Below, piece after piece: positions 1 through 64,000 of a DNA stretch of 64,000 nucleotides. How positions within the stretch are numbered: position 1 is the stretch's first letter; the number at the start of each line of letters is the position of its first letter. The notes beneath the pieces are model-generated. The model had not been told where the DNA came from and did not search any database. It worked only from the letters and a program-made list of their open reading frames with translations. The DNA is from Olavius algarvensis Delta 4 endosymbiont (GTDB taxonomy: Bacteria > Desulfobacterota > Desulfobacteria > Desulfobacterales > CAJINA01), in assembly GCA_905176665.1 (NCBI GenBank), contig CAJINA010000259.1, forward strand, positions 24,363 to 88,362, written 5' to 3'. A program made the position numbers and the translations under genes.

Positions 1-221
1 CCGTATCGGCGCCCCAGGGCAACCCCGAAACCCATACCCAAAAAAGCACCGATCAGGACCAGGTTGTTGAAGTAGGCAAAGATGCGTATCTGGCTGGATG
101 TCCAGCGGATAACCGCCAACTCCAGGGCCAGGATACCAAAGGTGGCCAGAGCAATTTTGACTCCGGCCGACCCACCGCCTTTCGTCCAGCTGCTGTCTGT
201 GAAGGCTGGCAGCAATTTCAA
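1..221 (-). CDS. partial CDS (5' end only, continues past left window edge): hydrophobic multi-pass membrane protein
   Basis: Manual minus-strand translation from TTG at 219-221 gives LKLLPAFTDSSWTKGGGSAGVKIALATFGILALELAVIRWTSSQIRIFAYFNNLVLIGAFLGMGFGVALGRRY, with no stop before position 1. It is absent from the ORF track because it is truncated. The start codon is uncertain. Confidence 0.3.
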   Translation of the reverse strand, partial: MKLLPAFTDSSWTKGGGSAGVKIALATFGILALELAVIRWTSSQIRIFAYFNNLVLIGAFLGMGFGVALGRRY

Positions 222-249
222 AAACTTGTTTCTTTCACGTTGTCCGCTT

Positions 250-993
250 TCAGGCACGATTGTTTCCAGGTTTTTCCAATCGCATCACGGCCAGGATACT
301 CTTGCCCAGCCGATAACCGAAAAGGGGGTCGCAAAGGGCCGATGCTCGCACCATGACCTTATCCCAGAAGGCTATCTGCCGCAACGTTGGAATTGACTGT
401 CCCAGAAGCCATCGATTGGCCAGAGATGCGAGCATGCCCACACAGTCCAGATATTCCAGATGGACCAGGGAGAGCCCCCCGGGACAAATCCGACGAATTT
501 TTTTCCGGTTGTAGCGGCGGTAATGTCCAATCTGCTGGTCAAACCGGCTGAATAAAAAATCATGCGCAGGCGAAAGAATAATCAGTTCGCCCCTTTCCCG
601 CAGCAATTGCGCCGCCCGTTTCAATTCGGACCGGTCATCTTCGATGTGTTCAAGCACATCGATGTAGATGATCGAATCAAACTCTCGTTTATGACTTGCC
701 AGTGATTCAATAGTACCATTGTGAACCGTGCAGCCGGCCGGTAGCTGGGCAGCGCGGATCTTGCTTTGAATGACTTCGCAAAACGCGGCATCCGGTTCCA
801 GACACAGCCAGGCAGTGTGGGTTCCCCGGCACAGCCAGTTGGTTGTTTCGCCCAGCCCAGCCCCTACCTCCAATACTCGGGCGCCGAGCCGGGGCGTAAT
901 CCGGTTTCCGCAATATCGCTTCCAGTTCATTGCCTGCGAAAAAAGTTCCAGCTCATCGCCGATGTATGTCTTTATACTCATATGCCATCGCAT
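250..993 (-). CDS. class I SAM-dependent methyltransferase
   Basis: 247-aa ORF with the SAM-binding motif VLEVGAGLGE and a downstream IDVLEHIED motif. Confidence 0.8.
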   Translation of the reverse strand: MRWHMSIKTYIGDELELFSQAMNWKRYCGNRITPRLGARVLEVGAGLGETTNWLCRGTHTAWLCLEPDAAFCEVIQSKIRAAQLPAGCTVHNGTIESLASHKREFDSIIYIDVLEHIEDDRSELKRAAQLLRERGELIILSPAHDFLFSRFDQQIGHYRRYNRKKIRRICPGGLSLVHLEYLDCVGMLASLANRWLLGQSIPTLRQIAFWDKVMVRASALCDPLFGYRLGKSILAVMRLEKPGNNRA

Positions 994-1145
994 TAAGGGG
1001 CTTCATTCTGTTTCCGGCAAGCCCGTGCCTTTAGCCCTGGGCTTTCAATGCATCACCATTTATTTAGATTATGCTTGGGGATCCTGTCGAGATAGTGTTC
1101 GCACATCAGTTGCGCCTGTGCCGGTATCCTTCGGGACCGTACCAA

Positions 1146-1925
1146 TCATGGCAAGCGATAGCGCCCCTTATTGTAATTCATCCAAATTGTGAACATTTCA
1201 TAGAACGTTCGGGGAATGTCCTGGCCGAGTCTGACATTTGAATCGAATGAGTGCGACCAGTCCACCGGAATCTCCCGGATAGGGTAACCCAGTTTTTCAG
1301 CAATGAAAAGAATCTCGGCATCATACCCCCATCGGTTTATCCGGGAACGAGAAAAAACGGCGTCAGTCGCCCGGGCGCTAAAAGCTTTTAAGCCGCAGGT
1401 AATATCACTCACCGGCAACCCAAACAAGGCCAGGGTAATTTTTCGATAGGCACGGCCTAAAAATGTCCGTATGAAACCCTCGGGAATTTTGTAGGCCGAA
1501 CCAATCAGGTGCCGGGAGCCGATCACAATATCCGCCCCCTGATCAAATGGCCTCCGGCAGTCGCCGATGAATTCAACCGGAACCGCAAGATCCGCATCCA
1601 TGAAAATACGCACCCCGCCGGTGGCCTGGAGCATGCCGGTTTTAACGGCGTAACCTTTGCCGCGATTGATTGTGTCCCCCCCGAAGTAGATATCTCGGTG
1701 GCGAGCGGCAATATTTCGGCCAATTCCGGCGGTATCATCGGTGCTGCCATCATTGATAAGCAGCAATTCCCATGTCAGCGACTGGGTCCCCAGATACTTT
1801 TCCAGAATCGTGATATTTTTCTCAAGACATCCGGCCTCGTTGTAAACCGGTATGACAATTGAGAGGTCCTTCAAAGCCCTCTCCTTTCCAGCATTTCTTT
1901 TTCGGGTTTCCGGTCGAGGCAACAA
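1146..1925 (-). CDS. family 2 glycosyltransferase (polyprenyl-phosphate hexosyltransferase-like)
   Basis: 259 aa with LSIVIPVYNE, LINDGSTDDT and FMDADL, the GT-A/GT2 signatures. Confidence 0.85.
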   Translation of the reverse strand: MLPRPETRKRNAGKERALKDLSIVIPVYNEAGCLEKNITILEKYLGTQSLTWELLLINDGSTDDTAGIGRNIAARHRDIYFGGDTINRGKGYAVKTGMLQATGGVRIFMDADLAVPVEFIGDCRRPFDQGADIVIGSRHLIGSAYKIPEGFIRTFLGRAYRKITLALFGLPVSDITCGLKAFSARATDAVFSRSRINRWGYDAEILFIAEKLGYPIREIPVDWSHSFDSNVRLGQDIPRTFYEMFTIWMNYNKGRYRLP

Positions 1926-1928
1926 TAC

Positions 1929-4112
1929 CTAACCGAGTAACTTTTCAGACCGCCGACGGTGTTCACAGCGTACCGCATAGCCATATAAAAAAACCAGTAG
2001 AATTATACCGCAAACTGAAAGCCAGCGCCCCAGTCTATAGGATTGCGGTAAAAACTCCAGGCTCACCCGATGATGTCCGGCTGTAACTTTGAAAGCGATG
2101 AACATGTCGACAAAAGGTTTTACCACAAGCGGGGAGCCATTTTCCATGGCAATCCACCCCGGGTGGAATGACTCCGACAGGATGACCGTCCCCGGCTCAC
2201 TGGATTCCAGTTCTAATTGACGTCTGTTCACACTCTCTGTTTTTATAGCCACCGGTATCACTTCACCCGTGAAGTTATCCGGTATGAAGACGGCGCGGGG
2301 CAGCACAGACCTGTTTTCATACAGGTAGATCTTTTGGTTCCGCCACCAACCTCCGTGAAAATCCGGAGCGCTGAATGTGTCGTTGGCTATAAATTTCAGT
2401 TGTGGTTTTGAAAGGGGTGTCGTTGCGATTAGATGCGTGACCCCCGCCAAATTAAAAAGCCGCGGCCGACCGAACCCATACAGGCGAAAGCCCCAGAAGG
2501 TATCACTGATCGTCTCGTCGGTTGCATCCATTTTTCCCAGAAAATTCAAAGTCTGCCACAGGGCCAGCGGCTCATAGCCCCCTGCCCTGCCGATCCGGTT
2601 CTTGGTAAAAACCCAGTCTTCAAGAGGGCTTATAAGATTGTCTTTCAAATGGACTGGCTGAAGAAAAGCAACCCTGGCAGGTTCCGGATATTCTTTAAGG
2701 GGCCTTATGATGCCGCCTGGCGGTTGGATATCCGCTACCCGATACCCGTTTAAAATAGTCGGTGCGATTAGAAAGGGGTCAAGGATAAGCCAGCATAGCA
2801 GCAGCCAGCGCCAGAGATGCTGCTGCTGTTTCCAGACATGGTACAGGCTGATCAGGCTGATAAAAATTACCACATTGATTGCAAACCGGGGATCCGCATC
2901 TGCTTCCCGGACAGGCGGAACGAGCACCCCGATGAGCAACACAAGGCCGGCGATAATCATTGGCGCAAATCTCTGGGTCTTCGATCGGCCGGCTTTCAGG
3001 AACCGTTCAAGACCCCTGCCGGCTGCGACACACAGTATCACAACGGTAAATATCAGATAGCGGGAGGGGTTCGTAAGCATCCCGATACCCGGCAGCAACC
3101 GGACAAACCCGTCAAGCAAGGGCAGCGCTTCCCCCAGGCTGAGCAGCAACGGGGCCAGGCCCCAGACCACTAAGACCTGGAGACGGGGTCCGCGCAACAG
3201 CCCCAGGATCGCGAATATCAACCCCCCAATCCCGATATAAGTACACAGTTCCCAACTGAAATCCTGCGAGCTGAATTCCGGTCGGGCCAGAATTTGAAAC
3301 CACTGTTTAAAATTCCAATCGAGGTGGAACCCGGATATGGCAGGGTCGAAAAACTTTCTGGAAGATAAATAAGCCTGCTCGGCTGAAGGGAAAAGTTGAA
3401 TCGCCGATAATAATACGGACACCGTCCCGGCCAGCAATATCCTGAACAGCAGGGATAGTTTGGCTTTGCCGGTGCCGGAAGTCAGAAAACTCCACAAGCC
3501 CTGCAGCAAGAGCAAACAAAAACCCATGAGGGCATACTGGGGGGTCCCGCATAAAAGGCTCAGGGCAAAAATCACCCCGAAGTACAAGGGGCCTTTCAGA
3601 TCCTCTTCGACCAGCACTTTCTGGGCCCACAGGATAAACAGCGGTAACCAGCAAATGGAATAAAAATAACCGACCCAGCCGGCATTGATATAGTAAAGCA
3701 TCCGGCCATTGAACATATACAGCAATCCGGCAATGACGCTGCCTGTTTGCCCAAAACCAAAATATTTCGTCAGCCGGTAAGTCCCGTATCCGGCGATCGC
3801 CATGTGCACCACCTGGCCCACCCAGATCGCCTTGAAGAATGAAAAGACGGCAAACAAAATCCCCGGGGGATAAAATAGCGCGTACTGGATGTTGCCCACC
3901 GACGGCTGCCCCAGCATCACGTATGGGTTCCACAGGGGTAGTTCGCCGCTTTCCTGAAAGCTGTTGAATATAAGGCTTTTCAGTCCATATACATACGGAA
4001 CCAGGTCCGAGGCTTCACCGGTGTAAAAGTCGACCAGTCCCATCCAGACAGGTGCGTGGAACAACAGCGGCAGCAAAATGTACAAAGATATGGGCAGGTA
4101 TTTTTTATACAT
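1929..4112 (-). CDS. YfhO-family GT-C membrane glycosyltransferase-like protein
   Basis: 727 aa with many hydrophobic segments. The N-terminus GELPLWNPYVMLGQPSVGNIQYALFYPP resembles the YfhO family. Its ATG overlaps the upstream stop (TGATG on the minus strand at 4110-4114). Confidence 0.65.
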   Translation of the reverse strand: MYKKYLPISLYILLPLLFHAPVWMGLVDFYTGEASDLVPYVYGLKSLIFNSFQESGELPLWNPYVMLGQPSVGNIQYALFYPPGILFAVFSFFKAIWVGQVVHMAIAGYGTYRLTKYFGFGQTGSVIAGLLYMFNGRMLYYINAGWVGYFYSICWLPLFILWAQKVLVEEDLKGPLYFGVIFALSLLCGTPQYALMGFCLLLLQGLWSFLTSGTGKAKLSLLFRILLAGTVSVLLSAIQLFPSAEQAYLSSRKFFDPAISGFHLDWNFKQWFQILARPEFSSQDFSWELCTYIGIGGLIFAILGLLRGPRLQVLVVWGLAPLLLSLGEALPLLDGFVRLLPGIGMLTNPSRYLIFTVVILCVAAGRGLERFLKAGRSKTQRFAPMIIAGLVLLIGVLVPPVREADADPRFAINVVIFISLISLYHVWKQQQHLWRWLLLCWLILDPFLIAPTILNGYRVADIQPPGGIIRPLKEYPEPARVAFLQPVHLKDNLISPLEDWVFTKNRIGRAGGYEPLALWQTLNFLGKMDATDETISDTFWGFRLYGFGRPRLFNLAGVTHLIATTPLSKPQLKFIANDTFSAPDFHGGWWRNQKIYLYENRSVLPRAVFIPDNFTGEVIPVAIKTESVNRRQLELESSEPGTVILSESFHPGWIAMENGSPLVVKPFVDMFIAFKVTAGHHRVSLEFLPQSYRLGRWLSVCGIILLVFLYGYAVRCEHRRRSEKLLG

Positions 4113-4810
4113 CAGGCAAATATCGGATTTTCACTTGCGGCCAATATCCCTTTTTGCGAGGCCCGGTTGAATAGTTCTATGACGGCCCGACGGCCCGCTT
4201 TTCCCGATCGGCATCTACCCAGCGGCCAATAGTCGAGCCAAATTAGAACAAACGGTAAGGCTAGCCCCATGGGTTTGCCCATCAGACAGAACACGAACAT
4301 GAGAAAAACCATGCTGTAAGCTACAATACTCGGCTTGCGGACATAGCGCTTATAGGCAATCAGGGTTAACATCCAGAAAAACGTATAGACCATGTCCTTG
4401 CGCTCAGAAATCCTGGCCACGGACTCGATGTGGAGCGGATGGATGGCAAAGAAGGCTGCCAGGAAAAAACTGGGCCACATATTCCCTGTTAAGCGGTTAA
4501 ACGCCACAAATAGTAATATCGAGTTCAGTGCATGTAGGAGAACATTGGTTATATGATATCCACCGGGGTTCATCCCGTACAGTTCGCTATCCACGAGAAA
4601 GGTAAGCCAGGTAAGCGGCGCCCAGTAATTAGAGTGGTAGGTCCCCTCCGTGAAGGCCCAGATAACGCCCGACCACGTCAGCCCTTCTCTGACAACGGGA
4701 TTATCGGTAGTGTAGATGGGGTCGTCGTAACTGAGAAATGCGAACTCATAAACTTGGGCATAAACAATAAAGATTAGAAACGCTATTAGCAGAGACAGGC
4801 ATAAAACCAT
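4112..4810 (-). CDS. short membrane protein resembling only the N-terminal TM region of PMT_2/TMTC-like (DUF1736-type) GT-C glycosyltransferases
   Basis: 232 aa with SYDDPIYTTDNPVVREGL, YHSNYWAPLTWLTFLVD, GYHITNVLLHALNSILLF and LDYWPLGR. Full-length relatives are normally much longer. This one stops shortly after DYWPLGR. Confidence 0.55.
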   Translation of the reverse strand: MVLCLSLLIAFLIFIVYAQVYEFAFLSYDDPIYTTDNPVVREGLTWSGVIWAFTEGTYHSNYWAPLTWLTFLVDSELYGMNPGGYHITNVLLHALNSILLFVAFNRLTGNMWPSFFLAAFFAIHPLHIESVARISERKDMVYTFFWMLTLIAYKRYVRKPSIVAYSMVFLMFVFCLMGKPMGLALPFVLIWLDYWPLGRCRSGKAGRRAVIELFNRASQKGILAASENPIFA

Positions 4811-5151
4811 CCAGCGGTTCGTAACCGGGGCATGCAGCGTCCGGTTGTCCGAGTGGTTCTTCTGCTAGCTGTCAGAATACGATGAGTCCATGCAATTACT
4901 TGAATCAGCGGCGCGCAATTTCCATGCAATACCGTTCGCGTCTATAGTGGTTCGATTTGCATGCTAAACAATAACTGACCATAATTACAATGAAATTATT
5001 AAAAAACAAAGAACTAAAATATGATTGTTACAATTATCGTTTCCGATCGAATCAGATTATGGGCGATTGTGAAACCGGTTAATTTACATTTGATCAGGCC
5101 AGGATGATTGTGGTACCTTCACTTCGATAATAAACATATACAGGATCTATA

Positions 5152-5913
5152 ATGCCCAACACATCCTACGATCTGAGCCTGGTCATTGCCTGCTACAATG
5201 AAGAAGCAATTCTGAGAGAGCATTTCCGTCAAGTCCTTCAAGTGTTGGAAGCGACGCGCTGGACATTCGAAATCATATTTGTCGATGATAAAAGTGGCGA
5301 TGATACCCGCCAGATTATTGACAAGATCATTGCTGACCATCCGCAGGTGCCAATCCGCAACGTTTTTCATCCCTGTAATGTTGGCCGTGGCCGTTCGGTC
5401 AGTGACGGGATAAGGATTTCCCGCGGTGACGTTACTGGATACATCGATATCGATTTGGAGGTCCAGATCCAGAACATTGTGCCCATGATGATTGCTATAC
5501 AAAGCGGTGCGGATGTAGTGCTGGCCGAAAGAATCTATAAAATACAACTTTTCCGTATTCACCGTCACTTTTTAAGTGTAGGCTATCGCATTGTGCGCAA
5601 TTTTCTATTGAGATTACCATTGGGCGATACTGAAGCTGGATATAAATTTTTCAGGCGAGACAAGATATTGCCAGTGGTGGATAAGTGTCAGGACCCTGGC
5701 TGGTTCTGGGACACAGAAATTATTGTTAGGGCCGGTTTTGCAGGACTGTCAATTCAGTATATTCCCTGCTTGTTTATCCGCCACCCAGGTAAAAAGTCAA
5801 CCGTGCGGATAATCCCGGACACATTGAAGTATGTGGTTAACCTTATAAGATTTCGGAGGATTATTAGAAAATTGCAGCAATCCCAACCAGGGAATCCTGA
5901 GCCTAACCATTAG
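5152..5913 (+). CDS. family 2 glycosyltransferase (ArnC-like polyprenyl-phosphate glycosyltransferase)
   Basis: 253 aa with LSLVIACYNEE, FVDDKSGDDT and IDIDLE motifs. It sits in an AT-rich region. Confidence 0.8.
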   Translation: MPNTSYDLSLVIACYNEEAILREHFRQVLQVLEATRWTFEIIFVDDKSGDDTRQIIDKIIADHPQVPIRNVFHPCNVGRGRSVSDGIRISRGDVTGYIDIDLEVQIQNIVPMMIAIQSGADVVLAERIYKIQLFRIHRHFLSVGYRIVRNFLLRLPLGDTEAGYKFFRRDKILPVVDKCQDPGWFWDTEIIVRAGFAGLSIQYIPCLFIRHPGKKSTVRIIPDTLKYVVNLIRFRRIIRKLQQSQPGNPEPNH

Positions 5914-5952
5914 GTGCCCAATGCTTCAATTTGAAGATCCAGCCTCAATGCC

Positions 5953-6840
5953 ATGAAGATACTAATCTTAACAGCTCAAAAACATATCTATTCTAACGTC
6001 GTTATGAACAGGCTGATACACTCAAGTTTTCTCAAGCGGCACCAGGTAATGTTATTAGAAGAGACCGCATTAATTCCAGGTTATAGGTGGGCAGCTGCTT
6101 TAAGGCGCTATCTCAAGATATCCGGATTCAGGTATGTCTTTGTGCAGGCTTGCAAACAATATATCTTCCGCTTTCGACAGTTTATCGATCGTATCCTAAA
6201 ACAGTATAAATCACCCTACTTTCCCTATACACATTCTGTACAAAGGAACTGGTCTCGACAGGCTATCAAGGCCTTGAATAGCCCCGATATTGTTAAGATG
6301 ATCCAAAACTATCAACCCGACATGATCCTCTCTATATTTTCACGCGATATCATTCCCCGCTCGATTTTCTCGATACCAAAATATGGCTGTGTAAACCTGC
6401 ACCCGGGATTACTGCCGTTTTACCGTGGCGTATCGCCTACATTCTGGTGTCTGGCCAACCGGGAAACCCATGCCGGTGTAACACTGCACCATGTAGATGC
6501 TAAGATTGATCGAGGTGCCATCGTGAGCCATAGAAGCATTAAGGTCACGCGCCAAGGTACCGAGCACGGACTATATTTGGTGTGCTCTTGGATGGGCGCC
6601 GACCTAATATCGAAATTTGTGTTCGCTGCTGATATTGACAAGGATACTGTCCTTGAAAAGCCGATTACAGATACTCAAGGTCAATATTATTCTTTGCCGG
6701 ATAAAAAATCGGTAGCACGTTTTAGAAAAAACGGACATTGTTTTTTCAAGCTCTGGGAATTCATCCATCCTGCCAGACTAATCCAACAACTTAGACATGA
6801 CTACAGTAACAAACTTCGCCTACCTGATTTCAACCGCTAA
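5953..6840 (+). CDS. stand-alone formyltransferase (Fmt / ArnA N-terminal domain-like)
   Basis: 295 aa with CVNLHPGLLPFYRGVSPTFWCL and GVTLHHVDAKIDRGAIV, the formyl-transferase core motifs. Confidence 0.75.
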   Translation: MKILILTAQKHIYSNVVMNRLIHSSFLKRHQVMLLEETALIPGYRWAAALRRYLKISGFRYVFVQACKQYIFRFRQFIDRILKQYKSPYFPYTHSVQRNWSRQAIKALNSPDIVKMIQNYQPDMILSIFSRDIIPRSIFSIPKYGCVNLHPGLLPFYRGVSPTFWCLANRETHAGVTLHHVDAKIDRGAIVSHRSIKVTRQGTEHGLYLVCSWMGADLISKFVFAADIDKDTVLEKPITDTQGQYYSLPDKKSVARFRKNGHCFFKLWEFIHPARLIQQLRHDYSNKLRLPDFNR

Positions 6841-6898
6841 ACATAATCGGACAATCACTAGTCGCGTGAGCGGCATGATGGTGCGGCCTATTGAGAAA

Positions 6899-8446
6899 TC
6901 ACTTGCCGGGGGGACGATAAACGATGGTCGCTGCCCCAAGTGCGATGTCAGTATAAACTATTTCAGACTTTGGGTCAGGAACGAATGTCGGGACAGTATA
7001 GTGTTCAAACACATTCGGCGTATAGACATGGAGCGGTGGCTTTTTTGTTTCTTTCCCGGGTTCGAATTGGCGGGTTTGTGTGAATGTCGGCCTTCTCCCC
7101 GCAACATGAATATCAGGCAATGGTTTGCGTACATACCCAAGATCGGATGAACTCAGCATGTGCGCAAAGGGATATTTGACTACTATCGGATGATCAAAGT
7201 AGTTCTTCTCTAAAAACCGACATACCCTCTGGTTAGAGGTCAGGTCCAACAGATACTCCCGGCTGCGCTCCAGGTGCTCGCCTGAACGGGCCACCGGGGT
7301 AGGTAGCGACGGCAATAGCAGACCATACTGATTGGCAGTGCCGATAATTATTAAAAGGCAGGCTAAAAGCACCGCCATCCGGTAACTCCATCGAGTAACC
7401 AGGAGCCCTAGCAGGGCAATCATTGGAAAAACAACACTGGCCGCATAGCGGCAAAGGGGCAATGGATAAAGATGATATGCTGCCCAAAACCCCCCCGCCA
7501 GGATCGTCAGAAAAGATACAATTAGAAATCTATCATTGTACCAATAGTCCGTTCCCCAGAGCTTCCAACGGATCAACGTAACTGCCAAAATGAAACCCGT
7601 TAACACCAAAATCCCTGTCTGAAAGGGCAGTAAAATTTTTACCGAGTAGAATATGTCTGACAAGTTCCACTGCAATTTAAAATTGTCTGCGTTCATTTGG
7701 TTCGCCAACCAGAAGAGCACTGGAAAGGGGGCAGCCACATAGGCATCCGGCCAAATTTTCTTATGGGTATTGTTATAGTCGACGGTGAAGTGGAGGCCCA
7801 GCCGATATCCGATGAACCAGATTAACATGGCCAAAGCCAGCAGGAGTGCCGATGATTTAACTAAAAAAGCAACCAGACAGAAAAGGGCTGCAAGCAAGTA
7901 GCGCCGGCGGTGCAGCGCCAGGATGGTAGCCCCGTAGCATGCTGCCTGGGGAATCTCTATGTAAAGTGAAGCAACCTGACCACTCCAGATGGGATCCAAT
8001 GCTGCGGCCGAACACCAGAGTAAAGCCAGTTTATCAGGCATATGGTCTCGGAGGAACACATAAAACAGAGTGAATGTCAGGGCCGCGCAAAAAATATTGA
8101 ATATGTGGATACTTGTAAATGCCCAGCCAGCACCCAAAAATTTGATCAACAGAGCATAAACCGGAGCCAGAACATAAAGAATCTTTACGTGGGGGCCCCC
8201 ATCAACCCATTTAGGCTGATGCCATAATTGAAAATAATCAAAGTTGTGATCCTTGAGCCATACCGCCTGACTGTAAATACCGGTTAGTGCGTCCCAATAT
8301 GGCGGGTCGGTCAGGACCTGAAGATTCATCAGCAGCAACAGGACAAATGCTATCCCGAACACCATCGTTGCAGCGTAATGCTCATCTGTCTGTGTCGGTA
8401 TTTTATCTATCATATCGAAACCGGGATTTTCCATATTACGAGGCAC
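6899..8446 (-). CDS. large polytopic membrane protein, possible GT-C (ArnT/PMT-like) glycosyltransferase
   Basis: 515 aa with many hydrophobic helices followed by a roughly 130-aa soluble C-terminus. The assignment rests on architecture and neighbourhood only. Confidence 0.4.
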   Translation of the reverse strand: MPRNMENPGFDMIDKIPTQTDEHYAATMVFGIAFVLLLLMNLQVLTDPPYWDALTGIYSQAVWLKDHNFDYFQLWHQPKWVDGGPHVKILYVLAPVYALLIKFLGAGWAFTSIHIFNIFCAALTFTLFYVFLRDHMPDKLALLWCSAAALDPIWSGQVASLYIEIPQAACYGATILALHRRRYLLAALFCLVAFLVKSSALLLALAMLIWFIGYRLGLHFTVDYNNTHKKIWPDAYVAAPFPVLFWLANQMNADNFKLQWNLSDIFYSVKILLPFQTGILVLTGFILAVTLIRWKLWGTDYWYNDRFLIVSFLTILAGGFWAAYHLYPLPLCRYAASVVFPMIALLGLLVTRWSYRMAVLLACLLIIIGTANQYGLLLPSLPTPVARSGEHLERSREYLLDLTSNQRVCRFLEKNYFDHPIVVKYPFAHMLSSSDLGYVRKPLPDIHVAGRRPTFTQTRQFEPGKETKKPPLHVYTPNVFEHYTVPTFVPDPKSEIVYTDIALGAATIVYRPPGK

Positions 8447-8491
8447 TCCGCACCGTCGGCCGTCCGTACTGCTTTGCCCAAACCTGAATAT

Positions 8492-9703
8492 CTATATGTC
8501 AACAGATGACATCAGAACCTTGTAAAAGGCCTCGCAAACGTCATCAGTATCATTTGCCGCTAAACCGCCGGAAAGAGGCAGGGAGAGTGTTCGCGCACCA
8601 ATCCACTCCGCGTTGGGGAAATCTCCGGTTTTCCAGCCAAAAGCTTTTTGGTAGTAGCGATGCAGATGCACGGGTATATAGTGAACCCCGGTGCCGATAT
8701 TTTCTGCATTCATTGCATTGAGAACCCAATCCCGGCTACGACCGATCCGGTCGATATCGATCAGGGGGGTATAAAGATGATAGGCGTGCCTCTTATTCGG
8801 CTGCTGATCAATCGGCAGAATGCAAGGTAGATCTTTGAAGGCTTCGTTGTAGTGCTGCCAAACCTGCCGTCTGCGTTTCCAGAAATCCTCGACTCGCTTC
8901 AACTGGTGGATACCTATGGCCGCCTGGATATCCATCATGTTGTACTTAAAACCGGCATGCACGACCTGGTAGTGTTTATATCCTTCGTCGGAAAATCTTT
9001 GCCAAGCATCCTGATCCATACCGTGCAACCCCAGGATCTTGATTTGCTCGGCCAAGCGATCATCGTCTGTGATCACCATCCCGCCCTCACCGGTCACCAC
9101 GTTCTTTGTCACATAAAAACTGAAGCAGCCCATATCCCCGAATCTTCCAGCTTTGATACCATGATATTCCGACTCAATGGCGTGGGCACAATCCTCAATT
9201 AGCCTCAATCCATACCGGCTGGCGATTTCCATGATTGCCTGCATTTCACAACAACGTTCGGCAAAATGAATTGGTACGATTGCCTTGGTTCGGGCTGTAA
9301 TCTTCTGTTCAATGGCTTCTGTAAGGATGTTCATCGAGTACCGGTCGCAATCCACCAGAACCGGTTTCGCTCCGCTGTGAATGATGGCATTAACCGTTGC
9401 ACAAAAAGTCATCGGGCTGGTGATCACTTCGTCGCCGGGTCCGATGCCGGCAGCAAGCATTGAGAGATGCAAAGCGGCTGTGCAGGAATTCAAGGCAATG
9501 GCATGTCAGGCGCCGGTAAAACCGGCAAAATCTTCTTCGAATATCTGCACCTTGGGCCCGGTGCCAATCCAGCGCCGCTGAAAGGAGTCTACCACTTCGT
9601 TGATCTCCGCTTCTTCGAAGACCGGCATTCCAAAAACCAGATAATTAGCGGTTGAACGTACGGGGGGTCCGCCCTCCAGCGCAAGTTTTACCATACTCAC
9701 CAC
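8492..9703 (-). pseudogene. DegT/DnrJ/EryC1/StrS-family (ArnB-like) sugar aminotransferase interrupted by one in-frame TGA
   Basis: ORFs 9506..9703 and 8492..9493 are in the same frame and separated only by TGA at 9506-9508. The junction reads [38 protein letters not shown], which is the contiguous conserved N-terminal region of this family. Confidence 0.7.
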
Positions 9704-9758
9704 CTCGTGTGGTCCACCTTTCAGGTTCAGGCAACATGCATTATCAAAGCTGCATCCG

Positions 9759-10598
9759 TCATGCCACGTAAAAGTGTGCAGGGTCTACTTCCGGAAAAAG
9801 CCCGCTACTTGCTGCTCGTGAAAATAATTCCTTCACTGCCATTTTTCCTTCGCTACCCAGTTGAATGGAATATCGGTTGACATAAAGCGCGATATGCTGC
9901 CTGATAACTTCTGTTGTCATTTCCTGGGCGTGTTTTCGGATGTAAACATCGGACGCCTTCTCGTGGGCATACGCATATTCGATGCTGCTGCGAATGACAC
10001 GATTGGCATTCAAAGCGGTATCAGGCGCGATATCCTCACGGACTGCGATCGCTCCCAGGGGAATGGGATGGCCAGTTTCATCCTCCCACCACTGGCCGAG
10101 ATCCACCAGGCAGGTCAAACCGTGCTCGGGATAGGTAAATCGCCCCTCGTGGATAATAACGCCGGCATCTGCGGTCCCCCGCGAAACGGCCGGCATGATC
10201 TGGTCAAAGGGCATCGCCTCAACCGGTACGTCGCCCTCCAGATAGAGCCCCAGCAGCAGGTTGGCCGTGGTCCAATGTCCGGGGACGGCAATGCGGGCCT
10301 GCGCCAGGGCCGCGGGATCGAAATCCGGCCGGGCGACGACCAGGGGGCCGCAGCCACGCCCCAGGGCCGCCCCGCTCTCCAGAATCCGGTAGCGACCCTG
10401 CAGGTGCCCAATGGCCGCAAAGGAAAGTTTGGACACCGCGTAGATGCCCCGGGCCGCAGCCTGGTTGAGTGCTTCGACATCGGCCAGATCTATGGTAAAC
10501 GCCAGTTCACGCATGTTCACCAGCCGCTCGGCCAGGGCGTGAAATATGAAGGTATCGTTCGGGCAGGTCGAATAGGCGAGCTTGAGTCGGGTTTCCAT
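9759..10598 (-). CDS. mqnD: 1,4-dihydroxy-6-naphthoate synthase (futalosine pathway)
   Basis: 279 aa with LAYSTCPNDTFIFHAL, DVEALNQAA and ESGAALGRGCGPLVVA, which match the MqnD pattern. Confidence 0.75.
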   Translation of the reverse strand: METRLKLAYSTCPNDTFIFHALAERLVNMRELAFTIDLADVEALNQAAARGIYAVSKLSFAAIGHLQGRYRILESGAALGRGCGPLVVARPDFDPAALAQARIAVPGHWTTANLLLGLYLEGDVPVEAMPFDQIMPAVSRGTADAGVIIHEGRFTYPEHGLTCLVDLGQWWEDETGHPIPLGAIAVREDIAPDTALNANRVIRSSIEYAYAHEKASDVYIRKHAQEMTTEVIRQHIALYVNRYSIQLGSEGKMAVKELFSRAASSGLFPEVDPAHFYVA

Positions 10599-10613
10599 CG
10601 TTCCTCTTAAATT

Positions 10614-11345
10614 TTAGGGCCGGTTTGCCAGGTACCATTGTACAGCCTGGGCACTGTGCTTAAAGGACAAGGGCAGGTCCCAGCGGCGCTTGTCCCGGTC
10701 CCCTACCAGGTTGCTGACAGCGCGTATCTCTAGAAAGGGTAGGTCATACAGGAGCGCCACATGCGCGGCGCCGGCACCTTCCATGTTCTCTATCAAGGCC
10801 CCGAAGTGTCCGTGCAGCCACGCGGTGCGGGCCGCCGTGGTGGTGACCGTGGCAACAGTAACAAAAGGCCCCCCGTGCACCGGCACCCCGACCGCGGCTG
10901 ACGCGGCATTCAGGGCCTGATCGCTGATGTCCACGGCCACCGGATACTGATTGAATATGGCCTGTCCCGGTTTTTGGATGACCGGAAACGGCAAGGGACC
11001 GATTGCGGACCTGGGCACAGCAGGTTCCAACCCCAGGTGGGCATCAAATTCCGTTGATGCAACCGCCACATCGCCGATCTGCATTCCGGCCTCGCTGAAA
11101 CCGCCGCCGCAGCCGGTTTGCAGGATCAAGCCCGGTCTTTCCTTTTCAATGGCCGCCGTCAGGCCCTGCACGGTATTGGCGATCCCCGGGCCGGTGACCA
11201 GCAGCCGGACCGCCTGGCGTCCGATTCGTCCGCGCAGCAGTTCCCGTCCGCCCGCCTGCTCGGGTGTCGCCCCGGAAAGGTTTTTAATCAAATCCTCTAT
11301 TTCGCCGGGTACCGCCGCAGCTATAAGGATGTCACCGCTCACCAT
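10614..11345 (-). CDS. mqnB: futalosine hydrolase (PNP/UDP nucleosidase family)
   Basis: 243 aa with a nucleosidase-fold motif (ENMEGAGAAHVA). It lies adjacent to mqnD. Confidence 0.7.
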   Translation of the reverse strand: MVSGDILIAAAVPGEIEDLIKNLSGATPEQAGGRELLRGRIGRQAVRLLVTGPGIANTVQGLTAAIEKERPGLILQTGCGGGFSEAGMQIGDVAVASTEFDAHLGLEPAVPRSAIGPLPFPVIQKPGQAIFNQYPVAVDISDQALNAASAAVGVPVHGGPFVTVATVTTTAARTAWLHGHFGALIENMEGAGAAHVALLYDLPFLEIRAVSNLVGDRDKRRWDLPLSFKHSAQAVQWYLANRP

Positions 11346-11346
11346 A

Positions 11347-12003
11347 TCAGGTTCCTTTCTCGTCGCCGGCCATGCCGTTTTTCACCATCGTCACAAGTTG
11401 GCGCGCCCAATCGGCAGCCTGGTGACGGTCCAGCCCGTATAGCCCTATCCCGGCATCAAAGTGCTCCATGCTGAGAGATTGCAGAAAGCGGTCCATCATG
11501 GCATCCAGCAGGAAGGCGGCCTGGTCAAGGTCAAGATCGGCCCGCAGTTCGCCCCTGTCGCGGGCATCTTTTAAAAGTGAATGTAAATAGGAATGACTGT
11601 AGCGGCGTAAAGATAAGAGAATGTCGTCCCGAAAGGGAATCGTCCGGTCAGACTGGATACGCAGGTAGAGGGCATAAATCCGGGGGTGGTCGTTGACAAA
11701 CGCGATGCCGGCGGACAGGGTTTGGGTAAGACGGACGAAGATATCTTCGGTTGCGGTAGAATCCCGGACGTCGCGCAGGTAATTTTTGACCCTGCTCATG
11801 GACAGGTCGAATACATACGTGAACAGCCCGCTTTTATCGCCGAAATACTGAAATATGGATCCCTTGGCGATTTGCAGACGCTCGATCATGCGGTTGATGC
11901 TCGCCCCTTCGTATCCTCGCTCGGCAAACTCACGGGTCGCCACCGCGGTAATCCGATTGCGCTTGTCCTCCGGCAGATTGAAAAATGTCTGTTTGGCGGT
12001 CAT
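11347..12003 (-). CDS. TetR/AcrR-family transcriptional regulator
   Basis: 218 aa with an N-terminal HTH (ATREFAERGYEGASINRMIERLQIAKGSIFQYFGDK). Confidence 0.85.
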   Translation of the reverse strand: MTAKQTFFNLPEDKRNRITAVATREFAERGYEGASINRMIERLQIAKGSIFQYFGDKSGLFTYVFDLSMSRVKNYLRDVRDSTATEDIFVRLTQTLSAGIAFVNDHPRIYALYLRIQSDRTIPFRDDILLSLRRYSHSYLHSLLKDARDRGELRADLDLDQAAFLLDAMMDRFLQSLSMEHFDAGIGLYGLDRHQAADWARQLVTMVKNGMAGDEKGT

Positions 12004-12085
12004 ACTGATCGGGTGTATCCAGTATATGGTTCGTTCATCTTTACTTTCACCTGTTCATTCCGAGGGTTTTAATGCTTACTCTTAC

Positions 12086-12139
12086 TCTTGCTCATAATCT
12101 TAGTCCGGTTTTAATCCGAGATTAAGAGTATGAGCAAGA
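12086..12139. repeat. 54-nt near-perfect inverted repeat (hairpin) between aat and the TetR gene
   Basis: 12086-12108 pairs with 12117-12139, including an 11-bp perfect core (tcttgctcata / tatgagcaaga). There are about two mismatches and one G-T. No flanking T-run on either strand. Confidence 0.7.
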
Positions 12140-12277
12140 CACTTCATGACCTCCTGCCAGGGGAGGAAAACTTATTGAATTCCGACTTCAGGCTTCTGAT
12201 CTCCCGGCGTTCGCTTTCGATCCGGTCAAGTCCTGACCCCTGACTCCTGATCCCGGGGTCCCCTCCCCCTCACCTTC

Positions 12278-12958
12278 TCACCGCGGCCACGGCCCTCTCA
12301 GGCTCGGTTTTTCCCGAAATCTTGCCAGGATCTTTAAAAATTCGGACCTGGGTATCTCCCGGGCACCGAAACTTTTCAGGTGCTGGGTTGCGACCTGGCA
12401 ATCAAGCAACCCGAATTTCTTTGTGTGCAGATACTCCACCAGGGTGACAAAGGCAACCTTGGAAGCATTGCTGTCGCGGCTGAACATGGATTCGCCAAAA
12501 AAGCACCGTCCGATGGCCACGCCGTAAAGGCCGCCGGCCAGCCGGTCACCGGACCAAGCTTCCACCGAATGAGCAAAGCCGGCAACATGCAGGCGTTCGT
12601 AGGCGCCAACCATATCGCGGGTGATCCAAGTCCCTTTTTCATGGCGCCGGGGAATATCAGCACAGGCCTTTATCACCCGATCGAAAGCTGTGTCCATGGT
12701 AATACGAAAGCTGCCGTTGCGCAGGGTGCGGCGCAGCCTCCGCGATACCTGCAATTCGTCTGGAAACAGAACCAGGCGCGGATCCGGTGACCACCATAAA
12801 ATAGGGTCGGGATCTGAGTACCAGGGAAATATCCCCAAATAGTAGGCCTTGAGCAGGCGTTTCTCGCTGAGATCGCCACCAACGGCCAGCAAACCATCGC
12901 GCTCCGAAAAATGAGGGGGCGGAAAAGAGGAGTTATTTGACAGCTCGAAGATCGGCAT
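12278..12958 (-). CDS. aat: leucyl/phenylalanyl-tRNA--protein transferase
   Basis: 226 aa with LLAVGGDLS, LLKAYYLGIFPWY, ILWWSPDPR and GESMFS motifs. Confidence 0.9.
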   Translation of the reverse strand: MPIFELSNNSSFPPPHFSERDGLLAVGGDLSEKRLLKAYYLGIFPWYSDPDPILWWSPDPRLVLFPDELQVSRRLRRTLRNGSFRITMDTAFDRVIKACADIPRRHEKGTWITRDMVGAYERLHVAGFAHSVEAWSGDRLAGGLYGVAIGRCFFGESMFSRDSNASKVAFVTLVEYLHTKKFGLLDCQVATQHLKSFGAREIPRSEFLKILARFREKPSLRGPWPR

Positions 12959-13032
12959 ACATGCGCCTGTTTGGTGTTTTTCCCATCTTTACATGGCTGA
13001 CAACTCAAATTTCGAAATTGGTGAAAGTTCAA

Positions 13033-13106
13033 GCATCGCTATCGAAATCGAGGCCCGCCTAATGTTTCTGAAGCCAATTTCGATCCCGATAGCGATTTCG
13101 ATTCAG
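13033..13106. repeat. intergenic palindromic repeat element, copy A (related copy at 22033-22086)
   Basis: The minus strand of 13075-13106 reads GAATCGAAATCGCTATCGGGATCGAAATTG. The plus strand at 22034-22066 reads GAATCGAAATCGCAGGCGCTATCGGGATCGGGA. The 14-mer cgctatcgggatcg is identical in both copies. Confidence 0.7.
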
Positions 13107-13220
13107 GCTGAAACCCGAAAATTGAGTTATCACTTAAATGCAGACAGACCTTGGCTCATTTGACACGCTGTTTGAAGCCTGCAAAATGTCAGCCGCTTCA
13201 AAAGCCCTTATTTACAGCAC

Positions 13221-13243
13221 TAAAAAAGGGGACCACACCCCTT
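13221..13243 (-). terminator. candidate intrinsic terminator downstream of clpA
   Basis: The minus strand reads AAGGGG-UGUGGU-CCCCUU followed by UUUUA, about 50 nt after the clpA stop. Confidence 0.5.
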
Positions 13244-13293
13244 ATATCGGATGCGATCCCCTGATGCAATTTAAAGCAGCTTATCGGTAACAC

Positions 13294-15549
13294 TTACTTT
13301 TTTGTTGCTTTAGTGGTGATGTCGAAGGTTAAATCCTCATCATTACAGTCTATCCGCACCTGCCCACCCTTTTCAAGGCGGCCAAACAGAATTTCATCTG
13401 CCAGCCGGTCCTTGATATGGGTCTGGAAAATCCTGCCCAGCGGCCGCGCGCCGAACTGGGGATCATATCCTTTCTTGGCCAGCCAGCCGCGGGTGCTGTC
13501 CGTCAAGGAGAGGATCACCTTCCGGGCGGCCAACTGGGTGTTGAGCTCCGCCAGGAATTTATCGACAATCTTCTCCATGATAGCCACTGTCAGGGAATTG
13601 AAGGTGATGATGTCATCCAGACGGTTTCTGAATTCCGGAGAAAACAGTTTCTCCACCGCCTTGATCCCCTTGGCTTCAGTGTCATCACGGCGGTCGCCGA
13701 AGCCGATGGTCTGAGCCCCCATCTCGCGGGTGCCGGCGTTGGAGGTCATCATCAGGATAACGTTCCGGAAGTCCGCCTGCTTGCCAGTGTTGTCGGTGAG
13801 GGTGGCATGGTCCATCACCTGCAGCAGGATATTGAACAGGTCAATGTGGGCCTTTTCGATCTCGTCCAGCAGCAGGACCGCATGCGGATGTTTGCGGATC
13901 CCATCGGTTAACAGGCCGCCCTGGTCGAACCCGACGTAGCCCGGGGGGGCACCGATCAGCCGGGCCACGGCATGTTTTTCCATGTACTCACTCATGTCAA
14001 ACCGCATGAATTCGATACCCAGTATCGCTGCTACCTGCCGCGCCACCTCGGTCTTGCCGACACCGGTCGGCCCGGTGAACAGGAAGGACCCGATAGGATG
14101 TTCCGGTGTCTCGAGTCCGGCACGCGAACGCTTGATCGACGTGACCAGGGATGTAATTGCCGTGTCCTGACCGAAAACCACCTTCTTCAGTTCAATCTCC
14201 AGGTTCTCCAGACGGGTCTTGTCGGAAGTGGTGACACTGATGGCTGGTATCCGGGCCATCTTGGCCACGATCTTTTCGATATCGCTGGGATGGATCTTCT
14301 TGCGGCTCTGGGGGCCGGAAAGCCGAATAAATGCCCCGGCTTCATCAATGACGTCAATAGCCTTGTCCGGCAGGAACCGATCCCACAGGTACTTGGTGGA
14401 AAGGTCCACCGCCGCCTTTAAGGCCGCATCGGTGTAGGCGATATCGTGGTGGTCCTCATACCGCGAACGCAGTCCTTTCAGGATCTGCACCGCCTCCTTT
14501 TCGGGCGGTTCGGCCACCTCGATTTTTTCAAACCTCCGGGAAAGGGCCCGGTCTTTTTCGAAATGGTTCTTATACTCCTCGTAGGTGGTCGATCCCATAA
14601 ACCGCATGTCCCCGCTGGACAGGGCCGGCTTGAGGATATTGGACGCATCCATGGAGCCGCCGCTGGTGGCGCCGGCGCCGACAATGGTGTGAGTTTCGTC
14701 GATGAAAAGAATCGCCTGCGGCTCTTTTTCAAGGGCCTTTAAGACGGCTTTCATGCGCCGTTCGAAATCGCCCCGAAACTTGGTGCCGGCAATCAGCGCG
14801 CCCAGGTCCAGGGAGTAAATATTGACCCCCGCCAGGATATCCGGCACGCGCTGGTCGTGGATCATCTGGGCCAGGCCTTCGGCCAGGGCAGTCTTGCCAA
14901 CGCCCGGTTCGCCGACGAACACGGGGTTGTTCTTGCGACGCCGACAGAGAACCTGCATGGTCCGTTCCAGTTCCAGCTCCCGCCCGATAAGCGGATCCAG
15001 TTTCCCCTCGGCCGCCCTTTTAACCAGGTCGGTGGTGAAAACCTCCAGCGGATTCTTCTTTTTCTTTTTTTTCTCTTTCTCGGCAACACGCTCGTCTTCA
15101 TCTGGAACTTCAAACGACAGCTTAGAGATATCGTGTGAAATGTAGTTCAGGACATCCAACCGGGTAATCCCTTCCTCACCGAGAAAATAGACCGCATGCG
15201 AATCATCCTCCTGCAGTATGGAAGCCAGGATATCACTGACGGAAACTTCCTGCTTCTCTGCACTGCGGGTATGGTTGACCGCCCTTTGAATCACCCGCTG
15301 AAATCCGATCGTCTGCTGGAGAACGTATTGTTGTTCGGCATCGAGACTGTCCACCTGCTCCTTGAAGAAGGTTTCCAGACTCTGCAGCAGGTTATCCACG
15401 TCCCCCCCGCATTTCTGGATGATATCTATGCCCGTACTGTCATGTAAAATAGCGTACAGCGCGTGTTCGGTGCTGACATGTTCGTGTCGCCGCTTCTTGG
15501 CTTCTCGTACGGCGAACCCCAGGGTTGCACTTAATTCCTTGCTGATCAT
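13294..15549 (-). CDS. clpA: ATP-dependent Clp protease ATP-binding subunit ClpA
   Basis: Two AAA+ modules are present (GEPGVGKTA, GPTGVGKTE), with an N-terminal Clp_N repeat. The preferred start is [10 protein letters not shown] at 15549, overlapping the clpS stop as TGATG. The ORF track extends to 15573. Confidence 0.95.
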   Translation of the reverse strand: MISKELSATLGFAVREAKKRRHEHVSTEHALYAILHDSTGIDIIQKCGGDVDNLLQSLETFFKEQVDSLDAEQQYVLQQTIGFQRVIQRAVNHTRSAEKQEVSVSDILASILQEDDSHAVYFLGEEGITRLDVLNYISHDISKLSFEVPDEDERVAEKEKKKKKKNPLEVFTTDLVKRAAEGKLDPLIGRELELERTMQVLCRRRKNNPVFVGEPGVGKTALAEGLAQMIHDQRVPDILAGVNIYSLDLGALIAGTKFRGDFERRMKAVLKALEKEPQAILFIDETHTIVGAGATSGGSMDASNILKPALSSGDMRFMGSTTYEEYKNHFEKDRALSRRFEKIEVAEPPEKEAVQILKGLRSRYEDHHDIAYTDAALKAAVDLSTKYLWDRFLPDKAIDVIDEAGAFIRLSGPQSRKKIHPSDIEKIVAKMARIPAISVTTSDKTRLENLEIELKKVVFGQDTAITSLVTSIKRSRAGLETPEHPIGSFLFTGPTGVGKTEVARQVAAILGIEFMRFDMSEYMEKHAVARLIGAPPGYVGFDQGGLLTDGIRKHPHAVLLLDEIEKAHIDLFNILLQVMDHATLTDNTGKQADFRNVILMMTSNAGTREMGAQTIGFGDRRDDTEAKGIKAVEKLFSPEFRNRLDDIITFNSLTVAIMEKIVDKFLAELNTQLAARKVILSLTDSTRGWLAKKGYDPQFGARPLGRIFQTHIKDRLADEILFGRLEKGGQVRIDCNDEDLTFDITTKATKK

Positions 15550-15860
15550 CAGTCGTCCTCTTCCATTGAACACTTAAGCGGATATCCGTGTTCACGAGCG
15601 ATGCTGTGAACGGTATCCACCTTGGTTTCAGCCACCTCAAAGGTGTACACACCGCAGACGCCTATGCCCTTTTCATGGACATTCAGCATAATCCGCGTGG
15701 CATCTTCAATGGTTTTGTGAAATATGTGTACCAGGATCTCGACCACGAATTCCATGGTCGTGTAATTATCATTGTGAAGCAGCACCCTGTACATAGGGGG
15801 CTCCTTCACCTTCTTTTCTGCCTTAACCTCACCTTCCGTATCAGAGACGAATTGACTCAT
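15549..15860 (-). CDS. clpS: ATP-dependent Clp protease adaptor ClpS
   Basis: 103 aa with [23 protein letters not shown] and [12 protein letters not shown]. It lies immediately upstream of clpA. Confidence 0.9.
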
Positions 15861-15896
15861 TTAACTGTAAATACTGATAAAGTTCTATTTTGACCA

Positions 15897-16277
15897 TCAA
15901 CCGGCCGCTACGAACACTTTTTCAATTTCCTGTCTGAGCTGCGCCACATCGATCGGCTTTTGCAGATAACCGTCAAATCCGGCCCGTTTGATTTTTTCAG
16001 GCTCATATAGATCCACATGGCCCGAAAACATATATACAGCCGTTCCCGGCGCGGCGGACTTGATCTGTTCGCACAATTCCATGCCATCGGTACCCGGCAT
16101 AATAAGGTCCGTTATCACCAGGGAAATACGATCCTTTTGAATTAAATTCAAGGCCGTATCCGGATCCTGAGCCAGGACCACCTGATACCCCATTCTATCC
16201 AGCAGGCTTCCCATCATATCCAGTTGATCTTCTTCGTTATCCACCACCAGTATTTTTTTCGCTGTCATTGTATTCAC
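15897..16277 (-). CDS. single-domain response regulator (CheY-like receiver)
   Basis: 126 aa with ILVVDNEED, LVITDLIMPGTDG and LQKP motifs. Confidence 0.85.
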   Translation of the reverse strand: MNTMTAKKILVVDNEEDQLDMMGSLLDRMGYQVVLAQDPDTALNLIQKDRISLVITDLIMPGTDGMELCEQIKSAAPGTAVYMFSGHVDLYEPEKIKRAGFDGYLQKPIDVAQLRQEIEKVFVAAG

Positions 16278-16822
16278 CTCGGGAGACCGTCAGGGTTTCC
16301 AATACAAGCAGAGCTACCTGCCTCAGCGGCTATAAACAATCACTGGGGGCCTGAAACGCATATGGACCGCTAGAGCGCGAGCACCGTCATCGCAGCCAGA
16401 GCTTGTCGGCAGGCTGTCCGGTTGCCCGTCGCTTGTCAACGGCTCTGATTACGGGGTTTGGGATGGGAAGCAACGGTCAAATCGTTTCATCCACTGCAAC
16501 CAATATAACCATCTCATGTTCGTATTGTAAAGGGAGGGCCTGCAAAAAATAAGGAAGTTAGAGATCAGAGGACGGCAGAACCCGAGAGACCGTCCGTACA
16601 AAGATTCAAGGGCGGCAACCAAAGGTCCCCGGCATTCTGGTATGTCGCTTGCGCTTCATCCCGGTTCAACTATCTGATTAAGATGAAGCGTAGGCGCAAG
16701 ATTAGATGATGATGGACCATGGCGCTGATACCGCCCCGCCGGATACCCGGCATCAGATTTCTGACGCCGGCCTTTTGGCTGGGTAGGCAACCCCCCGGTC
16801 CCTATAGCCCTGGGACCCTTGA

Positions 16823-19342
16823 TTACCTTCCGCAGCACTTCTTGTATTTTTTACCACTTCCACAGGGACAAGGGGCGTTGCGTCCCACTTTTTTGGTGCT
16901 GCGCTGGGCCGGTTTTTGAGCAGGAGCTTCCCCGCCGGAAAAATACATCGGTTGTTCCGGCTGCCGCAGGTCTTCCAGTTTCTCGAGCTCCGCAATCTGG
17001 ATTCTGAAAAGGATCGCAATGGTTTCGCGCTTGATCCGTTCGATCATACCCTGAAAAAGCTCAAACCCCTCCTTCTTGTAAACCAGCAGCGGGTTTTGCT
17101 GGGCATACCCCCGCAAACCGATGCCTTCTTTCAGGTGGTCCATACTCAGCAGATGGTCTTTCCAGAGGTTATCCACCGTCTGCAGCATGACAACGCGCTC
17201 GAGGTGTCGGAATTCTTCGGGGGTTATCAGGTTCTCTTTGGCGGTAAATTGCAACTGAGCGGCTTCATAGATGTGTTCCGCAAGCCCATCCGCGGTCAGG
17301 CCATCCAGGGTATCCTCGTCAGGGGCAACCATCCGGATATTAAACTGCTCAAAAATCGTATCGCCGATACTCTTCCAGTCCCACTCCTCGGCCAGGATAC
17401 GTTCATCCGCAAACACCTGGGCAATCTGTTCGCAGATCTCACGGATCATATCCACGATGGTATCCTTGATGTCCGCTCCCCGCAGAATGTCACGGCGGTG
17501 CCGGTAAATCACCTCGCGCTGCTGGTTCATCACATCATCATACTCGATGAGCTGTTTCCGGATTTCAAAATTGTGGCCTTCAACCTTCGACTGGGCATTC
17601 TCAATGGCCCGGCTGATCAGGTTGTGCTCAATGGGTTCGCCCTCCTCCATCCCCAGTTTTTCCATAATGCCGGTTATACGCTGCCCGCCGAATATCCGCA
17701 GCAGGTCATCCTCGAGGGACAGGAAAAAGCGAGAGGATCCGGGGTCACCCTGGCGCCCCGACCGTCCGCGGAGCTGATTGTCAATCCGACGGCTTTCGTG
17801 CCGCTCGGTACCGAGGATATGTAGCCCCCCCAGGTCGGTAACACCCTCCCCCAGGACGATATCGGTCCCCCGGCCGGCCATGTTGGTGGAAATGGTCACC
17901 GCCCCGTGCTGTCCGGCCTGAGAGATGATCTCGGCTTCCTTTTCGTGGTTCTTGGCATTCAGCACGGTGTGCGGGATGCCGCGTTTTTTAAGTTTCTTGG
18001 AAAAGCTTTCCGAAACATCGATGGAGACCGTACCCACCAGGACCGGCTGTCCTTTATGGTGCAGAGCAATTATCTCATCGATGGCGGCATTGAATTTTTC
18101 GCGCTTGGTCTTGTAGATGGCATCGGGAAAATCGGCCCGGATCATATCCTGATTGGTTGGCATCACCGAGACGTCAAGATCATAAATCTTTTTAAATTCA
18201 GCAGCTTCCGTGTCAGCAGTACCCGTCATGCCCGCCAGTTTGGCATACATGCGAAAATAGTTCTGGAAGGTAATGGTCGCCAGGGTCTGATTCTCGTTCT
18301 CGATCTTCACGTTCTCTTTGGCTTCGAGAGCCTGGTGGAGTCCTTCACTGTAACGCCTGCCCGGCATCAGCCGCCCCGTGAATTCATCGACAATGATCAC
18401 CTCACCGTTTTTAACGATGTAATCGACATCCCTTTTGAACAGGGTATGTGCTTTCAGGGCCTGGTTGAGATGGTGCAGCACATCGATATTCGACGGATCG
18501 TAGAGATTCTCGACGCCCATCACCTCTTCGGCGTGGGCGATGCCTTCCTCGGTCAGGACCGAGGAACGGGCCTTTTCGTCGATGCTGTAGTGGGTTTCTT
18601 TGCGCAGCTGCGGTATAACGGTGTTGACCCGGTAGTACAGCTCGGTGGATTTTTCCGCCGGCCCGGATATGATCAGCGGGGTCCGGGCTTCATCCACCAG
18701 AATGCTGTCTACTTCGTCGACGATGGCATAGTGCAGATCCCGCTGGACCAGGGACCTTTTTTCAAACTTCATGTTGTCCCGCAGATAATCGAAGCCGAAT
18801 TCATTATTGGTACCGTAGGTGATGTCGGCCCCATAGGCAGCCTGCCGCTGGTCATCATCCAGCCCGTGCAGAACACAGCCCACCGTCAACCCCAGAAAGG
18901 AATAGATCTGGCCCATCCAGTCCGTATCCCGCCGAGCGAGGTAGTCATTTACGGTAACAATATGAACGCCGCGACCAGTCAGGGCATTGAGGTACGCGGG
19001 CAGCGTGGCAACCAGGGTCTTGCCTTCTCCGGTCTTCATCTCAGCGATTTTACCCCGGTGGAGCACTATCCCCCCGATCATCTGGACGTCGAAGTGACGC
19101 ATACCAAGGGTACGCACGGATGCTTCCCGAACCGTGGCAAATGCCTCGGGCAGGATATCATCCGGAGTTTCCCCGTTCTCTAGACGCGTTTTGAACTTGG
19201 CGGTCTGCTCTTTAAGTTGAGCGTCATCCAGGGCCTGCATTTGGGGTTCGAAAGCCGTGATGGTCTCAACCAAGGGTTGAATCCTTTTCAGCTCTCTTTC
19301 ATTCTTGCTACCGAATATCTTTGTCAACAGCATTGAAATCAT
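16823..19342 (-). CDS. secA: preprotein translocase ATPase SecA
   Basis: The C-terminal zinc motif [14 protein letters not shown] is present along with DEAD-like motor motifs. The preferred start [20 protein letters not shown] aligns with canonical SecA N-termini. The ORF track extends to 19405. Confidence 0.95.
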
Positions 19343-19584
19343 AAACGCAGCATTCCTTGTTAATATCGATATCGCGTCAATCCGAAGGATCGGTTCTTCA
19401 TTCAACCTCGAAAATCCGGATCAAGCGCAAAAGTAAGATTTGGAGCCAGAAAAATCAACCCCGGGACCGCCGTCACCCCAATAAACCCCGCATTTTTTCA
19501 ACTTGCCGATATAACGGCACTTTACCGGCAGTTTGACGTTTCGAACCTTTGGGGTGCGATATGGGGGATGGATTTGAATGGCAA

Positions 19585-20511
19585 TCAGTTGAGAATGTAC
19601 TTGTCCGGGTTTACCCGGATCCCGTTAAGCAGCACTTCGTAGTGCAGGTGGGGGCCGGTGCTTCTACCGGTACTGCCGATGGTGGCGATCTTATCGCCCC
19701 GTTTCACGACATCGCCGGTCTCCACCAGGATTTCATGGGCGTGGCCAAACCGGGTCATCATGCCGTGACCGTGGTCGAGCACCAGGGTTTTGCCCAGCAG
19801 GCCTTTATAGCCGGTGTAGGATACGATGCCGTCCGCCGTGGCGATAATCGGGGTTCCCTGTTGATTCGCAATATCAAGGCCTTTGTGAAATTCCCTCAAG
19901 CCGGTGAATGGCGATTTGCGGTATCCAAACCCGGATGTTTCCCAGCCGGTGGCCGGCCGGATGGCGGGAGTCGATGCCAGCAGGTTGATCTGGTCTTCCA
20001 GATAATTTATCAAGGTGCCGAAACTATTAGACTGCTTTTCGGTAGCTGTTTGAATCTGGTCGGTTTTTTCATGCATTTCCCGGATCAGGCTATTGTGCTT
20101 TTCCGTCAGGGGAATACTGGCGTCAATGTCTTCGGGTATGGATCCACCGACACCAAGGAGAGCGTCCCGATCGGCGGTTTTCTCGATATTCGCAATAATA
20201 CGGATCTTGTTTTCGAACTCATTAAGGGCCAGCAGCTTTGCTTTCAGGGCATTGATCTCCCCGGCGAACTGCTGCAACTGCTTGCGTTGGGAGGCAATTT
20301 CCTCGGTCTGGTTACTCAGCGCTAACTCCAAGTTTATCGTGTCGGATACCGTCACTTTTAGGCGCTGGTAATCGTGAATGATGTAGCCTGTGCAGGCCAA
20401 GGTTGCAATTACCAGCAGCGTCAACAGTTTGACCGCGGCCGACGACAGCGTGAACTGTCTGGCCCGGGTGCCGGTGTTGCTGAGTATAAAGAAGGAAATT
20501 GATTTGCGCAT
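19585..20511 (-). CDS. M23-family peptidoglycan metalloendopeptidase with N-terminal membrane anchor and coiled coil
   Basis: 308 aa with HKGLDIA and GSTGRSTGPHLHYEV, the LytM/M23 motifs. Confidence 0.9.
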   Translation of the reverse strand: MRKSISFFILSNTGTRARQFTLSSAAVKLLTLLVIATLACTGYIIHDYQRLKVTVSDTINLELALSNQTEEIASQRKQLQQFAGEINALKAKLLALNEFENKIRIIANIEKTADRDALLGVGGSIPEDIDASIPLTEKHNSLIREMHEKTDQIQTATEKQSNSFGTLINYLEDQINLLASTPAIRPATGWETSGFGYRKSPFTGLREFHKGLDIANQQGTPIIATADGIVSYTGYKGLLGKTLVLDHGHGMMTRFGHAHEILVETGDVVKRGDKIATIGSTGRSTGPHLHYEVLLNGIRVNPDKYILN

Positions 20512-20891
20512 TTTTAGAAGACGACTGCTCCAGTTCGTGTCTAAAGCCCCGCATAATAAGGTATTTTACGGCCGGCTTTTCGCTCGCCACCGGGGGCAAA
20601 CCACTCCCCGGGTCCGCCGCAAACGGAATGCGGGCTGTAAATTTTTTATCAGATAGCACAGTCATCCACAAACTGTCAATGATTTTAGTTGCTTTGGTGC
20701 TTTCTCGATCAATGCGCTCTGTTTTTTGACTGCCGCCCCCTTCCCTTTAAGCATTTCATTGCAGCTCGGCAGGCAACGTTGGCGCGGCCCTAAACCGCCT
20801 ATCAGCAAAGAAGCAACCGGCCATTCCAGATGGGTGGGGACACTGGCAGTTCGAGTAAGGCAAGCTATTTATTTTATAATTTCAGAAGGAT

Positions 20892-20923
20892 AAAAAAAAC
20901 GGGAGGGTGCGGGCCCCTCCCGT
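20892..20923 (-). terminator. rho-independent terminator of folD
   Basis: The minus strand reads ACGGGAGGG-GCCCGCA-CCCUCCCGU followed by UUUUUUUU. This is a 9-bp GC-rich stem located 28 nt after the folD stop. Confidence 0.85.
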
Positions 20924-20950
20924 CTAAAAAGTTGACTCGAATCGGTCGGT

Positions 20951-21859
20951 TTAAGCGATACCGAGTTTGAATTTAAGTGATTTCAGGGTGTTTTTCATCA
21001 GCATGGTGATGGTCATTGGTCCTACCCCCCCGGGTACCGGGGTAATGGAGCCGGCAATTTCCTTGGCGGCATCGAAATCCACGTCGCCTTTGAGGATCGC
21101 GATTGTCTTGCCGGTCTTTTCCGATACTTTTTCTCCCACGCGGTTGACACCGACATCGATAACGCATGCTCCGGGTTTGATCCATTCCGGTTTCACCAGG
21201 TCGGGTACCCCGGCGGCCACGATCAGGATGTCGGCGCGTTTGCAATGGGCCGCCAAGTCCTGCGTACCGGTGTGCACGACCGTGACGGTTGAGTTGGCGC
21301 CCACACCCTTCTGCAGCATCATGTTGGCGATCGGTTTGCCCACTATATTGGAGCGTCCCACGACGACTACTTCCGCGCCTTTGGTTTCCACCCCAGCCCG
21401 GATGATCATTTCCTGGATCCCGGCCGGCGTGCAGGGCGGAAACTTCACTTCATCGCCGCCAATCATGAGCCGCCCGACGTTGACGGGATGAAATCCGTCC
21501 ACATCCTTGTCCGGGTCGATGGCATTGAGGACTTTTTTCTCATCTACGTGTTTCGGCAGGGGCAGCTGAACCAGGATGCCGTTGATGGACTCATCGTTGT
21601 TGTATTTGTCGATGAGAGCCAGCAGGTCTTCTTCAGAGATATCAACGGGCTGCGTATCCTGAACTTCAGTAAACCCCAGGCGGTGTGCGGTTTTGATCTT
21701 CAAGGTAACGTACGAAATTGAAGCCGGGTTCTCACCTACGAGGATGGTGACCAGCCCGGGCACGACACCGTGTTTATCCTTGATCTCGGCCACTTCGGCC
21801 ATGATCTCTTCGAGAATCTCCTCGCGAATCTCAGTCCCCTTAATCAGCTTTGCAGACAT
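20951..21859 (-). CDS. folD: bifunctional methylenetetrahydrofolate dehydrogenase/cyclohydrolase
   Basis: The FolD pattern is present (ILVGENPASISYV, LVQLPLP, VVGRSNIVGKP, PVPGGVGPMT). The second ATG (21859) has better spacing to the AAGGAG ribosome-binding site than the track start at 21865. Confidence 0.9.
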   Translation of the reverse strand: MSAKLIKGTEIREEILEEIMAEVAEIKDKHGVVPGLVTILVGENPASISYVTLKIKTAHRLGFTEVQDTQPVDISEEDLLALIDKYNNDESINGILVQLPLPKHVDEKKVLNAIDPDKDVDGFHPVNVGRLMIGGDEVKFPPCTPAGIQEMIIRAGVETKGAEVVVVGRSNIVGKPIANMMLQKGVGANSTVTVVHTGTQDLAAHCKRADILIVAAGVPDLVKPEWIKPGACVIDVGVNRVGEKVSEKTGKTIAILKGDVDFDAAKEIAGSITPVPGGVGPMTITMLMKNTLKSLKFKLGIA

Positions 21860-21934
21860 GTTCATCTCCTTGTTTAGAAGTTGTTACGGAATTTTGCCTA
21901 AAGCCCCTCCGCAGGGCATATATACTTTGTGGGA

Positions 21935-21995
21935 GGGTTACTTTTATCTATGAAAGTAACCCTGTTTTAATATTTCAAACGAATGGGCATGTCAA
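21935..21995 (-). promoter_or_regulatory. candidate sigma-70 promoter of folD plus 5'-proximal stem-loop
   Basis: The minus strand has TTGACA (21990-21995), a 17-nt spacer and TATTAA (21967-21972). A 10-bp hairpin GGGTTACTTT/AAAGTAACCC follows at 21935-21962. Confidence 0.45.
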
Positions 21996-22032
21996 GAAAT
22001 CTCGTCTCTAAACATGGGGGGTCTCCTTTCAC

Positions 22033-22086
22033 CGAATCGAAATCGCAGGCGCTATCGGGATCGGGATCGATAATCGATTTCGAATG
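22033..22086. repeat. intergenic palindromic repeat element, copy B (related to 13033-13106)
   Basis: The arms are gaatcgaaatcg (22034-22045) and cgatttcgaat (22075-22085). It shares the 14-mer cgctatcgggatcg (22050-22063) with copy A. Confidence 0.7.
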
Positions 22087-22128
22087 CACTTTCGATGGAC
22101 GCGCTCAATAACCACGCTAAAACCAATT

Positions 22129-23166
22129 TCAAATCGGATACGGCACCGGCAAAAGTCCCGCTGTTTCGTCCAGTCCGAACATGAGATTCATGTTCTGCAC
22201 GGCCTGACCGGCTGCCCCTTTCACAAGATTGTCGATAGCGGACAGCAGAATCAGGCGTTTGGCGGCTGTATCCAGCCGGAATCCAATATCGCAAAAATTG
22301 CTTCCCCGAACGTGGGCTGAGTCCGGCGGCTGGCCATCGGGCCTTAGCCTGATAAAGGGTCTGTCGTTGTAAAAGGTTTCCAGGCAAGTACGGATATCGT
22401 CTGGCGACGCCTCTCGTTTGAGATTGGCGTACACGGTGGTCTGCATACCCCGGGACATGGGTACCAGGTGGGGCACAAAAGTGATATGAACGGCAGCACG
22501 GACCGCGTCCGACAGCACCTCATTCATTTCCGGGTTGTGCCTGTGCTGGGCCACTTTGTACGCCTTGAAGGACTCATGGACCTCGCAAAAATGGGTGGCC
22601 AGTGAAAGCGGCCGGCCGGCCCCGCTGACACCGGATTTTGAATCGGCAATGAGTGTGGCCGGATCAAGCCACCCGGCTTTCAAAAGCGGGACCAGCGGCA
22701 GCAGGACGCTGGTCGGGTAACAGCCGGGGTTGCCGATCAGCCTGGCTGCCTTTATCTGTTCGGCATACACTTCACACAGACCGTAGACGGATTCCTTGAG
22801 CAGTTCTCCGGCGCTATGCGGCTGGTAAGCGGATTCATAGGCGGCAATATCCTGGAACCTAAAATCAGCGGACAGGTCAACAATCTTTACTCCCTGGGCC
22901 AGCAGGTCCGGCACAAAGGCCATGGGCAGTTTATGCGGCAGGGCCATAAAGATCACATCTGCCGCCGCACCCAGTTTTGCAGGATCATAGGCTTCACAGA
23001 CCAGGTTCACCTGTCCGGCCAGGGCAGGATAAACCGCATCCAGCCGTTCACCAGCATATTGCCTGGAGGTAATCATTGTCAGATCAACGCCGGGATGCCC
23101 GGCCAGTATCCGCACCAGTTCGGCCCCGGCATATCCAGTTGCGCCTACGACAGCTGCTTTTATCAT
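22129..23166 (-). CDS. argC: N-acetyl-gamma-glutamyl-phosphate reductase
   Basis: 345 aa with VVGATGYAGAELVRIL and a GCYPT active-site region. Confidence 0.95.
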   Translation of the reverse strand: MIKAAVVGATGYAGAELVRILAGHPGVDLTMITSRQYAGERLDAVYPALAGQVNLVCEAYDPAKLGAAADVIFMALPHKLPMAFVPDLLAQGVKIVDLSADFRFQDIAAYESAYQPHSAGELLKESVYGLCEVYAEQIKAARLIGNPGCYPTSVLLPLVPLLKAGWLDPATLIADSKSGVSGAGRPLSLATHFCEVHESFKAYKVAQHRHNPEMNEVLSDAVRAAVHITFVPHLVPMSRGMQTTVYANLKREASPDDIRTCLETFYNDRPFIRLRPDGQPPDSAHVRGSNFCDIGFRLDTAAKRLILLSAIDNLVKGAAGQAVQNMNLMFGLDETAGLLPVPYPI

Positions 23167-23324
23167 TTTATTCCCTCACGTCGAAACTACCAGATTCTAT
23201 TGAGCCTGCAGGCCCAGAACTTTGGGGTAGCAAGCCCAAGGGTTCGAAGGGGCAAGGGTTTATATAAATTGCAAATTATCTTGCGGGAGCTGTCACAAGG
23301 ATGGATTTTGGTGACAGCTTCCAC

Positions 23325-24038
23325 CTATCCGCCCAGATAGGCCTTTTGCACTTCCGGATCTTCAAGCAGATCCGCCGAATTCCCTTCCAGGACCAATTCA
23401 CCGTTTTCGAGCACATAGCCGCGCTGGGCAAATTTGAGTGCCAGGCGGGCATTCTGCTCGACCAGCAAGATGGTGGTGCCGGCCCTGTTGATTTCCTTCA
23501 GGGCATCGAACATGCTCAACATCAGCAGGGGTGCCAGTCCCATGGAGGGTTCGTCCAGCAGCATGATCTTGCGGCCGCTCATGAAGGCGCGACCCACGGC
23601 CAGCATCTGCTGCTCGCCGCCGCTGAGGGTCCCGGAAGGCTGGTCGATCCGCTCATTCAGGCGGGGGAAGATTTCAAACACCTGCTCCATATCCGCCGTG
23701 ATGGCGGCCTTGTCCTTGCGCGCAAACGTCGCCAATTGCAGGTTTTCCCGCACCGTCAGGTTGCCGAACAGGCGCCGCCCCTCGGGAGCGTGCGAAATGT
23801 GCAACTCGCTGACGACCTTGTCGGCCGTGTAGTCGAGCAGATTTTGACCCATGAATTCCATCTTGGTGCCCGGATCGGCCGGCACCAGCCGGGAAATGGC
23901 CCGCAGCGTGGTGCTCTTGCCGGCGCCGTTGGCACCGATAATGGTGACGATCTCGCCTTCATCTATATGAAAATTGATACCGTGCAGCGCCTTGATCTTG
24001 TCGTAGGAAACCTGCAGATTCTCGATAATTAGCTGCAT
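23325..24038 (-). CDS. livF: branched-chain amino acid ABC transporter ATP-binding protein (LivF-type)
   Basis: 237 aa with Walker A GANGAGKST, signature LSGGEQQ and Walker B MLLDEPS. Confidence 0.9.
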   Translation of the reverse strand: MQLIIENLQVSYDKIKALHGINFHIDEGEIVTIIGANGAGKSTTLRAISRLVPADPGTKMEFMGQNLLDYTADKVVSELHISHAPEGRRLFGNLTVRENLQLATFARKDKAAITADMEQVFEIFPRLNERIDQPSGTLSGGEQQMLAVGRAFMSGRKIMLLDEPSMGLAPLLMLSMFDALKEINRAGTTILLVEQNARLALKFAQRGYVLENGELVLEGNSADLLEDPEVQKAYLGG

Positions 24039-24811
24039 CAGGTGACATCCTCCTTACCCAGGTACGCCTCGATGACCTGGGGGTTGTTCTGGATCTCGTC
24101 CGGGGTGCCCTCGGCAATAACCTCCCCGAAAACCAGGGTCTGTATGCGTTCACAAAGTTCCATGACAAATTTGAGTCGATGTTCGATAAGGAAAATAGCC
24201 ACGCCGAAATCGGCATGTACCTGGCGGATGATGGCGATCATCTGCTCGAGTTCTTCCGGCGTCATCCCGGCGGTGGGTTCATCCAAAAACAGGATCTTAG
24301 GCCGCGTGGCCATGGCCCGGGCCATCTCAACCCGGCGTTGGGCGCCATAGGGCAGACTGGTAACGAGTTGGTCCGCGAACTGGGCCACGTCGAACATCTC
24401 CATGAGTTCCAGAGAATGGGCTTCCACAGCGGCCTCTTCCCGGTGGCGTTTGCCCGTCCCGAAGAAGGCCCCGAACAGGCCGTAGGTAAGCTGGGAGTAG
24501 TGGGCCATTTTCACATGCTCGAGCACGTTCATGTGCCGCCAGAGCAGCAGGTTCTGAAACGTGCGGCCCAGACCCCGGGAGGCGACCTGATGGGGCATCA
24601 GCCCGAGGAGGTTCTGATCTTCCAGGCGTACTTGCCCTTCCGTGGGGGTATGGATCCCGGTTATCAGATTGAATATCGTGGTTTTTCCGGCACCGTTGGG
24701 ACCGATGAGCCCTTTGATTTCGCCGGGCTCAATCGTAAGATTGAAATCGTGCACGGCGCGCAGCCCGCCGAAAAAGTGAGTCATCTTTTCAACCTGGAGC
24801 AGGGGCATCAT
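24038..24811 (-). CDS. livG: branched-chain amino acid ABC transporter ATP-binding protein (LivG-type)
   Basis: 257 aa with GPNGAGKTT and LFLDEPTAG. It overlaps both neighbouring genes. Confidence 0.9.
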   Translation of the reverse strand: MMPLLQVEKMTHFFGGLRAVHDFNLTIEPGEIKGLIGPNGAGKTTIFNLITGIHTPTEGQVRLEDQNLLGLMPHQVASRGLGRTFQNLLLWRHMNVLEHVKMAHYSQLTYGLFGAFFGTGKRHREEAAVEAHSLELMEMFDVAQFADQLVTSLPYGAQRRVEMARAMATRPKILFLDEPTAGMTPEELEQMIAIIRQVHADFGVAIFLIEHRLKFVMELCERIQTLVFGEVIAEGTPDEIQNNPQVIEAYLGKEDVT

Positions 24812-26112
24812 TTACTCCTTGAACTGTTTTTGGGTTTGAGAAGTTTTTTAACATCGAACTCCCTGAAGGCGATCAGGCCGGTGGGCCGGTAAATCATGAC
24901 AAAGATCAGCAGCAGGGGGATAATAATCCACTTGAAAAGTTCCAGGGGCCGCAGGGCTTCACTGAGCAGGTTGATGCTCACCGCGCCCACAATGGAGCCG
25001 ACCACCGAATTGAGTCCGCCAAAATAGACCATTGCCAGGATTTCGGCCAGTTTCTGGACACCGAACGTACTCGGGTTCACGTACCGCAGCACGTGGGCGA
25101 ACAGCCCGCCGGCAATGCCGGCCCAGAAGGCGGCAAACATGAAAGTCGCCATTTTGGTCCGCCGGGTGTTGACGGTCATGGCATTGGCCGCCATCTCGTT
25201 GTCGCGGACGGCATTCAGAGCCTTGCCCATGGTGGAGCGGACAAAGTTGTTGATGACCCAGATACAGAGAACGGTCCAGGTGAAAACCACCGGCAGGGTC
25301 GACCAGTTCGGCTGGCTGCTCATCCCGCGCGGACCGCCCACGAACTCAGTGTTTTCGATAGCGCTTTTCACGATGAACATGAAGGCCAGCGAGATAATGG
25401 CCAGATAATCGCCCCGCGTCCGGAATGAGGGAATGGCCACGACCAGGGCCCCCAGGGACGCTACGAGCCCGCCCACGATAAGCGCCAGGGGAAAACACCA
25501 GGGTCCCAGGGCGACCGGTAGCAGAGCCGGCCCGAAGAGTTTGTCATCCGTAAACAACAGCAGCGTCATCGTTGAACTGCCGTACGCCCCGAGAGCCATG
25601 AAGCCCGGATGGGAACAGGAAAACTCACCCATGTAGCCATTGATGACGTTGATGCTCAGCGTCAGGATAATGGCGATCATGATCAGCTTGGCCACCAGGA
25701 TCCGGTAGTCGCTGAGGTCCGCCCATAGGAACAGCGCCCCATACAGCAGGAGCAGGTGCACGATGGTCGATATCGAGATCGGCAGATTGTCCAGTTTTGT
25801 GGCCAGACGGTTGGCCGGCCCACGGGAAAACCGGGTGACCAGGTAAATCGGCAAGATATAAATGAGGAACATGTAGATAAACGCACTGGGTATGAACAGT
25901 GGTTTTTTCAAGACAATCAAGGTGCCGAACAGCACCGGTATCTTGGGCAGTCCCACGACCAGCGCGACCAGGTTGCCGAAGAGATACTCTGCGAATACCG
26001 CGGCCAGGGCGCCGAACAGCCAGCCGAGGGTGGGCACGGTTTCGATCAGGTCCCACACGATACCGATCAGTTTGCCGCGTTTGGCACCGGCTTTGATGTT
26101 ATTTGCTTCCAT
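24808..26112 (-). CDS. livM: branched-chain amino acid ABC transporter permease (LivM-type) with N-terminal extension
   Basis: 434-aa polytopic protein, with a 4-nt ATGA overlap with livG. Confidence 0.8.
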   Translation of the reverse strand: MEANNIKAGAKRGKLIGIVWDLIETVPTLGWLFGALAAVFAEYLFGNLVALVVGLPKIPVLFGTLIVLKKPLFIPSAFIYMFLIYILPIYLVTRFSRGPANRLATKLDNLPISISTIVHLLLLYGALFLWADLSDYRILVAKLIMIAIILTLSINVINGYMGEFSCSHPGFMALGAYGSSTMTLLLFTDDKLFGPALLPVALGPWCFPLALIVGGLVASLGALVVAIPSFRTRGDYLAIISLAFMFIVKSAIENTEFVGGPRGMSSQPNWSTLPVVFTWTVLCIWVINNFVRSTMGKALNAVRDNEMAANAMTVNTRRTKMATFMFAAFWAGIAGGLFAHVLRYVNPSTFGVQKLAEILAMVYFGGLNSVVGSIVGAVSINLLSEALRPLELFKWIIIPLLLIFVMIYRPTGLIAFREFDVKKLLKPKNSSRSK

Positions 26113-26163
26113 ATCAATCCCTTTTATATGTCTAACAGTAGTCCAGTTACTGGATCTGCCTGA

Positions 26164-27087
26164 TTACAGTCTGAGTTGGGTGCTGTGGGCCTGACCGAAA
26201 AAGCCGTGCGGCCGGAAAGTCAGGATCAGCAGAATGATTGAATAGGCGATCAGGTCCCGCAGGGTCGACGGGAACACCATGGCCACAAAGATTTCAATGA
26301 ATCCAAGCAGAAACCCGGCCAAAGCCGCGCCGAGAATCGATCCGCGCCCGCCCAGAATGGCCGCGACAAAAGCCTTCCAGCCCAACAGGATGCCCATGTA
26401 GGGATCCAGCACGGGGTAGGCCATACCGTAGAGGATGCCGGCGGCGGCAGCCAGGGCCGAACCGATGGCAAACGTCATGGGCGCGATCACGTTGATGGAT
26501 ACCCCCATGAGCGGCACGGCCAGGTAATCGTAGGACATGGCCCGCATGGCCATTCCCCACTTGGTTTTCTGGATGAACAGGTGCAGGCCATACATCAAAA
26601 TGAGAGACACCCCCACGATAAGGGTTTTTTTATTGGTAACGAAAATCCCCCCCAGGTCGTAGGTGACCGATTCAATCAGGGACGGAAAACTCAGGCGCTG
26701 GGCACCGAACATGGCCAGGTTCCCGGTTTCCAGGATGATGCCGATCATCAGGCCGGTAATGGCAGCCGACGCCCGCGGCGCATCCCGCAGGGGCCGGTAC
26801 CCGATGCGCTCGACCAGCATGCCCACAAATGAGGTGAGGAACATGGAAATGACAATGGTCAGTATCAAGGTCAGCCAGCCGGGAATCATGAGACCGCCCA
26901 TGGCAAAAAGAGCCAGCAGCAAGCTGGCAATCCCGAACCCGATGTACGCCCCCACCATGAAAATATCGCCGTGGGCAAAATTGAAAAGCATCAAAATGCT
27001 GTAAACCATGGAATACCCGAGGGCAATCAGGGCATAGAAACTGCCCCACTGCAGGGCGTTGATGACGTTTTGAAGGAAGAATTCCAT
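26164..27087 (-). CDS. livH: branched-chain amino acid ABC transporter permease (LivH-type)
   Basis: The preferred start is MEFFLQNVINALQWGSFYALIALG at 27087. The ORF track extends to 27156. Confidence 0.85.
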   Translation of the reverse strand: MEFFLQNVINALQWGSFYALIALGYSMVYSILMLFNFAHGDIFMVGAYIGFGIASLLLALFAMGGLMIPGWLTLILTIVISMFLTSFVGMLVERIGYRPLRDAPRASAAITGLMIGIILETGNLAMFGAQRLSFPSLIESVTYDLGGIFVTNKKTLIVGVSLILMYGLHLFIQKTKWGMAMRAMSYDYLAVPLMGVSINVIAPMTFAIGSALAAAAGILYGMAYPVLDPYMGILLGWKAFVAAILGGRGSILGAALAGFLLGFIEIFVAMVFPSTLRDLIAYSIILLILTFRPHGFFGQAHSTQLRL

Positions 27088-27376
27088 TTGATAACTCCAG
27101 CGTATCAAGGCCTCTGAAAAACACCCCCTTTTGCTCCCTGCCGGCGTTGGGCTCAAATTTTAAGCCTCGAAATACGGAGCGTATTCCTTTGGTTAAAATC
27201 ATCACCCGCCATGGCCTGAACCAAAATTGGGTATTTTTCAAAGGCCTTGTATCTATTTATCAGGGCGGAAAAACGGGCCCCGGTTGTAACACCTTGACCG
27301 TCCTTCCGCCCTGGATAAATGGATACTGATTTTGACTTACAAGCGCCCCATAATCAGGCCGGCGCGCTCGGATCAG

Positions 27377-28570
27377 TTAATTCGGGCAAACTGACTTATA
27401 AAATTCATACTCGCCCTTGTCGCTGATCTTGACGATGACGGCGCATTTAATCGGATCGCCGTCTTCGGTAAAGGTCATACCACCGGTGATGCCGTCAAAG
27501 TTTTTAATCTTGGCAAACGCATCCCGGACAGCTTTGCGGTCTTTCTTGAGATCGCCGGTAATCTTGCCGGAATTCTCGATGGCCGTCTGGGCCAACCGCA
27601 GGGCATCCCAGGTCAGGGCACCCACGTCATCCGGAACATAGCCGTGCTCCTTGTTGTAACGGTCGATGAACGCCTTGGTGGCGCCGGTGGCACCGGCGGC
27701 CGCATAGTGTGTGCTGAAGAACTGACCGTAGCAGTCCTCGCCGCAAAGTTTTACGGTCTCGGCGCTGCCCCAGCTGTCGCTACCGACAACCGGTCCGTTA
27801 AAACCCAGTTCGTGGGCCTGCTTCACGATCAGGGCCACTTCATTGTAATACTGGGGCGTAAACAGGAACTGGGCCCCGGAATTTTTGATCACGGTCAGCT
27901 GGGCACTGAAATCAACGTCCTTGGTGGTGAAGCTTTCATAGGCTACCACGCTGCCGGCACCGTTGACTTCCTCCCAGGCTTTTTTGAAGAACTCGGCCAG
28001 GCCCTTGGGATAGTCGCTGGCCACGTCGTACAGAACCGCCGCTTTGGTGAAACCGAACTCTTCCTTGACGAAGTTGGCCACAACCGGCCCCTGGAAGGGA
28101 TCCAGGAAACAGCCGCGGAAAACATACGGACGGTCCTTGGTGGTATTGGGATTGGTAGACCAGGGGCTCACCATGGGCGTCATGTAGTTGTTGGCCACGT
28201 CGCCGGCCGGAACCGCCTGCTTGGAGGACTGCGGACCTACGATCACGAGCACCTCGTCTTCTGTAATCATCTTGGTGTTGGCCTTGACCGCGGATTCGGC
28301 TTTGGACTCATTGTCCTCGATTACCAGTTCCACGGGGTATTTCTTACCGCCAACTTCCAGGCCGCCCGCTTTATCGATGTCGGCTTTCCACATCTGGGCT
28401 GCGAATTTGGTGCCCTCCCCTACTTTGGGAATGTCACCGGTAATGGGGGCATTGATCCCGATCTTGATGGATTTCGTTTTCTGCCAGGGCCACTTGAAAC
28501 TCCAGGCATTACTTGAAAACACCAGTCCCAGGACCAGTATCATCACGACAAATGACAGATCTTTTCGCAT
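27377..28570 (-). CDS. livK: ABC transporter periplasmic amino-acid-binding protein (Leu/Ile/Val-binding family)
   Basis: 397 aa with a signal peptide. It is the first gene of the liv-type operon. Confidence 0.85.
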   Translation of the reverse strand: MRKDLSFVVMILVLGLVFSSNAWSFKWPWQKTKSIKIGINAPITGDIPKVGEGTKFAAQMWKADIDKAGGLEVGGKKYPVELVIEDNESKAESAVKANTKMITEDEVLVIVGPQSSKQAVPAGDVANNYMTPMVSPWSTNPNTTKDRPYVFRGCFLDPFQGPVVANFVKEEFGFTKAAVLYDVASDYPKGLAEFFKKAWEEVNGAGSVVAYESFTTKDVDFSAQLTVIKNSGAQFLFTPQYYNEVALIVKQAHELGFNGPVVGSDSWGSAETVKLCGEDCYGQFFSTHYAAAGATGATKAFIDRYNKEHGYVPDDVGALTWDALRLAQTAIENSGKITGDLKKDRKAVRDAFAKIKNFDGITGGMTFTEDGDPIKCAVIVKISDKGEYEFYKSVCPN

Positions 28571-28921
28571 TGTATCCTCCTTTGTTTCTGCCTCAGGAAC
28601 GAAGCGGGTTAGGGAAAAACTGGCAATACAGCAACAATCCGTTCTCTTACCATTTCAGCCAACTGTTTTCAATGCACAAATGTCACCACGGCAACAGATT
28701 TACAGCACCGGCACGGTAACGCTCGATAAATGAAGCCACCCCTATTTCTTGGTCCGCCGTGGAAATCGTGCTCTTGATTTTAAATGGCCCATCGCAGTGC
28801 CGAGACCTTTTTCGTTATCTCCCGCGGGGACCGGTTTCAGAGCTATCCATCGGGCACAAGGTCCCCACTCCGCTCTTTGAGCTACGCCGGGCAAGCAAGG
28901 CAGTTACTACTCAAGCTGTCT

Positions 28922-29064
28922 AAAAGCTGCCCAAAGGCGGATTTTGGTTCAAGATCAAGGCGGACATGAAAATTAAACCGGAGGAATACAGTGCGTATTT
29001 CGAGGATTTGAATTTCAGGTCCAACGCTGAGATTGGGCCAAAGGCCGCCTTTGGGCAACTTTTA
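28922..29064. repeat. nested inverted-repeat element abutting the pyk stop codon
   Basis: The outer 13-bp perfect arms are tgcccaaaggcgg (28928-28940) and ccgcctttgggca (29045-29057), extended by aaaag/ctttt. An inner imperfect hairpin runs about 28961-29021. The direct repeat aaggcgga occurs twice. Confidence 0.65.
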
Positions 29065-30486
29065 GTCGTCGTGCCCCACCTGGTGGATCTTAATCATATT
29101 CGTCGACCCGCTTTTCAGCGCCAAACCAATAATGATCACCACCAGGTCGTCTGTCTTCAAAACACCCTTGCCCACCAGCAGACGCTCAGCGGCATTCATG
29201 AGTTTCTGGGTGTTCTCGATTTTGGATATCAGGGTGGGAGCGAGTCCCCAGACGAGGGATAGTCGGTTATAAACCTTCACGTGCGGGGTAAAGGCGTAAA
29301 CCCGGCGTGAAGGACGATGCTTGGATATGTATTTTGAGGTCGATCCGGATACCGAGAAGGCAATAATCGCCTTGGCGCCAACCTCGCTGAGCATCTGCAC
29401 CGCGGATTGGGCCACGGCCTGGGTTACGATATTGTCATGGTCCTTTTGGTGCATGATGTTGGTGCGTAAAAACTGTGACTGTTCCACCTGGACGGCAATT
29501 TTACTCATCATTTTAACAGCCTCTACCGGATATAGACCGGAGGCGGTCTCACCGGAAAGCATGACCGCATCGGTCCCGTCCATGATGGCGTTGGCTACGT
29601 CCGAGGCCTCGGCCCGCGTGGGAATGGGGTTCTGGTGCATGGATTCGAGCATCTGGGTAGCCGTGATCACCGGTTTGTTGGCATCAATCGCCTTCTGGAT
29701 AATCATCTTCTGGATGGTGGGTACCTTTTCATACTGCATCTCGACCCCCAGGTCACCGCGGGCCACCATGACCGCATCGGTGGCTTCCAGAATGGCATCG
29801 ATGTTGTCCACCGCCTCCGGTTTCTCGATTTTGGCTACCACGGGTATATCCGACCCCATGCGGGTAATGATTCTTTTGATATCCTGAAGGTCTTCCGCCT
29901 GCCGTACAAAAGAGAGCGCAACGTAGTCCACCTCGTTCTGGATACCGAAGCGCAGATCCTTTTTGTCTTTTTCGGTAAGTGAGGGTGCCGACACCTGGAC
30001 TCCGGGAAGATTGATCCCCTTGTTTTCCTTCAATGTGCCGCCGACCCGCACTTTGCAGGTGACGGTCTCCGCCGAGCTTTCCAGGACCTTCAATTCGATC
30101 AAGCCGTCATCGATCAGGATCTTGTCGCCCTCTTCAACATCTCCCGGCAAGTTTTTATAGGTGGTCGCCACCATGTCACGGGTGCCGACCATCTGCTGCG
30201 CGGTGATTTTAAAGATATCATTTTTCTTCAATTCAACCGGTGTCCCATTTTCCAGCTTTCCGGTCCTGACCTTGGGGCCCTGGAGGTCCAGCAGAATCCC
30301 CACCGGCTGGTTCATGCTTCGCGAAAGAGACCGGATCAACTTGAGGACGTCCCCGTGCTGCTCGTAACTGCCATGGGAAAAATTCAGGCGCACCATGTTG
30401 ACGCCGGCCCGGATCAGTTTTTCCAGGGTTTCGCGGTTGTTGGAGGCCGGGCCGATGGTGGCAATAATCTTGGCTTGGGTTCTCAT
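29062..30486 (-). CDS. pyk: pyruvate kinase
   Basis: The preferred start is MRTQAKIIATIGPAS at 30486, and MVARGDLGVE is present. The ORF track extends to 30588. Confidence 0.95.
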   Translation of the reverse strand: MRTQAKIIATIGPASNNRETLEKLIRAGVNMVRLNFSHGSYEQHGDVLKLIRSLSRSMNQPVGILLDLQGPKVRTGKLENGTPVELKKNDIFKITAQQMVGTRDMVATTYKNLPGDVEEGDKILIDDGLIELKVLESSAETVTCKVRVGGTLKENKGINLPGVQVSAPSLTEKDKKDLRFGIQNEVDYVALSFVRQAEDLQDIKRIITRMGSDIPVVAKIEKPEAVDNIDAILEATDAVMVARGDLGVEMQYEKVPTIQKMIIQKAIDANKPVITATQMLESMHQNPIPTRAEASDVANAIMDGTDAVMLSGETASGLYPVEAVKMMSKIAVQVEQSQFLRTNIMHQKDHDNIVTQAVAQSAVQMLSEVGAKAIIAFSVSGSTSKYISKHRPSRRVYAFTPHVKVYNRLSLVWGLAPTLISKIENTQKLMNAAERLLVGKGVLKTDDLVVIIIGLALKSGSTNMIKIHQVGHDD

Positions 30487-30640
30487 GGTCTTTCTCCATA
30501 GCAGGCCGGCGGCTCCAGGGCAGCCGGCCGGGATAACGGGTCGTTTAACGCTTTCGGCATCAGTCCTTACCAGGCGATTCAACGTCAAGCTGCTGCACAG
30601 ATAGATTTAAGTGAATCGCCGGGCCGATAATATCACCCAC

Positions 30641-32089
30641 TTACGGGCAGATGGAAAGGATCGCCTCCTCCAGCACAAACCGGGGAGCCAGGGATGTAGA
30701 TTTAAGCCGCAGATCCGCTTTTTCGAGAAGTTCCAGGAAACTTAAAAGCTCAGGCATAGAGAAGCGTTCGGCTTTGTTAAACAATTGAAATACAGGGTAC
30801 GGGTTTTTAGGATTTCTGGCAATAAGAAGATCACCGGCTGTTTTAGCCGCTTTCTTCTTGGGGCCGCTCTTCTTGGAACCGCCCGCCGAAAGGGCGGCCT
30901 CCCAGCTGGAAACCTGTGACTTCAGGCGCTGGTCGTAATCTACAATGGCCGGTATGACCTGATCCCGGAAATAGGTGTAGTGGCAGCCCCGTTGCCAGAC
31001 ACTGCCAAGGTGGCTTTGCGTAAAACCTTTGATGTGGATCAGTTTTCTGATCTGGTTTACCATTGCAGCCAGCATTTGCAGCGGATACAGGTTTTCGGCC
31101 AACAGGGAATTCAAGAATTGGAGCGCCGCTGCCCGGTCACGATCGGTGAGCGCATTGGTAAAATTGTAAATGGGATCCTGGCGCGTCTTACGGACCACCT
31201 GGCGAACATCTTCGGCCTCGATGGTGTCCCGCTCCCCGATATAACTGGCCAGCTGCTTGACGCTGTTGGTGATCGCGCGCAGGTTGAAACCAGCCAATTC
31301 CCCCAGCAGGGCCCTGGCATCGGGTGCCATTTTCTTGCGGCAGGACTTGAGCACCTGCGCAAGCTGCTCGTTCAGCACGGCGGCCTGGGCGGTGCGGTCC
31401 GCTTTGCGATCTCCCTTGGGTACCGCGCAGTCGATCACCACGCCTTTATCGGCAATGGTCTTATAGAGGTTGCGCCGCCGATCGACGATATCGGTGGTCA
31501 CCATCAGGTATTGCCGGTCGGGAAACCCCTTGGCAATGGATGCTTGCAGGATATCCGCTTCACTGCTGTCCGCCGGCACGGATAAATTCTGATCCCGGCA
31601 GTAGTCCAGCAACGCCGTCAGCCAGACATCATCGCGGCGCTGTTCGTCTGTCAATTTGAGGGCCGCCCCCCGCAGCTCAGGTGTTACCTCATCGAAGGTG
31701 AGATTCAACAGGGCCATGGTTTTCAAAAGAGCCTGCGCGGCTTTGCGCATTTCGTTGCGCTTGTAGGCTGTCCGGGCCCGCTCGAGAATTGCCGTCGTGT
31801 CAGCCTTGGAATAAAAGACCTGGGCATCCAGCAGCGCCACGACTTTGGGCTCGGCCATCAGAGAAAACGTGTTCACTTTCTCCAGAGCGGCTGCAACCGA
31901 CCCGGGCCCACCGTCCACCGGGTCATAATTGAGTTTGCGGGCGTCACCGGGCAGCAGTGCGGTCAACAGCGTTTCCAGTGCCGTTTTCACCAGAAGTTCC
32001 TCACCGTGAATCAGGAAAGCGCCGGGCGCTTCATCAGCGGTGATAGCCTTCAGACGCTTGTTTAACTCCTTATGTTTTATGACAGACAT
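30641..32089 (-). CDS. holA: DNA polymerase III delta subunit-like protein (long form)
   Basis: The N-terminus has APGAFLIHGEELLVKTALETLL. The C-terminal region has FTNALTDRDRAAALQFLNSLLAENLYPLQMLAAMVNQIRKL. The preferred start is MSVIKHKEL at 32089. Confidence 0.6.
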   Translation of the reverse strand: MSVIKHKELNKRLKAITADEAPGAFLIHGEELLVKTALETLLTALLPGDARKLNYDPVDGGPGSVAAALEKVNTFSLMAEPKVVALLDAQVFYSKADTTAILERARTAYKRNEMRKAAQALLKTMALLNLTFDEVTPELRGAALKLTDEQRRDDVWLTALLDYCRDQNLSVPADSSEADILQASIAKGFPDRQYLMVTTDIVDRRRNLYKTIADKGVVIDCAVPKGDRKADRTAQAAVLNEQLAQVLKSCRKKMAPDARALLGELAGFNLRAITNSVKQLASYIGERDTIEAEDVRQVVRKTRQDPIYNFTNALTDRDRAAALQFLNSLLAENLYPLQMLAAMVNQIRKLIHIKGFTQSHLGSVWQRGCHYTYFRDQVIPAIVDYDQRLKSQVSSWEAALSAGGSKKSGPKKKAAKTAGDLLIARNPKNPYPVFQLFNKAERFSMPELLSFLELLEKADLRLKSTSLAPRFVLEEAILSICP

Positions 32090-32573
32090 AATGTTGCCAG
32101 TGTTTTTACGTTGCCGTTGCCTGATATTGAATGCTCCCGTTACAGGCTGCCGGGGATCGTCTCCCGTCAGGAATTTTTCTATTCTAGATTCGCGTGCTAA
32201 TCGGTTCAAACGAGCCCGGCTGTCCATTGGACGGGTGGGCGAATTTCTATTCCGTCTACAAAAACCTGGGCCTCAGAGCCAGGCCAGAGCCGCTTGGCCC
32301 TCCCGCACAAAATCGTAACAGTGCTCAGGTATAAAGATTAACGGCTGAAGACTGAAGGAGAACGTGCTAAAAGCGCCATAAAACCAGGGCTCGGTCGCTT
32401 CATTGCCGACCTTGTTTTCAGTACCATCAATTCGACCAGATTGGTTTTAAGGTTTTTCTTCAGCCTTCAGTCTTGGAACTAACCCCCTGAATCCGGTCCG
32501 GCTATAAATTCGTTTTCCGGGTGCTTGCCCCTTCAAGGCACAAGCCAAGACTTGGTCCTTTGGCCAGGATTCT

Positions 32574-33344
32574 TTACTCGGGCACGGCGCTGGACCGACT
32601 CGTGCGGACAAGCATGACCAGGGCCACCGCCATGCCCAGCAACCCCAGGGTTTGCGAAATCGACAGCAGGCCGAAGACTTCGGCCCCCCTGAAATCCCCC
32701 CGCAAGGTTTCGATGATAGAACGCGTCAAGCCGTAGAGCAATACATATGTCCAGAAAACCCGGCCGGTAACTTGGTTGCGACGGGAGATAAGAAACAGCA
32801 CAGCAAAGATCGTGAAGTTGGTCAGCGCGGAATAGAGCTGCGTGGGATGCAGGGGGCTGTCTACCGGCGCCAGGCAGTTGCGGTCGGTGAACGTCACTGA
32901 CCAGAATACATCCGTTGTCCGCCCGTAGCAGCAGCCGGCCAAAAAGCAGCCCAGGCGCCCGATGGCCTGTCCCAGCGCCAATGAGGGCGCCAGGATATCG
33001 GCGGTCTTCCACAGGGGCAGCCCGGCCAGTTTGATATAGGCCGCGGCAGTCACCCCGGCACCAATAAAACCACCGTAAAAGACCAGCCCGCCCTGCCATA
33101 TTTTAATAATATCAATCGGGTTGTCGGCAAACGTTTCCCAGGCCGTAACGACATAGAAAAGACGCGAACCGACAATGGCGGCCACGAGGATATAGAAGCT
33201 CAGGTCCATGATCTTTTCCGGATTCTCACCTACTCGGCGGGCTTCCCGCATTGCCAGCACGATCCCCAGGAAGAAGCCCAGGGCGATCATGAACCCGTAA
33301 GAATAAATAGTTAGGTTACCTAATGTAAATAGAACTGGATGCAT
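32574..33344 (-). CDS. lgt: prolipoprotein diacylglyceryl transferase
   Basis: 256 aa with YSYGFMIALGF, GGLVFYGGFIGA and GRLGCFLAGCCYGR. Confidence 0.9.
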   Translation of the reverse strand: MHPVLFTLGNLTIYSYGFMIALGFFLGIVLAMREARRVGENPEKIMDLSFYILVAAIVGSRLFYVVTAWETFADNPIDIIKIWQGGLVFYGGFIGAGVTAAAYIKLAGLPLWKTADILAPSLALGQAIGRLGCFLAGCCYGRTTDVFWSVTFTDRNCLAPVDSPLHPTQLYSALTNFTIFAVLFLISRRNQVTGRVFWTYVLLYGLTRSIIETLRGDFRGAEVFGLLSISQTLGLLGMAVALVMLVRTSRSSAVPE

Positions 33345-33563
33345 GCGTTACGTCCGATGTATAGGGCACTTTAAAAATTTGGGTCCGAGGGGCCAAGGGA
33401 AAACCGATATTGAAAAGACAACAATCATTGAAAAAAGTGTCGTCCTCTCAAATCTCATCCGAATAGAGACAAAAGCCGTTAGAACCTGCGAAGCAGGATC
33501 AGTTGAACTCCTGGTCCCTTGCACGAAGTGAAGCGAACGCGCTATCCTCGCCCCCTTGGTTTG

Positions 33564-34058
33564 TCATTCCGGCAGCTTGCGAAACACCAGATGTACCAGG
33601 AATATGGTGACCCCTACCACAATGGCGCTGTCGGCCACGTTGAAAGCCGGCCAGTGCAGGTTCCCGATGTAGAAATCCAGGAAATCGACGACCTTGCCAA
33701 ATCGCAGCCGGTCGATCAGATTGCCGATCGCGCCGCCGAATATCAAGGCCAGGCCGGATGCCAGGACTGGATGGGATCTGGGTATCTGCCGGTAGAAGAT
33801 GAAGATCAGCCCGATCGCCACGGTGGAGGCAACTAGAAATACAGCCACCCTGACGGCTGAATCCTGCTGGGCCAGAAAACCGAAAGCCCCGCCCGGGTTA
33901 TGGATATGGGTCAGGCTGAAAAACCCGGGGATAATATTGATCGACTCATACAGGGCCATTTCAGCCAGCACGACCGCCTTGGTAATCTGGTCGGCGATCA
34001 CAATAGTACCCGCAATGAGCAGCAGGCGGCCGTATTTATTATTCCAGAATTCGCGCAT
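33564..34058 (-). CDS. lspA: lipoprotein signal peptidase II
   Basis: 164 aa with NPGGAFG, GNLIDR and FNVADSAI motifs. It lies downstream of ileS. Confidence 0.9.
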   Translation of the reverse strand: MREFWNNKYGRLLLIAGTIVIADQITKAVVLAEMALYESINIIPGFFSLTHIHNPGGAFGFLAQQDSAVRVAVFLVASTVAIGLIFIFYRQIPRSHPVLASGLALIFGGAIGNLIDRLRFGKVVDFLDFYIGNLHWPAFNVADSAIVVGVTIFLVHLVFRKLPE

Positions 34059-34260
34059 ATGACTCGGCAGAACGGTACGGTAATTTTATCTTTGGTTTAT
34101 CATGGGGCATCAAGATTCTATAATTCGAGGGCACCAGGCTTACGCGCGAACCAAGAAACCTTGGCGCCCTCCGGGCATGGCATCTGGTAATGCGCGGTCT
34201 CGGCGCAAGCAACGGTTTCCGGTTTTTTCCCGCGCAGCAGGCCCCGCAACCCCTCGGCCT

Positions 34261-37056
34261 TTATGCCATATCGGCCAAAGCAGCCATGCATTTGGGACAG
34301 ATTGTCGGATGTTCCTGACTTTCGCCAACAGCCGCGTCACTGATCCAGCAGCGTGCACATTTGTCCCCTGCGGCCGGTCCTACGCTGACCTGTAATTCCG
34401 GAACCTCTTCACTGTTGAACACCTCACCCTCGAGATCGCCGTCGGCAAGTCCGGCCTGAGAAACGATCAACAGAGTGGCCAGTTTGTCGCTGAACGGTTC
34501 CAGGGCCGTTGTTAATTCCGGGGCGGCCTTGATAGTCACCGCGGCGTCCAGGCTATGCCCGATTCGTTTCGCGGCCCGGGCTTCTTCCAGGGCCTTGGTG
34601 ACTTCACCGCGCACCTTCAGAAGCTGTGACCAGCGCTCAGCCAGTTCATCGTCGATGTGGGCGGGTTCCACGGTGGGCAGTTGGCCCAGGTGGATGCTCT
34701 CGGGTTTTCCTTCCCGCGCCGGCATGTATTTCCAGACCTCTTCCGAGGTAAACGGTAAAATGGGTGCCATCAGACGGGCCAGGGCATCCACCAGGATATG
34801 CAGGACAGTCTGCGCACTGCGCCGGGCCGGCGAAGCCGTCGGCGAGGTATAGAGCCGGTCTTTCAGGATGTCCAGGTAGAAGGAGGACATATCAACAATA
34901 CAGAAATTGTAGAGCGAGTGGTAGATTGTGTGGAACTCATAACTCTCGTATGCTTTGAGGTTCTTCTCCACCAAACGCTGCAATCGGTGCAGGGCATAGC
35001 GGTCCAGCTCCGGCATGTCACTGTAAGGCACCGCATCGGTATCCGGGTTGAAATCAAACAGGTTGCCCAGCATGAAACGACTGGTGTTCCGAATACGCCG
35101 GTATGCGTCGCTGAGCTGTTTTAAAATCGAGTCGGATATCCGGATATCTTCCCGGTAATCCGAAGCCGACACCCACAGTCTGAGAATTTCCGCTCCAAAT
35201 CTATTGATCACCTGCTTGGGGGCAATCACGTTTCCGATGGATTTGGACATTTTCTTGCCATCGGCATCCACCACGAAACCGTGGGTAAGGACCGCGCGAT
35301 AGGGGGCGGCATCCCGGTTACCGACCGCCGTCAACAGGGCCGAGTGGAACCAGCCGCGGTGCTGGTCACTGCCCTCCAGATAGAGATCGGCCGGCCACTC
35401 CAGCCGCTCGCGGGGATCGAGAACCGCGGTATGGCTGACACCGGAATCGAACCAGACATCCAGAATGTCGGTCTCTTTGCGGAAACCGTCATGTCCGCAC
35501 GTGGTGCAGGTCTCTGGACCGGGCAACAGTTCGGCTACATCTTTTTCAAACCAGATATCGGCACCGTGCTCGGAAAACAGATTGAAAATATGATCCAGAA
35601 TCTCGGGGGTCATGTGCAGCGCCTCGCATTTTTCGCACACAAATACCGCGATGGGCACGCCCCAGGACCGCTGCCGGGAAACGCACCAGTCCGGCCGGTT
35701 CTCGATCATGCCGTAAATGCGATCACGTCCCCAGTGCGGCACCCACTGTACCCGGTCGATCTCCTCCAGGGACCGCTGACGCAGACCGGTTTTTTCCATG
35801 GAAATAAACCATTGCGGTGTGGCCCTGAAAATCACCGGTTTCTTGCAGCGCCAGCAGTGCGGATAGGAATGCGCCATCTCTTCGGTCGCCAGCAGGGTAC
35901 CGTTTTGCTCCAATTTCTCAATGATACCGCTATTGGCCTTGAAGACGAACTGGCCGCTGACGAACCCGGCTTCCTCGGTGAATACCCCTTTGTCATTGAC
36001 TGGGGAATACGCTTCCAGCCCGTACTTGAGCCCCACATCGTAGTCCTCACGGCCATGGCCCGGAGCGGTATGCACACATCCGGTACCGGCATCCAGAGTG
36101 ACGTGGTCCCCAAGAATCACCAGCGATTCCCGGTCTATCCACGGGTGGCTGCATTTCAGGTTTTCCAGTGCTCCGGCCTCTATTTCGGCCACCACGTTAT
36201 AATCGGCGATGCCGAAATTACGCATGCAGTCCGCCACCAGGTCGCGGGCCAGGATGAGAATTTCAGCACCGGTATCCACCGCGGCGTAGATGAATTCCGG
36301 ATGGAGGGCAATTGCCAGATTGGCGGGCAGCGTCCAGGGCGTGGTGGTCCAGATGACGATAGCTGCCGGCCGACCGGCAAGTTCCGCGGCCACGGAGCCC
36401 AAGTCGTCCCGGCAGGGAAACTTCACAAAGATGGAGGGCGACGATTCATCGGCATATTCGATTTCTGCCTCGGCCAGGGCGGTCTGGCAGCTGCAGCACC
36501 AGTGAATCGGTTTTTTGCTGCGGTAGAGCCCCCCATTCAAAGCAAATTTTCCGCATTCACGGGCAATAATGGCTTCGTATTCATATTTCATCGTGAGGTA
36601 CGGATCTTCCCACTCCCCCATGCCGCCCAGACGCTTAAACTCATCCCGCTGGATGTCGATGTACTTTTCGGCATATGCCCGGCATTTTTTTCGGACCTGC
36701 GATTGGGTCATGTCGGCCTTGGCTTTGCCCAGCTCCTTGTCGACATTGTGCTCGATGGGCAACCCATGGCAGTCCCATCCCGGCACATAGACCGAATCAA
36801 AACCAGCCATCTGCTTGGAACGGACGATAACGTCCTTGAGTATTTTATTCAGGGCGGTACCAATATGAATATGGCCGTTTGCGTAGGGAGGGCCGTCGTG
36901 CAGTATGAATTTTGGCCGGCCTTCCATTTGCTTGTAGATTTGGCCATATAGCCCGCTTTGCTCCCAATCCTTGAGCTGCTGGGGTTCTTTTTGAGCAAGA
37001 CTCGCCTTCATCGGGAATTTGGTCTTGGGCAGGTTGAGAGTCTTTTTGTAATCCAT
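34261..37056 (-). CDS. ileS: isoleucyl-tRNA synthetase
   Basis: The preferred start is [18 protein letters not shown] at 37056. A HIGH-type motif ([12 protein letters not shown]), KMSKS and a C-terminal Cys cluster are present. The ORF track extends to 37152. Confidence 0.95.
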
Positions 37057-37440
37057 TTCTCCTCCAAGAATCAATTTTCGGATCGCGGTTAAACTTTTCT
37101 GATTACTGCCAATTCCATGATCTGTCAAGCGATATTGGGACATGTAAAGCATGAGATCGGAGATCTGACGTCGGACGTCAGAAGGCTTCCGAGGGGGGTT
37201 GATGTAAGAAAACGCGGGGTCCTCTGTTTCTGTGATTCAAAGGCTAAAAAATGAAAAAGCAGAACCGGGATCCAACAAGGCAGGTTCAAAGATTCTGGGT
37301 TCATGGGTTCAAAGGTTAGCTGCCCAAAGTCGTCAACCAAAGCGTTTTAATCCTGAACCGGCAACCTCGAACGGGCAACCGACCTGGAGATCCGATGCAT
37401 CTGCCTTGTAAAGTACCCGCGCCTGAGATACATTTCCCCC

Positions 37441-38136
37441 ATGGACATCCTCAAATGCTATAGAACCCTGGGACTGCCCCCGGATGCCACCGGCGAGGAG
37501 ACCAAGCGTGCCTATCGGAAACTGGTGAATCATTGGCATCCGGACCGTTTCGCTCGGGATGACGCCTTGCACCAACTGGCGGAAGAACAGGTGAAACTGC
37601 TGAATGTTGCCTATGCGGAAGTTCAAAAGCACCAGTCCACCCGTCCGCGCCGCTACCGGGCCCCTCGCGCATCGGTCCCCCGGCCCGGCGCTTCGAGACG
37701 GGTCGCGCCGGGCTTGCAGCCATCACGATCGCGACCGCCGGCAGCAGGCCGCGTACCGGCCGTACTAAACCGATTGACTAGAAAATTCAGACAGGTGCTC
37801 TCCGACTGGGTGGTTGCACCGCAAAGACCAGGTCGGGCCAGGAAACCTGCCGGGCGGCCGACCGCGCCGCACCTTGCTCGCGGCAAGCACGGAAAGATGC
37901 GTACCGGGCGCGGTAAAAACTTCGATCAAATTTTCAACGAAGTTGCCGGCCCGGATGCCGCTTTCATTAAAAAGACCGCGGCTCGCAAGAAACACAGTCT
38001 CCGGAAAGCCGCTGCCTCCAGAAGGACAACCGCGGGCTCTGTCAAACCATCTGCACGGGGAAAGCAAGACGAATATTCCACTGTGATTACCCCGGTCGCA
38101 CGGATAAGACGGGTTGGAAAGATCCACCGCGTCTGA
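37441..38136 (+). CDS. J-domain (DnaJ-like) protein with Arg/Pro-rich low-complexity C-terminus
   Basis: 231 aa. The J-domain reads DILKCYRTLGLPPDATGEETKRAYRKLVNHWHPDRF and includes the HPD tripeptide. Confidence 0.75.
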   Translation: MDILKCYRTLGLPPDATGEETKRAYRKLVNHWHPDRFARDDALHQLAEEQVKLLNVAYAEVQKHQSTRPRRYRAPRASVPRPGASRRVAPGLQPSRSRPPAAGRVPAVLNRLTRKFRQVLSDWVVAPQRPGRARKPAGRPTAPHLARGKHGKMRTGRGKNFDQIFNEVAGPDAAFIKKTAARKKHSLRKAAASRRTTAGSVKPSARGKQDEYSTVITPVARIRRVGKIHRV

Positions 38137-38245
38137 ACCCTTTCTGATATCCCGAATTTTAAGATCGCATCTTGACACGCGTATGGTGACCCCATACTAT
38201 TCCAGAGATATCTTGTAGTTGAATCGGACCGGGCGAGGGAATTCA

Positions 38246-39316
38246 ATGATCGAGGTTGATGCGGCAGGCATTACAGATGTCGGCAAGATGCGTAAAGCAA
38301 ACGAAGATTCCTACTACATGGATGAGGATCTTCAGATTTACGTCGTCGCAGACGGCATGGGCGGCCACAAAGCCGGCGAAGTTGCCAGTCGCATTGTGGT
38401 TGAAACCATCCAGGACAAGATGAACCAGGAACCGTCCAATACGGACGGTGCAAGCCTCATCTCCCTTGAGCAGGAACTTTCCCCGGAAGCCACCCGGATC
38501 TTATCCGGCATCCATCTGGCCAACCAGGCCGTTTTTACCCTCTCTGAAAGCAATAAAGACTACAAGGGCATGGGATCGACTGTGTCAGCGGTCCTGTTGG
38601 CCGGTACCCGCATTATAGCCGCCAATGTCGGCGATAGCCCGATATGCCTCATTCGCAACAAAGCAATCGAAGAGATATACACCCCCCACACGTATATGGC
38701 CGAGCATGCCAAACTGGCGCCCAAAGGCGCCAAGCCGCTGGGCGAGCAATACGCACACATGATTACCCGAGCCGTCGGGCTCAAAGGAGCTGTTCAACCG
38801 GACCTTTGTGAGATAGAGGGGCTGCAGGGAGACCTGCTGATTATCTGCTCGGACGGGCTCAGTGACCTGCTGAAACCTGAAGAGATACAGAAGGTTGCCA
38901 CTAAATACCAACCCGAAAAGGCGGTAAAAGCCCTGGTCGCGCATGCCAATAAGCGGGGGGGACGTGACAACATCACTGTTATCGCTATCCATATTATTGG
39001 CCATCCGAATGTCACCGGCGGCGAACAGGCCGGTTATTCCGGAACGACCGCGCTACCGGTTGACTACGATACGGATGAAGCTTCCCACAGCACCATGATT
39101 TATGGCATCAGCACTGCCGGCGGATTTATCATCACCACCGATGCCTTCGCCATCGGCCAGGAACTGGACCTGACCTTCACCGATCCAAGCAGCGGGGACG
39201 CATTCATGATTTCCGGTACTGTGACGGACAGGAAGGCGGACGGAATTGACATTGAATTTGAGGATCTATCCGACAAACAGGTCGCCAAGCTTAAAAAAAC
39301 GATTCAACATAGTTAA
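38246..39316 (+). CDS. PP2C-family Ser/Thr phosphatase fused to a C-terminal PilZ-like domain
   Basis: PP2C motifs are present (RKANEDSYY, VADGMGGHKAGEVAS, ICSDGLSD, GGRDNITVIAI). The C-terminal ~90 aa (IYGISTAGGFIITTD...GIDIEFEDLSDKQVAKLKKTI) looks PilZ-like. The preferred start is MIEVDAAG at 38246. Confidence 0.8.
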   Translation: MIEVDAAGITDVGKMRKANEDSYYMDEDLQIYVVADGMGGHKAGEVASRIVVETIQDKMNQEPSNTDGASLISLEQELSPEATRILSGIHLANQAVFTLSESNKDYKGMGSTVSAVLLAGTRIIAANVGDSPICLIRNKAIEEIYTPHTYMAEHAKLAPKGAKPLGEQYAHMITRAVGLKGAVQPDLCEIEGLQGDLLIICSDGLSDLLKPEEIQKVATKYQPEKAVKALVAHANKRGGRDNITVIAIHIIGHPNVTGGEQAGYSGTTALPVDYDTDEASHSTMIYGISTAGGFIITTDAFAIGQELDLTFTDPSSGDAFMISGTVTDRKADGIDIEFEDLSDKQVAKLKKTIQHS

Positions 39317-39330
39317 TCAAGGAGGCGCAG

Positions 39331-39597
39331 ATGGACTTTCTCTTCAACACTCAAAACAACATCACCGTTTTTGAGGTGGGGCTTTTGCTGTTGCTGAACA
39401 CCTGCATCCATTTGCTGAACAAACCCAAACTCGGCATGTTGGTCAATCTGGGATTTACACTCTACTGGGGTTTCTTTCTAAATTTCGAAATGCTGTTTGG
39501 AGATTCCAGTACATCTGAATACTCCTTCTTGTTTTTCATGTTTGCCATTTTGATCATTATCTTCACGGTGGTGGGTCTTACCAAAGAAGAGGAGTAA
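39331..39597 (+). CDS. small hydrophobic protein (about 3 TM), unknown function
   Basis: 88 aa. An AAGGAGG ribosome-binding site lies 6 nt upstream of the ATG, and the gene starts 15 nt after the PP2C gene. Confidence 0.55.
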   Translation: MDFLFNTQNNITVFEVGLLLLLNTCIHLLNKPKLGMLVNLGFTLYWGFFLNFEMLFGDSSTSEYSFLFFMFAILIIIFTVVGLTKEEE

Positions 39598-39795
39598 GTT
39601 CGAACTACCGGAAGAACGGAGATCCGGTAGCCGTGCACCGCAAGTTCGCTATACCGGCTAACCAAAACGGCATCGATTGACGTTTCGATGCCGTTCTCTA
39701 TTTCCGGTCCGGATCATTTCCGGATAGATAGACCAATATTCGGTTTTGGGCCTTTGACCTTTGAACACCAAGAACCCTGAGTCCCCTTTTTCCCA

Positions 39796-39874
39796 GAAAA
39801 AGAACCCCGGGGCGGCCATTCCCCGGGGTTATGTCGGTTAAGGGTACGACTCACCCGATAACGCACCCTAAACT
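39796..39874 (-). ncRNA. candidate small RNA (orphan promoter plus strong terminator on the minus strand)
   Basis: The minus strand has TTGAAA (39904-39909), a 17-nt spacer and TATAAG (39881-39886). About 45 nt later comes a 10-bp hairpin AACCCCGGGG/CCCCGGGGTT (39803-39830) followed by CUUUUUC. No family was recognised. Confidence 0.3.
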
Positions 39875-40058
39875 CCTTCCCTTATATAAAAAATCCCAAA
39901 ATATTTCAATACAAATTGAACTGTCGGGCCGTACCCACAGATAAGAGGACCGGGCAAGGCAAGCGCCGGCCGAGGATCGGGAAATTCCGGGGTATGCCCC
40001 TCGATTGCATTTAGATGGCAGCAATTTTTCAATTCTATATGTGGATCAATATTTTATA

Positions 40059-40088
40059 TTGACATATCAGACGGTTAATTAATATACC
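40059..40088 (+). promoter_or_regulatory. possible sigma-70 promoter of the Tat-ferredoxin operon
   Basis: TTGACA lies at 40059-40064 in an AT-rich tract. The -10 is only approximate (ATATAC or TATACC with a 17-18 nt spacer). The element is about 70 nt upstream of the ATG at 40157. Confidence 0.3.
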
Positions 40089-40156
40089 CAGTCCATGCTG
40101 GGGCATCGTGCCAACCTTGGCCTGTCAAGGACAAAACCTCTAAAAGGAATCAACGC

Positions 40157-41161
40157 ATGTCACCACGGTTAACCAGACGATCATTTTTAAAAGCCGGCGC
40201 CCTGACCGCCGACGCTGTCGCATCAGCCGGTCTACAGGCACCCCGCACAGCCGCCGCGGCCGGTGGTCAGGAACTGTGCACTCTCCTGGATATTCGCAAG
40301 TGTATCGCCTGCGGAGAATGTGTTTCCGCCTGCCGCGAAGTCAACGAGCAAAAATTTCCTGAACCGCAAGGCGCCATGCCCGATATGCTACCCCACAACA
40401 GGGTGAAAATCGCCGACTGGTCCGCACCGGAAAAACGGGAAATAGACCATCGCCTCACCCCTTATAATTGGCTGTTCATCCAGACCGCTGAAGGCCGGTT
40501 CAAAGGCAAAGATTTTGAAATCAACATCCCCCGGCGCTGTATGCATTGCCGCAATGCGCCCTGCTCCAAACTCTGCCCCTTCGGTGCCGCTTTTACCCAG
40601 CCAAACGGCATCATCCGGATTCACCCGGAGGTCTGTATGGGCGGAGCGAAATGCAAGCAGGTCTGCCCCTGGCATATCCCCGAAAGACAATCCGGTGTGG
40701 GGCTGCACCTGAACCCGCTACCCCAGTATGCCGGCAATGGTGTCATGTATAAATGCGATCGCTGCTACCATCGCATCGCCGACGGGAAAGTACCGGCCTG
40801 TGTGGAAGTCTGCCCCGAAGACGTACAGCAGATAGGTCCCCGGGATGCGATTGCAGCCCAGGCCTATGACCTGGCCAAGGAAATCGACGGGTACGTTTAC
40901 GGCGACAAGGAAAACGGCGGCACCAACACCCTCTATGTATCGCCCGTCCCCTTTGACGTCCTGAACAAGGCCATCGAGAAAGGGCCGGGAGAACCCCACC
41001 TGAAATCGGTGGCCGATGTTATGGCGGCGCCCAACAGATGGGCGACTGCGCTGGCAGTGGCCCCGGTGGCCGGAGTCCTGGGAGCCCTGGCCCGGTTCAA
41101 GCCCCTGGCCACGAACCTGGAGGCTGAAAAGGAGGACAACGATGAAACCCAGCCGGAGTAG
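40157..41161 (+). CDS. Tat-exported 4Fe-4S ferredoxin-type protein (DmsB/HybA/NrfC-like electron-transfer subunit)
   Basis: 334 aa with twin-arginine signal TRRSFLKAG. Cys clusters are CIACGECVSAC, CMHCRNAPCSKLCP, CMGGAKCKQVCP and CDRCYHR...CVEVCP. Confidence 0.8.
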   Translation: MSPRLTRRSFLKAGALTADAVASAGLQAPRTAAAAGGQELCTLLDIRKCIACGECVSACREVNEQKFPEPQGAMPDMLPHNRVKIADWSAPEKREIDHRLTPYNWLFIQTAEGRFKGKDFEINIPRRCMHCRNAPCSKLCPFGAAFTQPNGIIRIHPEVCMGGAKCKQVCPWHIPERQSGVGLHLNPLPQYAGNGVMYKCDRCYHRIADGKVPACVEVCPEDVQQIGPRDAIAAQAYDLAKEIDGYVYGDKENGGTNTLYVSPVPFDVLNKAIEKGPGEPHLKSVADVMAAPNRWATALAVAPVAGVLGALARFKPLATNLEAEKEDNDETQPE

Positions 41162-41597
41162 TCGCGGACTGAATTGGCTGTTCGCAGCGGCCCTGCTCGT
41201 CGCCCTGTTTACCGGGTTCGGCAACATGCCCCTGTACGGTCGCTATTACATTGCCGATATCCCCGGTTTCCAGTGGTCCGGAAATTTCATCGCCAACTTG
41301 AAAGTCCACCTGGTCACCGGCGCCCTGCTCGCGACACTGGCGGCATACAGCCTGGTTGGATCTGTCCGCCGGAAATACAAGTGGTCCGATTTCTCGGCTT
41401 CGCAGAAGTTGCTGCGCATCTCCGTTGTCCTGGTCCTGGTGTCGGGACTGCTGGCCGGTCTGAAAAACTTTGCCTTTCTGACGCCGGGATTGGCCCTCAA
41501 CATGACGCTCACCTTTTTCCATTTAGGAACCGCCGTGCTTGTCGCCGTGGTAGGAATCATGACCTTGGTAATCGGCAAAAAGAAAGTTGCCCGATGA
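41142..41597 (+). CDS. small integral membrane protein (about 4 TM), possible membrane anchor / b-type cytochrome-like partner
   Basis: The start MKPSRSSRGLNWLF at 41142 is preceded by AAGGAGG and overlaps the upstream gene by 20 nt. There are two His in predicted helices. The ORF track extends to 41016. Confidence 0.55.
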   Translation: MKPSRSSRGLNWLFAAALLVALFTGFGNMPLYGRYYIADIPGFQWSGNFIANLKVHLVTGALLATLAAYSLVGSVRRKYKWSDFSASQKLLRISVVLVLVSGLLAGLKNFAFLTPGLALNMTLTFFHLGTAVLVAVVGIMTLVIGKKKVAR

Positions 41598-41670
41598 GTA
41601 TCGAAATCAAACCGGCCGGTCTTGGATATTTTTTGGGAAGCGAACAGCTTTTAAAAGGGCGTTTGAAAAT

Positions 41671-42924
41671 TTATTGAGAGGCATCTTCCAATCTATTGGC
41701 GAAGTAATCGGAGAGCATCGTCTCCATGGCCTGAATCAAGGCCGCTTCTTTCCCAACCCCGATCGTAGTGGCTGCGGCCAGGCTGTGGCAGGCATCGGCA
41801 AATCCGCCGATGCAGCCAGTGGCCACCGGTAAAAGCGTATCTAGCCCGGGGGCTTGCCCGGAACGGATCTTCCGGCGCAGGGCGGCGGATACGCGCATGG
41901 AGATTTTGACCTGATCCATGGGAATCTTCCCAAAACCGGGAATATTTGCCGGAATCGTCTGGAAACCGGCGACAAACTTGCCGGGGCTAAAAGGGAGGCG
42001 GTCTTTGAATTTTTCACAGAAGACACCGATCATTTTGACTCCCATCGGCTCAAACCGGTTTTCAACGTGAAACCATTGAATATGCTCGGTTTCCTGCAAG
42101 CCACCATTCAATAGCCTTTCAGCTTCTTTATCGAACAGTTCATCTTGCAGGGCTTTCAATCCATCCAACATCCGCTCCGTCTTAGGATCGAGGCCCACAA
42201 GGACCGCCCGGATACCCACCTCGGGACCATTGCGGTAGTAGCCAGCCGCTCCCAGGGTATCCAAATAAGTGCTGAACAGTTCGCAGGCCAGCGCGCCTCC
42301 GGGGGAGTGGTAAACATACTTTTCACCATTCCTGTTCGGCATGATTTCAAGCGTCCCCTGTCGCTCAGCTTCCAGGGCGACCATCCGGTTCGGGCCGGCC
42401 AGAACGCCGTTTACATAAAACCCGTCGCCAACGGCACCGATGACCGCAAGGGGCGCCAGGTCGGCATTGGACGGATCAAAGGCATACGCGAAAAGGTAAG
42501 CGGTGGTCGAGGCGGACACGTCACGATCACCGGCGAGACCATACAATTCAGGGTTCAGGTTGAGTATCCTGTCATCCTCAACCGGGGCCGCTTTGTGGTG
42601 GTCCAGAATCACAACCAGGTTCCGGCTTTGGTTCAGGTCTGAAATCAACGGGGCAATGCGCCCGGCGAAATCGGCAAAGACGATCAGTCGGTCGGTCTGC
42701 TTGAAAACCTTCTCCAGCACGACGGGATAGGGCTTTTCCAGACAATAACGTTCAACCGCAAACCCGGCCCGTTCAAAAGCCCGGATCAAAATAGCCCCCG
42801 CCGTCAATCCATCGGCGTCGTTGTGGTGCAGGAGTTGGACGGTCTTACCCGGCCATTTTCTTATGTGATCCGCGGCAGCGGCCATCGCGGTCATCAATTC
42901 GGGGAGCATCCCGGTTCTTCTCAT
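41671..42924 (-). CDS. DHH-family phosphoesterase (RecJ-like / NrnA-like)
   Basis: 417 aa with LLHHNDADGLTAG (DHH motifs I-II), ILDHHK and AVGDG. Confidence 0.7.
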   Translation of the reverse strand: MRRTGMLPELMTAMAAAADHIRKWPGKTVQLLHHNDADGLTAGAILIRAFERAGFAVERYCLEKPYPVVLEKVFKQTDRLIVFADFAGRIAPLISDLNQSRNLVVILDHHKAAPVEDDRILNLNPELYGLAGDRDVSASTTAYLFAYAFDPSNADLAPLAVIGAVGDGFYVNGVLAGPNRMVALEAERQGTLEIMPNRNGEKYVYHSPGGALACELFSTYLDTLGAAGYYRNGPEVGIRAVLVGLDPKTERMLDGLKALQDELFDKEAERLLNGGLQETEHIQWFHVENRFEPMGVKMIGVFCEKFKDRLPFSPGKFVAGFQTIPANIPGFGKIPMDQVKISMRVSAALRRKIRSGQAPGLDTLLPVATGCIGGFADACHSLAAATTIGVGKEAALIQAMETMLSDYFANRLEDASQ

Positions 42925-43009
42925 CGCTATTTGACAACTGGTTGCAACCGTTGTAACGACCCTTAGGGTTCGTGTAAAAATTAATTCGCAGATGAGCAGC
43001 GTTCAAGCG

Positions 43010-43080
43010 CCCACTCAGCAAGGCGCGGAAATTAAGGAATATCAAGCATATTCCGCATTTTCGCAACGCCGCTGAGTGGG
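43010..43080. repeat. 71-nt imperfect nested hairpin in the DHH/HAD divergent intergenic region
   Basis: The outer arms are cccactcagc (43010-43019) and gctgagtggg (43071-43080). The inner arms are ggaatat (43036-43042) and atattcc (43048-43054) with a 5-nt loop. Confidence 0.6.
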
Positions 43081-43193
43081 ATGATTGGGCGCTGAGAATG
43101 TGAAGTTATTTTTATACGAGCCCTTCACCGCCCTATTACAAAAGATGCCGGCAGGCAACCCATAATCGCGGGACCCCCTACACAGGATCAACC

Positions 43194-43982
43194 ATGCAGC
43201 CTTTCAGCAAATTTCCGTCCGGAGACAAAACACGCATCCAATACATTTTATCAGACATCGATGACACCCTGACGTACGGCGGCCGTCTGCCGGCCGTGGT
43301 CTTTGACGCCATGGAGCGCCTCCAGGCCGCCGGTTTGCGCATCTTTCCCATCACGGGACGCCCCGCCGGCTGGTGCGACCACATTGCCCGGATGTGGCCG
43401 GTAGACGGGCTGGTGGGTGAAAACGGCGCCTTCTATTTTCGCTATGACCGCGACAATCGGAAAATGGTTCGGCGTTATTGGAAAACAACTGCCGAGCGCG
43501 ACCAGGATCGTACCCGCCTCGAATCGCTGAAAGCGCAGATCCTGAAAGATGTCCCCGGCTGCGCTGTTTCCGCGGATCAGGCCTACCGGGAGGCGGACCT
43601 GGCGATAGATTTTTGTGAGGACGTTACCCCTCTGTCTGTGGACCGCATCGGCGCCATCGTCGACCTATTCGAGGCCGCCGGTGCCCATGCAAAAGTCAGC
43701 TCCATTCATGTGAACGGCTGGTTTGGGAAGTATGACAAACTGGCCATGACCCGGGTCCTGTTTCAGGAGCACCTCCAACATGACATCGATCGGGATCGGG
43801 AATCCATCCTTTTCATCGGCGACTCACCCAACGATAGCCCCATGTTCCAATTTTTTCCCCATTCTGTCGGTGTGGCCAATGTACTCGAATTCAAGGGGCA
43901 ACTGGCAGCCGCACCCGAGTGGGTAACCACCCGGGAAGGGGGCTATGGGTTCGCGGAAATGGTGGACCATTTGCTGGCCTGA
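43194..43982 (+). CDS. HAD-IIB family hydrolase (sugar-phosphate phosphatase-like)
   Basis: 262 aa with ILSDIDDTLT, ITGRP and GDSPND motifs. Confidence 0.8.
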   Translation: MQPFSKFPSGDKTRIQYILSDIDDTLTYGGRLPAVVFDAMERLQAAGLRIFPITGRPAGWCDHIARMWPVDGLVGENGAFYFRYDRDNRKMVRRYWKTTAERDQDRTRLESLKAQILKDVPGCAVSADQAYREADLAIDFCEDVTPLSVDRIGAIVDLFEAAGAHAKVSSIHVNGWFGKYDKLAMTRVLFQEHLQHDIDRDRESILFIGDSPNDSPMFQFFPHSVGVANVLEFKGQLAAAPEWVTTREGGYGFAEMVDHLLA

Positions 43983-44108
43983 CGTGAGGGATCCGGGGCT
44001 GTTTTAGTTTGACAATAGAACCCTCCGATTATAGGTATGAGATGTCTTCACACTGGGAATTCAACCCCGAATTTCATGGCAATACACATAAATCCGAAGG
44101 AGGGAACG

Positions 44109-45140
44109 ATGAAGGACGCATTGTTGTTTCGCAGAGTACTGCTGTTTGGTTTGGCGCTCGCCCTGGTCTGCGGTCCGGTTTTACCGGCAGCGGCGGATAC
44201 GTGCAAGAATCGCGGTACCCTGGATGTCAGGTATTGCGACGAAAATGGCGACCTGGTAGCGGATCCCCCGAAGGATTCGAGTAAGTGGCTCAACCCCAGC
44301 ACCCTGGTTTTTTCGTACACCCCGGTCGAGGATCCATCTGTTTACGAGAACGTGTTCACCGAATTCATGGACTACCTCGCTGAAAAAACCGGGAAGAAAG
44401 TTCGTTGGTACGGGGCCGAATCCTACGCAGCCCAGGTGGAAGCCATGCGCTCCGGACGGCTGCACGTGGCCGGTATCTCTACCGGTCCCACCTGCTTCGG
44501 CGTCAATCTGGCCGGGTACGTACCTTTCTCCATTATGGGCAAAGCGGATGGGTCCTTCGGGTACAAACTGCAGGTCATTACCCATAAAGATACCGATATC
44601 ATGGCGCTCAAAGATATGAAGGGCCGGAAAATCGCCCACGTCACGCCATCTTCCAACTCCGGGAACCAGGCTCCCAGGGCGCTATTCAAGGCCCAGGGTG
44701 TCCAACCGGATGTGGACTACAAGGTGATGTATTCCGGCAAACACGACAACTCCATCATGGGCGTGGCCAACAAGGACTACGATGCCGCCCCCATCGCCTC
44801 CAGCGTCCTGGACCGCATGGTTCAAAAAGGGGTCGTCAATATGGATGACCTACGGATCATCTGGGAATCCAAACTGTTTCCGACCACCTCCTACGGACAC
44901 ATATACAACCTTGATCCGAGCCTGGCCAAAAAGATCGTAGACGCCTTTTTAACCTTTGACTGGAAGGGCTCCGGCCTTGAAAAAGAATTCGGTAAACAGG
45001 CCGACCGTTTCATTTCGATCACCTATGAAAACCATTGGTCCGATATCCGCACCATCCAGCAGACCAATGGCGTGGTGTATAGTGATGAGTCTTTACAGGG
45101 ACTCAAAGTCAAGAAAAAGAAGAAGAAAAAGAAAAAATAG
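44109..45140 (+). CDS. phnD: phosphonate/phosphite ABC transporter substrate-binding protein with C-terminal poly-lysine tail
   Basis: The start MKDALLFRRVLLFGLALAL at 44109 follows GAAGGAGG. A signal peptide and the PhnD-like core (YAAQVEAMRSGRLHVAG, SNSGNQAP) are present. The protein ends KVKKKKKKKKK. Confidence 0.85.
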   Translation: MKDALLFRRVLLFGLALALVCGPVLPAAADTCKNRGTLDVRYCDENGDLVADPPKDSSKWLNPSTLVFSYTPVEDPSVYENVFTEFMDYLAEKTGKKVRWYGAESYAAQVEAMRSGRLHVAGISTGPTCFGVNLAGYVPFSIMGKADGSFGYKLQVITHKDTDIMALKDMKGRKIAHVTPSSNSGNQAPRALFKAQGVQPDVDYKVMYSGKHDNSIMGVANKDYDAAPIASSVLDRMVQKGVVNMDDLRIIWESKLFPTTSYGHIYNLDPSLAKKIVDAFLTFDWKGSGLEKEFGKQADRFISITYENHWSDIRTIQQTNGVVYSDESLQGLKVKKKKKKKKK

Positions 45141-45159
45141 AATAAAACCAGTTGGACGA

Positions 45160-45195
45160 GACCACCGGCATAGAAATATGCCGGTGGTTCTTTAT
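45160..45195 (+). terminator. intrinsic terminator/attenuator between phnD and phnC
   Basis: A 12-bp stem accaccggcata/tatgccggtggt has a GAAA loop (45173-45176) and is followed by TTCTTTAT. Confidence 0.65.
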
Positions 45196-45240
45196 GTCTA
45201 GCTGATCGCGAAGCTTACCCTCAACAGCAGCAGGCGGACC

Positions 45241-46077
45241 ATGCTTACCATTACGGACCTCCGGAAAATATACCCCAACGGCACCAAGGCGCTCAACAAC
45301 GTCAGTTTCACTGTTGACCAGCCCCAGGTTATTGCCATTATCGGCCCTTCAGGGGCCGGTAAAAGCACCCTGATCCGCTGTATCAACCGTCTGGTGGAGC
45401 CCTCCTCCGGCCGGATCATGCTCGACGATGTCGATATCGCGTCGTTGAACCGGCGCCAACTGCGCAAAGTTCGCCGGCGCATGGGGATGATCTTCCAGGA
45501 GTACAATCTGGTGGACCGCCTGACGGTCATGGAAAACCTGCTGTCCGGCCGCCTGGGATATGTCTCGTTCTGGCGGGCCTGGCGACGGAAATTTCCGCCG
45601 GAAGATGTGGTAGCGGCATTCAAGCTGCTGGAACGGGTCGGTCTCGAGGGCTACCAGGACACCCGGGCGGATGCGCTTTCCGGCGGCCAGCGCCAGCGGG
45701 TCGGCATCGGGCGGGCCTTGATGCAGGCGCCCGACCTGCTCCTGGTGGACGAACCCACCGCCAGCCTGGATCCTAAAACCAGCCGCCAGATCATGCGGCT
45801 GCTCGTGGAACTGGTAAATGAGCAGGGCACCCCGGCCCTGGTCAACATTCACGACGTGGCCCTGGCCCAGTCGTTTTCCGACCGCATCATCGGCTTGCGC
45901 AATGGTGAAATCGTCTTCGAAGGCACCGCCAACGAGGTTACCGCAGAGGTATTGACCGATATCTACGGCGAGGAGGACTGGAGCCTCACCATACGGAAAG
46001 AAGATGAAGAGGATCCGGTCGACGGCAAAACCGCGGACAAGAAAACCGGTTTCATACGCGAGGCAGCCGCCGGATGA
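45241..46077 (+). CDS. phnC: phosphonate ABC transporter ATP-binding protein
   Basis: 278 aa with [18 protein letters not shown] and [11 protein letters not shown]. Confidence 0.9.
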
Positions 46078-46889
46078 GCACATCAACTGCTAAAACGACG
46101 CCGGCGCCACCGCGCTGGAACCGGATGCGCATGATCGAAAATCCGACCCTGCGCTACGGTCTTTTGATGCTGGGCGTGTTTTACCTGTTCTGGTCGGCGG
46201 GGGCCCTGGACATCAACTGGCATCGCATCTCGACCGGTATCCCGCGGGCGGGCAACATGTTTGCCCGGATGGTGCCCCCGGACTTTTCGCGCTGGTCCCT
46301 GCTGGTCAAAGGGATTGTCGAGAGCGTCCAGATGGCCCTGGCGGCCAGCTTTTTCGGCATGCTCCTGGCTGTCCCGCTGGGAATCTGCGGGGCGGGCAAC
46401 CTGGTGCCCAAACCGGTGTATGTCGTAGCCCGCGCCCTGATTATCCTATCTAGAACCTTTCATGAAATCATCATCGCCATTTTCTTCGTCAAGATTTTTG
46501 GATTCGGTCCCCTGGCCGGCGTCCTCACGCTGATCGTGGCGAGCACCAGCTTTATTTCAAAGATGATCGCGGAGGACATCGAAAACATGCCGCCCGGCCA
46601 CTTGGAGGCCATCCGGGCAACGGGCGCGAGTTTTCCCCAACTGCTGATCTATTGTATCTCCCCCCATTCACTGCCGCGGTTTCTGGGAGTGTCCATCTAC
46701 CGCCTGGACGCCAATATCCGGCACTCCACCGTTGTCGGCATCGTGGGGGCCGGGGGCATCGGGCAGGTTCTGGCGGCGACGTTCAGCCGCTATGATTACG
46801 ATTTCAGTCTGGCCATCCTCATGACGATCGTCTCGCTGGTTTTCATCGGCGAGTTCTTCTCCAGCTGGGTGCGGGGTTATCTGCGATGA
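46074..46889 (+). CDS. phnE: phosphonate ABC transporter permease
   Basis: 271 aa with the PhnE-type EAIRATGAS motif and a 4-nt overlap with phnC. Confidence 0.85.
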
Positions 46890-47698
46890 CTCCCACTGAA
46901 CACGCCAAAAAGTATCCAGACGTTTGGCGGCGGTTTTCGCCCCGGACCACCCTGATCCAATACGCCTGGTATGTCGGCATCGTGGCGGCAGCCGTCTGGT
47001 CGGTCAGCAATCTCGACCTGCCGTGGTTCTATTTTCTCGATGCCCATATACAGGCGCTCGATCTGGCCGAGCGCATGTGGCCGCCCGACCTGACCTTCTG
47101 GGAAACCCTGGCCAAGCCGCTGCTGGAAACCATCCATATCGCCACCCTCGGCACTATCATTACTTTTGTCATCGCGTTTCCCATAGCGTTTCTGGCCGCC
47201 CGCAACACCACCTTCAATACCGCTACGTGGTTCGTGGGCCGGCTCATTCTGGTCACCTCGCGGTCTGTCAACACCGTTGTCTGGGGTCTTTTTTTCGTGG
47301 CGATCTTCGGGCCGGGCCCCCTGGCCGGCATCTGGGCAATAGCCTTCCGGTCGATCGGATTTATGGGCAAATTGGTGGCGGAAGCCATCGAAGAGATCGA
47401 CGAGGGGGTGGCGGAAGCCATAGAGGCCACCGGCGCTTCCCGGCTCCAGGTATTGATGTACGGTATCTTGCCCCAGGTACTGCCGGTGATCTACGGCACG
47501 GCGGTCTACCGCTGGGATATCAATATCCGGGAGTCCACGGTGCTGGGCTTCGTGGGCGCCGGCGGCATCGGCATCCTGCTCTACTCCTCCATCAACCAGT
47601 TTCAGTGGCATGAGGTCTCGCTGATTCTCTGCTCAGTTTTCGGAGTGGTGCTGGTGAGCGAGTTTATCTCGGCATTGGTTCGTCAGCGGATTAGCTAA
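46886..47698 (+). CDS. phnE: phosphonate ABC transporter permease (second copy)
   Basis: 270 aa with the EAIEATGAS motif and a 4-nt overlap with the first phnE. Confidence 0.85.
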   Translation: MTPTEHAKKYPDVWRRFSPRTTLIQYAWYVGIVAAAVWSVSNLDLPWFYFLDAHIQALDLAERMWPPDLTFWETLAKPLLETIHIATLGTIITFVIAFPIAFLAARNTTFNTATWFVGRLILVTSRSVNTVVWGLFFVAIFGPGPLAGIWAIAFRSIGFMGKLVAEAIEEIDEGVAEAIEATGASRLQVLMYGILPQVLPVIYGTAVYRWDINIRESTVLGFVGAGGIGILLYSSINQFQWHEVSLILCSVFGVVLVSEFISALVRQRIS

Positions 47699-47740
47699 TA
47701 GTCACACAAAAAGCAAAAGGAGTTAATGTAAAATACATCC

Positions 47741-47777
47741 TTGACAGGGCCCCACAAACCAACTATATTCCAATATA
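47741..47777 (+). promoter_or_regulatory. sigma-70 promoter of the ArsR operon with overlapping palindrome (candidate ArsR operator)
   Basis: TTGACA (47741-47746), a 17-nt spacer and TATATT (47764-47769). The palindrome TATATTccAATATA (47764-47777) overlaps the -10. GGAGG follows at 47785 and the ATG is at 47794. Confidence 0.65.
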
Positions 47778-47793
47778 ACGATATGGAGGCGGC

Positions 47794-48138
47794 ATGAGAG
47801 AATTTATTAAGGTAATGAAAGCCCTGTCTGACCCGAACCGGGTCAAAATGATCAAGTTGCTCCAGCATAGGGTTCTGTGCGTTTGTGAAATCAAAGAGGC
47901 ATTAGGGTTGGCGCAATCCACCGCCAGCAAGCATTTAAAACTACTTGAAGATGCCGGTTTAATAACCTTTTCCAAGGATGGACTATGGGTAAATTACAGG
48001 TTGGCCGATGGATCCCATAGCCCCTATGTTTCCAATCTGTTAGGGAATCTGCGGCATTGGCTTGAGGATGACCCTGACATTGCCAAACTTGTGGAACACC
48101 TCCCACAGGTCAACCGGGAAACCATTTGCGGCGGGTAA
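47794..48138 (+). CDS. ArsR/SmtB-family metalloregulator
   Basis: 114 aa with ALSDPNRVKMIKLL, a CVCEI metal-site motif and SQSTASKHLKLLEDAGL. Confidence 0.9.
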   Translation: MREFIKVMKALSDPNRVKMIKLLQHRVLCVCEIKEALGLAQSTASKHLKLLEDAGLITFSKDGLWVNYRLADGSHSPYVSNLLGNLRHWLEDDPDIAKLVEHLPQVNRETICGG

Positions 48139-48245
48139 TTTTTTTTGGCCTTATTATATCGCTATATGTCGAAATATGAACGGATTGACGACCCCACAAG
48201 ACACTGGATATTTCGCGTGGCCGCCCACAAGGAGATTTAAGAACA

Positions 48246-49417
48246 ATGAAAGAGCGTACCAAGTTATTATGGATTGTGGGTATTTTTTCAGCCGCCTATT
48301 ACGTGCCGTGGAGCCATCCACTTATCCGGCAGTCCGGGCTGGAAGCCTTTATGATGTTGCAGGAATATGCCCGGGAACATGTCCTGACCTGCCTGATTCC
48401 AGCATTTTTCATCGCCGGTGCCATTGCCGTGTTTGTTTCACAGGGCGCGGTCTTGAAATATTTTGGGGCCCAGGCCAGTAGATTCTGTCATACTCGGTTG
48501 CATCGGTTTCGGGAACTATCCTGGCGGTCTGTTCCTGCACTGTGCTGCCTTTGTTCGCCGGTATCTATACCCGCGGGGCCGGGATCGGGCCGGCTACAGC
48601 ATTTTTATACTCAGGCCCTGCCATCAACGTACTTGCAATCACGTTAACGGCCAAGATTCTGGGCTGGCAACTGGGGCTTGCCCGGGCCATCGGTGCGGTT
48701 GTTTTTGCTATTGTGACCGGACTGTTGATGACCCTGATTTTTCGCAAGGATGACGCTGCCCGTACGGCGGGTCAGATTTATGTACCGGATTCTGAAGGTA
48801 AGGAGCGTACACTGTTCCAAGACACCCTGTACCCGTTAACGATGGTTCTGATACTGGTATTTGCCGCTTTTGCAAAACCGGCACCGGGATCTACCGGTTT
48901 ATGGCCGGCTATTTTTGCTGCCAAGTGGTATATCACCATTGCTCTCCTGATTATCCTTGGTTTCATGCTGAAGTCCTGGTTTACCCGAGATGAGTGCAAA
49001 AGCTGGGTGGAGTCCACCTGGGGATTTATGAAGCAGATCTTTCCACTCCTGGCCGGCGGAGTTTTGGTGGCTGGCTTCCTTCTGGGTCGTCCGGGCCATC
49101 CGGCCCTGATTCCTGAGCAATGGGTCCAATCCCTCTTGGGCGGGAACTCATTTTCGGCTAACCTGATCGCCTCATTGGCCGGTGCTTTTATGTACTTTGC
49201 CACCCTTACCGAGGTGCCGATTTTACAGGGCCTTCTGGGTGCCGGCATGGGCCAAGGCCCGGCCCTGGCCCTGCTGCTGGCCGGACCAGCGCTTTCCCTG
49301 CCCAACATGCTGGTAATCGGCAGTGTCATGGGGGCCAAAAAAACGGCCACTTTTTGTGGTATTATCGTTATCATGAGCACCTTTGCCGGGATGATTTACG
49401 GCACTTGGTTCGCATAA
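48246..49417 (+). pseudogene. COG0701/ArsP-like permease carrying a 1-nt frameshift
   Basis: Frame A reads ...VLKYFGAQAS up to about 48479. The conserved continuation ILSYSVASVSGTILAVCSCTVLPLFAGIYTRGAGIGPATAFLYSGPAINVL is in the -1 frame from 48482. The junction agtagatt is consistent with loss of one base. Confidence 0.7.
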
Positions 49418-49618
49418 GCGGGTGTGCCAATGAAAGATGTCACATAAATCATAGTTGGCGGGCAAAAATCAGGCATCATCGGATTGAAAGACGCCCCGGA
49501 GGCAGCGGTGGACACGTGCCGGGGTCAGGGCCGTTGGTACGGTCCCACCCAAAAAAAGATAACGGCCTGGATAGAATAAGCTGAAAAAAATAACCAACTT
49601 TAACCGGAGGAACGGTCA

Positions 49619-49849
49619 ATGGAAATCAAAGTGTTGGGCCCCGGATGCCCGAAGTGCCACCAGACGGAGAAAGTAGTCCAGGATGCAGTTGCTGAATCAG
49701 GCGTCGCTGCTGACATTGAAAAGGTAACGGACGCGATGAAAATTGCCGGCTATGGCGTTTTCGGGACTCCCGCCGTAGTGGTGAATGGTGAAGTTAAATC
49801 TGTAGGTAAAATCCCAAACAAGGAAGATGTACTTGCCTGGATTAAGTGA
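49619..49849 (+). CDS. small thioredoxin-fold redox-active disulfide protein
   Basis: 76 aa with a GPGCPKC CxxC motif and a C-terminal GVFGTPAVVVNGEV. This type of protein is commonly found next to ArsR-permease pairs. Confidence 0.85.
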   Translation: MEIKVLGPGCPKCHQTEKVVQDAVAESGVAADIEKVTDAMKIAGYGVFGTPAVVVNGEVKSVGKIPNKEDVLAWIK

Positions 49850-50104
49850 TCACATAGGAGAAAAAGGCCAGTGATAGACTGCGGTAAAATTTTGTTATCT
49901 GATGGACAGGCCGCATTCATCGCCGAACGGTCCGACGTGATGAGTATTTTTCGGGGCGCATAGGCAACATAGTAGCGTTATACGGTCTTCCAAAGGCTGT
50001 TGTGTGCATGCCCGACCCGAGCAGTGATTTGTATCCGGACACTCCCCGGGCATTGTCAGAATCCCCGGGTGAAGATCTCGCAGATTAGAACGTGATGGCC
50101 CTCA

Positions 50105-51461
50105 ATGACTCGAAATAAGCCCGGGAAAACTATTCGCAGCGTCCTGGACGCCTGTGCCGATTGTGATACCTGCCGCTTTTTAATGGACGAAAGCTGCCCG
50201 CTGTTTCCGGAACTCTATCGGCTGTACGACCAGGAAAAGGAAAAAAATGAACCGGCTGACTACGATGCATTACGAAAGTTGGCCGACCGTTGCACCCTCT
50301 GTGGCCTTTGTCCCTGCCCCAACATTCGTGCAGATGTAATCCGTGAGAAAACCGAAAGGGTCCGAGAAGAAGGAATGCCTCTGGGCGTTCGCTTGCTGGC
50401 CGATGTACAGACATTTGGGCGCTGGGGCAGCCTGGCTCCAAAGGTCCTGAACAAGGTGCTTTCATTTGCGGCTGTCCGGCAGGTAGCCAAAAAAATAGCG
50501 GCGATCCACCCCAAACGTGACATCCCTGAATTGGCCGGGGAAAACTTCTTTCACTGGGCACAAAAAAAAGGCCTGGTGCACGCCGCACAGCAAGCCCCCA
50601 AGGTGACTTACTTTGCGGGTTGCTCTGCCGGATATCTGTTTCCGGATGTAGCCAAGGCTACTGTTAGAACCCTGCACAGCAGCGGTGTATCAATCTACGT
50701 GCCTCCCCAGCAATGCTGCGGGATGCCCAGCCTGCTCGAAGGTGATGCGCCAACAGCCCTTAAGCGCATGGGCGCGAACCTGAAAATTCTACTGCAGGCT
50801 TTAGCGGATGGATATGATTTAGTCTGCTCATGCCCCACCTGTGGATTTTTAATGAAAGTGCTTTTAAAGGAAGGCGCGTTTTACTCGACTGATTATCAGC
50901 AATCGGTATCACCTGACGACAACGAAATGTGGGTTCCCGGAAATGAAACGGGAACGTCCAGTTTCATGCGTTTAAAAAAATCAGTCTATACAAAGATACT
51001 TACGGACAACAGCTACTTTTCTGACCTCGAGCCGCTGGAAAGGATCAACCTGGCTGCAAATATAATGGATTTGGGCCAATATCTAGAACGACTGCATGGT
51101 CGGGACCGTCTTAATACGCAGTTTGCAGCCGTACCTGGCCACATGGTATATTATGCGCCCTGTCACCAGCGGGAACAGCGAATGGGTACGCCCTACCTGG
51201 ACTTACTGTCAAAAATTCCTGATCTGAAAGTTAAACGGGTCGGCAACCAAATGGATTGCTGCGGCATGGGGGGGCAGCTTAGGCTATAAGCAAAGTTTTC
51301 ATGATATGGCGAAGCAGTTGGCCGAGCCGTTGATGCGCGAAATTCAAGCTGCCCAACCGGAGGCCATTATCACCGATTGCTTGAGTTGCCGGCTCCAATT
51401 TCAACATTTACTGCCTTACCCTGTATTTCATCCAGTGGAAATCATCTCGCAAGGGTACTAA
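50105..51461 (+). pseudogene. Fe-S oxidoreductase with two CCG domains (GlpC/GlcF/HdrD-like) carrying a frameshift in a G7 run
   Basis: The N-terminus has CADCDTCRF and CTLCGLCPCP clusters. CCG motifs are PPQQCCGMP and MDCCGMGG. The track ORF stops at 51289. Removing one G from the run at 51268-51274 gives MGGSLGYKQSFHDMAKQLAEPLMREIQAAQPEAIITDCLSCRLQFQHLLPYPVFHPVEIISQGY, ending at 51461. Confidence 0.7.
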
Positions 51462-51683
51462 AGAGCTATGTGCCCATACGAATCAAAATTATAACCAGCC
51501 GGGCTGTCACCAAAAGGTCGCAGAGGTAGTAAGAGAAAAAGTGTGTTTAGTACAAGAGGAAGTATCTTCGCTCTATGACTGAGTACAAAGTAATGCATCC
51601 GCCCATAAAGTTACTGATATTAAAAGCTTCTCTTCGCTGGATAAATTCGAATGGATGCACGAATAAATTCTATTGAAGACACA

Positions 51684-52010
51684 ATGATTATAGTCAAATC
51701 AATCAGCTACTTTATACTGGCAGGCTTATGTGAGATCGGCGGGGGATATCTGGTATGGCTGTGGCTGCGTGAAGGCAGGCCGTCTGCCTACGGTCTGTTC
51801 GGGGCAGTGATCCTACTACTCTACGGTGTGATTCCGACCCTTCAGCCCGCCAACTTTGGGCGAGTCTATGCCGCCGACGGCGGCGTATTCATTGTGCTGT
51901 CGCTTTTGTGGGGCTGGAAGATCGACGGCATCACACCCGACCGCTTTGACTTGATCGGTGGAGCTATCGCCCTCGCAGGGGTAACGGTCATCATGTATTG
52001 GCCGCGGTAG
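51684..52010 (+). CDS. ynfA: YnfA-family (UPF0060) small membrane protein
   Basis: [21 protein letters not shown] and [23 protein letters not shown] are present. Starting at MIIVKS (51684) gives the typical 108 aa. Confidence 0.85.
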
Positions 52011-52084
52011 CTATATTCTGTCCATACCATCCGGCCTGGAATAACAGACGCACCTTTAACCCTCCGGTTTTCTGCAGCCTCATT

Positions 52085-52984
52085 CTATCTGGCCTCGGGG
52101 TTGGCAGGCGTGATACTGAGCAGCTGGTTGATTTCGCTTAATAAACGGCGATAAATGAGCTTGTTGGCTTTCTCCAGAGTGTAGGGCAGACATTCTTCCA
52201 CGGCACCAGTTTTCAAAGCGATACGTTGCAATTCTGCAATCAGCCCCGCACCATCAACTTTCTGGCTGCAGCAGGCCGTGCAGCGCCGGCAGGCCAGGCA
52301 CAGCCAAAGCGACGGTGATGCCAGCAACTCCTGATAAAGTCCGAGGTTAACCATGCGGAAAAGCGCGCGTGGATCGAAGACGTTGCGACTACCGGACGCC
52401 GGGCACCCGCTGCTGCATTCACCACGCGTAAAACAGGCCTGGGCTTGATGGGCGCTGGTCAATTTCCCGGTAAAGGATCTGACGGCGCTGTCCGCTCTGC
52501 CGGTAATGGCGCGCCCATCGGCGGGAATGGACGTATCTATCCAGCGATACCAAGTTGAATCTGATAAGTCTTCGAGTTCACCGCCCGCCAGGCAGATGGC
52601 GGTCGCTTGCCAGCGTACGCGCTGAAAACGCATCCACAGATCATAGTGTTTCTTTGCGGTTCCACGGGAAATATCGCCCCGGCGTATTTCTTCCGTGCGC
52701 ACATAATCAATGACAGCAGCCGGGCTGACAGTATTAGGGCATATATTGGCACAGCGCAGGCAGCGCTGGCAGTACCAGATATCCGGCAACTCGAGCAAGT
52801 GCGGCAACATCCCGAGGGCCGCCATACGCACAATACTTCGCGGCCGAAGGCGGCCGGTGAAAATGTTTACCGGGCATTCGAAGTCGCACGATCCACAGGT
52901 CCAGCAACGTTGAATACCGGCTAAATATACGGACTCAATCGAATTTCTCTGCTGGCGATCAACTCTGATGACGGGTGTATACAT
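52085..52984 (-). CDS. tandem HdrC-like 4Fe-4S protein
   Basis: 299 aa. The first module has CWTCGSCDFECP and CQRCLRCANICP. The second, degenerate module has CFTRGECSSGCP and CLACRRCTACC. Confidence 0.6.
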   Translation of the reverse strand: MYTPVIRVDRQQRNSIESVYLAGIQRCWTCGSCDFECPVNIFTGRLRPRSIVRMAALGMLPHLLELPDIWYCQRCLRCANICPNTVSPAAVIDYVRTEEIRRGDISRGTAKKHYDLWMRFQRVRWQATAICLAGGELEDLSDSTWYRWIDTSIPADGRAITGRADSAVRSFTGKLTSAHQAQACFTRGECSSGCPASGSRNVFDPRALFRMVNLGLYQELLASPSLWLCLACRRCTACCSQKVDGAGLIAELQRIALKTGAVEECLPYTLEKANKLIYRRLLSEINQLLSITPANPEAR

Positions 52985-53026
52985 ATCAACCTTTTCAGAT
53001 CAACACCTTCATTCTCAAGTGAAGAA

Positions 53027-53926
53027 CTATAAAAATTGTAGTATATATTTGAGAGCCACCAGGCAAATTACTGACGCCAGGATCAGTTTGATGGCGGTAG
53101 CGGGGAATCTTTTCTGGAAACGGGCACCGCAGTTCATACCAAGCAATCCGCCTACGCCGAACAGCAGGCCCAACAACCAATCAGGCGGGGCCGTCATCCC
53201 CTGTGAAATGGGGGCCAGGGAATAGATCGTTACACCTGCCAGGGAAATTATAAAATTTACCGTTAGAACGGCTTCGGCAATTGCATGGACCGGCAAATGC
53301 AAAACCGTTACCAGAAAGGGGGCCAGAAGGGCACCGCCGCCAATTCCGTATGTCCCGCCAATAACGCCAACGCAAAAGGCCGGCACCATTACCGCAGGGA
53401 TGCGGAAACAGAATTTGTGGCCGCGGTAGGCAAACTGCACCGCATGACTGCCTTCAACGCCGGTACACGACAAACCCGTCTCAGGCTCTCCAAGCCCCTG
53501 GCTGCGAATATGGTTGTAAATATCCTTCACCAGCCTCCAGGCAACAATCAGCAAAACTACACCTACAAATAATTTAAAATTTCGTGGATCGGGAAGGAGA
53601 ATTACCCTCAAGTAATACCCAAGCAGTACACCCGGCAGGGCGCCTGCAATCATGGTCAAAGCCAAACGCCAGGCAACCCGGCTTTCCCGGGCGTATTGGA
53701 TCACACCGCCGGGTGTTCCAACCACGTTGTAGAGAAAATTAGTAGCCGTTACCGATGGCGAAATAAACCCCAAGACACTCACCTGAAAAGGCATCAGTAA
53801 AAATGCACCGGAAATACCGGCCATTGAGGTAAAAAAAGAGATGCCGAAAGCAACGGCCGGCGGGATGAATAGGAAGGTCTCGATACCGGCGACAGGGAAC
53901 TGTATGAACAGGAAGTCCGCCCACAT
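53027..53926 (-). CDS. TauE/SafE-family sulfite/anion exporter-like membrane protein
   Basis: 299-aa polytopic protein with two internally repeated halves, each with a GGTYGIGGG-type glycine motif. Confidence 0.75.
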   Translation of the reverse strand: MWADFLFIQFPVAGIETFLFIPPAVAFGISFFTSMAGISGAFLLMPFQVSVLGFISPSVTATNFLYNVVGTPGGVIQYARESRVAWRLALTMIAGALPGVLLGYYLRVILLPDPRNFKLFVGVVLLIVAWRLVKDIYNHIRSQGLGEPETGLSCTGVEGSHAVQFAYRGHKFCFRIPAVMVPAFCVGVIGGTYGIGGGALLAPFLVTVLHLPVHAIAEAVLTVNFIISLAGVTIYSLAPISQGMTAPPDWLLGLLFGVGGLLGMNCGARFQKRFPATAIKLILASVICLVALKYILQFL

Positions 53927-54008
53927 GGTTTTTCCGTTTAAGAGATAGATGGCCGTTTACAGCACGAAAAGGCTTCAATCTTGGTATCCGGGTGCCATTA
54001 AATACCGG

Positions 54009-55040
54009 CTACATGCCCTTGCCAAACGGGCAGTGGGGATAACTGCACTCAGGGCAGTCCTTACACAATCCACCGTGGCCGATGAAGGCCAGCTCTTTGC
54101 TGGTTATCTTTTCCCCGGCCAGTATCCGCGGCAGCACCAGATCTAGTACTGTGATACGGTGATGCAGCCCGCAGGCCGGAATCCCCAGTAGGGGGACGTC
54201 ATCTATATAGGCCACCAGGAACATGGCCCCCGGAAGGGCGGCGGCGCCATAATAGAATTCAGTTGCACCGGCAGCCCGGATGGCTTTGCGGGTTACGTCA
54301 TCCGGATCCACACTCATGCCGCCGCTGAGCAGCAGGAGGTCGCAGCCGGTATCCAGGTGCTCAAGGATCGCAGCTGCAATCAGGGCTTCATCGTCGGGGG
54401 CCATCGATATCCCGGCCACGTTGGAGCCCAGGGCCTGTATTTTTTCGGTCAGGATCGGTGCAAATTTATCATCGATCAGACCATGAAAAACTTCGCTGCC
54501 CGTGACGACCAAACCTGCTCGGGCCTTTTTCAAGGTCTTCACGGTGATAATCCCGCCATTTTGCGCGGCGATGGCAGCTGCCCGGTCCACCGGGGCCCGC
54601 TGCATGACCAAAGGAATCGCCCGGGTGGCCGCCACCAATTCACCTTTTGCAACCAGGGTGTGGCTGTGCAAGGTGGCACACATCACCTCATCCACCAGGT
54701 TAAAAGCCGCCAGGGCGGCGGCATCCACCGTCAGCAGACCGTCACAGGCGGCATGCAGAGCAATCTTGCCTTCCCGGGGGTCATCCTCCCATTGGATCCC
54801 TTCACCAGCCAAGCTTTTGGCCAGTATTGTCGCCGCCTGATTTTCGTGGATTTCACCTTCGGCCAGATCGATGAGATAGAGGTGGTTCTTGCCAAGCTTC
54901 TGCAGATGACAGATATCTTCGTGGCACACTTCGTGGCCTTTGCGAAAAGCCGCCCCCTTGAACTCGCCGGGCCTGATCTCAGTAATGTCGTGTGCCAACC
55001 GGGTACCGACAGCCTTTTCTAAGCTTATCTTTTTTAGCAT
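54009..55040 (-). CDS. MoeA-like molybdopterin-binding protein with Cys-rich C-terminus
   Basis: 343 aa with the MoCF-binding motif LLLLSGGMSVDPDD. The C-terminus is GGLCKDCPECSYPHCPFGKG. Confidence 0.65.
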   Translation of the reverse strand: MLKKISLEKAVGTRLAHDITEIRPGEFKGAAFRKGHEVCHEDICHLQKLGKNHLYLIDLAEGEIHENQAATILAKSLAGEGIQWEDDPREGKIALHAACDGLLTVDAAALAAFNLVDEVMCATLHSHTLVAKGELVAATRAIPLVMQRAPVDRAAAIAAQNGGIITVKTLKKARAGLVVTGSEVFHGLIDDKFAPILTEKIQALGSNVAGISMAPDDEALIAAAILEHLDTGCDLLLLSGGMSVDPDDVTRKAIRAAGATEFYYGAAALPGAMFLVAYIDDVPLLGIPACGLHHRITVLDLVLPRILAGEKITSKELAFIGHGGLCKDCPECSYPHCPFGKGM

Positions 55041-55080
55041 GACGATCTATTCCAGTCCTTTTTTAGAATTCAACACGGGT

Positions 55081-55767
55081 TCAGCGCATAACAGACAGGC
55101 GATATTGGCAGGCTTGACCCGGGCGCACTGCTTCGGACGGACTGTCACCGGGAGCCCAATCCATGCCGGGCCAGGTTATTTCGCGGGCGTTGCTGAAATA
55201 GCAATTATCTGAACAGGGACTGCAGAGGAGCAATCCGTTTTCGACCTTCTCGCGACCGTCCCGGATGACCTGGCCGCAGCGGCTGCAGACAACTTTCCGA
55301 CGGGTCGGTCCCGGCAGGTCGCATGCTGCGAGCGCTACGTGTACCTTCTGCACCCGGAACAGGACGCTGTCCGGTATCCTTTTATAGGCAGCCAACTGCT
55401 GCGGCCCTTTTCCAGCAACATCCGGGGCATAAACGGCCGCCAGATCACGCGCCTCTTCCGTGGAAACAACCCGAAATGATCGGTCGGTCTCAAGGTTTAT
55501 AAACGTAGCCGCCATAATGCCGTAATCGACAAACTTGAGGCTGCGCCGTCCGAGCTTCACACCGGTCACGTGGGCAACGGCATCTGCAGTGCAGCGGTCC
55601 ATTTCAACATACACGATGAGCTTTTTGATCTGGTCCCTGCGCCGGGGGTGGTCGAGACCGATCAACCGGCAGCCGAGCATGGCCATCCGGACCCCCACGA
55701 TCTGCCCGGGACAAAGATGCCCATGGGCCTTGGCAGAAGACTCAAGTAAAACTTCGAACGGCTGCAT
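55081..55767 (-). CDS. FmdE-family protein with C-terminal zinc-ribbon
   Basis: 228 aa with HGHLCPGQIVGVRMA and DRCTADAV (FmdE core), plus CSRCGQ...LLLCSPC. Confidence 0.8.
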   Translation of the reverse strand: MQPFEVLLESSAKAHGHLCPGQIVGVRMAMLGCRLIGLDHPRRRDQIKKLIVYVEMDRCTADAVAHVTGVKLGRRSLKFVDYGIMAATFINLETDRSFRVVSTEEARDLAAVYAPDVAGKGPQQLAAYKRIPDSVLFRVQKVHVALAACDLPGPTRRKVVCSRCGQVIRDGREKVENGLLLCSPCSDNCYFSNAREITWPGMDWAPGDSPSEAVRPGQACQYRLSVMR

Positions 55768-55799
55768 ACAATCAATCCCTCAATCCGGTTGGCATGAAG

Positions 55800-56483
55800 C
55801 TACTCTACAGCCGTTTCCGATTGCGCGTGCCAATCGGCCACCGTTTCACCAAGCCGCTGCATGTCCTCCCTTATGAACTGCTGGGTGGCGGTAGCCAAAT
55901 ATCTGTAATATGGCAGCTCTGTTTCCTGGATGGTCAGACCGGTGAAGGCGTCGATCCACTGCCCCAGATGAGAATCTAGAAATTCAGATTGCTGCACGAG
56001 GCTTGCGGCGGCTTCATCAGCACGCCCCTTGTGGAGACAATTCAATTCTTCAACGATAAGCACGTGCATGAACTCCAGCTCGGCACTAATGTGGTCGGGC
56101 GGATTTTTGAAACCTTCATCTACGGTCAAACCGGCCGCTAAATAGCGTTTGACGACATCCAGGGTGCTGTCTCCCATGATTTGACGCTTGTCATCGAGGT
56201 AAATGGAACCGAAAGGCGGTGCCAGAAGCTGATACGGGCCGATAAAGAGTTTGGCGAACTGAATCTCGAGGTCGTCGACACTAATGCTTGTGTTCAGCTC
56301 ACTGCGCATCATGATCACTTGTGAAATAGCGATCGACCCCGTGGCGCACAGTCCTGTTTCGAGCTGTTTCAAAACTTCACTGATACCCGGTTCAGGCGGG
56401 CTATAGCATTTTGAAAACGCACGATAAAGTTCACTGCGGTATTTCTCAATACTCAGTACATCGTTCTCATTCATGTCATCCAC
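55800..56483 (-). CDS. TorD/DmsD-family redox-enzyme maturation chaperone-like protein
   Basis: 227-aa helical protein placed between the NrfD-type and FmdE genes. YRAFSKCYSPP and FAKLFIGP are typical of this family. Confidence 0.6.
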   Translation of the reverse strand: MDDMNENDVLSIEKYRSELYRAFSKCYSPPEPGISEVLKQLETGLCATGSIAISQVIMMRSELNTSISVDDLEIQFAKLFIGPYQLLAPPFGSIYLDDKRQIMGDSTLDVVKRYLAAGLTVDEGFKNPPDHISAELEFMHVLIVEELNCLHKGRADEAAASLVQQSEFLDSHLGQWIDAFTGLTIQETELPYYRYLATATQQFIREDMQRLGETVADWHAQSETAVE

Positions 56484-56588
56484 TCCATGTGTAATAATGA
56501 GTTGCCACTGTAAAGACCATCAGCTTTGAGACCTACGAGGCGGCCGGGAGGTAAGCGGCGGCCCCGCAGTGCTCAGGGCCGGCCGCAG

Positions 56589-57695
56589 TTAATCCGGCAC
56601 GGCTTCCAGTTTCAGGTAGCGCTCACCGATGCTGTACACCAGCAGCATGACCGCGAAGCCAAACAGGGCCACGAAGACCTCGTAGACAGTCGGCATATAG
56701 CTGACAATTTCAGGGCGGCCTTCCGCCATTTGACCGAGCGGCCGGACAACACCGCTGAGCACAAACTCCAAACGCCCGGCAAACATGCCGACGAGCAGGA
56801 GCGCACTGGCAGTAATCTTGCCCCCAACGGTAGCTCTGATTTTTGGAACCAGCATCAAGACAGTGGGCGCGACCAGACCCAGCCAGAATTCGATATTGTA
56901 TGGGATTGAACCGACCATGTGCTTGAAGGCCTGATATTCCACAGCAGTCGAAGATATACCGCCGCTGACGGTACGCCACAGAAAAAGGACCCCGATAACG
57001 CCGGCGACAATTCCCATCAATCGCGCAAACTCATTGAAAAGAGCGTCTCTGTCGGCGGTCAATGACTGATTCGTCAGATAGTTGTATATCATGGTAAACA
57101 AAAGCAGCGCAGCCATCCCGGAAGCAAGCCCGGTGAGTGGGAAATAAAAGGAAAAGAAAGAGGCATTCAAAGACGGTCGCGCATCGGTCATACCCAACAA
57201 CCAGCCAAGGGTCGTGGATGTAAAGATAGCAATTATGAAGACCAACATCCCCAATGTTTTGCTTATGGATCCAGTGTGTATGCGCCAGAACGCGCTGAGC
57301 AGCAGAACAAAATAAGCACCGTAGAGCACAGCCAACCACCATAACGGTGAGGCCGGATTTGGGGAAAGCAAAATATAGATGACATTCAATGGGGCGCCGA
57401 GATGCAGAATCAGGCAAACAAAGGAGCCGAGCAAAACAGCAATCTCCAGATACACCGTACGTTTTTCAATCACCTCGTATCGTTTTATACCGAACACGAC
57501 TGGAAAAGAGGAGACGAAGGCCAAGCCGGCGCTGGTAAGGCTGAAAAATATATAGGTCGACAGTGGCAAAGTCCAGACCAGGACATCCGTTTTGGCATAC
57601 ACTGCAAACCCGACGGAATAGACTTTGAAAGTTGTCCAGAGGCCGAGAAGAATGCCGAGGCCCAGCAATCCAATCCAAAGATTATATCTATTCAT
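56589..57695 (-). CDS. NrfD/PsrC-type polytopic membrane quinol-interacting subunit
   Basis: 368 aa with about 8-10 TM. It directly abuts the Fe-S subunit gene (57695/57696). Confidence 0.8.
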   Translation of the reverse strand: MNRYNLWIGLLGLGILLGLWTTFKVYSVGFAVYAKTDVLVWTLPLSTYIFFSLTSAGLAFVSSFPVVFGIKRYEVIEKRTVYLEIAVLLGSFVCLILHLGAPLNVIYILLSPNPASPLWWLAVLYGAYFVLLLSAFWRIHTGSISKTLGMLVFIIAIFTSTTLGWLLGMTDARPSLNASFFSFYFPLTGLASGMAALLLFTMIYNYLTNQSLTADRDALFNEFARLMGIVAGVIGVLFLWRTVSGGISSTAVEYQAFKHMVGSIPYNIEFWLGLVAPTVLMLVPKIRATVGGKITASALLLVGMFAGRLEFVLSGVVRPLGQMAEGRPEIVSYMPTVYEVFVALFGFAVMLLVYSIGERYLKLEAVPD

Positions 57696-58421
57696 TTATA
57701 CACCTCCTTTCGTCCTTGGGTAACCGGCCGAGCTGAAATCCCTGATGTAGTAGACCGCAGGTTCCGTCCCCACGGCTTCCTTCAGCCGAAATGGTCTGAA
57801 CTTACCCAATAATTGGTTAACCTCACTTTTAGGATCGTCGAGGTCTCCGAAAACCCGGGCGTCCGCCGGACAGGCTTCCACGCAGCGCGGCAACTTGTCC
57901 CGCGAGACCCTGTGATCGCAAAACGTGCATTTCTCCACGACCCCTTTGGGCCGGATATCAGGCAGGGTTGCGCCGCGTTCGGGGTTAAAATATGGTACGC
58001 CCTTTCCGCCGTTCTTACGAACTTCTTCGGCCGGCGATGAGGTCACGTTGGGAATTACGGCTTTGTTGTCCTTCCAAGAGGCGTGGGCATTTTTCCAGTT
58101 GAAGTAAATCACCCCGTACGGGCAATTGATCATGCAGTACCGGCAACCGATACATTTGTCCGGGTCATGCATGGTGATGCCGTTATCAAGTTTGTGCATC
58201 GCCCGCGTGGGGCAGCCGCGCACACAAGGGGGATTTTCGCAGTGGTTGCATAGAGTCGGGATATAGTGATACCGCACATTGGGAAATGTTCCCGAGGTTT
58301 CCGTTATTTTATGCGACCAGTAGAACCCTTCCGCCACGTTGTTTTCATTGCGACAAGAAATACTGCAGGAACCGCAGCCAACGCACCGCCGAAGGTCGAT
58401 GACCATTGCATATCTTGGCAT
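57696..58421 (-). CDS. four-cluster 4Fe-4S subunit (PsrB/PhsB/DmsB-like)
   Basis: 241 aa with CVGCGSCSISC, CNHCENPPCVRGCP, CIGCRYCMINCP and CTFCDHR...CVEACP. Confidence 0.9.
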   Translation of the reverse strand: MPRYAMVIDLRRCVGCGSCSISCRNENNVAEGFYWSHKITETSGTFPNVRYHYIPTLCNHCENPPCVRGCPTRAMHKLDNGITMHDPDKCIGCRYCMINCPYGVIYFNWKNAHASWKDNKAVIPNVTSSPAEEVRKNGGKGVPYFNPERGATLPDIRPKGVVEKCTFCDHRVSRDKLPRCVEACPADARVFGDLDDPKSEVNQLLGKFRPFRLKEAVGTEPAVYYIRDFSSAGYPRTKGGV

Positions 58422-58432
58422 TGTTTCCCTCC

Positions 58433-61015
58433 TTATAGTTTTTCAATTTTAAGCCGGGTTACGGCATAGTAAGCTGAGCTTCCGCTCAGGGCTTCGTATT
58501 GGGCCGGAATCAAGTCGTTGCTACTGCCTCCACGGGGGGTTTTCCCGAACTCTTCAGAGGCAATTTTTCCATAGGCCCAGTGGCCCTGCCCATAGCACTT
58601 TGCTACCGTACCCGGGCGAACCCCTTCCCAGAGTTTGGCCGTACAGACCAAACTCCCCGTCGGCGAGGAGAGCTTGATCCGGTCTCCATTGGCGAGGCCC
58701 AGCTTGGCGGCATCCAGGGGATTGATTTTGGCCACGTCATCCCAGGTTTCATCACCGGGATCCAGGTCCTTGAAGTCGAAGTACCAGGTGCAGTTGGCTG
58801 ATCGTCCCTCCCTGTTCAGACGAGATTTGTGGTCCACGTGGATGAATGGATACTCCTTTTCATCCCCCAGTATGAAAGGCTCTTCATAATGAGGTACGAA
58901 TGCCATTTCGCCCTTGGCCAGATACTTGGCGGCCTCCAAAACTTCATCGACGGAAACGCCGTGTTTTCCGGCGTGTTTTTCAAGGGCCGCCTGGAGGGTT
59001 TTGCTGTAGAATTCAAACTTGCCAGTTTTGGTCTTCATCTTGCCCCAGCGTTTACGGAAAGGATACGGATTAGAGTTCCACACCCCCACCTTGGCAAACT
59101 CCTTCCAGCCGTTGAACTTATCACCGCCCTTGTATTTGGCCGGGTCCCACAATTTTTGGGTGGCATACTTGAGGGCATAAAGGGCAAACTCTTTTTCGTT
59201 CCTTGGCGCTTTGCCCGTTTCCGGGTCCTTATAGGTTTTATAATGCCGCAACAGGTTGTCAAAGCCGCGCTTGGCCAGTTTTTCGGCAATCAGCCAGGGA
59301 ATCTCAGTCTCGTCGGTTTTGTAATCCCACAGGTTTTTTACGATGGGCTGCATCAGGGTGACATGCCGGTACCCGTTGGCGTGCGCTTTTACATAGCCCC
59401 ACTTTTCGAACATGTGGTGGGTATCCGGCAACACGATATCGGAAAACCAGGAGAACTCCGACGCGTTGGTGGTAATATGGACCAGAAAAGGAATTTTCGA
59501 CAGGGCTCGTTCCCAGCGTTCCGGCTGTGGCGCCGAAAACGAGAAATTGTTCATATAGGCAATGGCCACTTTGATCTCGTTGGGATCGGCATTGAGAATA
59601 CCATCCGCGGCATTGTTGGTAATAACGCCGCTGCCCGGGTTACCTTTTTTCAGGCAGGGGATATGCAGTCACCCGCGTTGATCGATCTTCTCATGTTTCT
59701 TGCCCTTTTTCGCGATTTCGTCCATGAACGGTTTGGGCTTGGGAAACTTGGTCGTATACTCCTTGTTGGCTTTCAACGTGCCGCCAAAATTGTCCGCGGC
59801 TCCGACAATTCCGTTCAAAGCATGCACAGCCATGGCTGCGTACCCGCCGCGGACTTGCATACAGGGCCCGCCGCCCAGCCAGGAGATGCAATGGGGGGCT
59901 GCCTTGCCATAGCCGATCGCCACGCGCCGAATCTGCTCTGCAGGTACTCCGGTTATCGGGGCCGCCCATTCGGGGGTCTTATCTTTCAAGGCCAGATTCC
60001 AGTATTTAACAATACCGTAGGTATGCATTTCCTCGAAGGCATCTTCCGCGACCGTTTCTCCTTTCACGAAAAGATTGACCCCCTCTTTGAAATCGCCCAC
60101 GAATGGTTTGTACCAGAGCCCTTCGGTCAGCAGGACGTGGGTAATCGCCAGCGCCAGGGCGCCGGCCTGGCCGGGTTTGATCGGCAGCCACTCATCGGCT
60201 TTGCCGGCCGAGGCTGACAGCCGGGGTTCGACTATCGCAATGGTGGCCTTGTCCACCACGTCTCCCCAAACCTTTGAATAGTACGAAACCTGGCGGTTGG
60301 CCGCCAACGGGTCGGCCCCCCAAAGGAGAACATAGTGGGCATTGAGCACGTCGTACTGCCGATAGCCCCAAATGCCCTCGGTATAATAAGGACCGAACTT
60401 TTCCGCCTCGGCGCACAATGAGCTGTGGGAAATGTTGTTGGGGGAGCCTATTATTTTGGTCATCCGGTCATACAGAATATCGCGCATGTACGAGTAACGC
60501 CCGCGCATCAACATGTACTTGTGGGTTTCGTTGTTGTTGCGCAGCTCCATAATTTTATCGGCTATGGTATCCAGGGCCTCATCCCAGGAAATGGGCACGA
60601 ACTGCGGATCTTCATTGCGCCCCTTTTTAGGATTGGTACGTTTCATAGGCGTTTTGATACGGTCCGGATCATATAACTGCTGGAGCCCCATATGAGAGCG
60701 CGGGAAGCCCGCCCCCATATTCACCTTCGAATGCGGATTGCCGCGGACTTTTACAGCGCGGCCATCAATGACATACACCTGCTTGGAGCACCAGGACGTA
60801 CACCCCTGGCAGGTGGCCGGGAGCCACTCCCCCAAGTCTCCCGAACCCTTGCCTGAAGCGACCGCCAGGGCGCTCAGTTCCGGTTTTAGTCCCGCTCCCA
60901 TAGCCACGGCAGCTCCGGTAGCTGCAGAGGCCTTGACAAAAGAGCGGCGTGAGAGCTTCACATTCTTCAAAAAACCAGCCATCAGGGTTTTCGGCTTATT
61001 TTTCGTTTTTTTCAT
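58433..61015 (-). CDS. Tat-exported molybdopterin oxidoreductase catalytic subunit (PsrA/PhsA-like) containing one in-frame TGA (selenocysteine or nonsense)
   Basis: The start MKKTKNK at 61015 follows GGAGGAG. The Tat motif is SRRSFVKAS. The N-terminal cluster motif is CQGCTSWC and the putative Mo-ligand region is SHSSLCAEAEK. ORFs 59669..61210 and 58433..59569 share one frame, separated only by TGA at 59669-59671. Confidence 0.8.
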
Positions 61016-61094
61016 CTCTCCTCCATTTTGAAAGTTATGACCGTCAGTTTCGGTATTTTCGGGTGGCGGTGTTTGCTGCCGGACAGCAACAATA

Positions 61095-61505
61095 TCACTT
61101 CCCACCTTGATCTTTATCCGGAGGATCGCGGGTATCGGCCTGATTCTCACGGATGCAGCGAATCCAGTAGACCAGTTCATCGGGATCGACCGGTTTGTTG
61201 ATGCAGGCAAAAATATGGTAGCAAAGGGCTTCTTTGAGCTCCGGATGGAAACGATCCCGGGAAGTGCAGAGAAAGCAGACGTCAGGATAAGCCAGGGTCA
61301 GGCTGCGGATCGCACGATTGCCGATATCCAGGCTGTCGATATCCAGTACAACCGCCATATAGGATGAATCGGCCAGGATCTTCATCATGTCAGCCAGCGT
61401 GTGGCAGGTTCGGCTCCGGTACCCTGCTGATACGATTATATCCGTCAGGAGAGCCGCTTCATCCCGATCCAAACTGGCTATGAGGATACTGGGGTCATTT
61501 TCCAT
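61095..61505 (-). CDS. single-domain receiver-like protein (CheY-like)
   Basis: 136 aa. AVVLDID (phospho-acceptor position), LCTSRD and INKP match receiver landmarks. The N-terminal acidic pair is atypical (SLDRDE). Confidence 0.55.
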   Translation of the reverse strand: MENDPSILIASLDRDEAALLTDIIVSAGYRSRTCHTLADMMKILADSSYMAVVLDIDSLDIGNRAIRSLTLAYPDVCFLCTSRDRFHPELKEALCYHIFACINKPVDPDELVYWIRCIRENQADTRDPPDKDQGGK

Positions 61506-61576
61506 TTATTTCCGGACTGTTGCTTGTACCTTTGTATGATGTGACTTCGAGAACAATGCTCGTCAGGTTTAAGAAT

Positions 61577-61593
61577 CACAAGATGCATGCCAA
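61577..61593 (-). promoter_or_regulatory. candidate sigma-54 (-24/-12) promoter
   Basis: The minus strand reads TTGGCATGCATCTTGTG against the consensus TGGCAC-N5-TTGC. GG is correctly spaced, but -12 is GT rather than GC. The element is about 70 nt upstream of the receiver-like gene start. Confidence 0.4.
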
Positions 61594-61743
61594 ATTTTCA
61601 CCGAGGACGTAGGTTTTTTTCACGACACTCCAGCAAGAGCCATAACGTAACGTTATTAAAGCAATAATCTGCAAACATGAGACATGGAATATTGTGAATC
61701 AGGTAGCATGTAAAAAGAAGGAATTCGAATAGCACCCGAAAAT

Positions 61744-61771
61744 TGTCCGAGATCCGGACAGGACTGTCCGG
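61744..61771. promoter_or_regulatory. overlapping palindromes, candidate enhancer (UAS) for the adjacent sigma-54 activator
   Basis: TGTCCG (61744-61749), 5 nt, CCGGACAG (61754-61761), GA, CTGTCCGG (61764-61771). A further CGGACA half-site lies at 61813-61818. The cluster is about 150-190 nt upstream of the candidate -24/-12 element. Confidence 0.5.
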
Positions 61772-61977
61772 AAGGTGTTAAAAAGTCAAATAATAACAGT
61801 ACTATTAAGAATCGGACACTGCTGCTGCCTGGTTGGTAACGCTCGGGTTAACTGAGTTCTGCGGGCTTCGCGCAGATTAACGAGAAGGAAATGAGTATTG
61901 GCAAGTTAGGTAAGGAATAAGGCTCAGAGGACCCAGCGAGGCATCCCTGAAACTGTCTGCCAAGGTGGCGGTGTTGA

Positions 61978-64000
61978 TTAATGCAGTGTGGGCTTCTTTA
62001 TATCGTATTTTTTTAGTTTTTCATAAAGCGTGCTGCGGCTGATGCCAAGTTGGGCGGCCGCGGCACTCTTATTCCAAGCGCAGGCTGCCAGCGCGTCCTG
62101 GATCAACTGTTCTTCGCTTTCGATCATGGTGAGGGTTGCTCCGGCGGCGGGCTTTCGAATGCCGGTCTCTTGGCCACCCTGGAGTGAAATCGGCAGATCA
62201 CCCGTCTGAATCTTGTTGGTTTTAGCAAGTACAACCGCGTGTTCGATACTGTTTTCCAGTTCGCGTACATTCCCGGGCCAGGAGTGGTCGAGCAGCAGGC
62301 GCATGGCCTCCTCGCTGACGCCGGACATGGGTTTATCACGTTCACGGGCAAAGTGTTTGAGAAAATGGGTGGCTAACAGCGGGATGTCGTTGCAGCGCTC
62401 CCGCAAGGAGGGTATATTTATGGGGATCACATTGAGCCGATAGAAAAGGTCTTCCCGGAAACGGCCGGCCTTGACCTCATCTTCGAGCTTGCGGTTGGTG
62501 GCGGCGAGGATACGCACGTCGACCTTTATGGATTTATCTCCCCCAACGCGCTCAATGGTGTGATTCTGCAGGACCCGCAGAAGCTTGATCTGAGCTGTGG
62601 GTGAGATCTCTCCAATTTCATCTAGAAACACGGTGCCGCCGTTGGCTTGCTCAAAACGCCCGATTTTGTGCCGGGTAGCCCCGGTAAAGACGCCTTTTTC
62701 ATGCCCGAACAATTCACTTTCCAACAGAGTTGCCGGGTAAGCGGAACAGTTGATCACCACGAAAGCGTTTTCACACCTTTCGCTGGCTCTGTGGATGGCC
62801 TTGGCCACCAATTCCTTGCCGGTGCCGCTTTCACCCAGGATTAAAACCGTCGCATCCGTAGGCGCCACATCTTCAATGAGCTGATATACCATCTGCAGTT
62901 TTGGGTCGCGGCCGATAATGTCGCCGTAAGCCGATGATTCTTCAACTCGGGTCCGGAGCGAATGCATAGCCCGTTCCCCAATCAGGGCCCGATTCAGAGC
63001 TCCGGCGGTTTGATTTATCAGCAGCGACACCATGCGCAGTTCATTTCTAACACAATGACAATGATCTGTGCAGCCCACTAACAGGGCGCCAAGTGGCCGA
63101 TTTTCATGGTAGAAAGGAAATAGAGCCACTCTACGGGTAGCCCTCACCTGCTCGGGCAAGGCCAGCTTTGCGACCTGGTCGCCTGCCAGCCACCCGAATT
63201 CGTCGATCTCTGCCACCAGGCCAGCGAATTGCGTATAGGCCTCTGTATAAAATGGCGTAGTTGCACCCAGGGTAATATACATCATTGTGTTACGTTTTTC
63301 GTCCAAAACCACGATCGACATGTTCCGGCACTGCACGATGGAACCCAGGGTTCCGATCATGTAGTCAGCCAATTCGTTTAATGTCGATAAAGCTGCGATA
63401 TGCTGTGAAAAAGTCAAAGAGGCGGAAAGTTGTTTTCGAGCCCGGTCGAGCTCAACGTTCTTGGCTTCGAGCTGTTCCTTCGATTGGTTAATTCTGGTCA
63501 GGTAGTTTTTAACCCGGTCAAGCATGCCATTGAAAGCATCGGTGAGCGCAGCTACTTCTTCACGCCCCTGAATATCCAGTCGCGTATCCACTGATTTCTC
63601 GTCGATGGTTGCAACCGCAATCTTGAGCTGTGTCAGGGGGCGTAAAAGCCTGCTGCTGAGAATATTTGTCAACATCAATGCTATCCCCAGTATGATCAGG
63701 GTCAACATTGCCATGGAAATCCACATCGCAGCGACCTGTTCACGGTAGGGCGCTTCCGCCAGCCCCACCCGGAGTGTACCAGCCCGGCCGCCGAAAATGG
63801 GCAGGGCGACATCAATGAACCGTTCTTTTTTCTCGGAATTGACCTTTACTATTTGACTGTGCTTTTCGGTTGGGTGGGGCAGGTTCAGATCGATGAGAGC
63901 CCTCGGTATGCCGCCTTTAAACGTGTGCGCCACGACCTGACGGTCCCGGTTGACAACGAAAAGATAGGCCACGGTCGCATCGCTGGCAATCTGGTCTTGA
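61978..64000 (-). CDS. sigma-54-dependent transcriptional activator with extracytoplasmic sensor region, TM helix, HAMP, GAF-like, AAA+ and Fis-type HTH domains (N-terminus beyond window edge)
   Basis: AAA+ motifs are [21 protein letters not shown] (a GAFTGA variant) and VFLDEIGE. The C-terminal HTH is [22 protein letters not shown] helix ([23 protein letters not shown]) is followed by a HAMP-like segment. The frame stays open to position 64000. Confidence 0.85.

Follow-up and report, generated by a model that had tools for sequence, protein, structure and literature searches.

Predicted respiratory arsenate reductase operon with a disrupted arrA and a portable, probable Mo/W-cofactor gene module in the Delta 4 endosymbiont of Olavius algarvensis

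Introduction

The arsenate reductase ArrAB of Shewanella sp. ANA-3 (PDB 6CZ7-6CZA) combines a catalytic subunit that carries a Tat signal, ArrA, with an adjacent four-cluster Fe-S subunit, ArrB. PMC2762525 describes Shewanella as lacking both arrC and arrD, with electrons supplied by the cytochrome CymA. In Chrysiogenes arsenatis, regulation is of the arrXSR/arrAB type and involves the PhnD-family binding protein ArrX (6X6B). The anaerobic arsenite oxidase of Alkalilimnicola ehrlichii (arxB2ABCD/arxXSR) is built from an A-B-C-D set with a TorD-like D and PBP-based regulation, and its catalytic subunit ArxA is told apart from ArrA by the motif XGRGWG instead of RGRY (PMC6549141). Outside arsenic metabolism, the polysulfide reductase PsrABC of Thermus thermophilus unites a Tat-exported Mo-bisPGD subunit, a four-cluster Fe-S subunit and an NrfD-type anchor. 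Molybdenum cofactor biosynthesis genes are found embedded in gene clusters of arsenic-oxyanion enzymes, e.g. moeA/chlE downstream of aioBA.

Here we compare with these systems a gene cluster from the Delta 4 endosymbiont of the worm Olavius algarvensis, located in a stretch of 64,000 nucleotides (the window). A preliminary description had treated the cluster as a ten-gene operon for a molybdoenzyme whose substrate could not be read from the sequence.

Results and Discussion

Co-oriented open reading frames occupy positions 52085-61505 of the minus strand with the boundaries first noted. The intergenic gaps in transcription order, from the receiver-like to the HdrC-like gene, are 79, 11, 0, 105, 32, 40, 82 and 42 nt. 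The layout given in the preliminary description holds, every one of its family assignments is borne out by Pfam, and its three-subunit periplasmic, quinol-linked molybdoenzyme architecture stands. The gene count has to be corrected to nine, since ten is reached only when the catalytic gene (61015-58433, 860 codons) is counted as two open reading frames; its in-frame TGA (59671-59669, codon 449) had been overlooked. Orientation and spacing suggest that the nine genes form an operon, although a single transcript is less secure because the last four genes also form an independent block in reductase-less genomes. With good confidence we read the locus as a respiratory arsenate reductase operon (arrABCD) joined to a portable Mo/W-cofactor gene module and carrying a disrupted arrA, a system that is likely dead here.

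The gene arrA (58433..61015, minus strand) encodes the predicted catalytic Mo-bisPGD subunit, in which Pfam detects a Tat signal and the domains Molybdop_Fe4S4, Molybdopterin and Molydop_binding. NCBIfam ArrA is the top match over the whole length with 1297.5 bits (next family PhsA, 241 bits); the members of this Desulfobacterales ArrA clade that were scored reached 1265-1326 bits, all below the strict equivalog cut-off of 1600 bits, so that arsenate is assigned by homology. Compared with crystallised proteins, the subunit scores 1150 bits against Shewanella ArrA (6CZ7), to which it is 59% identical in an alignment of 801 columns, but 130 bits against Thermus PsrA (2VPW), which belongs to another clade and has another substrate. 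The subunit shares with the Shewanella enzyme the Cys ligand of Mo and the residues that bind arsenate. Positions equivalent to Shewanella R165, Y166, H189, S190, C193, K198 and Y210 are invariant in 81/81 sequences, and the same holds for the RGRY motif, which sets this protein and all 80 relatives apart from ArxA. Judged by these similarities, the catalytic subunit is ArrA and its predicted substrate is arsenate. The view that the substrate cannot be read is thus not supported by our data, given also the NCBIfam match of the neighbouring ArrB and an ArrX-like sensor upstream, and the early guess of a metalloid agrees with a core that reads as an arsenate reductase. Nor is the system an uncharacterised one, as had been supposed: its core is ArrABCD and its enzyme falls firmly within a clade of known specificity, ArrA. 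On sequence grounds, there is nothing unusual about arrABCD itself as the respiratory arsenate reductase operon of a sulfate-reducing worm symbiont (Desulfobacterales).

Three further genes of the arr set follow arrA on the minus strand. The product of arrB (57696..58421; Fer4_11) is the four-cluster Fe-S electron-transfer subunit; it shares 71-90% identity with its relatives and has NCBIfam ArrB (NF041715) as top match, with 329 bits against a cut-off of 450. The NrfD/PsrC-type integral membrane anchor, predicted to oxidise quinol, is encoded by arrC (56589..57695; Pfam NrfD, 64 bits), the position of which is kept in 60 loci. The product of arrD (55800..56483; Nitrate_red_del, 104 bits; NCBIfam top matches DmsD and TorD) belongs to the TorD/DmsD family of chaperones for Tat proofreading and cofactor insertion. 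By analogy with the characterised families, ArrD would retain apo-ArrA until Mo-bisPGD has been inserted, and ArrAB would then be exported by the Tat pathway. Electrons from menaquinol, oxidised by ArrC, would run through the four clusters of ArrB and the [4Fe-4S] cluster of ArrA to reach the Mo centre, where arsenate would be reduced to arsenite in the periplasm. The NrfD-type ArrC and TorD-type ArrD encoded here distinguish the locus from that of Shewanella, as do sigma-54 regulation and, in the allele of the window, truncation and the loss of the fourth FS0 Cys. In contrast to A. ehrlichii, arxB2 is absent.

The upstream region points to regulation by an enhancer-binding activator of sigma-54 (61978..64000, minus strand; Sigma54_activat 242 bits, HAMP, HTH_8) that combines TM/HAMP, AAA+ and a Fis-type HTH. 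Its N-terminus lies beyond the window end; sister contigs give the full length as 745 aa. Beyond the window, the gene preceding that of the activator encodes a PF12974 protein, as seen in L081-L084. This protein matches ArrX (6X6B) with 191 bits (E 2e-55) and arsenite-binding AioX with 151 bits, and by this similarity it resembles an ArrX-like periplasmic arsenate-binding protein. A sigma-54-type promoter, TGGCAT-N5-TTGT (61578..61592, minus strand), lies 73 nt upstream of the ATG of the receiver-like gene, and in 43/59 related loci TGGCAY-N5-TTGC precedes the orthologous gene by 59-115 nt. Farther upstream, at about 160 nt from the -24/-12 element, the perfect palindrome TCCGGACAG-TC-CTGTCCGGA (61753..61772, minus strand) is a candidate activator binding site; a looser GGACA-N-TGTCC palindrome at similar distance occurs in only 2/59 related loci (L001, L053). 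The first gene after the promoter (61095..61505, minus strand) encodes a single-domain receiver-like protein of 136 aa, which scores 23.4 bits with Response_reg, below the cut-off of 30.2. It retains the Asp55, Ser82 and Lys104-Pro positions and lacks the N-terminal acidic pair, and its gene directly precedes arrA in 59/80 loci. The ArrX-like protein would signal to the membrane-anchored HAMP/sigma-54 activator (61978-64000+), which would fire the -24/-12 promoter at 61592-61578, and the transcription unit would open with the receiver-like gene followed by arrA, arrB, arrC and arrD. As in Chrysiogenes, the genes upstream of arr include one for a PhnD-family periplasmic binding protein, adjoining that of a sigma-54-dependent activator. 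Unlike in Chrysiogenes, a separate histidine kinase and a receiver-containing regulator are absent; TM and HAMP segments are part of the activator, a stand-alone receiver-like gene comes first in the operon, and the ArrX gene sits outside the window.

Downstream of arrD, four minus-strand genes are best read as a separable module for Mo/W cofactor supply and insertion, not as a substrate clue. The module opens with an FmdE-family gene (55081..55767; PF02663, 97 bits; PDB 2GVI). Its product has a C-terminal zinc ribbon and an exact match in CAD7849286.1 of the Delta 4 endosymbiont, shows 67-78% identity in 35 arr loci and occurs without arr too; FmdE-PF00994 fusions have been reported (PMC2954224). 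The MoeA/Cnx1E-like molybdopterin-binding protein encoded next (54009..55040) contains PF00994 (MoCF_biosynth) only, has no counterpart of MoeA domain IV and carries at its end an invariant C-x2-C-x2-C-x4-C tail. Its AlphaFold2 model (pLDDT 75) has MoeA, Cnx1E and gephyrin E as top Foldseek matches (probability 1.0). Homologues of the protein number at least 7994, and the best 120 of these are no less than 76% identical. Sporadic members are the TauE/SafE (TSUP) anion permease gene (53027..53926; PF01925, 138 bits) and the tandem HdrC-like Fe-S gene (52085..52984), which has two Fer4_8-type halves, the second degenerate, and is present in L002, L003, L021, L030, L046 and L062. Neighbourhood and fold suggest the roles of all four proteins. 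FmdE and MoeA-like genes are both present, in the order arrD-fmdE-moeA-like, in 28 of the 53 loci that encode ArrD and extend for 3 kb or more beyond it. Relatives add MoaA, MobB, MOSC, MoeA and MobA at the same position, and the same block is found without arr genes within 10 kb, adjoining TupB/TupC-like genes (tungstate transporter). Without any molybdoenzyme the module adjoins MobB, MOSC and TupBC-like genes; elsewhere it lies downstream of a TtrBCA-like enzyme, and HdrC-like copies (48% identical) follow MobB in the arr-less L086 and L087. These neighbours favour the earlier idea of dedicated cofactor handling by FmdE and the MoeA-like protein. The earlier suggestion that TauE points to sulfur oxyanions or sulfonates is not supported. 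TauE accompanies the cofactor module, not the enzyme: it adjoins the MoeA-like gene in L047, L051, L086, L091 and L093, preceded in L047 and L051 by a ModE-like regulator domain. As downstream of aioBA, a MoeA-type gene directly follows an arsenic-transforming molybdoenzyme, but here the protein is without domain IV, has a Cys-rich tail and is accompanied by an FmdE zinc-ribbon protein and, depending on the locus, by HdrC-like, TauE, MobB, MOSC and TupBC-like proteins. No paper in which this accessory set (FmdE, MoeA-like, TauE, HdrC-like) is reported with arr emerged from our literature search.

Possibly the locus is transcribed as two units, with rec-arrABCD driven by the sigma-54 promoter and fmdE/moeA-like/tauE/hdrC-like by a promoter of their own, a tentative reading that would fit our best explanation and contradict a single operon. 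The four-gene block or parts of it stand alone in L086 and L087 or follow a different enzyme in L091 and L094, and the closest arrA relative (L001) is without the block downstream. Against two units speak the arrD-fmdE gap of only 32 nt, the gene order kept in the 28 loci, and the intergenic gaps of the minus strand, in which a search revealed no hairpin resembling a terminator. Another specificity or direction, such as anaerobic arsenite oxidation by an Arx enzyme or, as the title of the preliminary description implies, reduction of sulfur compounds by an enzyme of the Psr/Phs/Ttr type, is improbable. The ABC(D) architecture common to Arr, Arx and Psr, the reversibility of ArrA enzymes in vitro, the score below the equivalog cut-off and the presence of a TauE family gene would be compatible with it. 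Against it, RGRY is ArrA-type, similarity to ArrA exceeds that to PsrA/PhsA by about 1000 bits, the sensor is nearer to arsenate-binding ArrX than to arsenite-binding AioX, and TauE is part of a separable module.

The arrA allele of the window carries three lesions: R449stop (CGA to TGA, 59669-59671), C104F (60704-60706), by which the fourth Cys ligand of the [4Fe-4S] cluster FS0 is gone, and D284A (60164-60166). C104 and D284 are otherwise invariant (80/80 relatives). F104 is confined to the window's allele (4 contigs), and D284 is kept in a third haplotype (26 contigs). Codon 449 is Arg in 73/78 relatives and otherwise Thr or Gln, never Cys or Sec; the closest relative has CGA. Among contigs that share 99.86-99.98% identity with the window, L082, L084 and L085 have T at site 59671; L081 and L083 have C. 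The truncated 448-aa ArrA occurs on 52 + 4 + 1 contigs and the intact 860-aa ArrA on 8 + 1 + 25 contigs, counts that give only rough allele frequencies because they pool assemblies of overlapping read sets.

Decoding of UGA 449 as selenocysteine, or read-through, would yield a full-length, possibly novel Sec-containing ArrA. The Delta 4 symbiont does possess Sec machinery and 23 predicted selenoproteins, with UGA read as selenocysteine in other genes (PMC1976440), and a 6-bp hairpin with GGU in the loop begins 12 nt past the UGA. This scenario is nevertheless highly improbable: the residues aligned with codon 449 speak against it, the downstream fold is no better than that of shuffles (z -0.94), and C104F deprives this allele of an Fe-S ligand as well. 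Moreover, CGA sister haplotypes share the identical downstream sequence, and therefore no SECIS evolved with the UGA. There is equally little to recommend sequencing or assembly errors behind an arrA that is intact in this strain, even though the TGA and the F104 codon are both single-base substitutions and a MAG consensus can contain errors. Assemblies from JGI, ENA, Logan and NCBI together contain the truncated product on 57 contigs, F104 recurs on 4 contigs together with a window-specific frameshift in the CCG-domain gene (50105-51289), and a 21-kb housekeeping control region of the window is indel-free against L088 and L089. Since other metagenomes contain sister haplotypes with intact alleles, we regard the stop at codon 449 as a true polymorphism of the population, and very probably as neither a selenocysteine codon nor an error of sequencing. 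The arr system of this strain is most likely dead, and since intact alleles persist in the symbiont population, gene loss is ongoing and polymorphic. An independent lesion, W120stop in arrC, is present in L082. Disrupted genes also occur elsewhere: in one strain, L090, a gene for a binding protein is split within a housekeeping region.

Identification of a predicted arsenate reductase

Our analysis identifies the enzyme encoded at 52085-61505 on the minus strand as a predicted respiratory arsenate reductase, ArrABCD. The catalytic subunit matches the NCBIfam ArrA model (NF041714) from end to end with 1297.5 bits and the structure of ArrA from Shewanella sp. ANA-3 (6CZ7_A) with 1150 bits over query residues 61-859, at 59% identity over 801 columns; the next structure matched, PsrA, reaches 130 bits. 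A sulfur-compound reductase of the PsrA, PhsA or TtrA type is very unlikely because the family cut-offs are missed by the NCBIfam runner-up PhsA (241 bits, cut-off 694) and by TtrA (49 bits, cut-off 1750). The motif (R/K)GRY near the catalytic pocket marks ArrA, and XGRGWG marks the anaerobic arsenite oxidase ArxA (PMC6549141). ArxA is very unlikely as well, since XGRGWG is absent and RGRY stands in its place at residues 171-174 of the window protein, invariant in 81/81 sequences (the window and 80 relatives). For Shewanella ArrA we take the Mo-ligand Cys and the arsenate-binding residues to be R165, Y166, H189, S190, C193, K198 and Y210, a list that proved consistent when cross-checked against the 6CZ7 numbering. 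All seven aligned residues are kept in the window ArrA (173, 174, 197, 198, 201, 206 and 218), with no variation among relatives.

The equivalog cut-off of NF041714 (1600 bits) is missed by the window ArrA. However, the intact allele of the sister contigs and five members of the clade, drawn from four phyla (Desulfobacterales, Methanoperedenaceae, Omnitrophota and Pseudodesulfovibrio), reach only 1265-1326 bits; since the cut-off excludes every clade member tested, missing it tells nothing specific about the window protein. The best NCBIfam match of the Fe-S subunit is ArrB (NF041715; 329 bits, below the cut-off of 450), and the adjacent subunits match NrfD (ArrC, 64 bits) and Nitrate_red_del (the TorD-type ArrD, 104 bits) in Pfam. 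The order arrA-arrB-arrC-arrD is kept in relatives, and the subunits of an ArrABCD complex are all present.

The boundaries of the co-oriented ORFs given in the preliminary description were reproduced, and every family it named was recovered in Pfam, the receiver-like protein with a match below cut-off. The others are a molybdopterin subunit with a Tat signal, a four-cluster ferredoxin, NrfD, a TorD-type chaperone, FmdE with a zinc ribbon, a MoCF_biosynth protein, TauE and two HdrC-like halves in one protein. Nine genes were found where ten had been counted, separated by gaps of 79, 11, 0, 105, 32, 40, 82 and 42 nt, and the catalytic gene is broken by an in-frame TGA. No convincing intrinsic terminator was found on the minus strand between the arr genes and the downstream module (FmdE, MoeA-like, TauE and tandem HdrC-like genes), and no Moco riboswitch or other Rfam family in the window.

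The substrate had been regarded as unreadable from the sequence; the ArrA profile, the 6CZ7 match, RGRY and the active-site residues contradict this. A false lead is thereby removed: what had looked like an uncharacterised PsrABC-like system can be recognised as an operon for arsenate respiration. For the enzyme core, the ArrA and 6CZ7 scores also overturn the view that this is not a characterised system; the accessory set in combination with arr was not found in the literature. arrABCD clusters in Desulfobacterota MAGs have already been reported (PMC10060404), and our literature search found no paper that links FmdE or the module to arr or that treats arsenate respiration in Olavius symbionts. 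To the known arr type the locus adds a putative cofactor module, conserved but uncharacterised, and an inactivation documented as polymorphic.

Polymorphic inactivation of arrA

The arrA gene (61015-58433, minus strand, 860 codons) carries a TGA at 59671-59669, codon 449, which had been overlooked. This stop is a real CGA-to-TGA polymorphism, because codon 449 encodes Arg in 73/78 relatives and Thr or Gln in the remainder, with the closest relative using CGA; because three of the near-identical sister contigs have T at site 59671 and two have C; and because 57 contigs encode a truncated 448-aa product and 34 the intact one of 860 aa. A sequencing or assembly error is rejected on the evidence of independent assemblies. 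JGI, ENA and Logan contigs match the window with 99.86-99.98% identity over 16.3 kb, and the FmdE protein of the locus is an exact match to CAD7849286.1 of the Olavius algarvensis Delta 4 endosymbiont. The Delta 4 symbiont does use selenocysteine, and 23 selenoproteins are predicted for it (PMC1976440). Selenocysteine at UGA 449 is nevertheless rejected because the homologues carry Arg, Thr or Gln only and never Cys at this position; the fold 3' of UGA 449 is no better than that of shuffled sequence (z -0.94), and the hairpin 3' of the codon is identical in the Arg-coding (CGA) haplotypes.

The polymorphic stop is not the only lesion. The fourth Cys of the ArrA C-x2-C-x3-C-x27-C [4Fe-4S] motif is Phe in the window (codon 104, TTC), whereas 80/80 relatives and each of the five sister contigs have Cys. 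The window protein also carries D284A at an invariant Asp, and D284 is kept on the 26 contigs of a third haplotype. The apparent course is one of stepwise decay, beginning with D284A, continuing with R449stop and ending with C104F. An independent W120stop in arrC is found in one sister strain. Three singletons at invariant columns were counted in the window ArrA, the highest number among close relatives; this is suggestive only, as distant outgroups have more. Raised SNP density at arr was rejected as evidence of relaxed selection: divergence from the sister contigs is 0.02-0.14% in the arr/ars region vs 0.02-0.35% in a 21-kb housekeeping control, where the window has no indels against two sister contigs. 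Because the control diverges similarly, SNP density is not elevated at arr, and only the disruptive changes are concentrated there.

Judged from its sequence, the truncated, cluster-deficient ArrA of the sequenced strain cannot reduce arsenate; strains with the ancestral arrA allele are probably capable of functional arsenate reduction. Arsenate respiration can be added to the capacities predicted for this well-studied animal symbiont, where it is partly lost, and arrA offers a clean case of stepwise, still-polymorphic inactivation (D284A, R449stop, C104F) that is trackable across host individuals.

Disrupted genes were also observed elsewhere. In a more divergent Delta 4 strain (L090, 99.65% identical), a branched-chain amino-acid binding-protein gene is split (L090 3922-5114, approximately window 27377-28570); as it lies in the control region, gene disruption in the symbiont population extends beyond the arsenic locus. 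The ArsP_1-type permease beside arsR (window 48246-49417, plus strand) consists of two overlapping ORFs in different frames, of 133 aa (profile positions 3-49) and 291 aa (70-293), with a frameshift near 48470-48545 common to all near-identical contigs. In a gene with two CCG domains (HdrD/GlpC-like; window 50105-51650, plus strand), an extra C at 51274 shifts the frame in the window strain only (4 contigs); other haplotypes have a separate deletion at 50569 or truncated products of 202, 285 and 294 aa, the intact length being 451 aa. In the HdrC-like gene, one symbiont haplotype (sister contigs L081 and L083) differs from the window at 52767 by a 9-nt tandem duplication in the first Cys motif (CQRCLRCLRCANICP), which still leaves a C-x2-C-x2-C-x3-CP motif.

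Predicted regulation and respiratory mechanism

Upstream of the receiver-like gene, on the minus strand, lies a gene for a HAMP/sigma-54 enhancer-binding protein. In the near-identical contigs this protein has 745 aa, and its gene comes after one for a PhnD-family binding protein. The best solved relative of the binding protein is the arsenate sensor ArrX (6X6B, 191 bits; 151 bits for AioX). This putative periplasmic arsenate-binding gene is located at 3253-4203 of the sister contig L081, just past window coordinate 64215 and directly before the activator gene. No separate histidine kinase is present beside it in L081, which suggests signalling from the binding protein to the membrane activator. 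A -24/-12 element (TGGCAT-N5-TTGT) is found 73 nt 5' of the receiver-like gene, and TGGCAY-N5-TTGC occurs 59-115 nt 5' of the orthologous gene in 43/59 related loci. At 61772-61753, a perfect 9+9 palindrome may serve as the binding site of the activator. In the receiver-like protein itself, the Asp, Ser and Lys-Pro positions are retained and the acidic pair is absent.

The data show directly which genes are present, in what order and how well conserved, together with the promoter motif and the mutations; a respiratory route can then be modelled on the characterised family. ArrX would sense arsenate and the activator would open the sigma-54 promoter; ArrD would act as chaperone for cofactor insertion, and ArrAB would be exported by Tat. 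Menaquinol would be oxidised by ArrC, and ArrB would relay the electrons to the Mo centre, where arsenate would be reduced in the periplasm. From its context, the downstream module may feed or insert the cofactor.

The accessory module and its probable role in cofactor supply

The structural model of the MoeA-like protein (pLDDT 75) finds MoeA, Cnx1E and gephyrin E as its top fold matches. By sequence it matches PF00994 only, without the domain set MoeA_N, MoCF_biosynth and MoeA_C; it scores 33.7 bits against NCBIfam MoeA (cut-off 440) and ends in an invariant Cys4 tail. The protein is MoeA-like, yet not a MoeA. The FmdE protein matches PF02663 with 97.1 bits (gathering threshold 22.9), and its Cys4 ribbon spans residues 158-185, with a match to PDB 2GVI. 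Both an FmdE architecture with an optional C-terminal treble-clef zinc finger and fusions of FmdE domains to PF00994 are on record (PMC2954224), the latter providing a Rosetta-stone link between FmdE and the MoeA-like protein.

The ArrA search yielded 80 related loci (69-89% identity, mostly Desulfobacterales MAGs), 53 of them with ArrD and 3 kb or more of downstream sequence. Both FmdE and the MoeA-like gene follow arrD directly in 28/53 of these loci, and at least one of the pair does so in 31/53. The tandem HdrC-like gene is found in 6 loci and the TauE type of the window in 2. Other genes at this position encode MoaA (11 loci), MoeA (9), MobB (7) and MOSC (6), as well as MobA, a second TauE type, an HdrB-like CCG protein and a ModE-like regulator domain. 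The closest arrA relative (L001, 89%, free-standing) keeps the sigma-54 activator, the receiver-like gene and arrABCD, and the FmdE/MoeA-like module is absent from the 7 kb downstream; the arr-module linkage was therefore gained or lost between close relatives.

When the MoeA-like protein was used as query, at least 7994 homologues were recovered; the top 120 are all orthologues of at least 76% identity. Among the loci reached in this way, L092 and L093 contain arrABCD. In L086 and L087 we found FmdE, MoeA-like, MOSC, MobB and HdrC-like genes; L086, where FmdE is a 98-aa C-terminal remnant, also has TupB/TupC-like genes and TauE, and no molybdoenzyme lies within 10 kb of its module. In L091 and L094 a HAMP/sigma-54 activator of the kind found at arr is followed by Fe-S, NrfD and distant TtrA-like subunits (the last of 1046-1081 aa) and then by FmdE and the MoeA-like gene. 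Because the module occurs in arr, TtrA-like and enzyme-less contexts, the four-gene block appears to be portable and tied to Mo/W cofactor supply rather than a substrate signature. Taking TauE as a clue to the substrate, as had been done, is rejected, since TauE goes with the module rather than with the reductase.

A wider reading would unite FmdE, the Cys-tailed MoeA-like protein, the tandem HdrC-like protein and TauE with the MobB, MOSC, MoaA, ModE-like regulator and TupBC-like proteins of relatives in a portable, uncharacterised Desulfobacterales system of Mo/W-cofactor supply and insertion behind different periplasmic oxyanion reductases (ArrABCD and a TtrBCA-like enzyme); a tungsten- or sulfide-proof cofactor route might follow, and TauE could be a metal-oxyanion permease. 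We regard this reading as rather unlikely. The conserved, abundant and unstudied FmdE/MoeA-like pair is a sensible target for work on Mo/W enzyme maturation in sulfate reducers.

Further observations

The TtrA-like molybdoenzyme (L091 2934-8237, L094 3075-8340) has the gene order B-C-A, and its catalytic subunit scores 443-468 bits against TtrA (cut-off 1750); possibly it reduces an oxyanion and has yet to be characterised. A PhnD-like protein is encoded upstream of it in L094, and the L091 locus has arsR, ArsP, ACR3-like, thioredoxin and DsbD genes on its flanks. In the window, a phnDCEE-like ABC transporter has a PhnD-family substrate-binding protein (44037-45140, plus strand) with an unusual C-terminal tail: ten lysines in a row, specified by AAG/AAA-rich sequence at about 45105-45137. 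At 40157-41597 (plus strand), a 334-aa multi-cluster Fe-S protein with a Tat signal and, after it, a small membrane protein look like part of another respiratory complex.

Follow-up and report, generated by a model that had tools for sequence, protein, structure and literature searches.

The window, by which we mean the whole 64-kb stretch of DNA analysed, carries on its minus strand a group of genes that, judged by similarity, is an arrABCD-type operon and not a psr operon:

58433..61015, minus strand: arrA-like gene for the molybdopterin subunit of a respiratory arsenate reductase, 860 codons, present in the window as a pseudogene allele
57696..58421, minus strand: arrB-like gene for a 4Fe-4S ferredoxin subunit, intact
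56589..57695, minus strand: arrC-like gene for an NrfD-type membrane anchor, intact in the window
55800..56483, minus strand: arrD-like gene for a TorD/DmsD-type Tat chaperone

In translation, the arrA-like frame runs from an ATG at 61015 to a TAA at 58433, and its sole internal stop is a TGA at codon 449. A sequence-only reading of this DNA had labelled the product PsrA-like. Our family comparisons favour ArrA instead. NCBIfam ArrA (NF041714) is the best family for both halves of the window gene (649.7 and 628.0 bits, against 190 bits for PhsA), and an intact allele, P0001, scores 1309.3 bits with the same family, which is under its equivalog cut-off of 1600 bits even though ArrA is the top family by far. 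The solved ArrA structure 6CZ7 (chain A, from Shewanella sp. ANA-3) matches at 1161 bits over residues 61-859. The likeness of the intact allele to this characterised enzyme is full-length and includes a Tat signal, the C-x2-C-x3-C...C Fe-S motif (with CQGCTSWC aligned), RGRYS, and ISHSSxCAEAxK, which reads ISHSS(L/V)CAEA(E/H)K across the two proteins and holds the Mo-ligand Cys. 6CZ7 also has an arginine at the column that is mutated in the window (KIDQRGRLEFP). The window allele differs from it in stopping at codon 449 and in having a phenylalanine in place of the fourth Fe-S cysteine.

The polysulfide and thiosulfate reductases, PsrA and PhsA, make up a related clade within the superfamily, and their three-subunit A/B/NrfD arrangement is similar, but they match far more weakly (253 bits for P0001 with PhsA NF012032, and only 139 bits for 2VPW). 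The layout of the locus also resembles that of ArrA, its neighbours being an ArrB-like ferredoxin, an NrfD-type anchor and a TorD-type chaperone. For the adjoining iron-sulfur partner, NCBIfam ArrB (NF041715) is the best-scoring family at 329 bits, a score beneath that family's cut-off of 450 bits. On this evidence the gene is classed as a member of the ArrA family or a close relative, and the annotation is corrected from PsrA-like to ArrA-like; arsenate would be the substrate, by analogy with the enzymes it resembles.

The interruption of the gene gives rise to the following features:

59669..59671, minus strand: in-frame TGA that replaces the CGA (Arg) of codon 449 through a C to T change at its first base, 59671
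59669..61015, minus strand: encoded N-terminal fragment of 448 aa, with the Tat signal, the Fe-S domain and part of the molybdopterin domain
58433..59569, minus strand: orphan C-terminal ORF of 378 aa from a GTG, carrying the Molydop_binding domain

The stop itself is as first described. Its local sequence is GGG TGA CTG, the translation reads KKHEKIDQRG, then the stop, then LHIPCLKKGNPGSGVITNNAADGIL, and there is a cysteine five residues past the TGA. TGA also serves as a normal stop elsewhere in the window, as had been pointed out for clpS and the methyltransferase; it ends 18 of the 47 ORFs taken as genes. The codon is therefore not reassigned, and we rejected TGA reassignment as an explanation. 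When the window was scanned for further genes interrupted by one TGA, arrA was the sole genuine case, the remaining hits being shadow or antisense frames. The truncated 448-aa gene is likewise called in five related contigs (L087, L088, L090, L092 and L093), and the C-terminal gene calls on related contigs are 373 or 378 aa long and include PF01568. Residues 450-482 of the intact protein, including the nearly invariant VxTNNAADGI segment, lie upstream of the start of the C-terminal ORF.

The window is assigned to the Olavius algarvensis Delta4 endosymbiont, the name borne in NCBI by a protein identical to that of 37441..38133; an exact-protein look-up with 24041..24811 gave no match. Over the 15-17 kb surrounding arrA, contigs from other samples of this symbiont population match the window at 99.6-99.8% identity, and they carry either of two codons at this position:

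CGA, intact 860-aa gene: L001 (JGI 3300004264), L002 (SRR6232155), L089 (JGI 3300027620), L091 (JGI 3300003829)
TGA, Logan contigs, as in the window: L087 (ERR5036061), L088 (ERR5035997), L093 (ERR5035888)
TGA, JGI contigs: L090 (JGI 3300027585), L092 (JGI 3300001741)

Because near-identical sister contigs have CGA, the change can be assigned as CGA to TGA at 59671. The nearest other species (L003, 89% amino-acid identity) also has CGA at column 449. The ancestral codon stands in a CpG context, and the substitution is a C to T transition. A one-step origin from TGG (Trp) had been suggested, with 59669 as the base to check; the CGA (Arg) codons of the sister contigs and L003 replace that origin, and the base that changed is 59671.

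Counted by contig records, which overlap between assembly pipelines and so represent neither independent samples nor a clean allele frequency, the predicted products are distributed as follows:

448-aa products: P0126 in 52 records, P0125 (the window's exact sequence) in 4, P0132 in 1; total 57
Full-length 860-aa products: P0128 in 25 records, P0130 in 8, P0001 in 1; total 34

In the population sampled, the TGA allele is both genuine and common, and it travels together with further lineage-specific SNPs, namely A509V in a sigma-54 activator, E721E in arrA and L55L in a UPF0060 gene. In the multi-contig table, four changes are specific to the TGA lineage and three to the window's sub-lineage. 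The window and L001 differ by 32 substitutions, 28 of them in coding sequence and 18 of those non-synonymous. We considered these 32 differences as signs of error or decay and dropped the idea, as most of them split L001 and L002 from all other strains and may have arisen on either side of that split.

The identity of the residue at codon 449 was examined in two ways, by codon across 82 loci (80 homologous loci from species-representative genomes plus two near-identical metagenome contigs) and by residue in an alignment of the 120 best database hits. The codons were:

Arg codons: CGC 24, CGG 16, CGA 13, AGA 12, CGT 7, AGG 4
Other codons: Thr codons 4, CAG (Gln) 1, AAG (Lys) 1

Arginine is thus encoded at 76 of the 82 loci, by all six of its codons, which shows that selection acts on arginine itself. 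TGA, TGC, TGT and TGG are absent from all 82 loci. The protein column tells the same story, with R in 115 sequences, T in 3, K in 1 and S in 1. It had been proposed that homologues would distinguish a Cys/Sec column from a Trp column; none of the 120 proteins and none of the 82 loci has Cys, Sec or Trp here, and the column is an arginine column.

Two further coding changes are present on the window haplotype:

60704..60706, minus strand: codon 104, TTC (Phe) for TGC (Cys), C104F, by G to T at 60705
60164..60166, minus strand: codon 284, GCC (Ala) for GAC (Asp), D284A, where Asp is found in 120 of 120 homologues

Cys104 is the fourth cysteine of the N-terminal C-x2-C-x3-C...C [4Fe-4S] motif and is Cys in all 120 homologues. 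Its replacement is a second inactivating change, one that is limited to the window, L087 and L088, which make up the window's sub-lineage. D284A has a wider distribution. It occurs in all TGA alleles and also in intact ones (L089, L091 and the 860-aa P0130), and because it is shared with intact alleles it must be older than the TGA. Two more changes were seen in other members of the TGA lineage: an arrC nonsense change, W120stop (TAG), in contig L090, which itself carries the TGA, and M124I in P0132, a 448-aa product. The order of events is D284A, then R449stop, then C104F, M124I and arrC W120stop within the TGA lineage. The last three lie on TGA haplotypes only, although they are few events, and later changes confined to stop-carrying haplotypes are the pattern expected of an operon that is out of use. 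The C-terminal fragment, on the other hand, shows zero amino-acid changes, P0127, P0129 and P0131 being identical to the intact allele. The TGA allele is therefore probably young, with no sign of protein-level decay past the stop.

Taken together, these observations support reading the TGA as simple nonsense, Arg449 CGA to TGA in arrA, affecting a single lineage of the Delta4 symbiont, and we place the probability of this reading at roughly 0.93. The stop is premature and falls at a column that is sense in close and distant relatives, intact orthologous alleles exist, and additional disabling changes (C104F and arrC W120stop) accompany it on TGA haplotypes. In the proposed sequence of effects, a C to T transition turns the conserved Arg449 codon into TGA, and release at the UGA would yield a 448-residue fragment that has the Tat signal and lacks residues 449-860. 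The missing part includes the VxTNNAADGI segment and the Molydop_binding domain, so that Mo-bisMGD would not be held and the enzyme would be inactive. In TGA strains the operon would then be non-functional, under relaxed selection, drifting and in the course of being lost. One observation sits uneasily with this account. About 57 of 91 records carry the TGA allele, a level that a strongly deleterious allele would not be expected to attain if arsenate respiration mattered to the symbiont.

In an unlikely alternative, the stop is leaky through near-cognate read-through of UGA-C, or a split enzyme is put together from the 448-aa and 373-378-aa pieces, so that some activity is kept. Kept activity would explain why the allele is common. 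In its favour are also the C-terminal ORF, which is the same at the protein level, and the intact arrB, arrC and arrD genes of the window. The sequence has the UGA-C context, and UGA followed by C is a weak stop among E. coli termination contexts, at which trace read-through is possible. However, a split enzyme would be without residues 450-482, among them the nearly invariant V464, T466, N467, A470, D477, P478 and I481, and read-through would replace a conserved arginine. Loss of an Fe-S ligand cysteine in the window's sub-lineage and the arrC TAG in another contig argue against either form of retained function.

A related and still less probable version is that UGA-C 449 is partly decoded in TGA strains, either as Sec by way of a fortuitous hairpin and the active Sec system of the organism, or by near-cognate read-through, giving some full-length ArrA. 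Were this true, recoding at this non-Cys position would be very recent and opportunistic, and partial decoding would help to explain the commonness of the allele.

Full decoding of UGA-449 as selenocysteine, with the hairpin that follows it serving as a bacterial SECIS element and a full-length selenoprotein ArrA as the product, is in our view highly improbable. The proposal drew on a stem-loop located 15-41 nt past the U of the UGA:

59631..59657, minus strand: 7-bp hairpin with a 13-nt loop, fortuitous and not a SECIS element

The placement of this hairpin was correct as described, with CUGCCUG at 59657..59651, the loop AAAAAAGGUAACC at 59650..59638 and CGGGCAG at 59637..59631, including one G-U pair. 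Its arms coincide with the codons CCC-TGC-CTG (P-C-L) and CCG-GGC-AGC (P-G-S). The 47 nt from the UGA fold at -12.6 kcal/mol (z = -0.52), a stability equalled or bettered by 56 of 200 dinucleotide shuffles; for a 66-nt stretch, z = -0.32 against shuffles. The 13-nt loop begins with AA, and the bSECISearch model wants a G within the first two loop positions. The same hairpin sequence is present in the CGA alleles, so the hairpin predates the TGA; these sister alleles, at 99.6-99.8% DNA identity, bear it with an arginine codon in place of the stop.

Conservation of the stem-loop had been named as a test, and neither conservation nor covariation was found. All seven pairs form, in the same ungapped register, in only 1 of 80 homologous loci, which is that of the closest species (L003), and the commonest count is 4 of 7. 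Across a 68-sequence alignment there was no covariation: 49.8% of cells were paired, compared with 48.6 +/- 1.2% in shuffled controls, and sliding the 3' arm by +2 gave 52.1%. Four homologous stretches gave folds unrelated to the window hairpin. An Rfam scan of 59300..60000 returned no SECIS match; its one hit, to algC, fell short of the threshold at 19.1 bits (gathering score 33.8), and this negative is a weak one in that Rfam may not hold a bacterial SECIS model. The hairpin would thus be a by-product of the P-C-L and P-G-S codons that plays no role.

The organism itself is compatible with selenocysteine use. A selenoproteome study of the O. algarvensis symbionts reported selenoproteins in the Delta4 symbiont, including SelD and FdhA (PMC1976440), which lends the Sec proposal some background support. 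Since the symbiont is reported to use Sec, absence of sel genes can be no argument against Sec in this case, nor is one needed. The 64-kb window contains no tRNA genes, and no Sel proteins are found among its annotated ORFs (by Pfam and gene calls); the Sec machinery is probably elsewhere in the Delta4 genome. The same study took Cys homologues at the TGA column as its working criterion for a Sec site (PMC1976440), and at codon 449 the homologues have arginine, with neither Cys nor Sec. The arginine column and the unconserved, non-covarying stem-loop together refute the Sec reading.

Other features of the protein agree with this. The cysteine five residues past the TGA is variable in the 120 proteins (C 46, A 57, S 14, V 3). 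The predicted Mo ligand is already Cys, as the sequence-only reading had noted, with SHSSLCAEAEK aligning to ISHSSVCAEAHK of the solved ArrA, and the UGA is at neither a catalytic nor a redox position. The secondary inactivating mutations on TGA haplotypes also speak against a working selenoprotein. A useful comparison is the Sec-containing formate dehydrogenase FdhF/FdhA, which also belongs to the DMSO-reductase superfamily and whose in-frame UGA likewise precedes a stem-loop. In FdhA, however, the Mo/W ligand is the Sec itself, which lines up with the Cys of Sec-free homologues, whereas in the window gene the ligand position is Cys, the UGA falls at an arginine column about 250 residues downstream, and the stem-loop is unconserved.

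That the real gene is intact and one record simply contains an error, whether from sequencing, base calling or assembly, would need only the single base that differs from the intact alleles, but we give it a negligible chance, as the T at 59671 recurs in five more assemblies from different samples and pipelines, the truncated product is found on 57 contig records and the TGA is linked to the lineage-specific SNPs given above; of the earlier choice between a pseudogene and a base-call error, the CGA sister alleles uphold the former and the further assemblies and records dispose of the latter.

As a plain nonsense mutation, the site is wholly within known biology, an ordinary segregating loss-of-function allele. 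It resembles the loss-of-function alleles and pseudogenes of other host-associated bacteria in that haplotypes hit by a nonsense change go on to gather more inactivating changes, and the population retains intact alleles. Nothing about it is unusual relative to such pseudogenes, and its particular point is that it concerns arsenate respiration in an annelid symbiont. The case also illustrates that an in-frame TGA with a plausible hairpin, in an organism that uses Sec, can still be plain nonsense, and that the alignment column decides. For the gutless-worm symbiont, it means that an arsenate-respiration operon is polymorphic for loss of function, with broken and intact alleles coexisting, and the arrA polymorphism could mark strain lineages or relaxed selection on arsenate respiration.

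Ahead of the in-frame TGA, arrA carries a substitution at codon 284. All 120 homologues in the protein alignment, which are the best database matches, have the Asp of the GQDGALA motif at this position, whereas the window has Ala:

60164..60166 (-), arrA codon 284, Ala for Asp in the GQDGALA motif

Ala284 is also found in arrA alleles that are otherwise intact, namely those of L089 and L091, two near-identical contigs of the same population, and the full-length protein P0130. Because an invariant Asp has been replaced in otherwise intact alleles, impaired ArrA function or relaxed selection may predate the stop.

A nonsense change also occurs in arrC in JGI sample 3300027585 (contig L090), where the haplotype was already carrying the TGA of arrA:

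L090 10727..11833, orthologue of window 56589..57695, arrC (NrfD-type subunit), TGG to TAG at Trp120

Pyrrolysine use has been reported for the symbiont consortium (PMC1976440). We have no grounds to suspect pyrrolysine at the arrC TAG, since the column is Trp.

The arr operon is adjoined by a GlpC/HdrD-like gene, and an HdrC-like gene lies in the same region:

50105..51289 (+), GlpC/HdrD-like CCG-domain gene, extra base at 51268
52085..52984 (-), HdrC-like Fe-S protein

As read from the strain comparison, the GlpC/HdrD-like gene is frameshifted twice independently. In the window, and likewise in the same-population contig L087, which has the arrA TGA, a 1-bp insertion at 51268 shortens the product from 451 to 394 aa. 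This differs from the 1-bp deletion that breaks the gene into pieces of 202 and 166 aa in L089 and L091. The selenoprotein families of these symbionts include GlpC-like Fe-S oxidoreductases (PMC1976440). In the HdrC-like protein, L089 and L091 have a 9-bp in-frame insertion (302 versus 299 aa), and the strain of L001 and L002, whose arrA is intact, differs radically from all others at several residues (C187R, Y113H, S254R), with either direction of change possible.

An ArsP-like permease is seemingly divided between two overlapping reading frames:

48246..48647 (+), N-terminal ORF, 133 aa, weak ArsP_1 match
48542..49417 (+), second ORF, 291 aa, ArsP_1 model positions 70-293

This division looks alike across all strains read, and is therefore a frameshift that has become fixed or else a fault of annotation.

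A 136-aa ORF at 61095..61505 is without a family match. Two further genes lie upstream of arrA:

61978..64000 (-), continuing outside the window (5847..9038 of L001), HAMP/sigma-54 activator and PhnD-like periplasmic binding protein

This layout recalls the AioX/ArxX/ArrX arsenic-oxyanion sensing systems (PMC5908839).

Homologues of arrA occur in other lineages. The Olavius Delta3 symbiont has one at 85% identity (CAFBRK010000074.1), and a Candidatus Methanoperedenaceae archaeon MAG has one that is 72% identical to the bacterial arrA studied here (JACUTP010000004.1), with Thr at the codon-449 column. The existence of this archaeal copy suggests that arr genes have been transferred between domains.
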